64,000 nucleotides of DNA from Candidatus Latescibacterota bacterium (lineage in GTDB: Bacteria; Latescibacterota; UBA2968; GCA-2709665), in contig OZ244937.1 of assembly GCA_965222075.1 (NCBI GenBank), forward strand, positions 4,992,001 through 5,056,000, in the 5' to 3' direction. How positions within the stretch are numbered: the stretch's first letter is position 1; each line of letters begins with the position of its first letter. The position numbers and the translations under genes are program-made. This document shows, piece after piece, positions 1 through 64,000 of the stretch. The notes under the pieces were generated by a model. The model made no database searches. It saw only the letters and a program-made list of their open reading frames with translations, and had not been told where the DNA came from.

Positions 1-191
1 TCTCGCCCCAGTTCGATGGCGTAGGTGGAAAGGTCGATCTCTTTGAGGGGAAACGCGAATCCCTCCGGGTAGTAAATGGCCCGGAGATAGACCACCAGGG
101 CCGATTCCAGGTAGGCCATGGATACCGCAAAGACGATCAGAGCGCCCAGGGCCCGGAGATGGCCGGTATGAGATTGCGGGTCGGAATTCAG
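1..191 (-). CDS. Conserved hypothetical membrane protein (partial, runs off the window start)
   Basis: Minus-strand frame reads ...LGALIVFAVSMAYLESALVVYLRAIYYPEGFAFPLKEIDLSTYAIELGR. A GAGGAGGTG SD lies just upstream; the start codon is uncertain (possibly CTG at 191). Confidence 0.6.
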   Translation of the reverse strand, partial: MNSDPQSHTGHLRALGALIVFAVSMAYLESALVVYLRAIYYPEGFAFPLKEIDLSTYAIELGR

Positions 192-513
192 TGCGTCTCA
201 CCTCCTCAAGCATAACAGGTCTTTACCTGCCCAAAACTACGCGCCCTCACCCGGAATGTCAAGCCCGTTGCGCAACGCCGGAAGTCTCCCGGCGCTTTTT
301 CATGTTGACATTCGGCTCATCCTGTACATCATTATCCTCTGTCATCCATGCAGGCCCTTTGCGGCCTTTTGTTCGCATGCAAAGGACTTTTCTCCACGAA
401 CAACGAGGCTTGGGATGTGTAAAGGAGGTGAAATGGAGTGTCTCAGGCCTGAGGAATAGAGGACGGTAGTTTCATGTTTAACCATCCACCCGTAGGTATA
501 AGGAGGTCCAGAG

Positions 514-957
514 ATGGCAGGGACGATTCCCTTAATCAGTTCCGGTGTGGCAGGCCCCTTAGGGGCAGTTCACCTGCCCCGGTTGTGGCAGAAAGTGCTC
601 CTGAGCGCCGCGGGCCAGTTGGCCGAGGGGTACGATGAATGCGGGATGGGGTTCGATCAGATGGTCCTGGATGGGCTGAAGGTCGACCGGGATGCTGCGG
701 TGAATTTCATCAAGGAGAATAAGCCCACCTATGCGGCTTTTGAGCAGTGGGTTGTGGCACAGCGGGGCGGCAGCATTTCCGAGGAGGAGATCGAGGCCTC
801 GAACGCGGCCATCGGGGGCTATAACCACGACGATGATACCCGGGGGGCGATCCTGTCAGCGGCCGACGTCGCGGACGATGGGTCGGTCCTGGATGCGGTC
901 AACCTCAACAACTTAGATGACTGGACCGAGTTTCACGCAAGTGTGACCGGTGGGTAG
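514..957 (+). CDS. DUF5069-like protein
   Basis: 147-aa ORF with AGGAGG SD. The PLISSGVAGPLGAVHLPRLWQK...GFD motif resembles the DUF5069 family as I recall it. Confidence 0.7.
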   Translation: MAGTIPLISSGVAGPLGAVHLPRLWQKVLLSAAGQLAEGYDECGMGFDQMVLDGLKVDRDAAVNFIKENKPTYAAFEQWVVAQRGGSISEEEIEASNAAIGGYNHDDDTRGAILSAADVADDGSVLDAVNLNNLDDWTEFHASVTGG

Positions 958-1041
958 AACGGCGAAGCGTTCGGCCATAGGCGGTCGGGACCTGTATGCA
1001 TCGATTGCCACTGGCCGAACGCTTTTCGTTAGGAGGGACAG

Positions 1042-1932
1042 ATGGCAAATTCAGACTATACCATCGGCGTGGTGGGCGTGGGCCGGATGGGGGGCAATAT
1101 CGCGCGCCATTTGAAGGACGAGGGGTTCTCGGTTCAGACGGTATACGATATCCGCCCGGAGGTTGCAAAGGAGCTGGCTGAAGAGATCGGGGCCGAGGCG
1201 TCCGATACGCTTGCCGGGGTGACGGCGGCGGCGGCGTATATCATCACCGTGGTGACCGACGATGACTCTATGCGGACCATTTTCGCCGAAGAAGGGGATA
1301 GCCTTCTGCAGGACGCCGGGGGAAAGGTGTTTATCAATTGCGCCACGATTACCCCTCAAGTGCACGTGGAGGTAGAAGCGCTTGCGGCGCAGGTGGGTGC
1401 CAACAGCCTGGAAGGGTGCATGGCCAGCAGCATCACGCAGGCTCGAGAAGGTACGCTTTATTTCATGTGTGGTGGAAAGCGCGAGGTGTTCGACCGCGCA
1501 AAGCCGATTTTAGATGCGATGAGCGTCGATTTGAGGTACGTCGGAGAGGCCGGCCGGGCGGCGCAGGTAAAGGCACTGGTGAATATGGTGATGAATATCA
1601 ATACGGCGGGCCTGGCCGAAGGCCTGGGTCTGGGCGCGGCGCTGGGGCTGGATCTGACGATGCTGCAGGAGGTGTTTTCGCAGACAGGGGCCAACTCCCG
1701 GGTGCTGGAGACGGACGGAGAGGATATGGAGAACCGGGACCACGAGTGCTATTTCTCGTCGGCGCATGCTTCAAAGGACTCCGGGATCGCCCTCAGCCTC
1801 GCTCAAGACGCAGGGTTGAACCTTCCTTTGGCCGAGGCGACGAAGAAGCAGTACGACCGGATGATCGAACTCGGCAAGGGCGAGCTGGACAAGTCGGGGG
1901 TTGCCGAACTCACGTTTCCGGGCAGGGGATAG
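1042..1932 (+). CDS. NAD(P)-dependent beta-hydroxyacid dehydrogenase (3-hydroxyisobutyrate dehydrogenase family)
   Basis: GVVGVGRMG Rossmann motif, catalytic KALVN, KD motif near the C-terminus, GGAGG SD. Confidence 0.9.
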   Translation: MANSDYTIGVVGVGRMGGNIARHLKDEGFSVQTVYDIRPEVAKELAEEIGAEASDTLAGVTAAAAYIITVVTDDDSMRTIFAEEGDSLLQDAGGKVFINCATITPQVHVEVEALAAQVGANSLEGCMASSITQAREGTLYFMCGGKREVFDRAKPILDAMSVDLRYVGEAGRAAQVKALVNMVMNINTAGLAEGLGLGAALGLDLTMLQEVFSQTGANSRVLETDGEDMENRDHECYFSSAHASKDSGIALSLAQDAGLNLPLAEATKKQYDRMIELGKGELDKSGVAELTFPGRG

Positions 1933-2139
1933 GAAAGGGATTTCGGATTTCGGAATGCGGCAAAAGCATTCATTCCGAAATCCTTTCACGCCCGGAACGG
2001 GGAGAGGTTTCGGGCGTTGGGAGAACTCCCGTTTCCCTGTTTGAGGTGCGAATGCCCGACTGAAGAGGCCCTCGTGTACCTGGAGGGAATAGCGTACAAT
2101 GCGGATAGGGGATTCGTGATTGAGGTCTTAGAGGGCGAT

Positions 2140-3234
2140 ATGAAAATTACGCAAGTAAAAGTGTACGATTTGAGGTATCCCCTGGTTGAACCGTTCGCAA
2201 ATTCACGGGTGTGGACGAAGGCCAGGACGGCAGGTGTGGTGGAGATTGTGACCGACGCCGGCATTACAGGCTGGGGGGAAGGGCTGCATGCGCCGGACCG
2301 GGCGGCGGTTGAGGCGGTGTTGATCGGGCGGGATCCGTTTGACGTGGAGGTGATCTGGCAGGATCTGTACGCGCGCGGCTGGGGGGATATCGCGGCGATG
2401 AGCACGGTGGATATTGCCCTGTGGGACATTATGGGGAAGGCTCTGGACATGCCGGTCTATCGCCTGCTCGGCGGGGCGTTCAGGGACCGCATTCCGGCCT
2501 ATGCCAGCGGGCTTTTTAAAAAGGAGAAGCCGGATGTGACCGGGGCCTTGATGGATGAGGCTAAGGGGTATGTGGACCAGGGCTTCCCGGCCGTGAAGAT
2601 GAAGATCGGCTTTGGAGAGGCGTACGACGTGGTGAACGTTGCCGCGGTGCGGAAGGCGATTGGGGACTCGGTCTTGCTGGCGGTGGATGCCAACTGCGGC
2701 TACGATGCGGCAACGGCGATTGACGTGGGACAGAAGATTTTAGAGAACGACCTGTTCTGGTTTGAAGAGCCGATTTCGACGGATGATGTGGATGGCTATG
2801 TGGAGATCCGGCGTGCGCTGAAGGTGCGGATTGCCGGAGGGGAGATGCTGCGCGGGCGCTTAGCGTTCCGGGACCTGATTCAGAAGCGCGGGGTTGATAT
2901 TGTGCAGCCTGATATCAGCGTTGCGGGCGGGTTTACGGAATGCCGCAAGATCGCTGCAATGGCGAGCGCCAACCACGTCCGTCTGCTGCCGCACATGTGG
3001 GGTAGCAGCATCCGGCTGGCGGCGACCATCCACTGGCAGGCGACGATTCCTGATGCGCCGGAGGCGGTCCATCCGATCCCGTCGCTGTTCGAGTTCGATA
3101 TGACGGAGAACCGCCTGCGGACGGATCTGGCCAGGGAACCGATTCGTGCGGTGGACGGATATGTGCCGGTGCTGCAGAGACCGGGGCTGGGGATCGAGAT
3201 CGATCGAGAGGTTCTGGAGAAGTATGCGGTGTAA
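2140..3234 (+). CDS. Mandelate racemase/muconate lactonizing enzyme family protein
   Basis: MKITQVK start, GWGE, DIALWDIMGK, KMKIG, DAN, EEP, GE, QPD and PH motifs. Confidence 0.92.
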   Translation: MKITQVKVYDLRYPLVEPFANSRVWTKARTAGVVEIVTDAGITGWGEGLHAPDRAAVEAVLIGRDPFDVEVIWQDLYARGWGDIAAMSTVDIALWDIMGKALDMPVYRLLGGAFRDRIPAYASGLFKKEKPDVTGALMDEAKGYVDQGFPAVKMKIGFGEAYDVVNVAAVRKAIGDSVLLAVDANCGYDAATAIDVGQKILENDLFWFEEPISTDDVDGYVEIRRALKVRIAGGEMLRGRLAFRDLIQKRGVDIVQPDISVAGGFTECRKIAAMASANHVRLLPHMWGSSIRLAATIHWQATIPDAPEAVHPIPSLFEFDMTENRLRTDLAREPIRAVDGYVPVLQRPGLGIEIDREVLEKYAV

Positions 3235-3252
3235 AGTAAACAACTTTTTTGA

Positions 3253-3308
3253 ACCGCAAAGACGCAGAGAAAGATCGAAATTCTCTGCGAACTCTGCGTC
3301 TTTGCGGT
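3253..3308. repeat. Palindromic intergenic repeat, ACCGCA(G/A)AGACGCAGAG family
   Basis: Perfect 17-bp inverted arms ACCGCAAAGACGCAGAG / CTCTGCGTCTTTGCGGT. Confidence 0.85.
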
Positions 3309-3338
3309 GAGTTTGTTTTGCAGGGAAAGGAGCAGGGT

Positions 3339-4592
3339 GTGGCGAAAGTACCAAGGAGATCCGATCTGGCGATGTACGGGGGGAAACCGGTGCACACCAG
3401 GCCGTGGCGGACCGGGTTGTTTCACTTTTCGGCGGAGGTCGAGGCGCTGAAAAAGGTGCTCTCAGGACCGGCGCTGCCCTTAGCGCGCGGGAGGTCGGTG
3501 ATGGCCTACCGGAAGGGGTTGGAGGCGCTCTACGGTATGAAGTACGCCATTCCGACGAGTTCCGGAACCGCGGCCATCCACGTGGCCCTGGCCGCCGCAG
3601 ATGTGGGCGCGGGGGATGAGGTGATTGTAAGCCCGGTGACGGACTACGGGAGCATCGCCGGAATTATACAACTCAATGCGATTCCGGTGTTTGCGGATTT
3701 GCAGCCCGACGGTCTGTTGATGGACGTCGACTCGATTGCCGAGCGGATTACGCCTTACACCCGCGTGATTATGCCGGTGCACAATGGGGGCTACGCGGTG
3801 GATATGCCGGTTCTGATGAAGCTGGCCCGTAAGCACAAGATTACGGTTGTGGAGGATTGCGCTCAGGCGCACTTAGCGTCGATCAAGGGGAAATATCTGG
3901 GCACGTTTGGACACCTGGGGGCCTGGAGCACGAACGAGAGCAAACACATGAAGTCGGGAGAGGGCGGGTTTGTGCTGACAAACAACCGGAAGATGGCGGA
4001 GAGGGCGGATCTGTTTTCAGATAAGTGTTATCCGCGGTTTCCCGGGGCGCCAAAGACGCCTGCGTTTCCGGCGGTAAACGTGCGGTTGAGCGATGTGAAT
4101 GCGGCGCTGGCACTGGTTCAGTTGAAGCGGGTGCCGAAGTGGATCGCCCGGCGCCAGGCCTTTGGTGAGGCATTTTACAAGGAGATCGAGGGGGTTGCGG
4201 GGGTGCGGCCGCACCCCCAGCCGGGTGGGGCGGTGCCAAGTTTCTGGTGGACGCTGTTCGTGGTGGATAAAGAGGCGCTGGGGGTGGACGCAGGGGAGTT
4301 CTGCGAGATGGTCAAGCACGAAGGCATTCCGGCTTTTGCAAAGCCGCAGCGAAACATCCTGGAGTGGGAAATTTTCCGTCGACTGCACAAGGATACGAAG
4401 GCGTTCAGGAGCTACCGGCCGGAGCGGTTGAGGAAGGGGGCGTTTCCGCTGGATATTGCGCCCAACGCCCAGACGTTTGGAGAACGCGTGGCGGCGATCC
4501 GGATGACGCAGCACAATAGTGTGGGAGAAGCGCGTGCGGCGGCCCGTGCGGTTGGCAAGGTGGCGGGGGTGCTGCTGGGGGAAAGGGCGTAG
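3339..4592 (+). CDS. DegT/DnrJ/EryC1/StrS family PLP-dependent aminotransferase
   Basis: SSGTAAIH, GDEVI, EDCAQAH and S...K...GEGG motifs. GTG start after AAGGAG. Confidence 0.92.
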   Translation: MAKVPRRSDLAMYGGKPVHTRPWRTGLFHFSAEVEALKKVLSGPALPLARGRSVMAYRKGLEALYGMKYAIPTSSGTAAIHVALAAADVGAGDEVIVSPVTDYGSIAGIIQLNAIPVFADLQPDGLLMDVDSIAERITPYTRVIMPVHNGGYAVDMPVLMKLARKHKITVVEDCAQAHLASIKGKYLGTFGHLGAWSTNESKHMKSGEGGFVLTNNRKMAERADLFSDKCYPRFPGAPKTPAFPAVNVRLSDVNAALALVQLKRVPKWIARRQAFGEAFYKEIEGVAGVRPHPQPGGAVPSFWWTLFVVDKEALGVDAGEFCEMVKHEGIPAFAKPQRNILEWEIFRRLHKDTKAFRSYRPERLRKGAFPLDIAPNAQTFGERVAAIRMTQHNSVGEARAAARAVGKVAGVLLGERA

Positions 4593-4750
4593 GAGTCACA
4601 TTCCAGGGAGGGGAGACGGTCCTGTGAGCCGGAGACAGGCAAAGCGGGGTGGAGGTCTGCATTCCGCAGATGAAATGTGGGCAACTATTATCTCGAACGG
4701 GTTTTGTCCGTTGAAAAATCTTCAATCTTCAATCTCCTGGGAGGAGGACG

Positions 4751-5320
4751 ATGGACGTTTTAGAAGCCATTCGAACCCGCCGCACCATTTTTCAGTTCAA
4801 GCCCGATCCGGTGCCGATGGAGGTGCTGGAAAGGATCTGTGGATACGGCATCTGGGCACCCAACCACCATTTGACGAACCCCTGGCGGTTTACAGTGCTG
4901 GGGGAAGAGGCGAAGGAGAAGCTCGGGCGGCGCTATGCCGAGATCCAGATAGAGAAGTGCGCAGACGGCGTGGGTGACGAGATCCGGAAAAAGGCGGGCG
5001 AGGCGGGATACAACAAATTCCTGTCCAAGCCCACGATCGTGGCCGTGTCCTGCCTGCAGGAGGGGGACGAACAGCAGAAGCGGGAGGACTACGCGGCCAC
5101 CTGCTGCGCGATGATGAACGTCCAGCTCGCCGCCTGGAACGAGGGTGTGGGGATGCAGTGGAGCACCGGGCCGATTACGATGGAGGAGGGGACGTACGCG
5201 TTGCTGGGGGTTGACCCGGAGCGGGAGTACATCATCGGGTTCTTCTATACGGGATACCCCGAGGCGGTGCTGAACAAGGAGCGAAAGCCGCTGAGCGATG
5301 TGCTTCGCTGGACGGCTTGA
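4751..5320 (+). CDS. Nitroreductase family protein (YdjA-like)
   Basis: AIRTRRTI...F, APNHHLTNPWRF and GVGMQW motifs. Confidence 0.9.
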   Translation: MDVLEAIRTRRTIFQFKPDPVPMEVLERICGYGIWAPNHHLTNPWRFTVLGEEAKEKLGRRYAEIQIEKCADGVGDEIRKKAGEAGYNKFLSKPTIVAVSCLQEGDEQQKREDYAATCCAMMNVQLAAWNEGVGMQWSTGPITMEEGTYALLGVDPEREYIIGFFYTGYPEAVLNKERKPLSDVLRWTA

Positions 5321-5324
5321 CCTA

Positions 5325-5411
5325 ACTGCAGAGACGCATAGAAGGCAGAGGCGGGCGTAATCGGACGGTGGGCTGTTTCTCAGCTTTCTGCGATCTGCGG
5401 GTCTCTGCGGT
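5325..5411. repeat. Degenerate copy of the ACCGCAGAGAC palindromic repeat between convergent genes
   Basis: ACTGCAGAGACGCA ... GGTCTCTGCGGT arms. Confidence 0.65.
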
Positions 5412-5425
5412 ATTCCCTATCGAAC

Positions 5426-6325
5426 TCAAGACCTGGTGCGGGCCTCAATGCCGGCCAGGTCTTCCAGGACGGTGAGCAGGCCCGAGTGGTCCAGCTCGCC
5501 CCGGTCTCTGGCCAGGGCGGTGTTGAAGAGTTCGTGCACCACGCCGGTGACGGGGATGGGGACCTGGTAGTCGTTTCCGGTTTTCATGATGATGTTGAGG
5601 TCTTTGTAGTGTAGCCGGATGCGGAAGCCGGGGTCGAAGTCGCCGTTGACCATCCGTTCGCCCCGGTTCTCCAGGACGCCGCAGCGGGCGAGGCCGCCGC
5701 TTAAGACCTGGACGATCTTGATGGGGTCCACGCCGGCTTTGGCGCCCAGCACGAGCGCCTCGCTGACCCCGGCGATGGTGACGGCCACGAGGATCTGGTT
5801 GCAGGCCTTGACGGTCTGCCCCGCGCCGAGGGGACCGCACAGGACGATGTTTTTGCCCATGACTTCGAAGATGGGACGGACGGTCTCAAAGGTCTCCTCG
5901 TCGCCGCCGGCCATGATGGAAAGGGTGGCGTTCTGCGCGCCCACATCCCCGCCGCTGACGGGGGCGTCGAGGCATAGCACGCTCTTTTCGGCCATGGCCT
6001 CGCCGATGCCGACCGCCACGCTGGGCGCGATGGTGCTCATGTCGACGAAGATGTCGCCGTCGCTTACCCCTTCGATGATCCCGTCGGGGCCGAGGGCGAC
6101 GGACTCCACATCGGGCGAGTCGGGCAGCATGGTGATGATGACCGAGCTGTTCTTGGCCACTTCTCTGGGAGAGTGGGCCTCCTGTGCGCCGGCGCCGACC
6201 AGTTCGGCCACGGCCTCCCGGCTCCGGTTGTGGACGACCAGTTCGTAGCCTGCGGAGAGGAGGTGCCTGGACATCGGTTTGCCCATGATGCCCAGGCCGA
6301 TAAAGCCGATTTTGGGTTTTGCCAT
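5426..6325 (-). CDS. garR: 2-hydroxy-3-oxopropionate (tartronate semialdehyde) reductase, GarR/GlxR-like
   Basis: IGFIGLGIMGKPM, DAPVSGG, KACNQ and FDPGFRIRLHYKDL motifs. AAGGAG SD before ATG at 6325. Confidence 0.85.
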   Translation of the reverse strand: MAKPKIGFIGLGIMGKPMSRHLLSAGYELVVHNRSREAVAELVGAGAQEAHSPREVAKNSSVIITMLPDSPDVESVALGPDGIIEGVSDGDIFVDMSTIAPSVAVGIGEAMAEKSVLCLDAPVSGGDVGAQNATLSIMAGGDEETFETVRPIFEVMGKNIVLCGPLGAGQTVKACNQILVAVTIAGVSEALVLGAKAGVDPIKIVQVLSGGLARCGVLENRGERMVNGDFDPGFRIRLHYKDLNIIMKTGNDYQVPIPVTGVVHELFNTALARDRGELDHSGLLTVLEDLAGIEARTRS

Positions 6326-6527
6326 GGTCACTCCTTGTTAGAGATGGGTCAGTTCTGAAACATTTTTAAAATTTGGCCTTATAGAAGGCCCAGACGGCGG
6401 TGCTCCGGGTACGCCAGAGGACTAAAAGATGGCTCTGGTGGCCCTGTCTCCGGCGTTCACCGCCCGTAAGCCGGGGTAGGTTCTCGGAAAAGCGTTGCAA
6501 GGCCGGATCAGGCTTCAACCAGATCCC

Positions 6528-6556
6528 AATGTATACAAGGTAATGTATTCTGGCAA
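6528..6556 (-). promoter_or_regulatory. Putative sigma70 promoter upstream of garR
   Basis: TTGCCA-17 bp-TACATT on the minus strand. Confidence 0.45.
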
Positions 6557-6585
6557 GTACAAGTAGGGGCGCATTGCAAAGCGGA

Positions 6586-7419
6586 TTATCCATCCACGAA
6601 CAGCGGAAGATCTGAAGCGGGGATAATGCCGGCGGCCTCAGCGCGGGCGAGGAGGTCGGCGATGGCGGCTTCGCCGTCGGGGCCGTAGTCTGAGGTGTAG
6701 GCGTTGACGTAGAGGTCGATGTGCTGCTGCATGACCTGCTCGTCCATCTCCTGGGCGTGCCGGCGGATGTAGGCGCGAACGCTTTGGGGATTGGCGTGGG
6801 CGTATTCGACGCTGGCTTTGAGGGCGCGGTTGATCCGTTTGATGAGGGCGCGGCCGAGGTCCCTGCGGGTGAGGATGCCGCCTAAGGGGATGGGGTGGCC
6901 GGTGGTATCTTCCCACCATTCGCCCAGGTCAATGACTTTGCGGAGACCGTAGTCCAGGTAGGTGAATCGGCTTTCGTGGATGATGAGGCCGGCGTCCACA
7001 TCGCCTTTCCGGGCGGCTTCCATGATCTGGTGGAAGGGGAGGACGACCAGACCGTCCAGGGCGGGGTTGAAGAGGCGGAGGAGCAGGGCGGCGGTGGTGA
7101 GTTTTCCGGGGATGGCGATTTTCTTGTTTTCCAGATCGGCAGGGCCGAGGGGCTGCCGGGCGACGACTAAGGGACCACACCCGCGCCCGAGCGCGCCTCC
7201 CGAATGCAGGAGGCAGTAGCGGTCGCGGAGGTGGGCGAGGGCGTGAAAGGAGATTTTGGTCGTGTCGAGCCGGTTTTCAAGGGCCATCCGGTTGAGGGTT
7301 TCGATGTCTTCTAAGATCTCCCGAAACGGGGGGGCGCCCTCGATCTTGTCGTGTACGAGCCCGTAGAAGATGTAGGTGTCATTGGGACAGGGGGAATAGC
7401 CGAGCGTGATAGGCGTCAT
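6586..7419 (-). CDS. mqnD: 1,4-dihydroxy-6-naphthoate synthase (futalosine menaquinone pathway)
   Basis: LGYSPCPNDTYIF, GGALGRGCGPL, IIHESRFTY and HIDLYVN motifs. Confidence 0.95.
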   Translation of the reverse strand: MTPITLGYSPCPNDTYIFYGLVHDKIEGAPPFREILEDIETLNRMALENRLDTTKISFHALAHLRDRYCLLHSGGALGRGCGPLVVARQPLGPADLENKKIAIPGKLTTAALLLRLFNPALDGLVVLPFHQIMEAARKGDVDAGLIIHESRFTYLDYGLRKVIDLGEWWEDTTGHPIPLGGILTRRDLGRALIKRINRALKASVEYAHANPQSVRAYIRRHAQEMDEQVMQQHIDLYVNAYTSDYGPDGEAAIADLLARAEAAGIIPASDLPLFVDG

Positions 7420-7452
7420 GCGTTTTGAATCCTTATCCTTGAAACTTGGCCC

Positions 7453-8211
7453 TTATAATATAGCTGGCGTATTGGGGTTTTTAAGATCGAGGCTTTCAAC
7501 AAGCGCTCCGGCCGCCTGCTGCGCCCGGTTCGCGGCCAGGTTCAGGTCCCAGGTCTCACGGCTGCGGTCTTCCACGCGGTTGCTGATGCCGCGGAGTTCG
7601 AGGAAGGGGACCCCGTAGAGCATGCAGAGGTGCGCGGCGGCGGCGCCTTCCATATTCTCACAGATGCCGTTGAACCGGGCGGCGAGTTCGTTGCCTGCTG
7701 AGGCCCGGCCGCTGCACTGCTGGACGGTGATGAAGGGCCCGGAACGGACCTGGGGCGCGGGGGCGTCCCAGGGGATGTTGCGGACCAGTGCCTTTGCCCG
7801 GGCGACCAGGGCGGGGCGCAGCGGAAAGCGGTTGAAGTAGTCCCGGTCTTTCTGGAGGACCGGGATGCCGATGACGTCGGCCGGCTGCCAGCCGTCGGGG
7901 GTGAGGACGCCGAGGTCACCGTAATTTTCCTCGGTGGCAATGGCGAGGTCTCCAATGCCGAGGCCTGAGGACAGGTACGCGCCGCCGCCGCCGATCTGGA
8001 GGACCAGGACGGGGCGAGAGGCCTGGAGGACCGCGGTGAGGGCCTGGGCGGTGTTGACGGCGCCGATGCCGGTTTCGAGGAGGACGACGGTCCGGTCGGC
8101 CAGTAGTCCCTGGACCTGATTCCTGTGCGCAAAGGTCCGGCTTTCAGCGGCCCCAAGAGCGTCCCGGAGGGCCTGCTGCTCGAAGGCGGTGGGGGTCAGA
8201 ATCAGGAACAT
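7453..8211 (-). CDS. mqnB: Futalosine hydrolase
   Basis: GIGAVNTA, ENMEGAA and RGISNRVEDR PNP/MTAN-fold motifs; adjacent to mqnD. Confidence 0.9.
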   Translation of the reverse strand: MFLILTPTAFEQQALRDALGAAESRTFAHRNQVQGLLADRTVVLLETGIGAVNTAQALTAVLQASRPVLVLQIGGGGAYLSSGLGIGDLAIATEENYGDLGVLTPDGWQPADVIGIPVLQKDRDYFNRFPLRPALVARAKALVRNIPWDAPAPQVRSGPFITVQQCSGRASAGNELAARFNGICENMEGAAAAHLCMLYGVPFLELRGISNRVEDRSRETWDLNLAANRAQQAAGALVESLDLKNPNTPAIL

Positions 8212-8237
8212 AGTTTGCGAAACGCGGTGGGGTCCTT

Positions 8238-9275
8238 TCACGTTTCCGACAGCGGCCAGGGAGGCAACACCCCCAGCTGGGTGCCAAGCGTCTCCAACTC
8301 CCGGAGGTGGGCTTCCAGCATGGGGATGCCGCTGGCGAGCCTCTCTTCCCGGGCGATCCACTCGGGTTCTCCGGGATAGTAGACGCGGTCTATGCCGGGG
8401 GCGGGTCTGGCGCTGCGGATGCTTTCGATTCGGGCGTCGACTTCGGCTTTGAAGGTCTCCGGGTCGGCGAAGGTGGCGACATTGAGGGCGACGAAGAGGT
8501 GCCCGGAACGGTCGGTGTCGGGGAATCCGGCGCCGGTGAGGATGCCGCCGATGCAGTTCATCACGATTGAGAGGCCCGAGCCTTTGGGGCCCATGGGGAC
8601 CACAATACGGGCCTGAGCCGGGTCGTCGGTGGGCTCTCCCGCTTCGGTGAGGCCCCAGCCAGGGGGGATCTTTTCACCCCGGGCCTGGGCCATGCCGATT
8701 TTTCCGGCGGCGACCACGCCGGTGGCCATGTCCAGGACGATAGGACGCTCTTTTCCGGCCGGGACGGCATAGGCAAGGGGGAAGTTACCCAGGACCGGTT
8801 CGATGCTGCCGAAGGGGGCCATGTTGCCCCGGAGCCTGCGCCCGCCGGTGGTGTTGAAGCCGACCATGCCGGTCTCGGCGGCCATGATCGCATAGTAGGC
8901 CGCAGCGCCGTAGTGGTTGCTGTTGCACACCGCAGCGATGCCGACGCCGGCCCCGGCGGCCTTGTGGATGGCCTGCTGCATGGCGTGGTGCGAAACGACC
9001 TGCCCCAGGCCGTTGTCGCCGTCTATGTGAAGGTAAGCGCCGCCCTCGGCAAGCGTGCGGAGTTTTGCCGTAGGGTTGACTCGACCGTCCAGGATCTGTC
9101 GGGTGTAGCCGACGATGCCCCGGGTGCCGTGGGAGTGGACACCCCGCAGGTCGGCTTCGATCTGGATGCGGGCAGTGATGTCGGCGTCGGCCTCCGGAAC
9201 GCCTGCGGCCCGGAGGATGCGGGCGCAGAAGCTTTTGAGATCGTCGGCGGAGACGGTGCGGGTAGGTGCGGACAT
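8238..9275 (-). CDS. Ldh_2 family oxidoreductase (type 2 malate/L-lactate dehydrogenase, AllD/ComC-like)
   Basis: ADLRGVHSHG, DGDNGLGQ, NSNHYGAA, LDMAT and KGSGL motifs. Confidence 0.92.
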   Translation of the reverse strand: MSAPTRTVSADDLKSFCARILRAAGVPEADADITARIQIEADLRGVHSHGTRGIVGYTRQILDGRVNPTAKLRTLAEGGAYLHIDGDNGLGQVVSHHAMQQAIHKAAGAGVGIAAVCNSNHYGAAAYYAIMAAETGMVGFNTTGGRRLRGNMAPFGSIEPVLGNFPLAYAVPAGKERPIVLDMATGVVAAGKIGMAQARGEKIPPGWGLTEAGEPTDDPAQARIVVPMGPKGSGLSIVMNCIGGILTGAGFPDTDRSGHLFVALNVATFADPETFKAEVDARIESIRSARPAPGIDRVYYPGEPEWIAREERLASGIPMLEAHLRELETLGTQLGVLPPWPLSET

Positions 9276-9316
9276 AGATCAGGCAGCTTTTGAGGTATTC
9301 TCTTTAAAACCTTTGA

Positions 9317-9372
9317 ACCGCAGAGATGCAGAGATCGCAGAGGCGAGCACTATTCTCTGCGTCCTCTGCGGT
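9317..9372. repeat. ACCGCAGAG palindromic repeat copy
   Basis: ACCGCAGAGATGCAGAG ... CTCTGCGTCCTCTGCGGT. Confidence 0.8.
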
Positions 9373-9395
9373 GAATTTTGAATTTTCAGGACCAT

Positions 9396-10049
9396 CTACA
9401 GCAGATCCGGCAGGTTCGGTTGCGCGGTTTTTCCCCGGTCGAGCCGGATGTAGGCCTCGGCGCGTTCGACGCCGCATTCGCGTCCTCGAATACGGTGCAT
9501 GAGTTCATGGTCCTGCCACACGGCCTCGCCGTCCTGGCTTTTGTGGCATAGCAGAGACCGGTGTTTCTGTTCGGCGACTTCGGAGATGTCCACGTAGTGG
9601 GTGGGATGGAAGTGCATGGATTGTCGGCCGGTCATGACTTCGAAATAGTAAAAGGCGAAGTCCGTCTCGGGGTTGAGGTAGGCGCTTAGCGCGAGCGAGG
9701 CGACGCACCGATGGTCGGGGTGCGTGTCCACGGGCCAGTGGGCGATGAGGATGTCGGGGCGCTCTTCAACCAAGCCTGCGGTGACCCGCGCGATGTTTTC
9801 GGTGGTGACGTTGATGCCACCGTGGGGGTAGTCCCAAACGATCCCCCGGACGCCGAGGACCTCGCAGGCCGCGAGGGCTTCCTCGGTGCGGACCTCTTTT
9901 TCCGGCCGGTGGAAGAATTGCCGGCCCGGCCGGAAGGCGGTGGCGTAGATGAAGACGACTTCGTGACCGGCCTGCACAGAACGAACGGCAAGCCCGCCAC
10001 AGCCGGATTCGGGATCGTCGGGATGCGCGCCGAAGATGATGATTTTCAT
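9396..10049 (-). CDS. PIG-L/LmbE family N-acetyl deacetylase
   Basis: AHPDDPE, HPDH and HKSQ motifs. Confidence 0.92.
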   Translation of the reverse strand: MKIIIFGAHPDDPESGCGGLAVRSVQAGHEVVFIYATAFRPGRQFFHRPEKEVRTEEALAACEVLGVRGIVWDYPHGGINVTTENIARVTAGLVEERPDILIAHWPVDTHPDHRCVASLALSAYLNPETDFAFYYFEVMTGRQSMHFHPTHYVDISEVAEQKHRSLLCHKSQDGEAVWQDHELMHRIRGRECGVERAEAYIRLDRGKTAQPNLPDLL

Positions 10050-10053
10050 GAAT
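9969..10053. repeat. 85-bp direct repeat (5' end of the PIG-L gene), second copy at 13008-13092
   Basis: The two copies are identical except for 2 adjacent mismatches. Confidence 0.95.
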
Positions 10054-10087
10054 TTGGTGGGAATATTTGTTGAGACTGACTAAACCG

Positions 10088-11221
10088 TCAGGTACTACTG
10101 TCAATTTCAGCCGCTCGTCTTAAAGCCAAAAACAACTCTTTTAAGGGTTGACTAACGGCACTGTCAGGCTCTGATAGTAAAAATTCCTGGTACGCATCCA
10201 GGAATGCCGACCGTAACCTGTGAAACAAGTGAAGAAAATGGCGCAAGAAACCTAAACAGTCGAGAATGGTAAATTCGATGCCTTCCGTCTCCTTGTATAA
10301 AGAGGCAGCATATTCAGCAACATCTTTTTTAATTGTTTCTGTAGTTACAAAAATATAGTTATCAACACGTATTCCAGCATTAGCCAGTTTATTTATTGCT
10401 AAATCAATGTCTTCTTTGGTTACCTCTTTGGCCTTCATTTCATAACAGGTGACAACTTGATCGTCATCAACCAGTGTAATCTCAACATCGCCTAAGGCCC
10501 CTGTCTGTTGATCCGCTGCGGTATGTGAATACAAGGGCTTGGGATATTCCCGTAATCTATCTGCTGCTGCCTTATAAGCCGCAGCTACTACCAAGACAGG
10601 AAGCCGACTGGACTTAGGACTCCTGAGATGTTGCTCAACTAAAGAAGCAATATCCTCAGACGATAATGGAATGCTATTTTGAGAAGTCCTCAATTCTTCC
10701 AAAAGCTGCTGCATACGCGTTTCTTGTTCTTGTTTGAAAATAAGAAGCTGGCGTAATGTTTCAGAAAGCAAATCTTGGGGCGTAAACTTGCCTTGGTGCG
10801 TGTCATCCAATAACTGAATTGTATCCGAGTACATTCGTTTGGGCCGTCCACTTATAGCTAAAGGCGGCGCTAACGGAACATTCATAGTCCGGAAACCTGG
10901 AGTCAAAAATGCAGTGGTAGAATTCACTGGCAAACCATATTTTGAGGCAAAAGGCCATATATACGCCTCGTCATAATCATTGCGTCCAGAAAATACATCT
11001 GGACCACCTATTTCTGTATAGGGCTTACGAATATCTACAGAAGGACGGTGAATTTTAGCAAGGGCACAAGTTATCAACATCCGAACGCCGGAACGGTTAG
11101 TCAAACAACGTGCTACGTATCGTACCCGTTCAAGGATTGCTTCATCTTTAATAATCGGCTGATCGAGATTGCTTTGGGCTATCTGGAGAGAATCTTCGAG
11201 TATTTTATCTGGGCTTGGCAT
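10088..11221 (-). CDS. Putative type II restriction endonuclease (SacI-family-like, PD-(D/E)xK)
   Basis: AT-rich 377-aa ORF overlapping the MTase stop. GDVEI...CYEMK catalytic-like motif. Confidence 0.7.
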   Translation of the reverse strand: MPSPDKILEDSLQIAQSNLDQPIIKDEAILERVRYVARCLTNRSGVRMLITCALAKIHRPSVDIRKPYTEIGGPDVFSGRNDYDEAYIWPFASKYGLPVNSTTAFLTPGFRTMNVPLAPPLAISGRPKRMYSDTIQLLDDTHQGKFTPQDLLSETLRQLLIFKQEQETRMQQLLEELRTSQNSIPLSSEDIASLVEQHLRSPKSSRLPVLVVAAAYKAAADRLREYPKPLYSHTAADQQTGALGDVEITLVDDDQVVTCYEMKAKEVTKEDIDLAINKLANAGIRVDNYIFVTTETIKKDVAEYAASLYKETEGIEFTILDCLGFLRHFLHLFHRLRSAFLDAYQEFLLSEPDSAVSQPLKELFLALRRAAEIDSST

Positions 11222-12078
11222 TCTGTAGACTCTTCTGATTTTTCGGGTTCATATAGGGAATAGTTGACCCAGAGAACTTCAATGCGATGTTGTTTGAGAT
11301 TATCTGGTCGCGTATTCGTTGAATGTGCTTTTTTAGCCGGAGCTTCTATGTAACTCCAGTCACCATAGAGTTCATCCATCAGTTTGCAGTGATATCCAGA
11401 CAGTGCGACCTTACCTTGAACGCTATGCAAAATCTCTGCTAAAGCGCAATGCTCATCGTTAGTCATTTCAAAGGCATAAGCTTTTGTGTCAGACCTTGAT
11501 TCGTGAACATACGGAGGGTCGCAATAGAAAAGAGTTTCTGCGCTATCGTAACGCTTGATTACTTCGTCAGCAGGCGCATTTTCAATTTGGACACGTAGTA
11601 ACCGTTGGGCTATTTCTGCTAAACTTTCAACACTACCAAGCCAACGAGATACTGCGCCAGCCATGCCTGAACGAGTCGTGAGCTTACAATGGGCCCAACG
11701 CCCCTCACTTGCTGTTTGGGCAAGTCCTGTACGAACTTGACGAGCGCGTACAAAAAACCGTCTTGCACGCTCAACATCTGTGATCTTACTATCTGAACCA
11801 TTGACAGCTATTCGAAGTTCTTTTCTGGCGAAGGGAGTTAAGCCAATAGCCTCAAGAAGCTCCTCTTTTTTGTCACGAAGAACCCGAAAGAAATTGACCA
11901 CCTCACCATCGATATCATTGTATGTTTCTACAGGTGAAGGAGTTCGGTTGAGCAGAACGGCAGCAGATCCCCCAAAAGGTTCACAATAATGAATGGTTTC
12001 TGGTAGTAGTGGTAGCAGCCAATCTAAGTGACTGTATTTGCCTCCGTACCAACCGAAAGCAATCTTTTTTGATGCCAT
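11179..12078 (-). CDS. DNA adenine methyltransferase, Dam/D12 class
   Basis: WYGGK, EPFGGS, YNDID and DPPY motifs in alpha-group order. Confidence 0.92.
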   Translation of the reverse strand: MASKKIAFGWYGGKYSHLDWLLPLLPETIHYCEPFGGSAAVLLNRTPSPVETYNDIDGEVVNFFRVLRDKKEELLEAIGLTPFARKELRIAVNGSDSKITDVERARRFFVRARQVRTGLAQTASEGRWAHCKLTTRSGMAGAVSRWLGSVESLAEIAQRLLRVQIENAPADEVIKRYDSAETLFYCDPPYVHESRSDTKAYAFEMTNDEHCALAEILHSVQGKVALSGYHCKLMDELYGDWSYIEAPAKKAHSTNTRPDNLKQHRIEVLWVNYSLYEPEKSEESTECQAQIKYSKILSR

Positions 12079-12128
12079 AGCGAACCCTCAATCATATTTA
12101 TGATGTTCAATGCCAGTGTCTTTTAAAT

Positions 12129-12420
12129 GAAGACAGTCTCCCTGATATAGACAGCCCTGTTCTGTTTGATATGCAGGATCATACCCCTTTTGAGCAAGTT
12201 TATTTATGCTTGCTTTGAAAGTGGTTGCCATAGTGTCTGTTCCCTTGCGATGTTTATATCCAAACCAACGGAGCCGTTAAGGGGTTAAAGGAAGTTGTGG
12301 CTGCCGTTTTTGGTTAGCCTTCCTTCCCAGATATTCGGCTATGGCTTCTCGGACGATTTCGGCCTTTGGCTTTCCTTCTTCTTCTGATACATGGTCTAAT
12401 TCTTGCAGTTGCGATAGAGT
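12129..12420. repeat. 292-bp direct repeat of 14653-14944 (5' end of the BamHI-like MTase plus 3' part of the RHH gene)
   Basis: Identical on visual comparison, offset 2524 bp. Confidence 0.95.
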
Positions 12421-12450
12421 GCTGAAGGGCGCTTTTTGGGGGCGGGCCGG
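12421..12450. repeat. 30-bp copy of mnmA internal sequence 15271-15300
   Basis: GCTGAAGGGCGCTTTTTGGGGGCGGGCCGG occurs at both positions. Confidence 0.92.
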
Positions 12451-12612
12451 GATCGCGTGGCCCGGGTGGCAGAAGCATTCTTCCCTGGACGACCCATGGG
12501 CATCAGAGGTCCACCGTCGGTTTGTCGCTCAGTGGTGTCATACAATCGACTTTGTTGATCGTATTGTAGGTAAAAATGATCGACAAATCATGTTGTGGCG
12601 AATCCATGAGCA

Positions 12613-12849
12613 TCAAAACACCTCCCGCCCCTCGACGATGTTCAGCAGCGCCGGAAATGCCATGATTCTCGCTCGGCGGCCGCTTGCAGACGCCAATACT
12701 TGCAACACGTCCCCCTTCTGCAAAACCTTGAGAAAACGTCTGGCCGTCGGTGCCGGAATTATTGCCGATTCAACAAAGTTCGAACTGCTGAAAACTGGGC
12801 GCTCGAAGATCCAGTCCAGGGCGCGAATCGCGTATTGGGACCGGGTCAT
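12613..12849 (-). pseudogene. C-terminal fragment of a Fic-family protein (wHTH tail)
   Basis: TRSQYAIRALDWIFERPVF...SGRRARIMAFPALLNIVEG resembles Fic protein C-termini. No Fic catalytic motif is present. Confidence 0.55.
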
Positions 12850-12851
12850 CT

Positions 12852-13088
<237 letters not shown>

Positions 13089-13161
13089 GAATCCTGATCC
13101 CTTGTTCCCTTATCTTTAGAAATTTAAAAATATAAAAATTCTTACTGCCTGGGGGGATCCG

Positions 13162-13755
13162 ATGCGTATTGCAAAGATAGAGTATCTTATCAGGTCGGGA
13201 CCTTTTTCAACCTCGCCGGAATGGGATGAAATCCTGGAGGAAATTGAGCAGGCAATCCAGGCAGTTGTATGGCCTCGTGGGAATACGTCTTTTGTGCTTA
13301 ATCCATCCAAGGGGAAGGGAAGAGGAGAAGGGAATGGTGTTAGACCAATTAAAGATGCATGTATGAAAACCCTAAAAGTGCTTGGATGGAATACCAGTGA
13401 AAGAAGAAATCCACTACGCCTGGACGCCACCAGACTGTTAAAAAATGGGAAAATGTTTGGCTTGGAATGGGAGACTGGTAATATCTCATCCAGTCACCGT
13501 GCGATCAATCGTATACTTCTTGGACATATGCAGGATATACTGGTTGGAGGGGTGCTTATCGTTCCCACTCGAGAACTTTATCAATACTTGACAGATAGGG
13601 TTGGTAATCTCCAGGAGTTAGAACCGTACTTTGTCGTATGGCAGTCCTGTCCTCTACAGCATGGTATGCTTTTGATTATCGCAGTTGAACACGATGGAAT
13701 TCAAGAAGGTGTGCCACGCATCCTGAAAGGCACAGATGGCCGAGCGCTCATTTAA
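13162..13755 (+). CDS. BamHI-like type II restriction endonuclease
   Basis: GNGVRPIK, EWETGNISSSHRAIN and YLTDRVGNLQELEPY closely match BamHI motifs (NGVVPIK, EFETGNISSAHRSMN, YLTDRVTNFEELEPY). Confidence 0.88.
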   Translation: MRIAKIEYLIRSGPFSTSPEWDEILEEIEQAIQAVVWPRGNTSFVLNPSKGKGRGEGNGVRPIKDACMKTLKVLGWNTSERRNPLRLDATRLLKNGKMFGLEWETGNISSSHRAINRILLGHMQDILVGGVLIVPTRELYQYLTDRVGNLQELEPYFVVWQSCPLQHGMLLIIAVEHDGIQEGVPRILKGTDGRALI

Positions 13756-13759
13756 CACA

Positions 13760-14755
13760 TCATTTCACTTTTTGAGCGAGGGTCAGTTCGCTTTGTGCGG
13801 CAGTTCGTGAGCGCGGTTTCTTACCACCGTTTCCACGAGAGGTTTCCCACTCTATGTCTCGTCCTTCCTGATAATCGTTTAACCGCTGAATTGTAGATTG
13901 TACCTCTCCAAGTTCGATCCCCAGCCAGAAGCGCTCCATTTTCTCAGCAGCGTAGAAGGTTGTTCCTGAACCTCCGAAAGGGTCCAGTACCAATTCACCT
14001 TTATTCGTCGTCATAGCAATAATTCGTTCCAGCATGACCGGGGCTAACTCGTTTCGCTTAAGTTCTCTGACTTTATATTTGCTATGGCGTACCGGTGGGA
14101 TATCGTCCCAGAGTTCTTCAGCTTCTGTCCAGCCATCTGAAATTGGATGACCGGCATCTTCCCATACCTCGTCAGACGCTTCGAAAACGTCCATTAAGTT
14201 GATCCCAAGAGGATTGAGCTTTTTGCGGTGCCCGCCGTAATCTCGTATTTCGCCACCACAGTGGCGGCAGGTTGGAATTGGTACATATACTTTGTTGAAA
14301 GTTCTGGGGGCACCCTTGGTATAATATAAAAGACCATAGTGCGCAGGTGACATCTTTTTACCACGGGGATAAGCTTTGGGCATCCGGCAGGCAATCCAAT
14401 GGCGAAAGAGCATGCTCCGCTGGTTCAGGAAGGCTCCGTAGGGAATTAACCATTTAGGAAGGTTAAAGACAAAAAGGGCTCCGCCTGTCACAAGAATACG
14501 TACACATTCATCTAACCATTCGTGCGACCATGCGATGTATTCTTCTTCCTTCAGATTATCGGAGATATTTCGCCCGTAATTTTTACCGAGATTGAATGGT
14601 GGGTCTGCAAAAATGGTGTGAACGGTGTTGTCAGGTACGGCTTTCAACCACCGAAGACAGTCTCCCTGATATAGACAGCCCTGTTCTGTTTGATATGCAG
14701 GATCATACCCCTTTTGAGCAAGTTTATTTATGCTTGCTTTGAAAGTGGTTGCCAT
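13760..14755 (-). CDS. Beta-class N4/N6 DNA methyltransferase (M.BamHI-like)
   Basis: FADPPFN precedes VLDPFGGSGTT (beta order). Convergent with the BamHI-like REase. Confidence 0.92.
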   Translation of the reverse strand: MATTFKASINKLAQKGYDPAYQTEQGCLYQGDCLRWLKAVPDNTVHTIFADPPFNLGKNYGRNISDNLKEEEYIAWSHEWLDECVRILVTGGALFVFNLPKWLIPYGAFLNQRSMLFRHWIACRMPKAYPRGKKMSPAHYGLLYYTKGAPRTFNKVYVPIPTCRHCGGEIRDYGGHRKKLNPLGINLMDVFEASDEVWEDAGHPISDGWTEAEELWDDIPPVRHSKYKVRELKRNELAPVMLERIIAMTTNKGELVLDPFGGSGTTFYAAEKMERFWLGIELGEVQSTIQRLNDYQEGRDIEWETSRGNGGKKPRSRTAAQSELTLAQKVK

Positions 14756-14800
14756 AGTGTCTGTTCCCTTGCGATGTTTATATCCAAACCAACGGAGCCG

Positions 14801-14992
14801 TTAAGGGGTTAAAGGAAGTTGTGGCTGCCGTTTTTGGTTAGCCTTCCTTCCCAGATATTCGGCTATGGCTTCTCGGACGATTTCGGCCTTTGGCTTTCCT
14901 TCTTCTTCTGATACATGGTCTAATTCTTGCAGTTGCGATAGAGTTAGGTAGCAGTTAAACGGAATCTTACGTTCAGATGTTCTACGATACAT
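14801..14992 (-). CDS. Ribbon-helix-helix (CopG-like) DNA-binding protein
   Basis: 63 aa: FNCYL beta strand, then LQELD...KAEIVREAIAEYL helices. GAAGGGGG SD. Co-oriented upstream of the MTase. Confidence 0.75.
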   Translation of the reverse strand: MYRRTSERKIPFNCYLTLSQLQELDHVSEEEGKPKAEIVREAIAEYLGRKANQKRQPQLPLTP

Positions 14993-15106
14993 AAGATCAC
15001 CCCCTTCAAATTTTGTATCCATTTGAGCAGGTAGAAAGATAGTATATATGTTGCAATATGTCAAGGTTGAATTTGAAGGCTTTGAAAATGGTGGGAGATG
15101 AGGGCC

Positions 15107-16159
15107 TCATTCAATAACGCCGCCGCCCAGGCAGATCCGGCCGTCGTAAAATACGGCGTGCTGGCCCGGGGCGATTCCGGGGTCTTTGGTGGATATTTTG
15201 ACGGAGAGGCGGGTTTCGCCGATAGGTTCGATCTGACAGGGGGTCAGTTCGGGGCCGTGACGGAGCTTGAGCTGAAGGGCGCTTTTTGGGGGCGGGCCGG
15301 AGATCCAGTTGAGGTCGGCGACGGTGAATTGGTCTCTGGCCTGCCGATTTCTGTGGGTTTTGTGGGCGACGTAGACGATGTTTTTTTCGATGTCTTTTTT
15401 GACGACGTACCAGGGGCCGCCGCTTAAACCCAGTCCCCCGCGCTGGCCGATGGTGTAGAACCAGAATCCGCGATGGCGGCCCAGGACGCGGCCCGAGTCG
15501 CGTTCGATGATGTTTCCCGGCCTTTCGCTGAGATGGAATTTGACGAAGTCGGGATATTTTATTTTTCCCAAGAAACAGATCCCCTGGCTGTCTTTGCGGT
15601 CTTTGTTGGGGAGGTCGAATTCCCGGGCGAGTGAACGGACTTCTGTTTTGTTCAGGTGCCCGATGGGGAAGAGGGCTTGCTTTAACTGGGCCTGGGTTAA
15701 ACCCGATAAGAAGTAGGTCTGGTCTTTTACCGGATCGGGAGACCTTTTGAGTACAAACTTTCCACCTGTTTCCTCAGTTTGAGCATAGTGGCCGGAGGCG
15801 ACTTTGTCGTAACGCTCATCGATACGGGCAACAAATTCGCCGAATTTGATCTGCCGGTTGCAGAGGATGTCGGGACTGGGGGTGTGCCCGATCTTCAGCT
15901 CGGCCAGGGAATGGGTGACAACTTTTTCGAGGTATTCGGCCTGAAGCGCAACGAGTTGGAGCGGGACACCGGCCTTTTCACAAACAGCGCGGGCGTAGTG
16001 GAGGTCCCTTTCCCAGGGGCAGTCACCGAGGAAGGCCAGGTCGTCTTCCAACCAGACTTTCAGATAAAAGGCGGCGATGTCGTGGCGGCCTTCGTTTACC
16101 AGCAGGTTGAGGGCGACGGAGCTGTCGACCCCGCCCGAGAGCAGAACGGCAATTTTCAT
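15107..16159 (-). CDS. mnmA: tRNA-specific 2-thiouridylase
   Basis: SGGVDSS, PDILCN, KDQTYFL, DSQGICF, TIGQR and APGQ motifs. Confidence 0.97.
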   Translation of the reverse strand: MKIAVLLSGGVDSSVALNLLVNEGRHDIAAFYLKVWLEDDLAFLGDCPWERDLHYARAVCEKAGVPLQLVALQAEYLEKVVTHSLAELKIGHTPSPDILCNRQIKFGEFVARIDERYDKVASGHYAQTEETGGKFVLKRSPDPVKDQTYFLSGLTQAQLKQALFPIGHLNKTEVRSLAREFDLPNKDRKDSQGICFLGKIKYPDFVKFHLSERPGNIIERDSGRVLGRHRGFWFYTIGQRGGLGLSGGPWYVVKKDIEKNIVYVAHKTHRNRQARDQFTVADLNWISGPPPKSALQLKLRHGPELTPCQIEPIGETRLSVKISTKDPGIAPGQHAVFYDGRICLGGGVIE

Positions 16160-16198
16160 GGGATGCGCTCCTTAGAAGAGGTAGAGGGCGGGCGGTGC

Positions 16199-17389
16199 CT
16201 ATTGGCTGTTCAAGGAGGGCAGCGGCTTGAGGGACGCGCCGGTGGGGCGCCTGCCGGTGGGCTGCCAGGGGATCTGCTCAGGGGCGCGGTAGGTGACGTC
16301 GAGGTGCGGGGTTTCAAGGCGGGTATGGCCGCGGTAGCGGGAGTCTAAGGCGGCTTCGAGGATGCCCGAGGTGAGCAGTGTGCGTTCGACCGGATAGGTC
16401 GGCCTGCGGGTGAGGAACATCTCTTCGATGTTCAGGCTGAGGTAGCTGAAGTGGGCGTGAGGCGGTTCGTGCTGCACGTAGAATTCGGTGGCGCAGGTCT
16501 TGCCGCCGATGCGGGCGGCGTAGGCCAGGTCGGTGACGTAGCCGTTGAGCATCAAGACCCCACCCCGGAAGCCGTCGCGGTATTCTACGAGGAAGAGGGC
16601 GGGGTTTTTGCAGTGTTCTTCCATGCCCCCGGGGGGTTTGTTTTCAATGGCGCCGCAGGCGGCCTCGGCCAGGTCGCGGGACCAGAGGCCGGTTTTCGCG
16701 GCCTCCCACACGGCGCGGCCTTCCAGGCAGGTAACGGCGGCGACGCCGGTTTCACCGCCGCGGCGGCGTTCGACCATGCACTGGAGCACCTCCAGGGTGT
16801 GGAAGCCGTAGATGTCCAGGCCCGAAAAGCCGATGGCAATCGCACTTTCGATGGGGGTCTCCAATCCGTGTTCCAGCCAGGGGTTGCGCCATCTGAGCGG
16901 GAGGGAAGAGCCGGCCATGAAGGGGGCGCCGAGTTGCGCCGCGCGGTTGACCATCCACTTAGCGTCGTGCCAGTTGTAGGAGAGGTGTTTGTCGTTGAAG
17001 ACGGGGATGGCCCGGCCGCTGGTGGAGAAGACGCCGCAGATCTGTTCCATAAAGTACTTGCGCGGGAAGAGGTGCTGCTCCTTCTCATTCCAGGCATAGT
17101 CGCCGTGTTCTCCGATGAGGAGCACGCCGTCTATGGCCAGGTCTCTGCCGCCGAGGGTGAGGGCTTTGACGATACTGGGATAGATCGGCACGCCATGTTC
17201 GGCGGCGATGGCCCGGCCGATGTCGTTTTCGGGGAACTGGTCGATGTAGATTGAGGCGATGTCGACACGCGGCGAGAGGAATCCGCCGTCTGTGGGAAAG
17301 CCTTTGAGGAATTTGGTGACGATGACGTCCGCATGCGAGCGGGGACGGTATTCGGTGATGACTGCGGCGATCTTTTTGCGTTTAGACAT
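16199..17389 (-). CDS. Conserved hypothetical protein, distantly oxidoreductase (Gfo/Idh/MocA)-like
   Basis: 396-aa ORF with SHADVI, IGEHGDY, FNDKHLS, MAGSSLP and YGFH motifs; codon pattern fits the operon. Confidence 0.7.
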   Translation of the reverse strand: MSKRKKIAAVITEYRPRSHADVIVTKFLKGFPTDGGFLSPRVDIASIYIDQFPENDIGRAIAAEHGVPIYPSIVKALTLGGRDLAIDGVLLIGEHGDYAWNEKEQHLFPRKYFMEQICGVFSTSGRAIPVFNDKHLSYNWHDAKWMVNRAAQLGAPFMAGSSLPLRWRNPWLEHGLETPIESAIAIGFSGLDIYGFHTLEVLQCMVERRRGGETGVAAVTCLEGRAVWEAAKTGLWSRDLAEAACGAIENKPPGGMEEHCKNPALFLVEYRDGFRGGVLMLNGYVTDLAYAARIGGKTCATEFYVQHEPPHAHFSYLSLNIEEMFLTRRPTYPVERTLLTSGILEAALDSRYRGHTRLETPHLDVTYRAPEQIPWQPTGRRPTGASLKPLPSLNSQ

Positions 17390-18414
17390 CAGGGAGAGCC
17401 TCCGGACCGTTCGTGTGAACCACCGAGTCGTTCGCGGACGGTCTGTTTCTGGATTTTGCCTACGGATGTGCGGGGCAGGACATCGGTGAATTCTACGCGG
17501 TCGGGGACTTTAAAGGGGGCGAGGCGTTGTGCACAGTGGGCCTGAACGGCTTCGGCGGTGAGGTCGCCGTCCGGTTTTTGGACGATGACGGCTACGACGG
17601 CTTCGTCGCGGATTTCGTCGGACATGCCCACGACGCAGGCGTCGAGTACGCCGGCGAAGTCCAGGATCGCGGCTTCGACTTCGATGCTGGAGATGTTCTC
17701 GCCCGAGCGTTTGATGAGGTCTTTGCCGCGGTCGAGAAAGTAGAGGAAGCCGTCCTCGTCAGCGTAGACGGTGTCGCCCGAATACAGCCAGGGTGCATCG
17801 TGGTGCATGCGAAGGGTTTCGGCGGTGGCTTCGGGGTTGTTGAGGTAGCCGAGCATCAGGGTGCGGCCGGGAATGCCGCGCACGATGATCTGGCCCTGCT
17901 CGCCGGACGTGACCTCCTGCCCCGGCGGTGGGTCGACGGGCTGATCGGCCAGTTCGGTTTCGTAGAGGGGGAGGTCGTCGGGCAGGTCGGCGTCCGTCTG
18001 GCAGAGCAGCACCCGGCGTCCGGTCAATTGGGCGGTGATTTCGCCGACGACGTCCAGACAGTCGGCCTGGGTAAAGATGATTTTGCTGTTGGAGTGTTCG
18101 ACGAGGTAGCCCAGTTCGTCGGGAGTGCCGACCGGGTTGGAGGGCATGGCGGCTGCGCCGAGGTACGACGCGGCGAGGATGAGCTGCGGGTAGGCGGGGT
18201 GGTTGGACAGGTGGAGGTTGAAGACGTCTCCCGACCCGATGCTCAGGGAGCGCAGCAGGTTTGCCGCCTGATGGACGCTGTCTAAGAACTCGGCGTAGGT
18301 CCAGCGGAAGACCCGGCCGTCTCCGCGCTCGTAGACGAGCCACTCCCGTTCGGGTTGCTGCGCGGTGTAGGCGGCGAATATGGAATAGAGCGTACGGTTT
18401 CCGGCGATGTCCAT
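17389..18414 (-). pseudogene. CaiC-like acyl-CoA ligase with a large in-frame internal deletion
   Basis: Has the N-terminus and the SGD, DRGKDLIKRSGENIS and PRTSVGK motifs. It is only 341 aa and lacks the TSGTT and YGxTE motifs. Confidence 0.75.
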
Positions 18415-18425
18415 CGCGGCGTCTT

Positions 18426-19175
18426 TCAGGTTTTGCGCCGGGAGAGGAATGCGGCGATGTTGGCGCGCGCCTCGTCGGCCGCGTAGCAGGCCTCAAACGC
18501 TTCGGAGGCGGTTGCGTCCCATTCGGCGCCCCGCAGGGGCGACATCCGGTTGAGCAGCGCTTTGGTATGGCTCAGCCCGGCGGGTGGGAATGCGGCGAGT
18601 TTGTGCGCGAGTTCATTGACGCGTTCGCTGAGGTGCTCGTCGGAGGCGACTTCGTTGACCAGGCCGAGTTCTTTTGCTTCCGCACCGGATACACGCACGC
18701 AGGTCAGGGTGAGCCAGCGGGCGTTTGTCCCGCCAACAGCGTCCACCAGCCGGCCCATCCCCCAGGGGGGCGTCCACCCCAGTTCGACTTCGGGCATTCC
18801 GAATCGCGCCGAGGCCGAGGCGATGCGGATGTCGTGGTAGAGCGCAAGAAAGATCCCACCACCAAGCACGTAGCCGTGCAGCATGGCGATGGTGGGTTGC
18901 GGCAGGGCGTCGAACAGGGCACAGGCGTCGGCCTGTTCGCGCTCGGCTTCGGCCGCACCGGCCGGTGAGAGGGGGGCAAGTTCCTTCAGGTCGCTGCCGG
19001 CGCAAAAGGCGCGCCCCTTCCCTCCTGTGACGACAACGCGGACGTCGGTTCGGTCTCGAAGCGCAGTGAGGTGCGCTGTGAGCTGGCGGACGCTCGCCAG
19101 GTCGAGGACGTTTAATACCTCCGGACGGTTGAGCGTGAGATAGCCGATTCCGTTTTCAACGGTGAGGTCGACCAT
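18426..19175 (-). CDS. Enoyl-CoA hydratase/isomerase family protein
   Basis: LNRPEVLN, AFCAGSDL, GGG and FGMPEVELG motifs. Confidence 0.92.
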   Translation of the reverse strand: MVDLTVENGIGYLTLNRPEVLNVLDLASVRQLTAHLTALRDRTDVRVVVTGGKGRAFCAGSDLKELAPLSPAGAAEAEREQADACALFDALPQPTIAMLHGYVLGGGIFLALYHDIRIASASARFGMPEVELGWTPPWGMGRLVDAVGGTNARWLTLTCVRVSGAEAKELGLVNEVASDEHLSERVNELAHKLAAFPPAGLSHTKALLNRMSPLRGAEWDATASEAFEACYAADEARANIAAFLSRRKT

Positions 19176-19238
19176 TTTGACTCCGGGTGAAGAAATGTGG
19201 ATTTCGAATTGAAGTGCATGTATTCCCCAAACCGCAAT

Positions 19239-20363
19239 CTAAAGCCCGAGGATACGTTTTGTGGTGCCGCCCATGATCATGGCCAGGTCTTCGGAGCCGA
19301 GGAAGGCGCAGTATTTTTCGATCCAGCGGCGGGACTGGCGGTAGGTGCAGAAGCGGTTCTGGAAGGGCATGTCCGTGCCCCAGTTCAGGTGGTTGGGGCC
19401 GACGCGTTCGACCATTTGTTCGAGGGTCGGCCAGACTTCGCGGTAGGGAAAGTCGAAGAGGTCGCCGATGCGGACGGGGAAGCAGACTTCCAGGTTGCAG
19501 TTCGGGTTCCGGAAGGGGGCCCAGACGTCATCGGACAGGGTGATGCCGTCTTCATCTAAGAAGGCACGCCAGGGGAAGCCGTGGGTGAGGTTGACCACGG
19601 CCTCCGGATAACGCTCCATCCAGCGGATGAGGATTTTCTGTTCTTCGATGTAGCCCCGGCGCTGATCGGCGACAGGCCTGTCTTTTCCATACAGGTCGTC
19701 CGGGCCGGAGGCGAGGGTGAAGAAGATAGGGACGTTGAGGGCGGTGGCGGCGTCCCAGAAGGGCCGGTAGGCCCCCCCGTCCCAGGGGTCGGTGCGTCCC
19801 AGATAGGCGGAATAGGCGTTGAATTTGATGGCATGCAGTCCATGGGTATTGATGGCGGTGTTCAACTCTTCAATCACGATGTCGGTTTCGGTTGTGATGC
19901 GCCATTCGTCCACGGGCGCCATAGAACGCAGGCGGTCGGGGTAGCGCCGCACACAGTCGGCCAGGAATGCGCTGTTTCGACTCAGCATAGGGTTTGTGTG
20001 GATGAGGGCCATGTCCACTTCTGCGTAGTCCATCTCGGCGATGATGCTGTGGGGGGTAAATTCGAGGTTTCGCAGGTTGGGCGGATAGAACTGCTTGGTG
20101 CAGTCCTCGCCATCGATTGTCCAGACGACCCGGCCTTTTTCGTGGTTGATGCGAAAGTTCACGTCGGGGAGGCGTGAGAGGTCAACGCGGCCCTCTGGAA
20201 CGAGGCTGCTTGCCGAGACGGGCGCCCGGTCGCGAATCCGCCAGGCGGGCTGGTGGTGCCTGGCCTGCGCGGACTGGACCCACCGGAGGTGTTCCTCGCT
20301 GCTGGAAAATCCGGCGGGGGCGTCGCCGGGTTCGAAGCAGTAGACGTGGGAGTCGATGATCAT
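19239..20363 (-). CDS. Amidohydrolase family protein (Amidohydro_2)
   Basis: MIIDSHVY start and WGTDMPF motif. Confidence 0.85.
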   Translation of the reverse strand: MIIDSHVYCFEPGDAPAGFSSSEEHLRWVQSAQARHHQPAWRIRDRAPVSASSLVPEGRVDLSRLPDVNFRINHEKGRVVWTIDGEDCTKQFYPPNLRNLEFTPHSIIAEMDYAEVDMALIHTNPMLSRNSAFLADCVRRYPDRLRSMAPVDEWRITTETDIVIEELNTAINTHGLHAIKFNAYSAYLGRTDPWDGGAYRPFWDAATALNVPIFFTLASGPDDLYGKDRPVADQRRGYIEEQKILIRWMERYPEAVVNLTHGFPWRAFLDEDGITLSDDVWAPFRNPNCNLEVCFPVRIGDLFDFPYREVWPTLEQMVERVGPNHLNWGTDMPFQNRFCTYRQSRRWIEKYCAFLGSEDLAMIMGGTTKRILGL

Positions 20364-20397
20364 AGGAATGTGAAGCGTGAAGATGATTATCAGACGA

Positions 20398-21438
20398 TCA
20401 TCCGCTGAGCACTTCGATTTCGCGGTCGGCTCCGCTGAGCGGAAGGTTGGTCCAGGCGGCGCTGCGGGCGTGTGAGGCGTGGAGCGCGACAATGGCTTCA
20501 AAGGTGCGAGCGGCCTCCACGCCGGGATACGAGAAAGGGGCGCCGTTATCGAGCCAGGTGACGATATCCTCCACGGCCCGGTCCATGGAGGATATCCCGT
20601 CGTCCGGTTCGAGCCAGTGTTCCTGACGTCCGTCCCAGTATTCGAGTGTGACATCGGAGCCGACGACTGCGCGGCCTTCGGCGCCGTTGACCACGATCTG
20701 CGCGGGCACGGCGCCGTAGTCTGCCGCATCTACGGTGACGATGAGGCCGCCGTCCAGCCGCATCATGCCCCAGCCGCCGGGATCGCGAAATTGGGGTCCA
20801 CGGCAATCGGGCTTGCCGGCAAGATCGAGGGTACCGGAGACGGCCCGGACTTCCCGGCCGGTGAGCATGCGGACCGTGTCGATCATGTGGGTGCCGACGT
20901 TTCCCAGCCGGCCGGATCCCCACAGCAGCGAGGCGGAGATCAGTTCACCCAGGCCCCCTGAGGTGATGTGATCGCGCAACTGGCGCATGGTGGGGTTGAA
21001 CCGCCGGTTGTGGTTGATGGCCAGGATGGCCCCGGCATCGTCACACGCCGCCACCATCCGCTCTGCATCCGAAACCAGGGTGGCGATCGGTTTTTCGCAG
21101 TAGATGGCGCGAATCCCTCGTTCAGCGCAGGCGACTGTGATTTCGGCGTGGACCGGGGCATAGGTGGCCACGCTGACGATGTCGAATGCTTCCCGGGCGA
21201 GCATCTCTTTCCAGTCGGCATAGGTCTGGACGCCCGTGCGTTGCGTGAAGCGTTCCCGCCGTCCGGGGTCGCGGCTGGAACCGGCTATCAGATCAACGCG
21301 GGGATGGTTGGACAGGGCACCCACGTGCGTGCCGTCCAGATGGCTAACCTGCTGTCCCAGGGCGTCTCCGGAGACCTGATCGGCTCCGCCGATATATCCA
21401 AGTCCGATGATGCCCGCACAGTAAGTTGTTTTGCTCAT
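20398..21438 (-). CDS. Gfo/Idh/MocA family oxidoreductase
   Basis: GIIGLG, CEKP, NHNRRF and GTHMID motifs. Confidence 0.92.
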   Translation of the reverse strand: MSKTTYCAGIIGLGYIGGADQVSGDALGQQVSHLDGTHVGALSNHPRVDLIAGSSRDPGRRERFTQRTGVQTYADWKEMLAREAFDIVSVATYAPVHAEITVACAERGIRAIYCEKPIATLVSDAERMVAACDDAGAILAINHNRRFNPTMRQLRDHITSGGLGELISASLLWGSGRLGNVGTHMIDTVRMLTGREVRAVSGTLDLAGKPDCRGPQFRDPGGWGMMRLDGGLIVTVDAADYGAVPAQIVVNGAEGRAVVGSDVTLEYWDGRQEHWLEPDDGISSMDRAVEDIVTWLDNGAPFSYPGVEAARTFEAIVALHASHARSAAWTNLPLSGADREIEVLSG

Positions 21439-21525
21439 GGGATTTCGGTCCTTGTTTGGGGCATGCGCGACCAGGGGACATCAAGCACGATCTGGTGGTT
21501 GTGAGGGTGAACGATTCCCCCGCCC

Positions 21526-22026
21526 TCACCTTAAACGTTGTCTCTGGCTCTTGAGGGCAAACGATTTATCATCGATGGCTCTCTGTACGGTCAGGATACC
21601 GTCGAGGTGATCGACTTCGTGCTGTAAGAGTTCCGAGAGGTCTTCCTCAAGATGCATGTTCTGTTCCCTCCAGGTTTCATCCCGGTAGGTGATTCTGCAT
21701 GTTTTGTGCCTGGATACTTTTACCAGGATGTCGGGAAAACTCATGCAGTCATCCCAGAGGTCCATCATTTCCGCGCTTTTGTGATGCAGCACAGGGTTTA
21801 GGAAGATGACCGGTGCGTGGATGTGCATGTAGACCAGCCGTTTCATTACCCCAATTTGGGGCGCGGCGATGGCCCGGCCGCAGTTATATTTTTTTCTGAA
21901 TTCCATCATCGTGTCGTGCAGGTCCCCGACGACGGATTGGATGTGTTCGAGTTCGGCTTCTTGAACAGGCTCACATTTCTCATAGAGTTTGGGGTTTCCA
22001 AGCTGCAGAATTTCTCTAACGGCCAC
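21526..22026 (-). CDS. def: Peptide deformylase (variant motifs)
   Basis: AAPQIG, CMS and QHEVDHLDG motifs. Confidence 0.85.
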   Translation of the reverse strand: MAVREILQLGNPKLYEKCEPVQEAELEHIQSVVGDLHDTMMEFRKKYNCGRAIAAPQIGVMKRLVYMHIHAPVIFLNPVLHHKSAEMMDLWDDCMSFPDILVKVSRHKTCRITYRDETWREQNMHLEEDLSELLQHEVDHLDGILTVQRAIDDKSFALKSQRQRLR

Positions 22027-22114
22027 TTTTGAAGCCCGCTATCAGAGGGTGCGTAAGGGATCGCTTATGTACGGTATAACAATCGATGAAGATTGATTGA
22101 CAGATAAAAGAAGT

Positions 22115-23317
22115 TCAGACTGCCCACTTTTCCATTTTCGTCTCGTCCAGTTCGATACCCAGGCCGGGTTTTTTGAAGGGGCGAAGCGAGCCGTTTTCAA
22201 ATTTGAACGGGGTGACGCAGATGTCGTCGATGAGGAGTTCGGGGCTGATGAGGTCGGAGGGCACGGTTACGTTTTTGGACGCCACAGCCAGGTGTACGAA
22301 AGCTGCGGTGCCGGGACCCATCTCGATGGTGCTGCCGAGCAGGACGGGGATGCCGGCCGCCTCGGCGAGGTGAATGAGGCGCTGGGCGCGCATTACGCCT
22401 CCGGCCTGCGAAGGGATGACGTTGATCACATCCACGGCGCGGTGACGGACGAGCGCCGCCGAGAACTGGTCGTTGAGGTCAGCCACGTGTTCGATGATGT
22501 CGATGGGAGACGCTGTCCGGACGCGGGCGAGGGACATGGCCGCCCCGTCCGCGTTTTTGTTGATCTGCTCCGGGTTGTCGTTGGCAACGGCCCGGTTCAC
22601 GGCGACGACCGGCGTTTCGCATGCATTTGCGCCCGCCTCGGCCATGTCCTTGACCTTTTGAATCGCCTCGTCCTCTTCCCACGAGCCGCTGGCGTCCACT
22701 TTGAGGTAGAGGTCGGGACCGACGATCTCTCGGAACAGTCTGATGCGGGCCAGGTCCCTGGGGTGATCCTTGCCCACTTTGAGTTTGAATGCCATCAGGC
22801 CTTTTTCGGCCTTTTCTCTGATTTCGTCGCCGAAGGCTGCGAGTTCCTCTTCCAGCGGAATATCTCCGCGGAGGTAGGCGACCCAGCAGATGTCCACGCA
22901 GTCGTGGTATCGGCCGCCCAGGAGTTCGTAGAGCGGGGCGCCGTAGGTTTTGCCGACCAAGTCGAGCAGGGCGATTTCGACGCCGAAGAGGGTCAGGTTT
23001 CTCAATTCGGGATGGAAGGCAGCCGGCAGGGCCTCGGCCGTACGTTCGTGGAGCGCCCTCCAGCGCTTTACGTCTTGCCCGAGCAGGACATCCGTCAGGA
23101 GGTCGCGCAGGTCGGCGGCAGACAGGGGGTGCATGCGGTCGGCGATATCGGATACCTCACCCAGGCCGACCCGGCCATCGTCGGTGAAGATTTCGAGGAT
23201 CTGATACCTGGAGCGGCTGTGGTCGGTATCGGCCTGGAGCCGTCCGGGGTCTGCAGCATAGGTTTCGTAGATGCGCGGGACCGAGACTTCTCGGACGCGC
23301 AGGTCGGCGATATGCAT
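22115..23317 (-). CDS. Enolase superfamily protein (MLE-like subgroup)
   Basis: GLGE, ALLDLVGK...PLYELLGG, KLKVG, DAS and ETP motifs. Confidence 0.88.
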   Translation of the reverse strand: MHIADLRVREVSVPRIYETYAADPGRLQADTDHSRSRYQILEIFTDDGRVGLGEVSDIADRMHPLSAADLRDLLTDVLLGQDVKRWRALHERTAEALPAAFHPELRNLTLFGVEIALLDLVGKTYGAPLYELLGGRYHDCVDICWVAYLRGDIPLEEELAAFGDEIREKAEKGLMAFKLKVGKDHPRDLARIRLFREIVGPDLYLKVDASGSWEEDEAIQKVKDMAEAGANACETPVVAVNRAVANDNPEQINKNADGAAMSLARVRTASPIDIIEHVADLNDQFSAALVRHRAVDVINVIPSQAGGVMRAQRLIHLAEAAGIPVLLGSTIEMGPGTAAFVHLAVASKNVTVPSDLISPELLIDDICVTPFKFENGSLRPFKKPGLGIELDETKMEKWAV

Positions 23318-23448
23318 AGGGATTGAAGATTGAGGATTGAAGATTGGCCCGACTCACTCCCAACCATACATAGTGCAAAGCTTCTACAATGTCAAGATAA
23401 AAGAAGCGCGGAAGTGGTCATAGCCAAATATAGAACGGAATCGAAATC

Positions 23449-24984
23449 TTACATCCAGAGATTGCGATCCAGGCTTCGGTATTGGATGGCCTCTCCTACA
23501 TGTTGGGGTTTGATGTCGGTTTCTCCTTCCAGGTCGGCGATTGTGCGGCTGACTTTCAAGATTCTGTCGTAAGCGCGGGCGGAGAGGCCCAGCTTGGTGA
23601 TGGCCATTTTTAATAGTTCGTCTCCCTTGCTGTCAATCCGGCAGTAGTCGCGGATTTCCCGGGTGCCCATGTGGGCGTTGCAGTAGAGGTGTTTCCTGTT
23701 GCGAAAACGGTGGTGTTGAAGCTGGCGGGCGGTGTTGACGCGCTCCCGGATGGTTTCGGAGGGTTCACCGGCCGGTTCACTGGAGAGTTCGGTGTAGTCG
23801 ACGGCGGGGACTTCGATGTGGATGTCGATGCGGTCCAGGAGGGGGCCGGAGATGCGGGACATGTAGCGCTGGATGAAGGGGGGCGAGCAGGTGCATTCGT
23901 TTTTTGGGTCGCCGAAGTAGCCGCAGGGGCAGGGGTTCATGGCGCAGGCGAGCATGAACTGGGCGGGGTAGGTGAGGGAGATGGCGGCCCGGGCGATGGT
24001 GACGAAGCCGTCTTCGAGGGGCTGGCGGAGGACTTCTAAGACATTTTTCTTGAATTCCGGAAGTTCGTCCAAGAAGAGGACGCCGTGGTGGGCTAAGGAG
24101 ACTTCGCCGGGGCGAGGGTGGGGGCCTCCTCCGATGAGGCCGGCATCGGAGATGGTGTGGTGGGGGGAGCGGAAGGGACGGACGGCGATGAGGGCGGTGT
24201 GGGGAGGCAGGAGGCCGGCGACGGAGTGGATTTTGGTGGCTTCGAGGGCTTCGTCTAAGGTGAGGTCGGGCAGGACGGTGGGGATGCGGCGGGCGAGCAT
24301 GGTTTTGCCGGAGCCGGGGGGGCCGATCAGGATGATGTTGTGTCCGCCTGCGGCGGCGACCTCCAGTGCGCGTTTGGCGTGTTCCTGACCCCGGACGTCC
24401 CGGAAGTCGACGCGGTAGTCCAGCGCCTGGCGAAAGATCCGGTCGATGTCGATCTGGAGGGGGTCGATGGTGCGGTAGCCTTCGAGGAATTCGAGGGCTT
24501 CTATCAGGTCGTTCACGGGATGGATGGCGAGGCCCCCGGCGATGGCGGCCTCCCGGGCGTTTTCTCTGGCGAGGATCATGCCCTTCAGGCCGGCCCGGCG
24601 GGCTTCGACGGCCATGGGGAGGACGCCCCGGACGGGGCGAACGCCGCCGTCGAGGGAAAGTTCTCCGAGGATGGCGTAGCCGGAGAGGATTTCGGGGGAG
24701 ATGGCGCCGGCGGCGGCCAGGATGCCGACGGCGATGGGGAGGTCGAAGGCGGAGCCTTCTTTGCGAATGTCGGCGGGAGCGAGGTTGACGGTGACGCGGC
24801 GGTTGGGGAAGACCCTTCCGGAGTTGCGGATGGCGGCGATGACCCGGTCTCTGCTTTCTTTGACGGCGTTGTCGGGCAGGCCGACGACGGAGAAGGCCGG
24901 GATCTGACGGTCGAGGTCGTTTTCGATGTGGACGATATAGGCGTTGATGCCGAGGGTGGCGCAGCTGAGGACGCGGGACATCAT
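23449..24984 (-). CDS. comM: ComM/YifB Mg-chelatase-like AAA+ ATPase
   Basis: [31 protein letters not shown] and LSARAYDR motifs. Confidence 0.95.
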
Positions 24985-25017
24985 GGGGGGCCTCCTTGAA
25001 TCGATAAACCTTTTTGA

Positions 25018-25034
25018 ACCGCAGAGACGCGGAG
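25018..25034. repeat. Half copy of the ACCGCAGAGACGC repeat upstream of comM
   Basis: ACCGCAGAGACGCGGAG. Confidence 0.6.
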
Positions 25035-25388
25035 GGCGCGGGGAACTGCGCTGTCGATTCGAGAAGGCAAAGGATATGCCAAGGGGGGTGATTTAATGTA
25101 AGTGGTTATTTTAGTGAGAGATACTATTGTTAAAGCGCAAAGGAAGGGATAGGTGAGGTGCAAGGGGTTTTCAGAATAGGAGGGTGAGGTTGAACAGGGT
25201 GTTCAATCGGGGTGTGAGGAAAGCAGCCTAAGGGATCCGGCGTTCAGCCGCGGGCAGAGCGCGCAATTGTTTTGATCTCTACCAGGATCGCTAAATCCGG
25301 GCGCCGCTTTCTCCATACACCGTCCTGGTCGGGACGTTCAATATCGGGGAACAGGTTGCCGGGTTTTAAATCTTCACGGATCTTCACT

Positions 25389-26486
25389 CTAAATGAATTT
25401 CACGCAGACGGGCGCTCTCACGTGGGTGACGTGGCCCGTTGGCGTCAGCGCTCCCGTCTGCTGGTCGATTCGAAAGGCGACAATATTGTCGGTGTTCTGG
25501 TTGGCGGCGAACAAGAAGGTTCCGGTCGGGTCGATGGCGAAGTTGCGTGGAAATTCCCCCTGAGTTGATTCATAGCCGACACAGGTCAGTTGGCCCGTCC
25601 TACCGTCGATTTGGAAGATGACGATGCTGTCATGGCCGCGGTTGGTGCCGTAGACGAACTTGCCCGATGGGGAGACGTGGATGTCTGCACAGTAGCTTGT
25701 GTCTGAAAAATCTTCGGGGAGGGTGGTTATTGTCTGCACCTCCCTGAGGGTGCCGGCCGCGTCGTCGTAGGTGTAGGCGACGGTGGTGTTGTCCAGTTCG
25801 TTGATGAGGTAGGCATATTTGCCGTTGGGGTGGAAGGCAAAGTGGCGCGGTCCGGCGCCGGCGTGGACCTGCGTCCAGGGTTCATCGTTGGGCGTTATCG
25901 TTGCGCGGTCTGCATCGAGCCGGTAGATCAGGATTTTGTCGATTCCCAGATCCGCTGCAAAGGCGTAGCGGTTGGTCGGGTCTATGGTAATTGAATGGGC
26001 ATGGGGACCGCTCTGCCGCCCGGGGTTGACGCTGGAGCCACGATGCTGGATGAAGGCGGTCGCCTCGCCCAACTCTCCGGCGTCCTGTATGGGGAGGGCG
26101 GCCACGCTGCCGCCGCTGTAGTTCGCCACAAGGACGGCTTTGCCCGTCGCGTCGACGCTTAAGTGGCATGGCCCGGCGCCCTGCGAGGACTGGTGGTTCA
26201 GATAGGTCAAATCTCCCGTTTTCGGGTCGATGGAGAACGCGCTTACAGCGCCGCCCGCGCTGTCTTCAAAGCCATCTACTTCGTTCACCGCATAGAGGCG
26301 GCGCTTCTGGGGATCGATGGCCAGAAAGGAGGGGTTGACGATGTCCGAAACCGAACTGGCGAATTCTAAAGCGCCGGAAGAGGGGTGCATCCGATAGACG
26401 TAAATCCCTTCGCCCTGGTCCTGATCCTCTTTCCCTGTGTAGGTTCCAACATAGACCAGCATCTCTTCACGATTCTGTTCGGCCAT
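25389..26486 (-). CDS. pgl: 6-phosphogluconolactonase (YbhE/Pgl beta-propeller)
   Basis: YVGTYT, NPSFL, PCH, ANY, PHAH, GPRHF, NRGHDSI and PRNF motifs. Confidence 0.92.
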   Translation of the reverse strand: MAEQNREEMLVYVGTYTGKEDQDQGEGIYVYRMHPSSGALEFASSVSDIVNPSFLAIDPQKRRLYAVNEVDGFEDSAGGAVSAFSIDPKTGDLTYLNHQSSQGAGPCHLSVDATGKAVLVANYSGGSVAALPIQDAGELGEATAFIQHRGSSVNPGRQSGPHAHSITIDPTNRYAFAADLGIDKILIYRLDADRATITPNDEPWTQVHAGAGPRHFAFHPNGKYAYLINELDNTTVAYTYDDAAGTLREVQTITTLPEDFSDTSYCADIHVSPSGKFVYGTNRGHDSIVIFQIDGRTGQLTCVGYESTQGEFPRNFAIDPTGTFLFAANQNTDNIVAFRIDQQTGALTPTGHVTHVRAPVCVKFI

Positions 26487-26704
26487 GGTTTGTGCCCTCC
26501 GCGTTTTATGGGTGGATGCCTCCGGCCTGATCCTTTCTGACGTCCATCCGGTTTTTTATCAGGCCATAGACCTGCTTGAACCGGACATTTGTTGCAATAT
26601 CGGCGATGTGCCGAGGCGTTGCAATCACGACTATCGGGCGGGGACGGTGCGCGATCAGGAGTCGGCGGATGTCCGGGATGGGGACCGTGAGTCAGAGCAG
26701 GTAA

Positions 26705-28120
26705 CTATGAACTCGGGTCTGTGGGCGGCCGCACATCCGCCCAAGGCGCAAGGGCTTCAAAGGCAGCGGACGCGCGAAGCACGGTGATATCGTCGCGCCA
26801 GCGCCCGACGATGTGCAGGCCAACCGGCAGGCGGTTGCTGGCGAAGCCGCAGGGTAGAGTCGCCGCGGGCTGTCCGGTGATGTCGAACGGATAGGTAAAG
26901 GCAGTCCAGCCCAGATAAGTGGTCGGCCGGCCGTCAATCTGTGCCGGGTGATCGTCGCCGGCCGTGAAGGCGGTTACGGGGAGTGTAGGCGTCAGCATTA
27001 AGTCGTAGCTTTGCATGAATACACGCCAATTGTGGTAGTAGTCATTCCGTTGTGTGTAGGCCGAGGCCAGTTCTGCCGCAGAAAACCGTTGCCCCTGTTC
27101 CATCACTGCCAGAAGGCCGGGGTCTATGAGATCCCGGACCTCGTTCAGGTTATGGAGATATATACCGGCAAATGCGGACGCCCAGATCAGGTTGACAAAG
27201 TCCCACGGATCCTGGACCTCTGGATGGGCTTCTTCAACGTGGCACCCCAGCTCACCGAAGCGCTGTGCGGCCGCAGCAGCGATTTCGCGTACTTCCGAGT
27301 CGATGGCCGCATAGCCCAGATCGGGCGACCAAGCCACACGCAGACCCGCGATGCTTCCCTCCATCGCACTTAAGAAGTCGGTTTGGACGGGAAGGGAGAG
27401 ACGGTCACGCGGGTCGGCGCCGGCCATCGCGGTGAGCATAAGCGCTGCATCTCGCACGGTTCGCGTGATTGGACCGATGTGTGAGAGTAGCTCGACAACG
27501 CTGGCCGGATACTGGGGGATGAGCCCCCACGACGGCTTCAGACCGTAGAGGCCGCAAAAGGACGCGGGTATGCGGATGGACCCGGCGCCGTCGGTTCCCT
27601 GCGCCAGCGGCCCCAGGCCAGAGGCGACTGCCGCCGCTGCGCCCCCGCTTGATCCACCGGCTGTGCGGCCAAGCTTCCACGGGTTGTGCGTTGGACCAGC
27701 AATGCGGTTGCCCGAGTCGCCTTTCCAACCCATTTCAGGGGTATTTGTTTTGCCCAGCATCACCCCCCCCGCTGCGTAGAGTCGTTCGACAATGGGCGCA
27801 TCGAAGTCCGGCACCCAGTCTTTGTAGACGAGGGAGCCGCGGGTTGTGCGAATGCCTTTTGTTGGCGTGAGGTCTTTGAGCGAAGCGGGAATGCCCGCCA
27901 GCAGTGGCGGGCATTCCTTTTTTGCATACGCCCCTTCGGCGGCGCGTGCCTGCTTGAGCGCAAGTTCCCGCGTTACCGTGATGAAGGCGTTGATGCTCGG
28001 ATTGAGCCGATCGATGCGGCTCAGGACCGCCTCGGTTACCTCAACCGGCGACACTTCACGCTTTTGATACAGGGTACGTAACTCCAGGGCTGATAAATAG
28101 CACAGATCGGTTGTATTCAC
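26705..28120 (-). CDS. Amidase signature family protein
   Basis: KD, GKTNTPE, GGSSGG and GTDGAGSIRIPAS motifs. Confidence 0.95.
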   Translation of the reverse strand: MNTTDLCYLSALELRTLYQKREVSPVEVTEAVLSRIDRLNPSINAFITVTRELALKQARAAEGAYAKKECPPLLAGIPASLKDLTPTKGIRTTRGSLVYKDWVPDFDAPIVERLYAAGGVMLGKTNTPEMGWKGDSGNRIAGPTHNPWKLGRTAGGSSGGAAAAVASGLGPLAQGTDGAGSIRIPASFCGLYGLKPSWGLIPQYPASVVELLSHIGPITRTVRDAALMLTAMAGADPRDRLSLPVQTDFLSAMEGSIAGLRVAWSPDLGYAAIDSEVREIAAAAAQRFGELGCHVEEAHPEVQDPWDFVNLIWASAFAGIYLHNLNEVRDLIDPGLLAVMEQGQRFSAAELASAYTQRNDYYHNWRVFMQSYDLMLTPTLPVTAFTAGDDHPAQIDGRPTTYLGWTAFTYPFDITGQPAATLPCGFASNRLPVGLHIVGRWRDDITVLRASAAFEALAPWADVRPPTDPSS

Positions 28121-28161
28121 ACGCTGACCCGTTTGTATGTGTGCATCACGTTTTGAAGGTA

Positions 28162-28198
28162 AAGAAACAGAAAAGGGGACTCGGGTGAGCCCCCTCTC
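28162..28198 (-). terminator. Intrinsic terminator of the TonB operon
   Basis: Minus strand GAGAGGGGGCTC-ACCC-GAGTCCCCTTTTC followed by a U-rich tail. Confidence 0.65.
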
Positions 28199-28220
28199 AT
28201 ATCAAGATCGCTTCGGCCGG

Positions 28221-29443
28221 TTATTGGCCGCTGTCCTCACCCTCTTCGCCGTCATCCATTGGGTTGCGTATTCGATCGATCTTGTCCTCGCAATATTTCT
28301 TCCATTTACGCGCATTAAGGCCCTTTTTGTAGTGGAAAATGGCCTTCTCTTTCCAGCCCGGCTTCTTGAGCGCCTCGTACGAGTCGCCGATAATGACATG
28401 TGCCGGAACCGCGTATTTCTTACTTCCGGTCGCCTTCCTGGCACTCGAAATTGCCCTTTGGTACTGCTTGGTTTCAAAATAGGCATCGGAAAGGCGAAAA
28501 TGGGCCAGGGGATTCTTGCCGTTGATCTGAATCGCGCGTTGATAAGAATTGATGGCGCTCTTGTAGTGTTTTCGCCGTGTATGGGCGTAGCCGAGGTCCA
28601 CGAGCACCTTGGCATCTTTGGGGGCAACCTGATTGGCTTTGTTCAGGATGTCTATTGCCTTTGCGGGTTGTTTTGTTTGCAGGTATACCTGCGCCAGATT
28701 GCGATAGACGATAATATTCTTAGAGTCGTTCGCAATCGCCCTGCGGTAGGCTCGAATCGCCTTGCTGTGTTCTTGGTGCTTTTATAGAGGTTGCCCAGAG
28801 CGCTGAATGCCCTGGCATATTTGGGATTGAGGGCTGTCGCGGTCGTGTAGGCCTCTTCGGCCTTTCTATAGTTCCGAGCGCCTTTGTAGGCCAACCCCAG
28901 GTTATAAAATGCGGTGGCATCGGTGGGGTCTAACTGCGTGGCATTTTCATACTGTACGATGGCATTCTTGTAGCTGCGCCGCTTGAGGTAGCGGGTGCCC
29001 TGTTGCAAATAGGCGAGTTTCAGGTATTCCCTGGACTTCCCGTCAGCAAGTTTGGGGTCGATTTCCAGGACCTTCTGGAAGCTGTCCTGAGCATCTCCGT
29101 ATTTTTTTAAGAAAGTGAGATAAATCTGTCCCAGTTCGAAGTAGGCCGCGGCATAGTCGGGTTTTACGGTAACGGCCATCCGGTAGGCCTCCACGGATTT
29201 TTGGTAATTCCTGAGCTTTTTGTAAGTACTCCCCATTGCCCGGTAGGCCTGGGCATTCTTGCCGTCGAGCCGCACCGCCTCTTCGAAGGCCGCAAGGGCT
29301 TCCTGGAACCGGCGCTTTTTGACCAGTTCCAGCCCTGAATTGTACTTTTCGGCCGATTCGGGCGAGACCTGGGCTGTGGCCGGGGTGGCCAGGCACAGAG
29401 ATGAGAGGAGAACCGTCAAAAATTTTATGGATCTCTTCCTCAT
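28221..29443 (-). pseudogene. Secreted TPR protein split by a 1-bp frameshift near 28770
   Basis: Signal peptide plus TPR repeats. The TPR pattern continues in another frame (HSKAIRAYRRAIANDSKN...) into the 28221-28607 ORF. This could be a sequencing error. Confidence 0.8.
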
Positions 29444-29662
29444 TGTGTTACTCCATAAGAGATTATGGAAAGGGTTCGTGCTGGAACGGAACTGTAGACG
29501 GCATAATATTGCAAATTTTTGGCACGCTGTCAAGGGTTTTAACATGCCAAAGGGCCACCGTGCATTTCAGATGTCAATACGCGGTGGCCCTGATCCGGAT
29601 GCGGCATCCTGCCTGAGAAGCTGTCTTAAAACCCCCAGCGGTCTTCGCGCGGCTGCAAAAGC

Positions 29663-29700
29663 ACCTGTCTGCCTGCTTGCGCGCAGCAGCGCAAGCAGGT
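29663..29700. repeat. (A/G)CCTGC...GCAGGT palindromic repeat; relatives at 32006-32057 and 38265-38308
   Basis: GCCTGCTTGCGC / GCGCAAGCAGGT inverted arms. Confidence 0.6.
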
Positions 29701-29737
29701 GTCGGTCGGCGTTGGTCAAACCCATCCGTTTCTAAGA

Positions 29738-30391
29738 TCAGTTGTTCAGGGTGAACTTGATCATCTGAGTCATCCGGACTCTGACCGGCTTGTCGTTTTG
29801 CATGGCCGGTTTGAAGAGGAACTGCGCTACCGCGTCTATGGCGGCCTGTCTGAAAATTTCCTGACCCTTGAGGACCTGGATCCTGCTGACGCGCCCGTCT
29901 CTTCCCACCTGGAACCTGAGGAAGACCTTGCCCTCCAGGCCGGCTTTGCGGGCAAGATCGGGATAAACAGGTTTCACTTTCTTGATCGCTACCGGTTTCT
30001 CTTCCACCTTCCAGAACTCAAGAACCTCTTCCTCCGGGGCTGCCGTGGCGCCCGGGGGCGGGGGCGGCGGGAGGTCTACCGGGGCCTGGTCGAAGTCGAG
30101 GTCGGTACTTTCGATTGTGACATCATCGGGCACGTCTTCACTCTCGGTTTCGATTGGGACCGCCGGGCGTGGAGGCGGAGGCGGCCGCTTGATCTGGCGG
30201 GTTTCCGGAATATCATCCATCTGAATGATGACCTGGTCTTTTCTGCCTGCCGTGGCCGAGATATCAAATTCGGGGAAGAGACTGGCCAACAGGACATGCA
30301 GACCAACCGAGGTGGCTGTACAGGTCCAGAAGACTCTGGGATATTTCCTCTTGAGGTCGGCAGCCGGATTTTTCCTTCGGACCATTGCCAT
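29738..30391 (-). CDS. tonB: Energy transducer TonB
   Basis: N-terminal TM, Pro-rich linker, YPDLARKAGLEGKV and FKPA C-terminal domain. Confidence 0.93.
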   Translation of the reverse strand: MAMVRRKNPAADLKRKYPRVFWTCTATSVGLHVLLASLFPEFDISATAGRKDQVIIQMDDIPETRQIKRPPPPPRPAVPIETESEDVPDDVTIESTDLDFDQAPVDLPPPPPPGATAAPEEEVLEFWKVEEKPVAIKKVKPVYPDLARKAGLEGKVFLRFQVGRDGRVSRIQVLKGQEIFRQAAIDAVAQFLFKPAMQNDKPVRVRMTQMIKFTLNN

Positions 30392-30397
30392 AGTTGG

Positions 30398-30808
30398 TTA
30401 CCCCTCTCTTTCGGTTGCAAAGTTGACCCGGAGGGCGTCTGCTTTGCGTAATTCTTCCAGGACTTTGGAAACCAATCCGTAGGGCGCCCTGCGATCGCAT
30501 TTGAGCGAGACAATCAGACGGGGGTTTTTTACACGGCGATCGTAAAAGATCCCCGCCACCTGTTCAATCTTGGCGTCCTTGTCGTCGATAAAAACTTTGC
30601 GGTCGGCAGAAACCCAGATGTAGGAGATGTGCCGGCGCAATTTAATCTCCTCGATCTTTTCGGCCTTGGGCAGGACGATACCGGTTACCCGGTAGCGCAC
30701 AAAGACCGTTGAGACCATAAAAAAGATGAGGAGAAGAAATGCGATATCGGCCATCGAGCTGGTGGGGATGGAGGTTCCTATCGTCGATTTTTTACTAAAA
30801 TCAGGCAT
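30398..30808 (-). CDS. exbD: Biopolymer transport protein ExbD
   Basis: IPTSSMADIAFLLLIFFMV and D..APY motifs. Confidence 0.92.
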   Translation of the reverse strand: MPDFSKKSTIGTSIPTSSMADIAFLLLIFFMVSTVFVRYRVTGIVLPKAEKIEEIKLRRHISYIWVSADRKVFIDDKDAKIEQVAGIFYDRRVKNPRLIVSLKCDRRAPYGLVSKVLEELRKADALRVNFATEREG

Positions 30809-30838
30809 GTACGCGTCTCCTGAGTTCGAACAAGCCTG

Positions 30839-31249
30839 TTATTCGGGCGAGGCAAGGGAGATTCGAGTCGCGCCGGTAAGCTTAACTTCGTCCAGAACGT
30901 CGATAAAATTGGTGTACGGCGTCTCCTCAGCGGCTTTGAGTGAAATGATCAGCTTGTCGTTCTCTTCCAGGCGGCGTTCGATATCGGCGCGGAGCTGGTT
31001 GAGCGGAATCTCCTCCAGGTTGATGAGAATCTGACCGGCCGCGTTGATCCAGATGTTGCAAATGTTCTTTCTCTGAATCTTTTTTTGTTCTCCGGCCGGT
31101 GGGAGCTGCATCCCGATCCCCTTGTCCTGGTTCATCGTGGTGGTTACCAGGAAGAAGACGATCAGGAGGAAGGCGATATCCGCCATTGAGGAAGTGGGGA
31201 TCTCGGGATTGGACTTGTTCCGCCTCGCCAGGTCGCGCTTTTTTGCCAT
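30839..31249 (-). CDS. exbD: Biopolymer transport protein ExbD (second copy)
   Basis: EIPTSSMADIAFLLIVFFLVTT motif. Confidence 0.92.
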   Translation of the reverse strand: MAKKRDLARRNKSNPEIPTSSMADIAFLLIVFFLVTTTMNQDKGIGMQLPPAGEQKKIQRKNICNIWINAAGQILINLEEIPLNQLRADIERRLEENDKLIISLKAAEETPYTNFIDVLDEVKLTGATRISLASPE

Positions 31250-31252
31250 GGT

Positions 31253-31882
31253 CTATTCTCCGTTCTCCTCACCGCTATAGCCGGCCTGGATAAGCTCATC
31301 AATAAACTGGTTGGAACTCTCCTGCATGTCGATGATGATTTTGTCGATCCTGGAGACAAAGAAGTTGTGCAGAGCCTGGATTGGGATTGCGATGAGAAGC
31401 CCGGAGGCCGTCGTAATCAGCGCTTCGGAGATACCGCCAGCCACAATGCTGGGCTCCACGTCACCGGCGTCGGCAATCGCTTCGAAGGCGTTGATCATCC
31501 CGCTTACGGTACCGAGGAATCCGAGCAGGGGGGCAATGTTGGCGACCGTGGAAAGCCAGACCATGCCCCTTTCCAGGAAGGCCATCTCAATGGTGCCCGA
31601 CTCCTCGATGGCCTTTTCCGAGTGTTCGAGGCCCCGGTCCAGACTGAGAACACCGGCGTGGAGCACTGACGCAACCGGCCCTCGAGTGTTGGAAAAGACC
31701 TCTGCAGCGCCTTCCGGGCCCCCCCATCTAAAAGCTTGCTGGACTTCTATAAAAAAGAACTTCACATTGATCCCTGCCCAAGTCAGCGTCCAAAGGCGCT
31801 CTATGCCGACTGCGATACCAAATAACAGCATAAGCGCCAGGGGCACCATAAAGGGTCCGCCTTTAACAAACAGTTCGAGCAT
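31253..31882 (-). CDS. exbB: MotA/TolQ/ExbB proton channel protein
   Basis: APLLGFLGTVSGMI and GISEALITTASGL motifs. Confidence 0.93.
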   Translation of the reverse strand: MLELFVKGGPFMVPLALMLLFGIAVGIERLWTLTWAGINVKFFFIEVQQAFRWGGPEGAAEVFSNTRGPVASVLHAGVLSLDRGLEHSEKAIEESGTIEMAFLERGMVWLSTVANIAPLLGFLGTVSGMINAFEAIADAGDVEPSIVAGGISEALITTASGLLIAIPIQALHNFFVSRIDKIIIDMQESSNQFIDELIQAGYSGEENGE

Positions 31883-32082
31883 ACCGTTATGTCCTCCCTA
31901 TGCGTATAAAAGTTATCATCTTTCAGCTGTCTCACCCTTTCTGAAAAACAGCCACTGGTATCATCCCACGCGCTGGACGCTGGGACGGGTCTCTCGATAT
32001 ATCCGACCTGCCTGTGCGTAGCGCGCAGGTGTCCGCACGCCTGCCTGGCGCCAGGCTGGATAAGCCGAAGCCTGTCCAAACT

Positions 32083-32655
32083 TTAGTACAGAGTATCCAA
32101 CCACCCCAATACCATCCATACGATGGTCATAAAAATTCCGATTAACACCAGACACAACCACCACCAAACCCATTTCTGCTGAGCACTTCGAAAGTGTTCA
32201 ATGCTGTGCCACCGCGCATTCTGCCATGCCCACTCACTACCTCTTGCTCCCATTATCAATGCTATTGCTATGTAGACCACACCAGCTATTGCACCGCCCA
32301 CGAGCGCTCCCAGTATCAATGTTATTACTATGCCGACTACAGGAACCAGACAGAGCAAGGCAATATAGGTTCTGTTGCCCAATCCCCATATCCAATTCAT
32401 TAAGAAGGCACCCCAGTTCCACTTCTTGATTTCGTCCGGAACTACCGACGATTTTCCTTTTCCAGAGAGGTTTTCCGGGATTCTAACCTGGATTTCATAT
32501 CCTATCCTGATTTTGTCTAAAACGGCAGGTTTAACCCCCAGTTTGTCGGCCGCTGGCACCAATCCCTGATTTTGAATGAGGTTAGCGATTTCAGAGACCG
32601 TTGGCCCTCCCGGAAGTGCAGCAATTGTTGTGGAGTCGTTAATTTCTTTATTCAT
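32083..32655 (-). CDS. Hypothetical membrane protein (WNWGAF motif family)
   Basis: EIKKWNWGAFLMNWIWGLGN...G.EWAW with several TM helices; lower GC than its neighbours. Confidence 0.75.
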   Translation of the reverse strand: MNKEINDSTTIAALPGGPTVSEIANLIQNQGLVPAADKLGVKPAVLDKIRIGYEIQVRIPENLSGKGKSSVVPDEIKKWNWGAFLMNWIWGLGNRTYIALLCLVPVVGIVITLILGALVGGAIAGVVYIAIALIMGARGSEWAWQNARWHSIEHFRSAQQKWVWWWLCLVLIGIFMTIVWMVLGWLDTLY

Positions 32656-32760
32656 TCTTCATATCCTTTCTCCATAGGCCACAGAACGGACGCTAAATTG
32701 GATTTTCTGAGGTTTTGAGGCTACCGGTTCAAATATCCTTAGTGTAACGAGTTATTATCA

Positions 32761-33966
32761 CTATTTTTTCCCCTTGATGTCTACCTCCTCGCTACTTTTC
32801 TTTTTCTTTTTGAAGAACTCCTGCAGTTTCTTCTGCTCTTCTGTCAGCGGCGGATTGATCTCGTCGAGCATCCGCTGGGCGTTTCCGCTCCACTGCGGAT
32901 CGCGTTTCGCTTTCTCGTAAGATCTCAGGGCCCGAACGGAGTCTTGCTTGGACCTGGATTTTTTCCAACGGTTGAAGAAGTGACTGCCCTTCATGTAGTT
33001 GAGTTTTCCATTCCCCGGATCAAGCTTGAGGCCCCGGTTGACCATGGTGATGGCCCCGGTTGCATCGGCCAGTTGTTCAACCACCACCAGGTTGTCGGGC
33101 TGGAGCTGGAGCATTTTATTTAAAATTCGGACCTGAAACCTTTTGGACTTGTTCAGTTTCTTTCCGAGCGTGAGGAGATTTTCAAGGTAGAGGTAATTCT
33201 CGGGGTCGTGGGCGTGGAGTTTTTCGTAAGCGCCAAATGCCTTCTGAAGCATCTCTCGTTGCTGGTATATATTGGCCAGCGTCTCAAGGGTCGCAAAATC
33301 CTTCGGGTCCATCTCAATGAGCTTCTCCATCTCCTTCAGGGCCTCATCCTCTTCCCCCGTATGCAGGGCCAGCTTTGCGATTGTATCCTGTATTTCGGGG
33401 TTGTCCGGTTCCAATTCGCCCCAGCGGCGGGCGTACTGCAGGGCCAACTCGTACTCGCTCTCTTCAATATAGAGGCTCACCAGAGAATGCAGGTAGTGGA
33501 TCTCCTGCTCTTGCGCGGGAGATAAGCCAAGCAGAATATTATATGTCTCAATGGCTGCCGACCGGTTTTCCTGTATCAGATAGAGTTGAGCGAGATACGT
33601 ATAGGCAATTTTGGTATTTTTGCTCTGAGGCGCCAGCTCCGTTGACTTTTCGAACCAGGAGACTGCCTCGTCATAATGCTCGAGTTCGTTACGAAGCCTG
33701 CCCAGGTAATAGGCCGTCTTCGCATTTTTCTGGTTATAGTTCCAGGACTTGGTCAGTTGTACTTCCGCATCTTCATATTGTTTGCTCATCAAATATCTGT
33801 GGCCAAATAAGAGATGTTGGCTGGATAGCACGGCCGAATCGGCGGCCGCCAATTTGGGCTCGGCGTTTTCTTTCTCTTTCTTTTTTGCCGCGACCGATGA
33901 GACGTCTCCCAGAATCAGGAGCCCGCACCAAAGGCCGACCAACCCAAATCGTATTTTGGGTTTCAT
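32761..33966 (-). CDS. Secreted TPR-repeat protein
   Basis: Signal peptide (MKPKIRFGLVGLWCGLL...VAA) and multiple TPRs. Start chosen at 33966 after GGGGAG. Confidence 0.85.
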   Translation of the reverse strand: MKPKIRFGLVGLWCGLLILGDVSSVAAKKKEKENAEPKLAAADSAVLSSQHLLFGHRYLMSKQYEDAEVQLTKSWNYNQKNAKTAYYLGRLRNELEHYDEAVSWFEKSTELAPQSKNTKIAYTYLAQLYLIQENRSAAIETYNILLGLSPAQEQEIHYLHSLVSLYIEESEYELALQYARRWGELEPDNPEIQDTIAKLALHTGEEDEALKEMEKLIEMDPKDFATLETLANIYQQREMLQKAFGAYEKLHAHDPENYLYLENLLTLGKKLNKSKRFQVRILNKMLQLQPDNLVVVEQLADATGAITMVNRGLKLDPGNGKLNYMKGSHFFNRWKKSRSKQDSVRALRSYEKAKRDPQWSGNAQRMLDEINPPLTEEQKKLQEFFKKKKKSSEEVDIKGKK

Positions 33967-34241
33967 TGCGTTTACACTCCCCAATGGCCGATCCATCCTG
34001 GACGTTGTTTGAAAAAGGTTCGTTAAGCCTGTAAAAGTCCTATCATTAAAGGTCATTAAGGGGTCTGGAATCTTATGAATGTTGAAATCTAATGAATAGA
34101 AATATATATGTCAAGATAAAATCCACCCCATCTATATTTTTACCACATTTGAACGGCGGGGAGTCGGAAAAAGTTCCTTTTTATCGCCTTTAAAATAGGA
34201 CTAAAACCTGAAATTTCAATATATTATTGATATTTCCAATA

Positions 34242-34817
34242 CTATTTAAGTTTGGCGAACCGGGCGGCTTTGGGTTTGGGAGGGCCAATACGGTCGAGCC
34301 TTTGGTCCACCTCCGCACGCCGGTTTGCCGCCCTGTTCAGGTTCTGGATGAGACGCTCGGCGGCCGGGGAGCGGGCCCCTTTTTCCATAAAATGAGCGGG
34401 TATTCCCGCCAGTTCCCGGAGGAGTTTCCCCTCCCCGAGCAGGAGTTCAACGGTCTCGCTCTGGAGCCAGGCAATGTCGAGATAGGCGTTGAAGTGAGAT
34501 TCCCGGGTGAGGAGGAGGCCTTCCACCTCATCCAGCGTGGCTGTGGAATCTTGAGGAGGGGAGGAGGCTTCCGAAAGCCGCTGAAAGGCGGCCAGGGCCT
34601 CTCTAATCCGGTCGTCCGTGCGGTCTCGCCGTTCTTCTGCCTCAAGGAGCGACTGAACGACCTCGTCTCGGATGGGCAGGGCGCGTGTGGATTTCCGCCG
34701 CTGCCGCTGCTGCCGCTGTCTCTGGCGGGCTATGACGTAATTGAGGATCTGGTCTCCCTTCAACCATGCCAGCAAGATAGGCCCGACAACCAGAAAGATG
34801 GGGTAGAAAATCTGCAT
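34242..34817 (-). CDS. Hypothetical protein with N-terminal TM and coiled coil
   Basis: 191-aa ORF downstream of a consensus-like promoter. Confidence 0.65.
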   Translation of the reverse strand: MQIFYPIFLVVGPILLAWLKGDQILNYVIARQRQRQQRQRRKSTRALPIRDEVVQSLLEAEERRDRTDDRIREALAAFQRLSEASSPPQDSTATLDEVEGLLLTRESHFNAYLDIAWLQSETVELLLGEGKLLRELAGIPAHFMEKGARSPAAERLIQNLNRAANRRAEVDQRLDRIGPPKPKAARFAKLK

Positions 34818-34873
34818 TATGTTTCTTTCGCCGCAACAACCTGGCGTTCACGATAATAGGGCATTTTAAAGAA

Positions 34874-34902
34874 AGTATAACTTGTGAATAAAGGCGTGTC
34901 AA
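34874..34902 (-). promoter_or_regulatory. Sigma70 promoter
   Basis: TTGACA-17 bp-TATACT. Confidence 0.7.
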
Positions 34903-34974
34903 TAGAATTTTTAAATTGGAGGGGGAGGACCTGTGATTCGGTGGTGGAGAGTTGGGCGATTGGCGAAAAGGAAG

Positions 34975-35003
34975 TTGACAAAGATTGGGGGAGTCTGTAT
35001 ATT
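34975..35003 (+). promoter_or_regulatory. Sigma70 promoter about 235 bp upstream of guaB
   Basis: TTGACA-17 bp-TATATT. Confidence 0.65.
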
Positions 35004-35157
35004 TGTCTCTTAGTCATGATTGACATCCGGTTTTTGGACCGATACCAAGAGGCCTGGATGGTCATCATATTATCTTCGTGTTATCATGCCTTCAACGTAA
35101 GGAGGCTGGCCCCGCCGATTATGGGCCCCGGGGAGGTGTGTGTCCCGGCTTTTATGA

Positions 35158-35190
35158 CCCCTTGATGCGCGTGCGTCAAGGGGATTTTTT
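35158..35190 (+). terminator. Intrinsic terminator within the guaB leader
   Basis: CCCCTTGATGC-GCGT-GCGTCAAGGGG followed by ATTTTTT. Confidence 0.7.
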
Positions 35191-35235
35191 GTATCTGATC
35201 GCAGACAAACAGGTTTCCAGGTCATCAAATAATAG

Positions 35236-36720
<1,485 letters not shown>

Positions 36721-36821
36721 ACGTGAAACGTTCCACCCTGCCTCACCCCCGAAATCCGGAAGCCAGGGTTTTGGGGAAGGGTGGAGGGGGCGTTTGCCTT
36801 TTCAGGTTTTCTATTTAGGGG

Positions 36822-37955
36822 ATGAGTATGCCGATTGAGGTTGACCGCATTCGGGCGGAGTTTCCGGTTGTCCGGAAATGGATTTATATGAACCATGCCG
36901 GCATCGCGCCGATTTCGCAGTCGGTTTATCGGGCGATGAACGGGTACCTCCGGGATGTGGCGAGCAACGGGATGACGGAAGTAGAGGCCTGGCGGAAGGC
37001 CGAGGTCCGGACCCGGAAGCTGGCCGCACGTTTGATCGGGGCACGGCCTTCGGAGATCGCTTTCGTGAAGAATACGACCGAAGGCATCCTGGCCGTGGCC
37101 AACGGGCTGCGCTGGCGTTCCGGAGACAGTGTGGTGATTGCCGACCGGGGGTTTCCGGCCAATGTGTATCCGTGGCTGAACTTAGCCTCTCGAGGGGTGG
37201 AGACGCGGATGGTCCCGGAGGTGGACGGCCGCATCCGGCTGGAGGATCTCTTAGGCGCAGTGGAAGAACACACGCGCGTCATTTCCATCAGTTCGGTGGA
37301 GTTTGCCAGTGGGTTTCGCCACGATCTGAAGACGATCGGCGCCTTCTGCAAAGACCGCGATATTCTCTTTTTTGTGGATGCGATTCAAAGTCTGGGGGCG
37401 CTTGGGCTGGACGTGGCCGAAGCGGCGATCGATTTTGCCTCGGCCGATGCGCACAAGTGGCTGCTGGGGCCGGAGGGTACCGGCATTTTTTTCTGTTCTC
37501 GTCGGGCGATGAAGCGACTCAGGGTGGTCAATTTGGGATGGGCAAGTGTGGTGAATCCAAGGGATTTTCTGTCGTACGATACTACGCCTTTGTCCGATGC
37601 GCAGCGATTTGAGTGCGGCACGCTAAACAGGGTGGGTATGTACGGCCTGAAGGCCTGTTTCGATTTGATTCACACGACCGGGATAGAAGAGATCGAAGCG
37701 CGGGTGTTGATGCTTACCGACCAGCTTTGCGCTGGACTTGAAGAGAAGGGATACACGGTGGTCAGTTCCCGGCGGCCTGAAGAGAAGTCTGGTATTGTGG
37801 TGCTCCGGCATTCTGACATCACATCCGAAGCCCTGTATGAGAAGTTGTATGAGGCGAATATTGTGGGTGCTGTGCGTGGGGGTGGGCTCAGGTTATCTCC
37901 ACATTTTTATAATACCGAGGAAGAGGTCGATCGGGTTTTGGATGTGTTGCCGTAG
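36822..37955 (+). CDS. Class V PLP aminotransferase (cysteine desulfurase/selenocysteine lyase-like)
   Basis: NTTEG, VDAIQ, HKWLLGP and RLSPHFYN motifs. Confidence 0.9.
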   Translation: MSMPIEVDRIRAEFPVVRKWIYMNHAGIAPISQSVYRAMNGYLRDVASNGMTEVEAWRKAEVRTRKLAARLIGARPSEIAFVKNTTEGILAVANGLRWRSGDSVVIADRGFPANVYPWLNLASRGVETRMVPEVDGRIRLEDLLGAVEEHTRVISISSVEFASGFRHDLKTIGAFCKDRDILFFVDAIQSLGALGLDVAEAAIDFASADAHKWLLGPEGTGIFFCSRRAMKRLRVVNLGWASVVNPRDFLSYDTTPLSDAQRFECGTLNRVGMYGLKACFDLIHTTGIEEIEARVLMLTDQLCAGLEEKGYTVVSSRRPEEKSGIVVLRHSDITSEALYEKLYEANIVGAVRGGGLRLSPHFYNTEEEVDRVLDVLP

Positions 37956-37977
37956 ATAAACGCTGTGGATAGAAGCG

Positions 37978-38004
37978 CCGTAGGGCCTCCCCTACGGTTT
38001 TTTT
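37978..38004 (+). terminator. Intrinsic terminator
   Basis: CCGTAGGG-CCTC-CCCTACGG followed by a T tract. Confidence 0.75.
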
Positions 38005-38496
38005 GTTCAGGGTCGTCGGTTTTTGCTGCGTGAAGGAGGTGCGCATAAGAGAACGCCCACACGAACTGTTCAAGGAGGGTTCTGTTAACGCAAGTCGGAT
38101 CGATACAACCGGGTAGATGTCGGCGGTGCAAGCGAATTGAATGCTTGTGTTTTGTTTGAGCAGAAAAAATCGAAAAATGAAGATTAGTCTTGATTCTTTG
38201 CCTGGAACGTTCTTATATTTTGGTTTAGATCGCAAAGTTATTAAGGACCAATGCTGGGTATCCGACCTGCCTGCCACGAAGTCTCTGGCAGGCCTGCAGC
38301 AGGCAGGTGCAGAGGACTGATAGATTAAAGAGGTATAATAGGGGATCGAGCAGGGCTGACGTTTCCATAGATTATCCTCCTTATTGATGTGTCTCAGTAT
38401 TGAAGGATAATCTAACGCGTCCTGCTCATTTCTTATAGCTCTTTCTCACGGAATTGTCCAAAGTTTAGTAATCTTTATCGTAAGGAGGTGAACGCG

Positions 38497-38949
38497 ATGC
38501 CGGCTGCCAGGAAGGCTAAGAAGGCTGCTAAGAAGGCTGCTAAGAAGGCTGCCAGGAAAGCTAAGAAGGCTGCTAAGAAGGCTGCTAAGAAGGCTGCCAG
38601 GAAAGCTAAGAAGGCTGCCAGGAAGGCTGCCAGGAAGGCTAAGAAGGCTGCTAAGAAGGCTACCAGGAAGGTTGCCGAGAAGCCCGTCGAGAAGGTTGCC
38701 AGGAAGGTTGCCAAGAAGCCCGTCGAGAAGGTTGCCAAGAAGGTTGCCAAGAAGGCTACCAAGAAGGTTGCCAAGAAGGCTACCAAGAAGGCTACCAAGA
38801 AGGCTACCAAGAAGGCTACTAAGAAGGTTGCCAGGAAGGCAAGAAGGCTGCCAGGAAGCCTGCCAGGAAGCCTGCCAGGAAGCCTGCCAGGAAGGCTAAG
38901 AAGGCTGCCAGGAAGCCTGCCAGGAAGGCTAAGAAGGCTTAAAAGATAG
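38497..38949 (+). CDS. Histone H1-like (Hc2/AlgP-type) Lys/Ala-rich protein; apparent 1-bp frameshift near 38841
   Basis: AAGGAGGTG SD and (KKAA/RKAA/KKVA/KKAT)n. Restoring one base gives a ...ARKPARKAKKA* ending at 38942. Confidence 0.8.
   Translation: MPAARKAKKAAKKAAKKAARKAKKAAKKAAKKAARKAKKAARKAARKAKKAAKKATRKVAEKPVEKVARKVAKKPVEKVAKKVAKKATKKVAKKATKKATKKATKKATKKVARKARRLPGSLPGSLPGSLPGRLRRLPGSLPGRLRRLKR
38503..38940 (+). repeat. Degenerate 12-bp (plus 9-bp) coding tandem repeat A(A/G)GAAGG(C/T)T(G/A)C(C/T)
   Basis: Directly visible tandem array. Confidence 0.95.
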
Positions 38950-39068
38950 AACACTTCTGGCCTGTGCTGTTTGCCTCCCGTGAGTGGGAGCGGTCTCTCC
39001 CCTATGTTTAAGATCGGTAGCTGGCGAGAAGTTCCCTTCTGTCGTACGAGGTATGGAGGTGGGAGATA

Positions 39069-39251
39069 TTGTCAAGAGTTGTGGATGAGAAGAAGAAGGT
39101 GGCGCGGGTGACCTATCTGCCGGCTCAGACCGACCTCTCTAAGATGGAGCTGGCCGTGGCCCGGGTCGGTTACGGTGCGAACGATACCAAGGCCGACGTC
39201 AAGGCCTATGCCGACCTTCCCGGTTGCTGCAAGCTGCCGGATAAGAAATAG
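39069..39251 (+). pseudogene. C-terminal fragment of a heavy-metal-associated (HMA) domain protein
   Basis: VDEKKKVARVTY...AVARVGY...AYADLPGCCK. The N-terminal CxxC half is missing. Confidence 0.6.
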
Positions 39252-39253
39252 GC

Positions 39254-39694
39254 ATGTCCCAGGAGACAGGGTGTCATTCCGGAGAGGATGTGCGGGCGAT
39301 TGACGACCTCCTGCAGCGCTTGGAAGAAGCGGTTGCCCGGGGGGATCCGGAGGCCTTGGCCGCCCTGCTCTGCAGGGAAGTGAGCGCCGTCTTTTCCGGA
39401 ACGTCCGAACCGGTTCGGGGTCGAGAGGCCGTGCTTGCAACCTGGAAGCGGCATATGGCCCAGTGGTCGGAGGTTCGAATTGCCCGGCGGCATACTGTTG
39501 TGCGTATCCACAGCGATGTGGCCTGGGGGAGTTTTATGTGGGATGGCGAGGGCCGGGTGGATGGGAAATGCTACCGGCTGGAGGACGAGCGGTGGACGGT
39601 TGTGATGCTGTGGGAAGATGGTGGGTGGCGGCTGGCGCAGACGCATACGTCCATGCCCTATCGCAACTGGGAGTCGCACCGGGTAGACGGGTAG
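39254..39694 (+). CDS. NTF2/SnoaL-like (DUF4440) protein
   Basis: RGDPEALAAL, VRGREAV and RWTVV...GGWRLAQTHTS motifs. Confidence 0.8.
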   Translation: MSQETGCHSGEDVRAIDDLLQRLEEAVARGDPEALAALLCREVSAVFSGTSEPVRGREAVLATWKRHMAQWSEVRIARRHTVVRIHSDVAWGSFMWDGEGRVDGKCYRLEDERWTVVMLWEDGGWRLAQTHTSMPYRNWESHRVDG

Positions 39695-39894
39695 ATGACA
39701 GGCACCTTTTTGCTTGTATTTCGGTTTTATCTAAGGCCTCTTCTGCTGGCGGAAAGGGCTATTTTATTTGGTGAGTACGGATACCCCTGTGCGCTGTTCT
39801 TGTCTTTCGCTGCGGTGTATGTTATTTTGCCATCGTTCAAAACAGCGACTCCCGATTCAAACCAATCGACTCTGACCGAGAGATCGGGACTCAT

Positions 39895-41016
39895 ATGGAT
39901 TTTTTACCGGAGACGATTCTGCAGTTTGGCGGGGGGAATTTCCTCCGGGCGTTTGTCGACCTGTTCGTGCACGAGGCGAACCAGTCCGGGCAAGCGGTGG
40001 GGCGCGTGGTTGTGGTACAGTCGACTGAGAGCAACCGTGCGGAACTGCTCAATGTCCAGGGCGGGCGATACCACGTGGTGATCCGGGGGCTGGTGGGTGG
40101 GGAGGGGGTCAATCGGGCGCAGGCGGTGGAGAGTATCAGCCGGGCGCTGGTGGCAAAGACGGAGTGGGAAGAGGTGCTGGATGTGGGGCGGTCTCCGGAG
40201 TTGCGCTGGATTGTTTCCAATGCGACCGAGGCGGGTTATGCGCTGGATGCGGATGACCGTGCGGAGGGTGGGGCGCCGGGGTCGTTTCCGGCCAAGCTGC
40301 TGCTGGTGCTTAGCGCGCGGTTCAAGGCCGGAGGGGCAGGGGTGACGGTTCTGCCGTGTGAACTGGTCGAACAGAACGGCGATCGGTTGCTGGACCTGGT
40401 CCTGGAGCAGGCGCAGGTCTGGGGGATTGCGGGCGCTCTGACCGATTGGCTGCGGCATGAGGTACGCTGGCTGAATACGCTGGTGGACCGGATCGTGAGC
40501 GGGAGGCCGGAGGGACACCCGCTGCTGGGGAAGGATGCGCTGCTGACGGTGGCCGAGCCGTTCGCGCTGTGGGTGATTGAGGAGAAGGGAGAGGCCGCGC
40601 CCCTTTTCCACCATCCCGCGCTCCAGCGGGTTGGGGATGTGCGGCCGTTTTCGCTTCGGAAGGTGCGGATTCTCAACGGGGCGCATACGGCGCTGGTGTG
40701 TAAGGCGCTGCCGCTGGGCATCGAAACGGTTCGGGAGGCGGTGCTGCATCCGGAGATCGGGCCGTGGTTGCGGGCGCTGGTGTTTGAAGAGATCGTGCCC
40801 ACGCTCGAGGGGCGTGTAGAAGGCTCCGGGCGTTTTGCAGAGCAGGTTCTGGAACGGTTTGCCAATCCTTTTTTGAACCACCAGCTGGCCGATATTGCGC
40901 TTCACCATGATGCCAAGGTAAAGGTGCGTGTGATGCCTACGTACGAGGCGTTTGTGGAGGCTTTCGGGCAGAAGCCGGGGCTTCTGGGTGAGATTTTAAG
41001 CAATTACCTGAACTGA
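39895..41016 (+). CDS. uxaB: Altronate (tagaturonate) oxidoreductase, mannitol dehydrogenase family
   Basis: [49 protein letters not shown] and RFANPF motifs. Confidence 0.88.
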
Positions 41017-41138
41017 AATTCGATCTATGGGAACCGATCAGCGATATCCTATTCCCGCCGGGACTTATCGGACAGAGGAGGAGATTAAACGGAGCCGGTT
41101 TATTACGACTTGGAGGCTCTAAGTTGGGAGGAACGCCT

Positions 41139-41975
41139 ATGGGATCGGTTCGGGCAGTTTATATGATTACGGATATGGAGGGGGTGGCCGGGGTGGACGA
41201 CTGGGATCCCCGGCATTTTGAATATGCCAATCAGGCCAAGGGGGTGTACGACCGCTCGGAGGTGCAGCGGCTGCTGACGGGGGAGGTGAACGCTGCGGCC
41301 GAAGGGCTGTTCGAGGCGGGGGTGGGGGAGATTCTGATTAACGACGGGCACGGTGCGGGGCGGACGATTCTGCCCGAGGAGCTGATTTCGGGGGTCAAAA
41401 TCGTTCGGGGGAAGAACCGGCCGCGTGGGCTGACGGGGTGCTCGTCGAAGTTCGATGCGATGGTGCAGGTGGGGATGCATGCGATGGCCAACACCCCAAA
41501 CGCCTGCTTGGCGCACACGATGAGCCGGGACGTTGTTTACCGGGTGAACGGGCGGGAGGTGGGGGAGATGCAGATTGCGGCCTACTTAGCAGGCCAGCTC
41601 GGCATTCCCTGGATTTTCACGTCGGGAGATTTGCACGCGTGCCGGGAGTCGGAGGACTGGGTGGAGGGGATTGTGACGGCGCCGGTGAAGGAGGGACTGT
41701 CGGATTTGTGTGCGATCCACCTGGCGCCCGTGGATGCCCGGAAGCTGATCCGGGAGCGGATTCAGGAGGCGGTGAAGGTGGCGGAAGAGATCGAGCCGCT
41801 GAGGGCGGAGGGTCCGGTGGTAATGGAGATCGAGCGGGGGGAGCCGTGGCCGGCGAAGTTGAGGGAAGGGGCGGAACGGGTGGACGCGTTTACGATCCGG
41901 TATACCGGAGACCATTTCTGGCAGGTGTACCACCACTACTACCAGGGGAGACCGGATTTGTCGCTGCCGGAGTGA
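41139..41975 (+). CDS. M55 family D-aminopeptidase (DppA-like)
   Basis: DMEGVAG, DGHG, GMHA, HT, GE and SGD motifs. Confidence 0.9.
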   Translation: MGSVRAVYMITDMEGVAGVDDWDPRHFEYANQAKGVYDRSEVQRLLTGEVNAAAEGLFEAGVGEILINDGHGAGRTILPEELISGVKIVRGKNRPRGLTGCSSKFDAMVQVGMHAMANTPNACLAHTMSRDVVYRVNGREVGEMQIAAYLAGQLGIPWIFTSGDLHACRESEDWVEGIVTAPVKEGLSDLCAIHLAPVDARKLIRERIQEAVKVAEEIEPLRAEGPVVMEIERGEPWPAKLREGAERVDAFTIRYTGDHFWQVYHHYYQGRPDLSLPE

Positions 41976-42178
41976 AAGGAGGTTGCCCAAGACAAGGGGA
42001 TCAGCCTGGTGCAACTGGCAATTGCCTGGGTTTTGCGGCTGCCGGTGATCTCCTGCGTTCTGGGGAGGCCAAGAGTCCGAAGCAGGTTGAAAAACACGTG
42101 GGGGCGGCGGAAGTGAGGTTCAGCGCGGAGGAGTTAGAGCGCATCGAAGCGATTCTGGAAGATACACCGGAGGGGTGA
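41976..42178 (+). pseudogene. Frameshifted C-terminal fragment of an aldo/keto reductase
   Basis: KEVAQDKGISLVQLAIAWVLRLPVISCVLG / AKSPKQVEKHVGAAEVRFSAEELERIEAIL across two frames. Confidence 0.75.
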
Positions 42179-42242
42179 AAGGGGATTACAAAACGTAAGA
42201 TGCAAGCTGGCCTTTCGCAAAAAATCGGAGGATGGAGCTTTT

Positions 42243-43034
42243 ATGGAAAAGGAACTGGTTCAGATGCGGGTGAACGGGTGGTGTGTTTTGGAGGGGATTG
42301 TTCCCGAAGATCGAGTGGGGGCGGTGCGCCAGAGTGTCTTGGAGTCCGTTGAGCGGCACGGGAGGCCCGAACCCCGTGAGGTAGGGATCGGCCATGTGTC
42401 GGGATTTATTGGGTACGACCAGTCGCTTGCCCCTTACCTGGCGGATTCACGCCTTATGGGCATTGCAGGGGCGCTGCTGGGTCATCATGTGCGGATTTCC
42501 ATGGTGTCTGCAACAATAAATCTGCCTGGAAATAAACGGGGGGTATGGCATGCGGACTGGCCTTTCAACCAGAACAACGTGGGGCACATCCGGGCGCCTT
42601 ACCCGGATGTGGTTGCACATTTGACGACGCTGTGGATGCTTTCGCCCTTCAGTGCGGAGAACGGGGGGACGCTCATTCTGCCGGGCAGCCACCGGGCGGA
42701 CAACAACCCCACCGGAGACAACGGAATCGATCCGAAGGATTTCCTGCCGGGCGAACTCCAGGCTACCGGAGAGGCCGGCAGTGTGCTGGTGATAGACAGC
42801 CGGCTGTGGCACGCCTCGGCCCCCAATACCACCGATGAACCGCGTGTGTCGGTTGTGATTCGCTATGCTCCCTGGTGGCTCAACACGGATGTGCTGATGC
42901 CCGGTTCGGCCGAACGGGCGCGGATGGTGGACGAGCCGGGCGCTTCGGAGAATGAGCAGCCGCCAGTGCCGAAGGAGGTCTACGATGGCCTGCCCGAGGA
43001 TGTGAAACCCCTTTTCCGGCACTGGGTGAGGTGA
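42243..43034 (+). CDS. Phytanoyl-CoA dioxygenase (PhyH) family Fe(II)/2OG enzyme
   Basis: WHAD, NGGT...PGSH and WH...N...R motifs. Confidence 0.9.
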   Translation: MEKELVQMRVNGWCVLEGIVPEDRVGAVRQSVLESVERHGRPEPREVGIGHVSGFIGYDQSLAPYLADSRLMGIAGALLGHHVRISMVSATINLPGNKRGVWHADWPFNQNNVGHIRAPYPDVVAHLTTLWMLSPFSAENGGTLILPGSHRADNNPTGDNGIDPKDFLPGELQATGEAGSVLVIDSRLWHASAPNTTDEPRVSVVIRYAPWWLNTDVLMPGSAERARMVDEPGASENEQPPVPKEVYDGLPEDVKPLFRHWVR

Positions 43035-43038
43035 TGCC

Positions 43039-44400
43039 ATGGTAGAACGAAATATCGGGATCTGCCGCCAGCTCTTTGTGGACGATTTCTGGATCGACCA
43101 TTCGGAAGGGGTCACGCGGCGGCTGCACGAGCCGGTGCGCCGGGATGTGGCGATCGCTCCCGAGCATCCCTGGGAGCGGGACGGCGTTTCCTATATGGTG
43201 ACGTTTCGGGAGGGGGATCGCTTTCGGGGCTGGTACCGCTGCGACGCGGAGATGTCTGTTCACAAGAAGCGGCAGGTCCTGATTGCCTATGCCGAAAGTT
43301 CGGACGGCATTCACTGGGAGAAGCCGGTGCTGGGTCTTATCGAATTTGCAGGGTCCAAGGAGAACAATCTGGTCTGGACCGGCCCGGGGAACAATATGTC
43401 GCCGTTTCGGGACGACGCTCCGGACGCGCCCGAGGAGGAACGCTACAAGGCGATTGTCCGGGACCGGCCCGGCGTATTCGCGCTCGTGTCTCCAGACGGG
43501 CTGCGCTGGCGGTTGATGCGGGAGGAGCCGATTCTGACTGAAGGGCCTTTCGATTCACACAATATCGCGTTTCGGGATCCCTGGAAGGATGAGTACGTGA
43601 TCTATTGCCGGGGTGTGGCCGGAGAAGGGAATTTCTTAGGCGGCGTCCGGTGGATCCGACGGACGACCTCGCAGGACTTTCGGACCTGGACGCCCTTAGA
43701 GCCGATCGATGCGGGCGATACGCCGTTTGAACACCTCTACACCAATGCCTGCGTTCCCTACGAACGGTCGCCGGGCACCTATCTGATGTTCCCTTCCCGG
43801 TTCGTGCCCGAGCGCGAGCCGACACCCGACTGGAAATACGGCCCGGGCGTGAACGATATCGTGTTTATGTCCAGCCGGGACGGGCTGCATTTTGACCGCA
43901 GTTTTATGGAGGCTTTCCGCCGGCCCGGGCCGGATGAGGGGAATTGGCACGAGCGCGCGGTTTACATGGAACGGGGGATTTTGCAGACATCGCCGACGGA
44001 GATGTCGATGTTCGGGATGGAGAACTGGCGGCTGCCCTCTGTTCGCATCTCGCGTTATACCCTCCGAACCGACGGCTTTGTGTCGGTCAACGCTGGGTTC
44101 GCGGGGGGGGGATTTACCACCCCGGCGCTGGTTTTTGAGGGCGATGAGCTGGAATTGAACTACGCGACATCGGCGGTGGGGTCGGTTCGGGTGGAGGTCC
44201 AGGATGCCGGTGGAGGCCCTCTGCCCGGTTTTGCACTGGATACGTGTCCCGAGATCTTTGGCGATGAGATCGAGGGAGTGGTGCGCTGGGCGGACGGGGG
44301 TGATGTGGGGGCGCTGGCGGGCCGGCCGGTGCGGCTGCGGTTTGTGATGAAGGATGCGGACGTGTTTGCGTTTCGGTTTCGGGAAAAGGGGACGGCTTGA
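43039..44400 (+). CDS. Putative five-bladed beta-propeller glycoside hydrolase-like protein
   Basis: QLFVDD, YAESSDGIHWEKP, SPDGLRW, FDSHN and LRTDGF motifs; Asp-box-like repeats. Confidence 0.7.
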   Translation: MVERNIGICRQLFVDDFWIDHSEGVTRRLHEPVRRDVAIAPEHPWERDGVSYMVTFREGDRFRGWYRCDAEMSVHKKRQVLIAYAESSDGIHWEKPVLGLIEFAGSKENNLVWTGPGNNMSPFRDDAPDAPEEERYKAIVRDRPGVFALVSPDGLRWRLMREEPILTEGPFDSHNIAFRDPWKDEYVIYCRGVAGEGNFLGGVRWIRRTTSQDFRTWTPLEPIDAGDTPFEHLYTNACVPYERSPGTYLMFPSRFVPEREPTPDWKYGPGVNDIVFMSSRDGLHFDRSFMEAFRRPGPDEGNWHERAVYMERGILQTSPTEMSMFGMENWRLPSVRISRYTLRTDGFVSVNAGFAGGGFTTPALVFEGDELELNYATSAVGSVRVEVQDAGGGPLPGFALDTCPEIFGDEIEGVVRWADGGDVGALAGRPVRLRFVMKDADVFAFRFREKGTA

Positions 44401-44643
44401 CACGGTGTCCGTGTCTCTCCATACTCGCGGCCGGTGAGCCTGCGTGCGGCCACACGGGTAATTGCGATGGGATAAGAGGAGGAAATTTCGGGTTTCGGAA
44501 TGCGCAATATTAAGGTTTTTCAATTCGCAATGTGACAGGGGTCAAGTAGGTCTTGACCAGGAATACCTGATTGTGTAATTTTACATGTGCTGTTGAGCCG
44601 GTATCAGCCGGGGCATTTACCAGCATTCTTGGGGGAAAGAAGG

Positions 44644-47139
44644 ATGACAAGGAATAGCGAATTTGGAGGTTGCAATTTTACCGGGTTGTTCCACCTGTTC
44701 TCCGGGGTGCTGGTTCTGATCTTTGTTTGTGTCGGCCTGGGCGTATCGGACGGTAAGGAAGGGGAGATTCTTTATTCGCGCGCCGAACTGGATTCTCTGA
44801 CTTCTGGGGCCGAGCGACAGATGGGTGCGGGCGCGTTTGCGGAGGCCGCCGGCATCCTCGCCCGCCTTGCGGAGGCCTATCCGGAGGATGCCGTGCTCCA
44901 GATCCAGCTGGGCCATGCGTATCTGAAAAGTGGAGGCTTCAAAGGGGCTCGGGATGCCTTTAAGAGGGCCAAAGAACTCGATGGAACGCTCGTTGAGGCT
45001 TATGTGGGCCTCGGGATGGCCCACTTGAAGACGCCCGCCAGGGGGGTGCCGGCTTACTACAACTTCCGGCGTTCGGTGGGCGAGGCCAAGCGGGCGATCA
45101 AGATTGATTCCACGTACGCACCGGCTTACTGGCTTTTGGGCGAGGGCTATGAAGAATTCGAGGAAGACCATGAAAAGGCCGTGGCGTATTTTATGAAGTA
45201 TATCCAGCTGGAGTCGGACAATCCGGACGGGCTTTACGCCTTCGGGATTGCCTGTATTCAGGCCAAGCAATACGAGAAGGTGGACCAGTATCTCGCGCCC
45301 TACCTGAAGGAGAACCCCGAGGAGGTCCAGCTTCTTCCCCTCGTGGCTCAGGCGCATTTCTTTCTGGAACGCTTTGATCTGGCTTTAGAAAACTTCGAAC
45401 GCTATCTGCAGACGCTGGACGAGGAGGAGCGTCAGCTTTACACCGACATCTCTTTGGTTGCTTCCAATCAGGAGGTCGAGGATCTGGAGGCGACCCCGGA
45501 GGGGGAGCGTGTGGCCTACCTGGAGCAGTTCTGGCTGAGGCGGGATTCGGATATTCTGACCAAGATCAACGAGCGCATTATCGAGCACTATCGCCGGGTC
45601 TGGTACGCGCGGACCACTTTTGCCGACAGAATTCATCCCTGGGACAAACGGGGGGAGGTCTACATCCGGTATGGAGAGCCGGATTACCGCTCGCGGTCTA
45701 CGCAGCGGCAGTTCGTGCAGAGTGCCGAGGTCGAGCAGGTGCGCAACAATATGGCCGTGAAGATGTATGGCGCCGAGGCCACTTTCCTGACCTTTACCGG
45801 TCCGGTGTTTCCGGTCCGGTCGGTTCACAATCCAAACGCTGCGGGCCTACACAGCCTGCTCGACGAGTCCGGCGTGCCCGAAGAGGCGGATGACCCCTTT
45901 GATGAGGAGGCCGCTACGCAAATTCCAGAGGACGCGGCGGGGCCTCAAGGGTCGGTTGGGGACGGTTCGGGTGACGTGAATCCACTCGATAGTCCGGATA
46001 GCCGCTTCGACGAATTCGGTAATTTCAGGACCAAGCTCAATTTTGGGGGGTTCGCCCCCATCACGATGGGGAATGAGTTCGGGACCGTGCCCTGGGAGAC
46101 CTGGACGTATACGAAGATCGGGGGCGGCATCGAGATTACGTTCACAGACGAGAGGGGCAACGGGCAGTTCGATTTTGCGCCCATCCCACCGCCCGACTAC
46201 GACACAAACGTTGGCGATATGGCGCGTATCAACGAATTTGCGCCCGGCACGATTTTCGCGAACACCGCGGCCCAGGTGCCGGACTACTACCGCCCGAGCT
46301 TTCAACATCCCCCGCTTGACTTCTACTACGACCTGGCCGATTTCCGGGCTTCGGAGGGTCAAACCGCCTTAGAGGTCTACTACGGGATACCCCCCGAGCA
46401 GGTCGAGGCCGTGGAGAACTCGGACACGTCCCTGGTCCACGTGCAGTGCGCCGTGGCCTTGGCGAATTCGGATTATACCTCAATCCACCGGACCGCGTTG
46501 AAACACGCCTACCGGGTTGCAAACCGGTCTGATGCGCAGGCGATGGGATCGTTTATGCCCGAACTCCTCAAGGTGGAGGTGCCTCCCGGAGAATATGAGC
46601 TGCAGGTCCAGATCAAGGATCTGGTTTCGGGGCGCACCGGAATTTACAGGCAGTCGGTAGAGGTCAAAGAGTATCCCGAAGACGCGCTCCGAATCAGCGA
46701 CATCCAGCTTGCGGCGGCAATTGAAGACACGGGTTCGGCCCAGAGGTTCCGGAAGGGAGAGGTGTGGGTTGTGCCGATGCCGACCCGGAACTACCGGGAA
46801 TCCCAGAAGTTCTACGCCTATTATGAGATCTACAACCTCAGCAAGGACCCTTTCGGGCAGACGCGCTTCAGCGTACGATATCTGGTTCGGTCGATCTCAA
46901 AGCCGATCAAGGGGGCGTTGGGATCGCTTGCGGGGGGAGTTCGTTCCCTCTTCAAGAGCAAAAAACCCCAGGTTTCGATTACCCATGAACAGACCGGATT
47001 CGAACCGGCGGAGCAGGGATACGTGGAAATCGATTTGAGCAAGGCCAAGCCCGGGATTAACATCCTTGAGGTTGAGATTAAGGATCTTGTCACCGGTGAG
47101 AGCGCGACCCGGGAGATCCGGTTTCAGTACGGGGGGTGA
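44644..47139 (+). CDS. TPR + GWxTD-domain protein (variant motif)
   Basis: Signal/TM segment, TPRs, FW...D...NER..EHYRRV..A...F and WDKRGEVYIRYGEPD, followed by C-terminal Ig-like domains. Confidence 0.85.
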   Translation: MTRNSEFGGCNFTGLFHLFSGVLVLIFVCVGLGVSDGKEGEILYSRAELDSLTSGAERQMGAGAFAEAAGILARLAEAYPEDAVLQIQLGHAYLKSGGFKGARDAFKRAKELDGTLVEAYVGLGMAHLKTPARGVPAYYNFRRSVGEAKRAIKIDSTYAPAYWLLGEGYEEFEEDHEKAVAYFMKYIQLESDNPDGLYAFGIACIQAKQYEKVDQYLAPYLKENPEEVQLLPLVAQAHFFLERFDLALENFERYLQTLDEEERQLYTDISLVASNQEVEDLEATPEGERVAYLEQFWLRRDSDILTKINERIIEHYRRVWYARTTFADRIHPWDKRGEVYIRYGEPDYRSRSTQRQFVQSAEVEQVRNNMAVKMYGAEATFLTFTGPVFPVRSVHNPNAAGLHSLLDESGVPEEADDPFDEEAATQIPEDAAGPQGSVGDGSGDVNPLDSPDSRFDEFGNFRTKLNFGGFAPITMGNEFGTVPWETWTYTKIGGGIEITFTDERGNGQFDFAPIPPPDYDTNVGDMARINEFAPGTIFANTAAQVPDYYRPSFQHPPLDFYYDLADFRASEGQTALEVYYGIPPEQVEAVENSDTSLVHVQCAVALANSDYTSIHRTALKHAYRVANRSDAQAMGSFMPELLKVEVPPGEYELQVQIKDLVSGRTGIYRQSVEVKEYPEDALRISDIQLAAAIEDTGSAQRFRKGEVWVVPMPTRNYRESQKFYAYYEIYNLSKDPFGQTRFSVRYLVRSISKPIKGALGSLAGGVRSLFKSKKPQVSITHEQTGFEPAEQGYVEIDLSKAKPGINILEVEIKDLVTGESATREIRFQYGG

Positions 47140-47153
47140 GTTTTGATTTTTGC

Positions 47154-47215
47154 ACCCCAGAGACGCAGAGGATGCAGAGAAAAAGAAAAAAAGGTCTGTG
47201 CGGCGTCCCTGGGGT
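47154..47215. repeat. ACC(G/C)CAGAGACGC palindromic repeat copy
   Basis: ACCCCAGAGACGC ... GCGTCCCTGGGGT. Confidence 0.65.
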
Positions 47216-47332
47216 CCGATCGCAATGCGGGTGGATGTTGATTCGGTCCAGGATTTTGTAATTGTTTTTAATACGTTTATCTCTGTTGGAGGGGGGGTAA
47301 TAAAGACCTGTTGTTGAGATAAAAAAAAAGCC

Positions 47333-47362
47333 TTGACAGAATGAATAGATCGGTTGTAAATT
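47333..47362 (+). promoter_or_regulatory. Putative sigma70 promoter of the OMP-TBDR operon
   Basis: A-tract UP-like element, then TTGACA-18 bp-TAAATT. Confidence 0.5.
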
Positions 47363-47621
47363 CCGTTTCTAATAAGGACAAATGAACCATAACTGTTTAG
47401 GAGGTTGAGGTTTGAGCAGAAGAAGACAAGTGTTTACAAGATGGCCGCACTGTCGGGGTGGAATGGCTGACAGTACGGCTTCTATATGTCTATAGCTGTT
47501 GGCCGTTGATGTAAGCGCGTGGGGCTTTTTTATCCGAGAGGAGGTGGTCGTTGGCCGCACACTTATATTCGGGTGTTTTCCGTTATTCTTTATCGGCCCA
47601 AAGCCTGGAGGAGAATGTGTT

Positions 47622-48341
47622 ATGAGAAAGTGTAAAGTTGTCAGTTTCGTTGTGGTGGCGCTCCTGCTGAGTTCGACGGTGGTTGTCTACGGCCAAAGTG
47701 CGGGTGCAAGCTGGGGTGTGGGCGCATTTTTGGACTATAACCGGTCGCTGTTCAAGATGAAAGACTGGTTTGACGACGGGCAGGGCAAAGTGGGGGTGGT
47801 CTTCACCTACGTGGTGGGTCCCAAGGTGAGCGTGGAGGTGGAGTATAGCCGTTCCAGGTTCACCAACGGGAGCCTTCAGGAGCGCACGTTCACGTGGGGT
47901 GTAGACGGTAAGGACTACCTCTCGCCTGGTGCGGTGAGCCAGATGACGATGAACAATTTTTTGGTGAATGGGATCATCCGGAGGACTGGCGCGGAGGTTC
48001 TTCGTCAGGGGAGTTATGCGCCCTATTTGACGGTGGGTGCTGGGTTTTACGATTATTCGACGGATGTTCGGAATTTGATTTATCCGGGTCAGAAGACGGC
48101 GCCTTTGGACCAGGCGTTGAAGCTGGATGCGTTCAGTGACACGCGCACGGCGCTTGGAGTGAACGCGGGTTTGGGGGTAGAGGGATTTGTGTTCGACAAT
48201 ATGGCTGTGGATCTTCGTCTTCGGTATAATGTGTTGTTGGGTGAGCTTCGTCCCATGGAGGCGTGGGGGATAGAGGGGCAGACGTTTCCGATGCAGTTTT
48301 GGAATGTTCGGGGAGGGTTGAGGTTTTATTTTGCGCGGTAG
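47622..48341 (+). CDS. Small outer-membrane beta-barrel protein (OmpA/OmpW-like), copy 1
   Basis: Signal peptide, amphipathic strands, PYLTVGAG, GVNAGLGVE and terminal GLRFYF. Confidence 0.85.
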   Translation: MRKCKVVSFVVVALLLSSTVVVYGQSAGASWGVGAFLDYNRSLFKMKDWFDDGQGKVGVVFTYVVGPKVSVEVEYSRSRFTNGSLQERTFTWGVDGKDYLSPGAVSQMTMNNFLVNGIIRRTGAEVLRQGSYAPYLTVGAGFYDYSTDVRNLIYPGQKTAPLDQALKLDAFSDTRTALGVNAGLGVEGFVFDNMAVDLRLRYNVLLGELRPMEAWGIEGQTFPMQFWNVRGGLRFYFAR

Positions 48342-48414
48342 GTCGTCGTTCGTTGTAGGGGATTGGTATCTCGTAGAAGCACACCAGAAGAAACGAGCGA
48401 CGATGTGAGCTGGG
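47664..48414. repeat. About 750-bp near-identical direct repeat of 62085-62835
   Basis: About 7 substitutions seen by eye. Covers the mature OMP and the downstream intergenic hairpin. Confidence 0.95.
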
Positions 48415-48431
48415 GAAAAGAAAAGGAGGAG

Positions 48432-51400
48432 ATGATGAGAAGGTTACAGATTTTGACAGGGATCGTACTTGCGCTGTGCGCTGTTCTGGCGATGGGCAGT
48501 GTGGCCACGGCAGGGACCACCGGGAAGGTGATGGGTGTTGTGATGGATGAGAAGGGAGATCCGCTGCCGGGGGCCAGCGTGGTGTTTGAGGGCACCCAGC
48601 GAGGCGCCGTTACCGATGCGGATGGGGCCTATATCCTCCTGTCGGCGGATCCCGGGGTCTACAGAGCGGTGGCCTCGATGGTGGGGTACCATACGGTGAC
48701 CCAGGAGCAGGTACAGGTGCGGGCGGAGTTCACCACGACGGTGAATTTCACGCTTCGAGAGCAGGAACTGGCGCTGGAGGAGATGGTGGTGGTGGCGGAG
48801 CGCCCGCCGGTGGAACCGGACAAGACAGAGAGCCGGTATGTGATAACGGCCAAGGATATCGAGCAGGCGCCGATCCTGCGAACGGTCAGCGATGTGATCA
48901 CGCTGGAGGCCGGCGTGGCCACCGACGGCACCGGCGCGATCCGGTCGGGGAATTTGCCGGACAACGGCTACTATGTGGACGGGATCCGGATACAAAACCA
49001 GGATGGGAAGGCCATTTACACCAGCTACGGGTGGAACCAGTGGGGACAGAATGTCAATGCGAAGGCGGTGCAGGAGATCTCCCTGATAACCGGTGGGCTG
49101 AATGCCGAGTACGGAAACGCGCAGGCCGGAGTGGTGAACATCATCACCAAGGATGGCGGGTCTGAGTACCACGGCGAGGTGGAATACCGGCTCACCCCTG
49201 CTGGGAAGAAGCACTGGGGAGCGGATGTTTACGAGGCGCCTGAGCACCGGGGGAATGCGAAGTGGGACGACCCGGAGTGGGTGGCGGAGGTGGATCCCCA
49301 GACGGGGAATCTGGTGCACCAGCGGACCAACTACACGAACTGGCGCGGACATCACTACGACGGTCATTTCAGCGGTCCGCTGCTTGGACAATCGTCCTTT
49401 TTCGTCAGCGCGATGCACCGACGGGCCGCGCCGGCTACCCCCAACGCGTGGGGGAAGCACCAGCCGCCCAACATCCGCACAACGGCAAAGCTGACGGTTC
49501 CGGGCGGATCGAACATGAAGTTCCGGTTCGGCTGGATCTACGACTACGCGGAAGATCACCAGGACGGCCGCACCGGCGGCACCACGTCCAACACGCCCAA
49601 CGTGCTGAGGGGCACGGGTCGGAACCTGTTCCTGCCGGTGGGGTCGCCAGCGGCGACGAGGGAGGTTACGGAGAACCTGCTCTACGGCGCGCTGACCCAC
49701 ACGGTCAGTCCAAAGACGTTTTATGAGGTGCGGTTATCGCGGTATTTAAGCAGGCAGGACACCAGCAAGCCGGGGACCATGACCTCACACGTCAGGAATG
49801 ACAAGGCAGGGTACTTCCACATCGGCCGGGATGAGGTCCTGGACTTTCGGATCGGCGAGCAGAACCGACTCGGCCTCAAGGCCGACCTGTCGAGCCAGGT
49901 CACGAAGGGGCACTTCATCAAGGCCGGGATCGATTACACGGCGTACGAAAACTGGTATTCCTGGGAGGCCAATACGCCCGGGGATACGAAGCAGCAGATC
50001 GTCTACATCGCCGACGGGGAGCCGGGCAATGCGATCAATCCGAAGCAGCTCGCCCTCTACGTCCAGGACAAGATGGAGTTTGAGGGCTTTACCGTGAACG
50101 CGGGCATCCGCTACGACCGGTTCTGGGGCGTGGATGTGCCGCTGATGGGCGCGATGCGGAAGTTCGTTTACAACAGGATGAACCGCTACATTCAGGCGCC
50201 TTTCTTGCCGATGCGGCCGATCGCCAACTGGAGCCCGAGGGTCGGGATCGCGCATCCGATCACGGACAGGGCGGCCCTGCACTTTTACTACGGGCACCTG
50301 TTCCAGCTCCCGAGTTTCTTCCCGATGTTCCACGAGGAGTGGTCGGGTACCGGTGGGCCGATTCAGGATATCAAGTGGAGCAACTACAACCAGACCTACC
50401 GGCCTGCCGGCACGGCCGGGGTACGGCCGATCTGGGACGACTCACAGCGGACGATCAGCTTTGAGTTGGGTACCGACTGGAACTTCGTGAGCGACTATAC
50501 GGTGGCGCTGGCCACCTTTTACAAGACCGCGTTTTTCCAGGATACGGGGGGTGCGAATATCACCTACAATCCGGGCACGAAGGTAAATGACTTCATCTCC
50601 TCCTATTCCAACACGTGGATGGAGGAGATTCGGGGCTTTGAGTTCAGCATCCGGAAGAGGTTTAGAAACTACTTCTCGTTCCGGGCGGCGCTAAACATCG
50701 AGTGGGCGGAGGAGGGTCAGGGTGGAGGTGGGAATGCCGCGGTCGCCGAAACTGCGTTCCCGGATTCCGCCTGGATTGTCGGCAGCGGGTACTACTTCCT
50801 CGACTGGGAGATCTCCGGCGGCCAGGAGCGTGGGGTGCCGCTCACGGATGAGCAGAAGCGGGAGATTGGCGCACAGGCCAATGCCGTCGTAAAGGACTTG
50901 CAGGCGAATCCCCTAAAGTATGTACAGGGGGCATCCGAACCGGGTCGGCTCTTCGCGGCCTGGGAGCAGGACTGGATGTCGGGCGAGACCCAGCAGGCGT
51001 CTGAGGGCATCTACCTGCTTCTCAATCTGCAGGGCGTCAGCCGGCGCGACAGGGGGCGGGCCGGACAGGGTAGCTTTCAGTTCTTTTTCGAGTCCCCGAT
51101 GGATTTAGGACCGGGTCCGAAGTTCGGCGGGCGCACCCTCTTAGGCGGCGTGCGTGCGAACCTGCTCTACCGGATCTACACCGGATCGAAGTTCGAGTAC
51201 GTCAACCTCGACGCGGTCAACGCAAAGGCGAGGGGGCCTTTGCACACGCGAGCGGATCTGAACGTGCAGAAGCGCTTTCAGGTCGGCGGCGTATCCGCCG
51301 ACCTCTACGTGGAGGTGTCCAATCTGTTCGATCAGAAGGACGCCAGAGCCACGAATGAGGACTACATGTGGTGGGGGCTGCAGACTCCAAAGCCCAACGA

Positions 51401-51494
51401 CGATGCCTACCTGACGTATGGGGATGTCTCGGATCGGACGCGCTTCCTGGACCGTCCGCGGGAGTCCCACGTGGGCATTCGGGTTATATTCTAG
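48432..51494 (+). CDS. TonB-dependent receptor with N-terminal carboxypeptidase-regulatory-like domain
   Basis: Signal peptide, GTTGKVMG..D..G.PLPGA, plug (YYVDG; GGLNAEYGNAQAGVVNIITK), NAGIRYD, SPRVG and C-terminal Phe. Confidence 0.93.
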   Translation: MMRRLQILTGIVLALCAVLAMGSVATAGTTGKVMGVVMDEKGDPLPGASVVFEGTQRGAVTDADGAYILLSADPGVYRAVASMVGYHTVTQEQVQVRAEFTTTVNFTLREQELALEEMVVVAERPPVEPDKTESRYVITAKDIEQAPILRTVSDVITLEAGVATDGTGAIRSGNLPDNGYYVDGIRIQNQDGKAIYTSYGWNQWGQNVNAKAVQEISLITGGLNAEYGNAQAGVVNIITKDGGSEYHGEVEYRLTPAGKKHWGADVYEAPEHRGNAKWDDPEWVAEVDPQTGNLVHQRTNYTNWRGHHYDGHFSGPLLGQSSFFVSAMHRRAAPATPNAWGKHQPPNIRTTAKLTVPGGSNMKFRFGWIYDYAEDHQDGRTGGTTSNTPNVLRGTGRNLFLPVGSPAATREVTENLLYGALTHTVSPKTFYEVRLSRYLSRQDTSKPGTMTSHVRNDKAGYFHIGRDEVLDFRIGEQNRLGLKADLSSQVTKGHFIKAGIDYTAYENWYSWEANTPGDTKQQIVYIADGEPGNAINPKQLALYVQDKMEFEGFTVNAGIRYDRFWGVDVPLMGAMRKFVYNRMNRYIQAPFLPMRPIANWSPRVGIAHPITDRAALHFYYGHLFQLPSFFPMFHEEWSGTGGPIQDIKWSNYNQTYRPAGTAGVRPIWDDSQRTISFELGTDWNFVSDYTVALATFYKTAFFQDTGGANITYNPGTKVNDFISSYSNTWMEEIRGFEFSIRKRFRNYFSFRAALNIEWAEEGQGGGGNAAVAETAFPDSAWIVGSGYYFLDWEISGGQERGVPLTDEQKREIGAQANAVVKDLQANPLKYVQGASEPGRLFAAWEQDWMSGETQQASEGIYLLLNLQGVSRRDRGRAGQGSFQFFFESPMDLGPGPKFGGRTLLGGVRANLLYRIYTGSKFEYVNLDAVNAKARGPLHTRADLNVQKRFQVGGVSADLYVEVSNLFDQKDARATNEDYMWWGLQTPKPNDDAYLTYGDVSDRTRFLDRPRESHVGIRVIF

Positions 51495-51589
51495 CAAGGT
51501 TGAGACCCGGGGCCTGGGGTGCTGACGGTTCAGCGTCCGGGACCCGGGCAGGTTAGGACATCACGATGGATGAAAGAGAGGAGAATGAG

Positions 51590-53836
51590 ATGAAAAAGGT
51601 TCATACAATCGGGGCGGTTGCCGTCCTGCTCGGCCTGCTGGTTTGGGGTCTGCCCGGTGCGCACGCGGACAACCTGCCGTGGCGGTTTCAGACCCGCGCG
51701 AAGGTGTGGGATATCCACTGGAACACGGGTACTCAGGGGGTTCGGGAGGGCTCATTCCTGACCTATTATCGGCCGATCGGGATGATGTACCCCGGCACGT
51801 TCATGGTGCAGTTTTCAAACGAATTCATCGACTACTGGGGCGTGCGGAGTTGGGCGGGAGCCACGCAGTGGCTCGCCTGGATGTACGAGATGGGGGCCGT
51901 TATGCCGGGGTTCGACACGTTCGTTGTGACGCGTGTGCCCGGATCCCCGGATGGGGAGTATCACGTGGCCGAATCCAAACCGACCTTCGAATCTGAGGAC
52001 ATCGTTCCGCTCGAATACGACCCGTCCCAGGGGCCGGAGGCGAGCATCGGGTATCCGAACTATTCCCCGCGGGGCCCGGCGATGGCCAACTGGTGGCCGG
52101 GGCAGCAGCCGCCTGGGGATCAGCCCATGGTCGAGATCCACAACTACCGGAAAGATCAGTACATGGATCCCGACAAGGATATGTTCCCCGAGAGTCTGAT
52201 GATCGCCCATTACGCCACCAAGCGGGGGATCAATGTAACCAAACGGGTGCTGGCGTGGGGCTATCCGGACTACGACGACTTTGAGATTGTGGACTATACG
52301 TTTGAGAACACCGGGGACCAGCAGCTCAACGACACCTTCTTTGCCTTCTCGGTCCGCTTCATGGTCTCGCACGCCGGGCACATGTGGCACGGGTACAACG
52401 CCTGGTACCGGAACACGAACCCGACCACGGATTCGGACGACCTCTACAAGTACACGGAGGCGTCCAACTACGACGGTCCCGCGTCGGGGGCGGGGCTGAA
52501 GATGTGGTATGCGTTCGACACGGACAACCCGCTGGTGCCGGGGGACGACCTGGGCCAGCCCTACAGCGTGGGCCAGGCCAGGTGGCATAACCGGGTAGGG
52601 AACATGCGGATCGAGGGCGAGATGACGGGCTACCAGTACGGGGGGCTTGCGCCGCTGGCCTACATGCCCGGGGCCGCCAACGATGCGAGTACGTGGACCT
52701 ACGATTCGAACACGTGGGAGACCGGCGACGCCAACTACGTGGCGCCCAGGGTGGCGGACCAGCCCTACAAGGTGGCCTGGACGGATTACCGCAACCGGGG
52801 CGACTACGACCAGCCGGACTCAAAGACCCATTCCTACGAAACCATGTACAACATGCTGGCCGGCGCCCCCGGCATCCAGGCCCCCCCCACAGAACCGACC
52901 GCGATCCACGGGACGACGACCTACGGGCCCTACGACTTAGCGCCCGGAGACAAGGTGAGGCTCGTATTCGTTCTGGCGGCGGCCGCCCCTGTGGAGGAGA
53001 ACATCTGGGGATGGGCGAAGCTGGGCGACCAGGATGTGATGCGCACGGATAGGACGTTCGACAACTTGGTCAAGCACGTGAACGCGGCCAAAGACGCCTT
53101 CGCGTGGGGCTACGATGTGCCCGATCCCCCGCCGGACGTGGGTACCACGGCGGGTGTGTCGGATGGCGGGTTTAATAAGCTGAGCTGGAACTCAGCTTAC
53201 GGCAGTGCCTCCGATCCTGACTACACGGGCGCTGAGGCCAATGACATCGCGGGCTATCGGGTCTACCGGTCGGAGTTTAAAGTAGGCGACTGGAAGCTTC
53301 TGGGCGATATCCCCGTTGGAACTGCCAACGAATTTGTGGACGAGAAGTCGATCGCCGGATTTACTTATTTCTACAGCGTCCGGGGCTACGATAAGGGGCA
53401 CGATGACTGGAACGGGACCGGGATGGCCATTCCCTCCTTAGAGGGTTCGAATAGCTCTCCCGAGACGTGGTCGAACGGCGTCCAGCCTCAGATCCCGTAT
53501 GTGCCGGCCACGTCTGGGGCAGATGCGATGCAGAAGCAGGTAATCGTGGTGCCCAACCCGTACAAGGTGGACGGTGCCCACGCCTACCCGGCGAGGGGCC
53601 GGATCCGGTTTTTGAATATTCCGCACAAGTCCCGAATCTGGATCTACACGATCTCCGGGGACCTTGCAGCCCGGGTCGACCACGACGATCCGACAAAGGG
53701 CGAGGCGAACTGGGAACAGGTCGACATCCACGTCACCGGATCGGTCTCCCCTGGCATGTATTACTACGTGGTTGAATCGCTTCTGCCGGAGAGCCAGGGG
53801 AAGATCCAGAAGGGTGCCTTTATGATTATCAAGTGA
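51590..53836 (+). CDS. Large secreted protein with FN3-like domain and T9SS type-A-like C-terminal domain
   Basis: SPI signal (AHA-DN), PPP..LSW...GYRVYR...FVD...YFYSV, and tail VVPNPY...IRFLNIP...IYTISGDL...W...PGMYYYVV...GAFMIIK. Confidence 0.8.
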   Translation: MKKVHTIGAVAVLLGLLVWGLPGAHADNLPWRFQTRAKVWDIHWNTGTQGVREGSFLTYYRPIGMMYPGTFMVQFSNEFIDYWGVRSWAGATQWLAWMYEMGAVMPGFDTFVVTRVPGSPDGEYHVAESKPTFESEDIVPLEYDPSQGPEASIGYPNYSPRGPAMANWWPGQQPPGDQPMVEIHNYRKDQYMDPDKDMFPESLMIAHYATKRGINVTKRVLAWGYPDYDDFEIVDYTFENTGDQQLNDTFFAFSVRFMVSHAGHMWHGYNAWYRNTNPTTDSDDLYKYTEASNYDGPASGAGLKMWYAFDTDNPLVPGDDLGQPYSVGQARWHNRVGNMRIEGEMTGYQYGGLAPLAYMPGAANDASTWTYDSNTWETGDANYVAPRVADQPYKVAWTDYRNRGDYDQPDSKTHSYETMYNMLAGAPGIQAPPTEPTAIHGTTTYGPYDLAPGDKVRLVFVLAAAAPVEENIWGWAKLGDQDVMRTDRTFDNLVKHVNAAKDAFAWGYDVPDPPPDVGTTAGVSDGGFNKLSWNSAYGSASDPDYTGAEANDIAGYRVYRSEFKVGDWKLLGDIPVGTANEFVDEKSIAGFTYFYSVRGYDKGHDDWNGTGMAIPSLEGSNSSPETWSNGVQPQIPYVPATSGADAMQKQVIVVPNPYKVDGAHAYPARGRIRFLNIPHKSRIWIYTISGDLAARVDHDDPTKGEANWEQVDIHVTGSVSPGMYYYVVESLLPESQGKIQKGAFMIIK

Positions 53837-53901
53837 GCCCCCAGGGGCTGCGTTCACCTGCTGGAAATTCTCTCGACGGGATTGGAAAAGGAGATAGAGC
53901 T

Positions 53902-54873
53902 ATGAAACGCGTTTTGATGTTCGGACTGATAGGCTTGGCAATCTGCGCACTGGTTGCGCCGCCGCCCGCTGCCGGTCAGGAGGAGGTAATCAGTACCGGT
54001 CAGAAGCGGGTGGGGCGGGCTGTGCTGTCGGTGCTGAAGGTGGATCAGGGAGCACGCGCCGCTGGGATGGGCGGGGCGTATGTGGCCATTGCGGATGACA
54101 TCAACACAGTTTTTGTGAATCCGGCCGGGTTGACCCACGTTGAGCGGGCTGAGTATACGTTTTCTTACACCCGCTGGCTGGTGGATTCCAAATTTTACTC
54201 AGGCGCGGTGGCCTACAATGTTGAGCGGGGCGTCTTAGGGTTGAGTGTGTTCGCTCATTCGCCGCCTAAGATGCTGGAGACAACGATCTTCCAGCCCTTG
54301 GGCACGGGCCGAGAGTTGGATGCAGGGGATGTTAGCATCGGTCTGACATTCGCCAGGAAATTGACGGACAGGCTCTCATTCGGCGTGCAGGTGCGCTGGA
54401 CGCAGGAGACCCTGGATGTGGACCGGATCAGCTCGGTGGATATGAATCTGGGGACGCTGTTCTACACGGGCTACCGGTCTCTGCGGCTGGGGATGACGTT
54501 TTTGAACCTGGGGAAGGACCAGAAGATCCTGGAAACGGAATACCACCTGCCGGTGGCGTTCAATCTGGCCACTGCAATGGAGATCATAGGCAATAAAGGC
54601 GACCAGACCTACCTCACCGCGACGGTCGAGAACTACTTCGCTACCGATTTTGCAGAACCGCAGTATCGGTTAGGCGGTGAGCTCTGGTTCCAGAACACGG
54701 TGGCGCTCCGGGGTGGCTATCGGATCAACTACGACCTGGAGACGTTCAGCGTGGGGGCGGGGGTGAAGTTCCAGCCGGTTGAGGGCAGAGAGATCCGTGC
54801 GGATTTCGCGTACAGCGATTTCGGCAGGTTTTTCGATGCGCCGCTACGGTTTAGCCTGAGCGGATCGTTCTAA
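53902..54873 (+). CDS. PorV/PorQ-family outer-membrane beta-barrel
   Basis: L...GARAAGMGGAYVAIADD...NPAGL, YT.WL.D, LRGGY and terminal Phe. Confidence 0.85.
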   Translation: MKRVLMFGLIGLAICALVAPPPAAGQEEVISTGQKRVGRAVLSVLKVDQGARAAGMGGAYVAIADDINTVFVNPAGLTHVERAEYTFSYTRWLVDSKFYSGAVAYNVERGVLGLSVFAHSPPKMLETTIFQPLGTGRELDAGDVSIGLTFARKLTDRLSFGVQVRWTQETLDVDRISSVDMNLGTLFYTGYRSLRLGMTFLNLGKDQKILETEYHLPVAFNLATAMEIIGNKGDQTYLTATVENYFATDFAEPQYRLGGELWFQNTVALRGGYRINYDLETFSVGAGVKFQPVEGREIRADFAYSDFGRFFDAPLRFSLSGSF

Positions 54874-54903
54874 CCGGCCCATCGTGTCCACGGACGATAT
54901 GGT

Positions 54904-54941
54904 GAAATGGCAGTCTGTAAAAGGACTGCCATTTCTCTTTT
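54904..54941 (+). terminator. Intrinsic terminator ending the TBDR-PorV operon
   Basis: GAAATGGCAGTC / GACTGCCATTTC perfect stem followed by TCTTTT. Confidence 0.75.
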
Positions 54942-54965
54942 ACGAGGTTCTGAACGATTTGTCTC

Positions 54966-54987
54966 AGGGGCAGACCTGTGTGTCTGC
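54966..54987. repeat. REP-like hairpin (GTAGGGGC-type); relative at 6563-6583
   Basis: AGGGGCAGACCTGTGTGTCTGC and GTAGGGGCGCATTGCAAAGCG. Confidence 0.5.
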
Positions 54988-55017
54988 TACGAAGAATCGG
55001 GCAAGAAGATAGGGGGC

Positions 55018-57456
55018 ATGACCATGTTGGCGTTAAAGGTGCTGAAGGCTGAGGTCAATCGGGTGGTGCTGCGGGTGGATCTGAAAGAACATAAGGGGGC
55101 GCGGATATTCCGGGCGCACCGGCCATCCGGGCCGTATGAAGAGGTGGGGGTGGCTTTTGAGGAGAGGTATGTGGATGCGGCGGACTTAGAGGCGGGGAAG
55201 ACCTATTACTACCGTTCGTTGGGCTGGAGGGCCCCCAGTCTGTATCCTGAGGTGGGGGACCAGGACGGCGGAAAGCCAGTTTCTGCGGTCGTTCCGAAGG
55301 CGCCGAAGGAGAGGCAGGTGGTGGTGACGCGGAAGCGGCAGGCGTTTACGGTGAACGTGGGCGGGTTCCTGGATGAGTCGAATACGGTAACGGTGGGGCC
55401 GGAGGTTTACTGCCCCGGGCCGAATTCGAGCATGCCGCCCTATGAGCAGGCGTTCGAGCCAAACCTGTATGTGGCGATCGAGAATATAGGCGAGACGGAT
55501 GTGGAGAACCCGTGGGTGGTGGCCAACGGGCAACGGGACTGGTGGTCGGTGGAGACGATGACCCGGGAGATCGCCGGCATTGCCGGCGGCGGCCGGCTGA
55601 GCGGTAAGGATAAAATGATGGCGATCTGGAAGTTCGTGGTGGACGAACTTTACGACAGCAGGATCGGTTTGTCCTGGTTCGACGGTACAAGCGATCCGGT
55701 CAAACTGTTCAATGTTTACGGGTTTGAGGGCTGTGTGGCAAACGCGATCACAAGCCGGCGCCTGGCCGAGGCGATGGGGCTGAAAGCCCGGGAGATCTGG
55801 CTGGGAGGCACCATCGACGGCTACGGCCGGGGGCGCAGTTGCGGGCACGATATTTTTGAGGCGTATGTGGACGGGACGTGGCATTTTCTGGATACGGATC
55901 TGATGGTATTTTTTTTGGGGCGGGACAATATGACGGTGGCCGGTTCGGAGGACCTGGCCCGGGATATCGACCTGCTGCGCCGGTCGCACCGAAACCTGGG
56001 GCTGTGCGGCCGGGATTTGCCGGAGAAAGATTATTACTACACCCCATTCCGGGAGCGGCAGTTTGTGTATCCGCCGAACAAGGGCGGAGCCTGGATGGAC
56101 AAGGCAGGCGGGATTAAACAGGCGCCGGGGAGATATCCGCCTGCGCGTACGATGGGGTTGCGGCTGCGTCCCGGGGAGAAGTTGGTGCGCTACTGGGGCA
56201 ATGTGGGAAAAAATGTGGTCCGGGGGAGGCGGCTGTACCCGGAGGTGCGGTTTTCCAACGGCAAGCTGGTCTACCGGCCGGACCTGTGCCGCCCGCTCTC
56301 TTTGAAAGGGACCGAGGAGGTGAAGGGCGTGGTGCAGGAGACGTCCGGGAGGGGTGTTGCGCTGCATCCGGAGAAGACGGGGGCGGTATCAGAGGTGGTG
56401 TGGAAGGTGGCGTCGCCCTATGCGATTGCCGGAGCGCGGGTGGGGGTCAGGTGCCGGCGGGAGACGCAGGAGGACGGTTTGGAGGTGCTGTTTTCGAAGG
56501 ACGGGAAGAACTGGCGGTCTGTATGGGTTGCCATCGGGCAGCGGCTGGATGCCTGTGTGGAGCTGGACTGGTACCTCAATCCGGCGCTGAACGATTGGCG
56601 GGAGGAGACAGATCTTGGATGGCGGATGGGGCCGTGCTACACATATTATATTAAGGTGGCAATGTGGGCAGGGTCCAGACCCGATGCGGTGGGACTGGAG
56701 GCGATCCGTTTTGATACGGATATCCAGTGCGCCACCCGGTCTTTGCCGGCGCTGTTTTGCGGGAAGAATACGATTGCCTACCGGGACGACAGCCGGGGAG
56801 GGCGGAAGGTAAGGGTGACGTATGGGTGGCAAGAGGAACATTCGATCCGGCCACCCGGAGCGCCGGGGCTGACGTATCCAAAGGACGGGGCGGATGTGAA
56901 CCGGCTGGATTTCGAGTTCCGATGGAAGCGTTCCAAAGGGGGCAGCGGGAAGGTGGACGATTACCATATCCAGGTGAGCCGGTATGCGGATTTCAGGTGG
57001 TGCGTATGTCCCACGTTCAACCGGTATGTGGGGCGTACGGGGTATGCGGGTAAGACACGGTGGCAGGCGGAGTTTCCAAATCTGCTGAATCCGGATGAGG
57101 CCTACTACTGGCGTGTGCGGGCGCGGAATGCGAAGGGGGTGTGGGGAGAGTGGAGTGAGGTGCGGTCGTTTGTGCCCCACGGCCCTCGTCTTCCGGTGGG
57201 TCTTGAGGTGGGGGGGCGAGGCAAGGGGAGGGCGCTGGTGTGGTCGGCGAATGGAGAGGGGAATCCGCCGGTGGCATATCGGGTTCACGGTTCGATGGAG
57301 GCCGGGGGGTTTTCGGCGGGTGAGGAGAATTTGCTGGGTGTTGTGGAGGAGGCGCGCTGGCCGTTGAACGACGCGAAGAAGGGGATGTCTTACCGGGTGG
57401 TGGCGGTGGATGCGCGGGGGGTGCCGAGTACGCCGTCGGAGTATGTTACGGTGTGA
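55018..57456 (+). CDS. Large protein with transglutaminase-like core and FN3-like domains
   Basis: Putative Cys-His-Asp triad (FNVYGFEGC...GHDIFEAYVDGTWHFLD) and YYWRVRARN...GEWS. Confidence 0.7.
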   Translation: MTMLALKVLKAEVNRVVLRVDLKEHKGARIFRAHRPSGPYEEVGVAFEERYVDAADLEAGKTYYYRSLGWRAPSLYPEVGDQDGGKPVSAVVPKAPKERQVVVTRKRQAFTVNVGGFLDESNTVTVGPEVYCPGPNSSMPPYEQAFEPNLYVAIENIGETDVENPWVVANGQRDWWSVETMTREIAGIAGGGRLSGKDKMMAIWKFVVDELYDSRIGLSWFDGTSDPVKLFNVYGFEGCVANAITSRRLAEAMGLKAREIWLGGTIDGYGRGRSCGHDIFEAYVDGTWHFLDTDLMVFFLGRDNMTVAGSEDLARDIDLLRRSHRNLGLCGRDLPEKDYYYTPFRERQFVYPPNKGGAWMDKAGGIKQAPGRYPPARTMGLRLRPGEKLVRYWGNVGKNVVRGRRLYPEVRFSNGKLVYRPDLCRPLSLKGTEEVKGVVQETSGRGVALHPEKTGAVSEVVWKVASPYAIAGARVGVRCRRETQEDGLEVLFSKDGKNWRSVWVAIGQRLDACVELDWYLNPALNDWREETDLGWRMGPCYTYYIKVAMWAGSRPDAVGLEAIRFDTDIQCATRSLPALFCGKNTIAYRDDSRGGRKVRVTYGWQEEHSIRPPGAPGLTYPKDGADVNRLDFEFRWKRSKGGSGKVDDYHIQVSRYADFRWCVCPTFNRYVGRTGYAGKTRWQAEFPNLLNPDEAYYWRVRARNAKGVWGEWSEVRSFVPHGPRLPVGLEVGGRGKGRALVWSANGEGNPPVAYRVHGSMEAGGFSAGEENLLGVVEEARWPLNDAKKGMSYRVVAVDARGVPSTPSEYVTV

Positions 57457-57512
57457 GCGCAACCCAACCTCTTCCCTAAACGAAGTTTGATAAATTAGTC
57501 GGAGGGTAGAAT

Positions 57513-58565
57513 ATGTCCAAGGGTGAATATCGCGGCGTTATTGTGGGGCTGACGGGGATCGGGGCGCGGCGGCCTCCGGAGGAGGAAAACCTTCCGGTAT
57601 ACGGGGCGATGCCTACATCCCATGCGTCCGCCTATTACCGGTGCCCGCAGACGGAACTGGTGGGGGTGTGCGACCTGCGGGAGGAGGCGCTGGCCGATTT
57701 CAAGGCGAATTGGGGGGATGTGTGGCCGAAGATGCATTACTATACCGATTATCGGGAGATGTTGGAGACCGAGAAGCCGGATCTGCTGAGCGTGGCGACT
57801 TCGGACCACCTCCATGCGGATATCGTGGTGGCGGCGGTGGAAGGCGGTGTGCCTGCGATTCTGTGTGAAAAGCCGCTTGCGACCACGCTGGCGGATGCGG
57901 ACCGGATGATTGCTGCGGCCGAGGCTGGCGGGACGCTGCTTTCAGTGGATCATTCCCGGCGGTGGTATCCGCATTATCTGAGGGCGAGGGAGATTGTCCG
58001 GAGCGGGGAGATTGGGCCGCTGCACACGGTCGGGTGTGAGATGTTCGGCCTGCGGTCGATGCTGTTCCGGAATGGTACCCATGCGCTGGATACGGTCTGT
58101 TTTTTCGCCGAGGGGGATCCCAAGTGGCTGGTGGCCGAATTGGAGGAGGGGTTTGAACATTTTACCGAGTATCAAGGTGGGGGGGGGAAGGATGCTGCGA
58201 GCGATCCGTATGCGTCGGCCTACATCCGGTTTGGGAATGGGGTGAGGGCTTTTTACAATTCGTTCAAGACGGCGTTTCCCGGCTGGCGGTTTGTGCTGAC
58301 TTGCGAGGAGGGTCGGGTGGAGGCAACGGATACGTCCGCGCGGCTGATCCGGGGGTCGTCTTTTGAGACGACCGAGATCGTGCCGGGGAACTATATGATA
58401 CAGGAGAAGGGGGCGATGGTGGCGGAGTTGGCCTACGTGCTGGAAAACGGCGGGGAACTGGTCTCTCCGGCCCGGGAAGCGCGGAAGACGCTGGAGATCA
58501 TTTTGGGGATTTTGAAGTCACATCACAGCGGGAACTGCCGGGTCGATTTCCCGCTGGTACTGTGA
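57513..58565 (+). CDS. Gfo/Idh/MocA family oxidoreductase
   Basis: VGLTGIG, CEKP, DHSRRW and NGTHALD motifs. Confidence 0.92.
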   Translation: MSKGEYRGVIVGLTGIGARRPPEEENLPVYGAMPTSHASAYYRCPQTELVGVCDLREEALADFKANWGDVWPKMHYYTDYREMLETEKPDLLSVATSDHLHADIVVAAVEGGVPAILCEKPLATTLADADRMIAAAEAGGTLLSVDHSRRWYPHYLRAREIVRSGEIGPLHTVGCEMFGLRSMLFRNGTHALDTVCFFAEGDPKWLVAELEEGFEHFTEYQGGGGKDAASDPYASAYIRFGNGVRAFYNSFKTAFPGWRFVLTCEEGRVEATDTSARLIRGSSFETTEIVPGNYMIQEKGAMVAELAYVLENGGELVSPAREARKTLEIILGILKSHHSGNCRVDFPLVL

Positions 58566-58577
58566 GGAGGAGCAGAT

Positions 58578-59504
58578 ATGTCGTCGCGTCAGGTCTACAT
58601 TTCAGGGCAGATGGTTGCGGAAGAGGAGGCGAAGATTTCGATCTTCGATACCGCGGTCACTTTGGGCGATACGGTTACCGAATCGACGCGCACGTTTGGA
58701 CATCGGCCGTTCAAGCTGGACCGGCACATCGAACGGCTGTATCAGTCGCTGAAGGTGACGCGGATCGATCCGGGGTGCGGGCCGAAGGAGATGGCGCGGG
58801 TTACCCTGGATCTGCTGGAGAGGAATCTGTCGCTTATCGGACCGGAGGAGGATTACTGGATTGTACACAATATCTCGCGCGGGGTTTCTATGCCGGGGCC
58901 CGATCCCACGGTGCAGCGGGGGGCAGCGACGGTGATGGTCCACAATGCGCCCATGGATCTGCGCGGGTGGGCGGCGTTCTACGGTGCGGGCTGCCACGCG
59001 GTAACCGCGATGAGCCGGATGATTCCCTCGCAGTCGCTGGATGCGCGGGTGAAGAACCGCAGCCGAATGGCTTATACGCTTGCGGAGGTGGAGGTGAAGC
59101 TGGTGGATGCGGGGGCGCAGGGGGTCATTCTGGATATCTACGGGAATGTGGGGGAGAACAAGGGGGGGAATATTTTTGTGGTGAGCAAGGAGGAGTTGCG
59201 AACACCGACGACGCAGAACTGCCTGGCCGGGATCAGCCGGGAGACGGTTCTGGAGCTGGCGGAAGAACTGGGGATTCCCGCGCGGGAGGAGACGCTGCAG
59301 CCGTACGATCTGTACACGGCCGACGAGCTTTTTTTCACGAGTACACCGTACTGTATTATGCCGGCCACCCGTTTCAACGGTTTGCCGGTGGGAGACGGGG
59401 AGGTAGGGGCGGTGACCAGGCGTTTGCTGGGCGCGTGGAGCGCGCTGGTGGGGGTGGATATTGTGAAGCAGGCAGAGGCACAGATGAAGGGTGAAGAAGC
59501 GTGA
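58578..59504 (+). CDS. Class IV (branched-chain/D-amino acid) aminotransferase
   Basis: HIERL, RVK, E...NIF, LAGISR and ADELFFTST motifs. Confidence 0.9.
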   Translation: MSSRQVYISGQMVAEEEAKISIFDTAVTLGDTVTESTRTFGHRPFKLDRHIERLYQSLKVTRIDPGCGPKEMARVTLDLLERNLSLIGPEEDYWIVHNISRGVSMPGPDPTVQRGAATVMVHNAPMDLRGWAAFYGAGCHAVTAMSRMIPSQSLDARVKNRSRMAYTLAEVEVKLVDAGAQGVILDIYGNVGENKGGNIFVVSKEELRTPTTQNCLAGISRETVLELAEELGIPAREETLQPYDLYTADELFFTSTPYCIMPATRFNGLPVGDGEVGAVTRRLLGAWSALVGVDIVKQAEAQMKGEEA

Positions 59505-59514
59505 CCTGTCCGGC

Positions 59515-59898
59515 CTATAGCGGTTCCGGGCGATATACGAGCTGGAGGAGATTGCCTTCGGGGTCGGGGAAGAAGTCGAATCGGGTTCCGGTGGGGGACC
59601 GATGGGAGGGGCCCACGAAGGTGACGCCCCGGTCCTCCAGGGTCTGACGGGCGGCCTGGAAGTCTTCCACTTTCAGGGCGATGTGACGGATGCCTGCGTC
59701 GTCCCCGGCGTGGTGGATCGGGGTGCGGTCGTTGGAGGGTAAGATTTCCAGGATGCCCCCTTCGGGAAGGCGGAGGAAATAGGTCCGGTCTTCATCGGAG
59801 CCGTGGGCGGTTTCGAAGCCGAGCGTGTCGCAGTACCAGCGGGCGAGTGAAGGGGGATCGGCGGCGACGATGGCGATGTGTTCGATTGCTTTGATCAC
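59515..59898 (-). CDS. VOC/glyoxalase family protein
   Basis: IEHIAI, WY...LGF, HIAL and DPEGNLLQL motifs. Confidence 0.9.
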   Translation of the reverse strand: MIKAIEHIAIVAADPPSLARWYCDTLGFETAHGSDEDRTYFLRLPEGGILEILPSNDRTPIHHAGDDAGIRHIALKVEDFQAARQTLEDRGVTFVGPSHRSPTGTRFDFFPDPEGNLLQLVYRPEPL

Positions 59899-60923
59899 TT
59901 GTCCGTCTCCTGTGGAAGCGGGATGTCACGGCCCTCTTTAAGGGCGCGGTCGATGGCGGAAGCGACCTGGATGGCGGCGAGGCCGTCGCGGGCGGTAACG
60001 ACGGGCGCCCACAGGTCCCGCACGACGCCGGCAAAGTGCCGGACGAGGGAGCGATAGGTTCTCTCGGTCTGGCCGTGGACAACGGGCGCGGTGGTTATGT
60101 CGGGATACTCGACGGTGTTTTCGCCGTAGAGGGCCAGGCCGTTTTCGTAGGCCAGCACTTCTGCGGCGCCGGCTGTGCCCTGTGCGGTGAAAAGTGGATT
60201 CTGCGGCCGCCCGCCCTGGGCCGGGGTGCCCCAGGTGTTTTCCAGGATGCCGATGGCACCGCTGGCGAAAGTGAGCACGGCGAGGATATAATCCTGTCGG
60301 GTTTTCCCGCCGGCGTGCGAATAGGCCCTGGCCTCTACGACCGGGCTGCCGGCCGTCCAGAGCATCATGTCGATGTCGTGGGGAAGCAGCCAGCAGGCGA
60401 GTGGGAAGCGGCCGAGCACACGGTCGACGGCTTCCGGCCGTGAATTTCGGCGGCTGTACATGTGGAAGATGTCCCCGATTTTGCCATCGGCCACCGCCTG
60501 GCGCATGGCTGCGTAGCGGGGATCGAAGCGGAGGTTGTGGCAGACCATGTGTTTCAGGCCGGCCTCCTCAACGCGCTGTAGCATTTGAGCGGCGTCATCC
60601 GGAGAGGTGGCCATTGGTTTTTCGATCAGGATGTGCTTGCCTGCTTTGGCCGACGCCAGGAAGGGGTGCAGGTGCGCCCATTCGGAGGCGGCGACGATGA
60701 CGGCTTCGATGTGGGGATGGTCGGCCAACATCTCGCGGTAGCGGGCGCCGGTGTAGGCCGGCACGCCCAGGGATTTGCCCACGGCCGGGGCCGTGACCTC
60801 CCCGTGGCCGCAGACGGCCACCAGGCGAGTGGTGGCGAGTTCGTCTATGATTCGAGCGTAGAGGCTGCCCATCCGGCCGGGGCCTATGACGGCGATATCT
60901 ACGGGTTGTGTCGGCTCGTTCAT
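59895..60923 (-). CDS. Gfo/Idh/MocA family oxidoreductase
   Basis: IGPGRMG, IEKP, HNLRF and HDID motifs. Confidence 0.9.
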   Translation of the reverse strand: MNEPTQPVDIAVIGPGRMGSLYARIIDELATTRLVAVCGHGEVTAPAVGKSLGVPAYTGARYREMLADHPHIEAVIVAASEWAHLHPFLASAKAGKHILIEKPMATSPDDAAQMLQRVEEAGLKHMVCHNLRFDPRYAAMRQAVADGKIGDIFHMYSRRNSRPEAVDRVLGRFPLACWLLPHDIDMMLWTAGSPVVEARAYSHAGGKTRQDYILAVLTFASGAIGILENTWGTPAQGGRPQNPLFTAQGTAGAAEVLAYENGLALYGENTVEYPDITTAPVVHGQTERTYRSLVRHFAGVVRDLWAPVVTARDGLAAIQVASAIDRALKEGRDIPLPQETDK

Positions 60924-61143
60924 TGGTTGCTCCATATATATTGAAGCTATGGTGTCTGATGGGTTTGCCTTCATTCGTAATGTAATGTTTGAACTGTTCC
61001 GGAACAAGCTTTTTATGCTAAGAGGAGGGTGATGTGGTAGCATCCAGGGCCGGGTCTTCAGGAGACCGGGAAGAAAATCAAAAACTGTTTGCATTACTCA
61101 CCAGGAATTTTAAAACAGCTTCTTAGAATCCATAAAAAACCGC

Positions 61144-61208
61144 TTGACAACGAAGAATTGGGATCTTATCTTTCTTCCAGGTTGATTAATCAGTTAATTA
61201 GTTAATCA
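61144..61208 (+). promoter_or_regulatory. Sigma70 promoter with a probable GntR operator just downstream
   Basis: TTGACA-17 bp-TATCTT, followed by the TGATTAATCA palindrome and 3x (A/G)TTAAT(C/T)A. Confidence 0.6.
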
Positions 61209-61279
61209 GAAATACGGCCGGTGGGTGCATTTGTACAGGCTGGTGTTCAGGATATAACATATTGATTCAGGAGGATTTA

Positions 61280-61951
61280 GTGGTAAGACAGCGTTTTGAC
61301 GGTCAGGCATCCCACGCGTACAAGACGCTACGGCACTGGATTTTGAGCGGCAACCTCGCTCCAGGTTCAAGGATCAACGTGCGAGAATCCATCGCCGAGT
61401 TGGGCACCAGCAACGGTCCAGTGCGCGATGCCCTCATCCAGCTCAGGAGTGAGCACCTGGTCCAGGGAGGGCACGGGCAGAACTGGACGGTGACCCGGGT
61501 AACACGTGAGATGATCGACGAGGGAATGATTGTGCGGGAAGGGCTGGAGGCACAGAGCGCGCGGTGCTGCGCGGTGTCGGCGACGCCGATGGGTATCCAA
61601 AGGCTGATGAAGCTTGCCGAGGAGCTCGACGACCGAGTTGAAGCGGGGCTGGACGCTGACGACTTGACGACTGAACTGGACGAACGCTTCCATCTCATGG
61701 TTGCAGAGACGGCCGGATGTGGCTGGCTCCGTGAAGAGATCAAACGCTGGACAGTTGTCATGACGTGGGCCGGACGGTTCATTGGCAACCTTAAAACGAA
61801 AGGTGAGAGTCACGTGGAGGTCGTCCGGGCGATCGCGACCGGGGACCCCGATGCAGCCGGCAGGCAGATGCGGCAGCACATCCTTCATCCGTGGCAGGAA
61901 ATGAAGTGGGAAGTGCACGAAACGGCCACACCGAAATCGGCTGTTGGTTGA
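61280..61951 (+). CDS. GntR/FCD family transcriptional regulator
   Basis: AY..LR..I..G.L.PG...S..PVRDAL wHTH, plus D..FH and H..V..AI..GD...A...M..H. Confidence 0.9.
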   Translation: MVRQRFDGQASHAYKTLRHWILSGNLAPGSRINVRESIAELGTSNGPVRDALIQLRSEHLVQGGHGQNWTVTRVTREMIDEGMIVREGLEAQSARCCAVSATPMGIQRLMKLAEELDDRVEAGLDADDLTTELDERFHLMVAETAGCGWLREEIKRWTVVMTWAGRFIGNLKTKGESHVEVVRAIATGDPDAAGRQMRQHILHPWQEMKWEVHETATPKSAVG

Positions 61952-62045
61952 GCGCACAGTTAAGCACATAAAATGGTCAGCCGGATCGTCTGGCTGCGGA
62001 TGTTTTATACGTAAGAAGCTGCTTGGAGCCGGAAGGAGGTAGGGT

Positions 62046-62762
62046 ATGCGAAAGGTCGTTTTGGGATGTCTGGCGATGGTGTTTCTGCTGAGTTCGACGG
62101 GGGTTGTCTACGGTCAAAGTGCGGGTGCAAGCTGGGGTGTGGGCGCATTTTTGGACTATAACCGGTCGCTGTTCAAGATGAAAGACTGGTTTGACGACGG
62201 TCAGGGCAAAGTGGGGGTGGTCTTCACCTACGTGGTGGGTCCCAAGGTGAGCGTGGAGGTGGAGTATAGCCGTTCCAGGTTCACCAACGGGAGCCTTCAG
62301 GAGCGCACGTTCACGTGGGGTGTAGACGGTAAGGACTACCTCTCGCCTGGTGCGGTGAGCCAGATGACGATGAACAATTTTTTGGTGAACGGGATCATCC
62401 GGAGGACTGGCGCGGAGGTTCTTCGTCAGGGGAGTTATGCGCCCTATTTGACGGTGGGTGCTGGGTTTTACGATTATTCGACGGATGTTCGGAATTTGAT
62501 TTATCCGGGTCAGAAGACGGCGCCTTTGGACCAGGCGTTGAAGCTGGATGCGTTCAGTGACACGCGCACGGCGCTTGGGGTGAACGCGGGTTTGGGGGTA
62601 GAGGGATTTGTGTTCGACAATATGGCTGTGGATCTTCGTCTTCGGTATAATGTGTTGTTGGGTGAGCTTCGTCCCATGGAGGCGTGGGGGATAGAGGGGC
62701 AGACGTTTCCGATGCAGTTTTGGAATGTTCGGGGAGGGTTGAGGTTTTATTTTGCGCGGTAG
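62046..62762 (+). CDS. Small outer-membrane beta-barrel protein, copy 2
   Basis: Mature sequence identical to 47622-48341; the signal peptide differs. Confidence 0.88.
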   Translation: MRKVVLGCLAMVFLLSSTGVVYGQSAGASWGVGAFLDYNRSLFKMKDWFDDGQGKVGVVFTYVVGPKVSVEVEYSRSRFTNGSLQERTFTWGVDGKDYLSPGAVSQMTMNNFLVNGIIRRTGAEVLRQGSYAPYLTVGAGFYDYSTDVRNLIYPGQKTAPLDQALKLDAFSDTRTALGVNAGLGVEGFVFDNMAVDLRLRYNVLLGELRPMEAWGIEGQTFPMQFWNVRGGLRFYFAR

Positions 62763-62931
62763 GTCGTCGTTCGTTGTAGGGGATTGGTATCTCGTAGAAG
62801 CACACCAGAAGAGACGAGCGACGATCTGAGCTGGGAGAAAGGAGGGCGGGAGTGGCGTAAAGACTTTCTGTTCAGAATTTCGTATTCCGGGGGGAATGAG
62901 ATTCTATTACCCGTAAAGTAAGGAGGAACAG

Positions 62932-64000
62932 ATGAACAAGTTGAAGATAGGTTTGGGAGCTGTGCTTGCGCTGTGCGCTGTTTTGGCGCTGGGCAGTGTA
63001 GCTACGGCAGGGACGACCGGGAAGGTGATGGGCAATGTGATGGACGAGAAGGGAGATCCGCTGCCGGGGGCCAGCGTGGTGCTTGAGGGCACCCAGCGGG
63101 GGGCGACGACGGATGCGGATGGGTTCTACGTGATCGTTTCGATGGACCCCGACGTGTATAAGGCCACGGCGTCGATGGTGGGCTACCATTCGTCGACCCA
63201 GGAGCAGGTGGTCGTGCGAGCGGATTTCACGACGACGTTGAATTTCCGTCTCCGGGAGCAGGCACTGGAGTTGGAGGAGATGGTGGTGGTGGCGGAGCGC
63301 CCGCCTGTGGAGCCGGACAAGACGGAGAGCCGGTATGTGGTGAGCTCCGAACAAATCCGGCGGACGCCTATCATACGGGACGTTCAACAGTTCGTGGAGC
63401 TGGAGGCCGGAGTCGCGGTGGACGGCACCCAGTTCCTCCGGGGTGCCCCGCCCGACGAAACCTCCTTTGTCGTGGATGGTCTCCGGATGCAGCAGTCGGA
63501 CAAGCGTATCTACAGTGGATTAGACTCGGGAAGCTACCTGAGCTGGAACGCCCCGGGCACAGCCTGGTGGATGGGCGTCAACACCGATGCAGTGCAGGAG
63601 ATCTCCGTTATCACCGGCGGAATGAACGCCGAATACGGAAATGCGATGTCCGGCGTGGTGCAGCTGGTCACCCGGGACGGGCAATCGGACTACCACGGCG
63701 AGGTGGAGTACCGGCTCACCCCTGCGGGCAAGAAGCACTGGGGAACGAACGTGTACGACGCGCCCGAGCACAAAGGCAACGCGAAATGGGACGACCCGGA
63801 GTGGGTTTCCGAGGTGGATCCCGAGACGGGAAGGCTGGTCCACCAGCGGCTGAGCTACACCGACTGGCGCAGCCATTACTACGACGGCTTTCTAAGCGGT
63901 CCGCTGCTTGGACAATCGTCCTTTTTCGTGAGCGCCCGGCACGTGGATCAGGCTGCACCCCTTCCAGGGCGCGCGAACCGCACGCCGACGAATATCCGGA
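62932..64000 (+). CDS. TonB-dependent receptor, paralog of 48432-51494 (partial, runs off the window)
   Basis: AGGAGG SD. Reads MNKLKIGLGAVLALCAVLALGSVATAGTTGKVMG...GGMNAEYGNAMSGVV...YHGEVEYRLTPAGKKHWG, open to the window end. Confidence 0.9.
   Translation, partial: MNKLKIGLGAVLALCAVLALGSVATAGTTGKVMGNVMDEKGDPLPGASVVLEGTQRGATTDADGFYVIVSMDPDVYKATASMVGYHSSTQEQVVVRADFTTTLNFRLREQALELEEMVVVAERPPVEPDKTESRYVVSSEQIRRTPIIRDVQQFVELEAGVAVDGTQFLRGAPPDETSFVVDGLRMQQSDKRIYSGLDSGSYLSWNAPGTAWWMGVNTDAVQEISVITGGMNAEYGNAMSGVVQLVTRDGQSDYHGEVEYRLTPAGKKHWGTNVYDAPEHKGNAKWDDPEWVSEVDPETGRLVHQRLSYTDWRSHYYDGFLSGPLLGQSSFFVSARHVDQAAPLPGRANRTPTNIR

Follow-up and report, generated by a model that had tools for sequence, protein, structure and literature searches.

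Twenty copies of a SusD-less TonB receptor cassette with a predicted PorV-anchored partner in a Latescibacterota genome

The 5.36-Mb genome of a Candidatus Latescibacterota bacterium (GCA_965222075.1), which is sponge-associated by the labels of the RNA runs that match it, carries 20 copies of an outer-membrane gene cassette that consists of a TonB-dependent receptor, an unannotated protein with a predicted sugar-binding-type fold and a secretion-type tail, and a dedicated PorV-like barrel. The cassette probably does what SusC/SusD does in Bacteroidota, although this mechanism is inferred rather than shown, and no description of it was found in any paper. The window studied, a 64,000-nucleotide stretch of contig OZ244937.1 (positions 4,992,001 to 5,056,000), holds one complete cassette at 47622–54873, with all genes on the forward strand, and the start of a second one at 62046. 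The original prediction of a co-oriented four-gene unit closed by a terminator and lacking SusD, with its gene coordinates and second cassette, is confirmed. Its interpretation, in which a protein with a type-A-like CTD is held on its own PorV paralogue as a lid beside the receptor, with the small barrel as a constant fourth subunit, is only partly supported.

The first gene (47622–48341, 239 aa) matches OMP_b-brl at 29.8 bits against a cut-off of 28.7. Its AlphaFold model (pLDDT 87.0) is an 8-stranded barrel for which Foldseek finds OmpA, OmpW, Ail, OmpX and NspA at E 4e-10 to 1e-5. The genome has 10 paralogues and all 10 lie at cassettes, but as only 10 of the 20 cassettes and 56 of 80 external loci have this gene, it is an optional accessory and not a constant subunit. 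A sigma-70-like promoter candidate (TTGACA, 18 nt, TAAATT; 10 of 12 matches) lies upstream at 47333–47362, although it is a consensus match only, and 5 such sites were found in the region against 3.7 expected from shuffles. At the other end, the unit is closed by an intrinsic-terminator-like hairpin of 13 pairs, 6 of them G-C, at 54904–54935, which begins 31 nt after the stop codon of the PorV-like gene and is followed by a T-rich tail (whole feature 54904–54945). The hairpin overlaps the first ATG of the next ORF (54907), so that gene probably starts later.

The second gene (48435–51494, 1019 aa, with the ORF open from 48363) encodes the TonB-dependent receptor, with a signal peptide, a CarboxypepD_reg-like N-terminal domain (CarbopepD_reg_2, E 2.2e-19), a TonB-box-like stretch, a plug (Plug, E 8.2e-8) and a barrel, which matches TonB-hemin models over residues 531–795 at E 5.2e-10, below the cut-off. 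The SusC/RagA model TIGR04056 matches only residues 31–251 (59.8 bits against a cut-off of 368), and by that model the receptor is not a member of the SusC family.

The third gene encodes the middle protein. Its ORF spans 51566–53836 (756 aa), but the likely start is the ATG at 51590 (748 aa), which is Met9 of the ORF and nearly invariant in the alignment of the middle proteins. No Pfam or NCBIfam family matches at E<=0.01. Of the 24 relatives found in a search of 5.8 billion proteins, the 3 that carry a source name are called ‘hypothetical protein’ and none has a Pfam domain. The protein is not a lipoprotein, as it has no cysteine at all and carries an AHA|D type signal-peptide end, and Trp plus Tyr make up 10.1% of its residues against 4.4% in a crude proteome of the genome. 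The fourth gene (53902–54873, 323 aa) encodes a PorV/PorQ-family (FadL-like) barrel that scores 162.9 bits against NF033709 (cut-off 90), but lies below the PorV equivalog (57.9 against 250) and the PorQ equivalog (68.6 against 220), and belongs to a cassette-specific subfamily. A separate PorV-family gene that is closest to canonical PorV is found elsewhere in the genome. A barrel of this kind might itself be a FadL-type channel for hydrophobic or amphipathic substrates, with the link to the T9SS being only ancestry, and in favour of this there is a weak Toluene_X (FadL/TodX) hit (E 1.2e-6, below the cut-off) and a flanking gene content rich in PhyH dioxygenases (5 of 92) and methyltransferases (4 of 92) rather than CAZymes. 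However, the score to the PorV/PorQ family is far higher, the tail of the neighbouring protein is predicted with high confidence to cover the loops of the barrel, and this reading, which is considered improbable, gives no role to the CTD-like tail or to the large domain of the middle protein.

Conservation of the gene order had been set beforehand as a test of the idea, and the order is repeated far beyond chance. In this genome all 20 receptors of the subfamily, all 20 middle genes (19 intact and 1 split) and all 20 PorV-like paralogues at E<=6.5e-71 lie in the order receptor, middle gene, barrel. In 80 loci from other genomes, labelled as Latescibacterota, KSB1, Marinimicrobia and Fidelibacterota, the receptor is upstream of the middle gene in 79 and the PorV-like gene downstream in 77, and two of the three barrel misses are at contig ends. 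The distance matrices of the three proteins over 18 cassettes correlate at r 0.91–0.92, a value reached by 0 of 2000 permutations. No SusD match (PF07980) was found in the genome, whereas the Bacteroides thetaiotaomicron control gave hits. Within the phylum, 25 of 151 genomes have one weak partial SusD hit each and 0 of 18 in the bacterium's own family have any, whilst the middle protein family is found in 98 of the 151.

The middle protein is predicted to have three parts (model pLDDT 75.7, pTM 0.79). The first is a β-supersandwich (51656–53119, residues ~31–518) with a galactose-mutarotase-like fold, as in the N-terminal sugar-binding domains of GH94, GH15, GH116 and GH65 enzymes. Structural alignment with VIA-align gives Z 18.6 to 5nz7_A (rmsd 3.8, 272 residues aligned), Z 18.4 to 1lf6_A and Z 18.1 to 2cqs_A, with matches to the GH94, GH15 and GH116 N-domains at Z 17–18.6 over 240–280 residues, and Foldseek gives E 3e-7 to GH94 and GH116. 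No (α/α)6 catalytic domain follows. The second part is a fibronectin type III-like domain with approximate boundaries (53123–53401, residues ~520–612), supported by Foldseek matches to Fn3 tandems, the strand pattern of the model and the conserved motifs DVAGYRVYR and AGFxYxYSVR. The third is a C-terminal β-sandwich (53528–53833, residues ~655–756).

The protein is neither SusD-like nor a recognisable enzyme, but supersandwich folds also occur as catalytic domains, in mutarotases, some lyases and GH174, and it might therefore be a surface glycoside hydrolase or lyase of an undescribed β-sandwich family that cuts polymers in front of the receptor. The structural matches include the GH174 endo-fucanase 9k1g_B at Z 14.3, aldose epimerases at Z 12–14 and PL26 and PL15 lyases at Z 12–13, and several Asp, Glu, Tyr and Arg positions are invariant in 19 paralogues. 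This possibility appears unlikely, since the best matches are non-catalytic domains and many of the invariant Asp residues sit in DxDGDG, DGDNP and DDxGDP motifs that, as judged from sequence alone, look like metal-binding loops. Moreover, in PULs the enzymes vary from locus to locus, whereas this one family accompanies every receptor of the subfamily, as SusD does.

The tail is a divergent relative of T9SS sorting domains. By the curated models it is not a type-A CTD, whereas a type-A-like one had been suggested, and it also fails the type-B threshold: none of the 16 TIGR04183 matches in the genome lies in a middle gene, PF18962 (Por_Secre_tail) gives only weak hits in 7 of 19 tails and the type-B model CHU_C weak hits in 10 of 19, although these two T9SS signal families are the commonest weak Pfam hits. 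Homology to the genome's own type-A CTDs is seen only at the profile level, where hhalign against 15 of these domains gives a probability of 95.9% and E 5.6e-9 over 74 columns. The wider T9SS context includes SprA (a 2126-aa frame, 618 bits summed), the 16 canonical type-A CTD matches and a PorU-like 1961-aa protein with a CTD, which is below the cut-off. Searches of the genome returned no GldL or GldM, but with models whose controls were also silent, and GldK gave only partial FGE-sulfatase-domain hits, so that a complete T9SS is not demonstrated.

A complex model places the tail on the loops of the PorV-like barrel. The ipSAE was 0.90, 0.90 and 0.91 in three runs, with 0.00 for the best of 3 controls, and the runs agree in at least 94% of contacts with a partner pLDDT of at least 74. 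The interface is formed by residues 660–756 of the tail on periodically spaced loops of the barrel. The threshold was reached by 58 of 80 solved complexes and 2 of 110 mismatched pairs during calibration, although this calibration holds only roughly here, since alignments made for this analysis were used, and the result may partly reflect memory of solved PorV-cargo structures. Interface positions are no more and no less conserved than the rest (0.57 against 0.62 and 0.58 against 0.57), and hence nothing shows paralogue-specific pairing. There is precedent for such docking, as PorU and PorZ keep their CTDs bound to PorV and PorQ, and the genes for type-B cargo and their cognate PorP/SprF are usually clustered, with an anchoring role proposed (PMC10202324).

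It is also conceivable, though considered unlikely, that the middle protein is a released scavenger, working like a hemophore for glycans, for which the barrel is only an export shuttle and from which the tail is cleaved before the free protein brings substrate back to the receptor. PorV is described as a shuttle for CTD cargo (PMC10202324), a PorU-like peptidase candidate exists, and the linkage to a receptor fits this reading as well. However, a general PorV-family gene already exists elsewhere in the genome, and twenty extra barrels kept one-to-one with their cargo fit stable anchoring better than a transient shuttle. Cognate PorV-like barrels are also proposed to protect CTDs from cleavage (PMC10202324).

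The explanation that is favoured, with only moderate confidence, is that the unit is an outer-membrane nutrient-capture and import module, SusCD-like and built from T9SS parts. In this view the receptor is the energised channel, whilst the middle protein is exported by Sec and then most likely carried across the outer membrane by the type IX pathway through its C-terminal β-sandwich. The tail would not be cut off but would stay docked on the extracellular loops of the barrel encoded immediately downstream, which would act as a membrane anchor, mirroring PorZ on PorQ, PorU on PorV and type-B cargo on PorP/SprF. Held at the cell surface, the Trp/Tyr-rich supersandwich would bind the substrate, probably a glycan or glycoconjugate, and hand it to the receptor, which is the job of SusD or surface glycan-binding lipoproteins in Bacteroidota. 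The three genes would have duplicated and diverged together into 20 versions, presumably with different specificities, each beside its own regulator or catabolic genes. The gene content, order and repetition, the folds, the profile-level homology of the tail to CTDs, the absence of SusD matches and the presence of the sequence in RNA libraries are what the analysis establishes. The export route, the retention of the tail, the surface location, the binding of substrate and contact of the receptor with either partner, for which there is neither a predicted nor an observed interface, are all inferences, and the same is true of the proposed lid and of a barrel sitting beside the receptor.

The SusC/SusD (RagA/RagB) pairs and utilisomes of Bacteroidota polysaccharide utilisation loci likewise combine a TonB-dependent receptor bearing a CarboxypepD_reg-like N-terminal domain with a secreted partner encoded directly downstream, in a pair that is multiplied into many divergent copies per genome next to regulators and catabolic genes. 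The partner here, however, has a predicted all-β supersandwich fold where SusD is helical and TPR-like, is not a lipoprotein, and has a CTD-like tail and its own PorV-like barrel, whilst the receptor does not reach the SusC/RagA model and CAZymes are not prominent in the flanks. With the T9SS pairs PorZ–PorQ, PorU–PorV and type-B CTD cargo with PorP/SprF encoded next door (PMC10202324), the cassette shares a CTD-like tail at the extreme C-terminus, a PorV-family barrel gene immediately downstream of the cargo gene and the predicted docking of one on the other. Those pairs serve cargo attachment (PorQ/PorZ, PorU/PorV) or gliding adhesins (SprB/SprF) and not a TonB-dependent receptor, and they are described for Bacteroidota, to which the review restricts CTD proteins, whereas here the pair is fused into a receptor operon, is present 20 times and is in Latescibacterota and allied phyla. 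The bipartite receptor TbpA/TbpB with Slam in Neisseria follows the same logic of a receptor, a surface-exposed binding partner and a neighbouring outer-membrane barrel needed to put that partner on the surface, but the protein families are unrelated, TbpB is a lipoprotein, and Slam is a translocator and not, as proposed here, a permanent anchor. BamG, a PorV-like barrel in the Bacteroidota BAM complex (PMC12578637, PMC12611786), shows that such barrels have been recruited to machines other than the T9SS. The NCBIfam BamG model gives only a faint hit to the fourth gene (E 0.0024, 17 against a cut-off of 250 bits), and the gene context is different.

Some of the genes around the cassettes fit uptake. 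A TPR and GWxTD-domain protein (44587–47139, 850 aa; TIGR04514 at 57.8 bits against a cut-off of 28) lies before the first cassette, and a paralogue of it flanks 11 of the 20 cassettes and lies downstream of the PorV-like gene in 22 of 80 external loci. DUF6785/DUF6784 polytopic membrane proteins with 9–11 hydrophobic segments, candidate inner-membrane transporters, flank 7 of 20 cassettes and 32 of 80 external loci; like the TPR/GWxTD protein, they are frequent but optional companions. Among 92 flanking proteins, TPR, DUF6785/DUF6784, PhyH, S-methyl_trans and LacI lead the list, and no glycoside-hydrolase family is found in the 25 commonest of 119 families, so that a glycan substrate remains a suggestion. 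As TPR/GWxTD proteins of unknown role are the commonest neighbours, and adhesion could matter to a sponge-associated host, the cassette might instead be a surface-display or adhesion module in which the receptor-like barrel serves structure or signalling. This is thought to be very unlikely, given the plug and TonB-box-like stretch of the receptor, the regulators of catabolic type (GntR, LacI) and dehydrogenases that flank the cassettes, and the linked candidate transporters.

Contigs from four sponge metatranscriptome libraries of one study match the window and bridge the receptor/middle and middle/barrel junctions, although as assembled contigs they cannot show transcript ends or levels. An ExbD pair lies in the window, and sugar-type dehydrogenases are found next to the cassettes. 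Directly upstream of the second cassette is a GntR/FCD-family regulator (61262–61951; GntR E 2.5e-12, FCD E 2.5e-16). The small barrel of that cassette (62046–62762) is 96% identical to the first gene, and the receptor of that cassette (62932–64000) runs off the window, with the middle and PorV-like genes following in the genome (genome 5054932–5061373, counted from the start of the receptor gene).

The stretch at 47622-54873 carries four genes on the + strand, separated by 93, 95 and 65 nt. The first (47622-48341, 239 aa) reaches the Pfam OMP_b-brl threshold and is predicted to fold, with a pLDDT of 87.0, into an 8-stranded barrel with long strands, whose nearest solved folds are OmpA, OmpW, Ail, OmpX and NspA (Foldseek E 4e-10 to 1e-5). 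The second (48435-51494, 1019 aa) encodes a TonB-dependent receptor with a signal peptide, a CarboxypepD_reg-like domain and a plug (PF07715, 33.2 bits against a cut-off of 23.9, residues 130-233). No Pfam barrel family is found in this protein at E<=0.01, although TIGR01785 and TIGR01786 match residues 512-795 at E 5e-10 to 1e-7, far below their cut-offs. Between the first domain and the plug lies a stretch, EEMVVVAER, that on inspection of the sequence alone looks like a TonB box. The receptor does not fall within the SusC/RagA family, as TIGR04056 gives 59.8 bits against a cut-off of 368.25 and matches only residues 31-251.

The third gene (ORF 51566-53836, with a likely start at 51590 giving 748 aa) encodes what is referred to here as the middle protein, and has no Pfam or NCBIfam family at E<=0.01. 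The description of this gene in the original prediction holds, in that the protein contains no cysteine, carries a signal-peptidase-I type end and has 10.1% Trp plus Tyr against 4.4% in a crude proteome. Its paralogues likewise have no conserved Cys in the signal region and mostly end in an AxA|Q site, and hence the lipobox cysteine of a SusD-type lipoprotein is absent. The fourth gene (53902-54873, 323 aa) is a clear member of the PorV/PorQ family, scoring 162.9 bits against a cut-off of 90 on NF033709 over model positions 3-325 of 326, a family with 26 matches in the genome in all. It is, however, neither PorV nor PorQ proper by the equivalog models, scoring 57.9 against 250 bits on NF033710 and 68.6 against 220 bits on NF033711. 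A 13-pair hairpin with a T-rich tail follows at 54904-54935, and a promoter-like site matching 10 of 12 consensus positions lies at 47333-47362.

The four proteins were searched with phmmer against all 16,949 six-frame ORFs of at least 90 aa from the 5.36-Mb single-contig genome. The receptor returned 33 hits at E<=1e-3, of which 21 ORFs form the close subfamily, representing 20 loci with one split into two ORFs. The middle protein returned 22 hits, consisting of 19 intact genes, two pieces of one split gene and one unrelated weak hit, whilst the PorV-like barrel returned 24 hits, of which 20 are at E<=6.5e-71 and four are distant. Every member of the three close subfamilies lies in a unit with the order receptor, middle protein, barrel, giving 20 units. 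The small barrel returned 10 hits, all of which lie upstream of a unit, so that 10 of the 20 units have one, and a profile search found no further copies. The small barrel is therefore cassette-specific but optional. The split genes, a receptor in two overlapping ORFs in one cassette and a middle gene in two ORFs in another (2089816-2093020 and 4437715-4440122 on the single contig), are frameshifts that reflect either decay or assembly errors. Fourteen of the 20 cassettes lie within about 0.7 Mb spanning the two ends of the contig (4.92-5.36 Mb and 0-0.25 Mb), and if the chromosome is circular they form one large cluster.

Distance matrices of the three core proteins over the 18 units with three intact genes correlate at r 0.91-0.92, a value reached by 0 of 2000 permutations, indicating that the units have duplicated and diverged as wholes. 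Relatedness alone produces such a correlation, which hence shows co-inheritance and not co-adaptation. Nearest-paralogue agreement between the three proteins is only 10, 7 and 9 of 18, and the unit-wise history rests on the matrix correlation and the deep clades rather than on fine branches.

A pattern scan of one genome per species found 238 candidate stretches, of which 168 encode a relative, and the best 80 were retained. As labelled by their submitters, about 57 of the 80 are Latescibacterota, nine are sponge MAGs assigned to Gemmatimonadota, four are assigned to Gemmatimonas, and one each is assigned to KSB1, Neomarinimicrobiota, Marinimicrobia, Fidelibacterota and Cytophagia, although such labels of MAGs may be wrong. 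The nearest locus, at 92% identity, is from Latescibacterota. Within these 80 loci the receptor lies upstream of the middle gene in 79, the exception starting at a contig end, and the PorV-like gene lies downstream in 77, the misses being loci L067 and L119, both at contig ends, and L097. The small barrel is present in 56. In six loci from Marinimicrobia/Fidelibacterota-type records (L120, L122, L123 and L126-L128) a second homologue of the middle protein lies 3-5 kb downstream of the PorV-like gene on the same strand.

In a sample of 151 genomes of the phylum, 98 have a match to the middle family at E<=1e-10, though with only six candidates scored per genome these data do not give copy numbers. 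Full-length matches occur in all 18 genomes of the own family and all 30 of the sister family, whereas the largest family (37 of 64) has only weak, probably partial, matches. The ESM Atlas lists only clusters named 'hypothetical protein', commonest in Fidelibacterota and Ignavibacteriota, and in one of these 17% of members carry Por_Secre_tail. Of the 24 relatives found in a search of 5.8 billion proteins, the 3 that carry a source name are called 'hypothetical protein' and none has a Pfam domain.

With the 19 paralogues as alignment, AlphaFold gives a model of the middle protein with a pLDDT of 75.7 and a pTM of 0.79. Residues about 31-518 are predicted to form a beta-supersandwich, whose best structural matches are the N-terminal domains of GH94 phosphorylases (5nz7_A, Z 18.6, rmsd 3.8, 272 residues aligned; 2cqs_A, Z 18.1), GH15 glucoamylase (1lf6_A, Z 18.4) and GH116 (Z 17.4), with galactose mutarotases following at Z 12-14. 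This is the carbohydrate-binding 'galactose mutarotase-like' fold, and no (alpha/alpha)6 or other catalytic domain follows it. An Fn3-like domain comes next (about 520-612), and then a C-terminal beta-sandwich (about 655-756). The invariant residues include several Asp-rich motifs (ENTGDxDGDG, DGDNP and DDxGDP), which from sequence alone may represent metal-binding loops.

By the curated models the C-terminal tail does not reach the thresholds for a T9SS signal. TIGR04183 finds 16 matches in the genome and none lies in a middle gene. Among the 19 tails the commonest weak Pfam hits are to the two T9SS signal families, with the type-B model CHU_C (PF13585) in 10 of 19 (best E 1.6e-4) and the type-A model Por_Secre_tail (PF18962) in 7 of 19 (best E 0.0021), followed by FlgD_ig in 3 of 19. 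For the tail of the window's own protein CHU_C scores only 12.8 bits against a cut-off of 27, and the neighbouring barrel, which is of the PorV/PorQ family, gives only a faint PorP_SprF hit (E 0.0012). A PDB sequence search with the tail profile gave only chance-level hits (V-ATPase subunit E, E about 0.9). At the profile level, in contrast, the relationship is apparent. An alignment of 104 tails, own and external, was compared with an alignment of 15 of the genome's type-A CTDs, one of the 16 matches having been left out because it is not C-terminal, and this gave an hhalign probability of 95.9% with E 5.6e-9 over 74 columns. The tail shares the PNP[FY] start, the I-x-I...G-x-L-V hairpin, the G-x-Y strand and a basic last residue, but also has an 11-residue insertion after PNPY. 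It is therefore best called a divergent CTD-like domain and not a type-A CTD. Canonical type-A CTDs do occur close to two cassettes, where loci L030 and L033 carry an extra small gene (open frames of 259 and 269 aa) ending in such a domain (TIGR04183, 40.0 and 33.7 bits, at contig positions 7192-7437 and 134703-134930), which lies just upstream of the small barrel or of the receptor.

To see whether the tail might associate with the adjacent barrel, a complex of the PorV-like protein with residues 520-756 of the middle protein was predicted, each with a 19-row alignment. The complex scored an ipSAE of 0.90, 0.90 and 0.91 in three runs, whereas the best of three controls scored 0.00. The runs agree in at least 94% of contacts, the partner pLDDT is at least 74, and in the calibration of the method this mark was reached by 58 of 80 solved complexes and 2 of 110 mismatched pairs. 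Related PorV-cargo assemblies have been solved, so that the result may reflect likeness, custom alignments were used, and a score is not binding. The predicted interface is almost entirely the tail (660-756), and on the barrel it uses the N-terminal segment 35-47 and loops spaced about 40 residues apart, including the conserved TTIFQPxGTG loop (124-134). This spacing fits one face of the barrel, which is inferred to be the extracellular one. Interface and non-interface positions show no difference in conservation, which provides no case for or against paralogue-specific pairing.

Components of the type IX machinery are found in the host genome. The SprA/Sov translocon is present as one 2126-aa frame with three matched stretches, giving 618 bits with its neighbours in the frame against a cut-off of 200. 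A PorU-like protein is found in a 1961-aa frame that carries its own type-A CTD but scores below the cut-off (212.8 + 56.7 + 22.4 bits against 420). A further PorV-family gene comes closer to canonical PorV than the cassette barrel does (163.1 bits, full length, against 57.9 on NF033710) and lies near several CTD matches. For GldK only the C-terminal FGE-sulfatase part matches, at best with 98.9 bits against 350, and proteins with such partial matches lie directly beside two cassettes (1654998-1655813 and 4940864-4941211 on the contig). GldL, GldM and GldM_1st returned no match, but nothing rose above the cut-off in the control genomes either, and little weight can be placed on this absence. 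SusD_RagB (PF07980) has 0 matches in the genome at E<=0.01, in a search that left out the other SusD-like Pfam models (PF14322, PF12741 and PF12771), whilst the Bacteroides thetaiotaomicron control was detected. In the phylum sample, 25 of 151 genomes have one weak partial match each and 0 of 18 in the own family have any.

Within the window the cassette is preceded by a TPR+GWxTD protein (44587-47139), and further upstream lie Mannitol_dh, Peptidase_M55 and PhyH genes. Downstream of the terminator is an 849-aa Fn3/Ig protein (54907-57456), which has only weak Ig_Rha78A_N and fn3 hits and two paralogues in the genome, and whose first ATG lies inside the terminator hairpin, so that the true start is probably later. 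This is followed by two GFO/IDH/MocA oxidoreductases, a glyoxalase and a GntR/FCD regulator that heads the second cassette. Two adjacent ExbD/TolR-like genes of 136 aa each lie on the - strand at 30398-31249 (TolR and ExbD models at E 4e-12 to 4e-6, below the cut-offs), flanked by TPR proteins at 28652-29545 and 32761-34056, and form a possible TonB-system energising module.

The flanks of the other 19 cassettes were tallied from 92 proteins, up to three on each side and at least 120 aa, taken from greedy ORF calls, the flanks of the window's own cassette having been scanned separately. The commonest families are TPR (up to 11 members), DUF6785 and DUF6784 (7 each), PhyH (5), S-methyl_trans (4) and LacI with Peripla_BP (3). 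No glycoside-hydrolase family is among the 25 commonest of 119 families, which were the only ones inspected, and together with the lack of a SusD match the cassette does not show the SusC/SusD pair and adjacent CAZymes of a polysaccharide utilisation locus. Clustering of all 101 flank proteins of the 20 cassettes shows that the TPR/GWxTD family lies next to 11 of 20, usually directly after the PorV-like gene. These proteins are 820-1200 aa in length and have 27 phmmer hits at E<=1e-8 in the genome (for example at 5318796-5321294). A membrane protein of 650-735 aa with 9-11 hydrophobic segments (DUF6785+DUF6784) lies next to 7 of 20 cassettes and has 47 phmmer hits at E<=1e-8 (for example at 5110036-5112039). 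In the external loci these two families lie downstream on the same strand in 22 and 32 of 80, respectively. The membrane family is a candidate inner-membrane transporter family, mentioned in no paper in the literature searched, and its presence fits an import route with an inner-membrane step, although it does not identify the substrate, and CAZymes are not prominent in the flanks.

Four metatranscriptome libraries labelled sponge metagenome, all from one study, hold 73-80% of the sampled words of the cassette. Their assembled contigs match the window with 0-4 differing letters and bridge the receptor/middle junction (for example 50891-53304) and the middle/barrel junction (for example 53416-54860). 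Contigs cannot show transcript ends, strand or level, and DNA carry-over cannot be excluded. No cover was found over about 55419-57221, downstream of the terminator, in any of the four runs, but such a gap proves nothing, and no conclusion is drawn on transcript ends or relative expression.

In function the module would resemble SusC/SusD, but in its parts it is not SusC/SusD, as the receptor fails the SusC model, the partner is neither SusD-like nor a lipoprotein, and a third gene of the PorV family is obligatory. In its parts it is closer to the cognate pairs of the T9SS, where PorU and PorZ keep their CTDs bound to PorV and PorQ, where the genes for type-B cargo and their PorP/SprF partners are usually clustered, and where cognate PorV-like barrels may protect CTDs from cleavage and anchor cargo (PMC10202324). 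The same review calls CTD proteins restricted to Bacteroidota. What is new is the fusion of such a pair with a TonB-dependent receptor into one conserved operon, its multiplication, and its home in phyla that appear to lack SusD. Searches of open-access papers and preprints, which leave a description in a subscription journal or in supplements possible, covered PorV and PorV-like proteins in connection with TonB-dependent receptors, SusD or its absence, Latescibacteria and Marinimicrobia, type IX secretion with PULs, DUF6785, DUF6784 and GWxTD, and Fidelibacter with T9SS, and found no description of the cassette. A 2015 Latescibacteria genome paper mentions only TonB import of B12 and iron, and a September 2026 review of glycoside transporters has no occurrence of PorV, T9SS, Latescibacteria, Marinimicrobia or Ignavibacteria.

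The arrangement of genes originally observed is thus confirmed, and on firmer grounds than could have been known at the outset. The interpretation placed upon it is supported only in part. Linkage, predicted fold, profile homology and a controlled complex model lend support to a SusD-less receptor with a CTD-like partner docked on a private PorV paralogue, whereas the 'type-A' label of the tail and the proposal that the small barrel is a constant subunit are not supported, and the placing of the middle protein as a lid on the receptor remains an inference. The anchored surface-capture model as a whole is considered somewhat more likely than not, as a combination of SusCD-like capture with the cargo-barrel anchoring of the T9SS.

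A broader reading is possible, but is put forward only tentatively. Across the non-Bacteroidota FCB phyla (Latescibacterota, KSB1, Marinimicrobia/Fidelibacterota, and probably Ignavibacteriota and Calditrichota), TonB-dependent nutrient uptake may run on a distinct class of machine, in which a type IX-exported beta-supersandwich protein stays permanently docked by its uncleaved CTD on a private PorV paralogue and forms the substrate-capturing subunit of the receptor. This would be an independent, or ancestral, solution to the problem that SusD solves in Bacteroidota, and a second physiological role for T9SS sorting domains as reusable membrane anchors for transport complexes. SusC/SusD is the textbook model for how the Bacteroidota take up complex nutrients, and how their sister phyla, which are abundant in oceans, sediments and sponges, do so without SusD is not explained in any paper found. 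The cassette is present in 20 copies here and in many copies in related genomes, it appears in sponge metatranscriptome libraries, and all of its components are unannotated or generically annotated. If the proposed mechanism holds, the cassette gives a marker for predicting uptake loci in uncultured FCB lineages, extends the use of T9SS sorting domains beyond secretion and attachment, and defines a new family of surface binding proteins whose 20 paralogues could be matched to substrates.

Away from the cassette, the window contains a low-GC island at 10001-16000 (0.44-0.50 against about 0.60), and by eye the starts of its ORFs resemble DNA methyltransferase genes.
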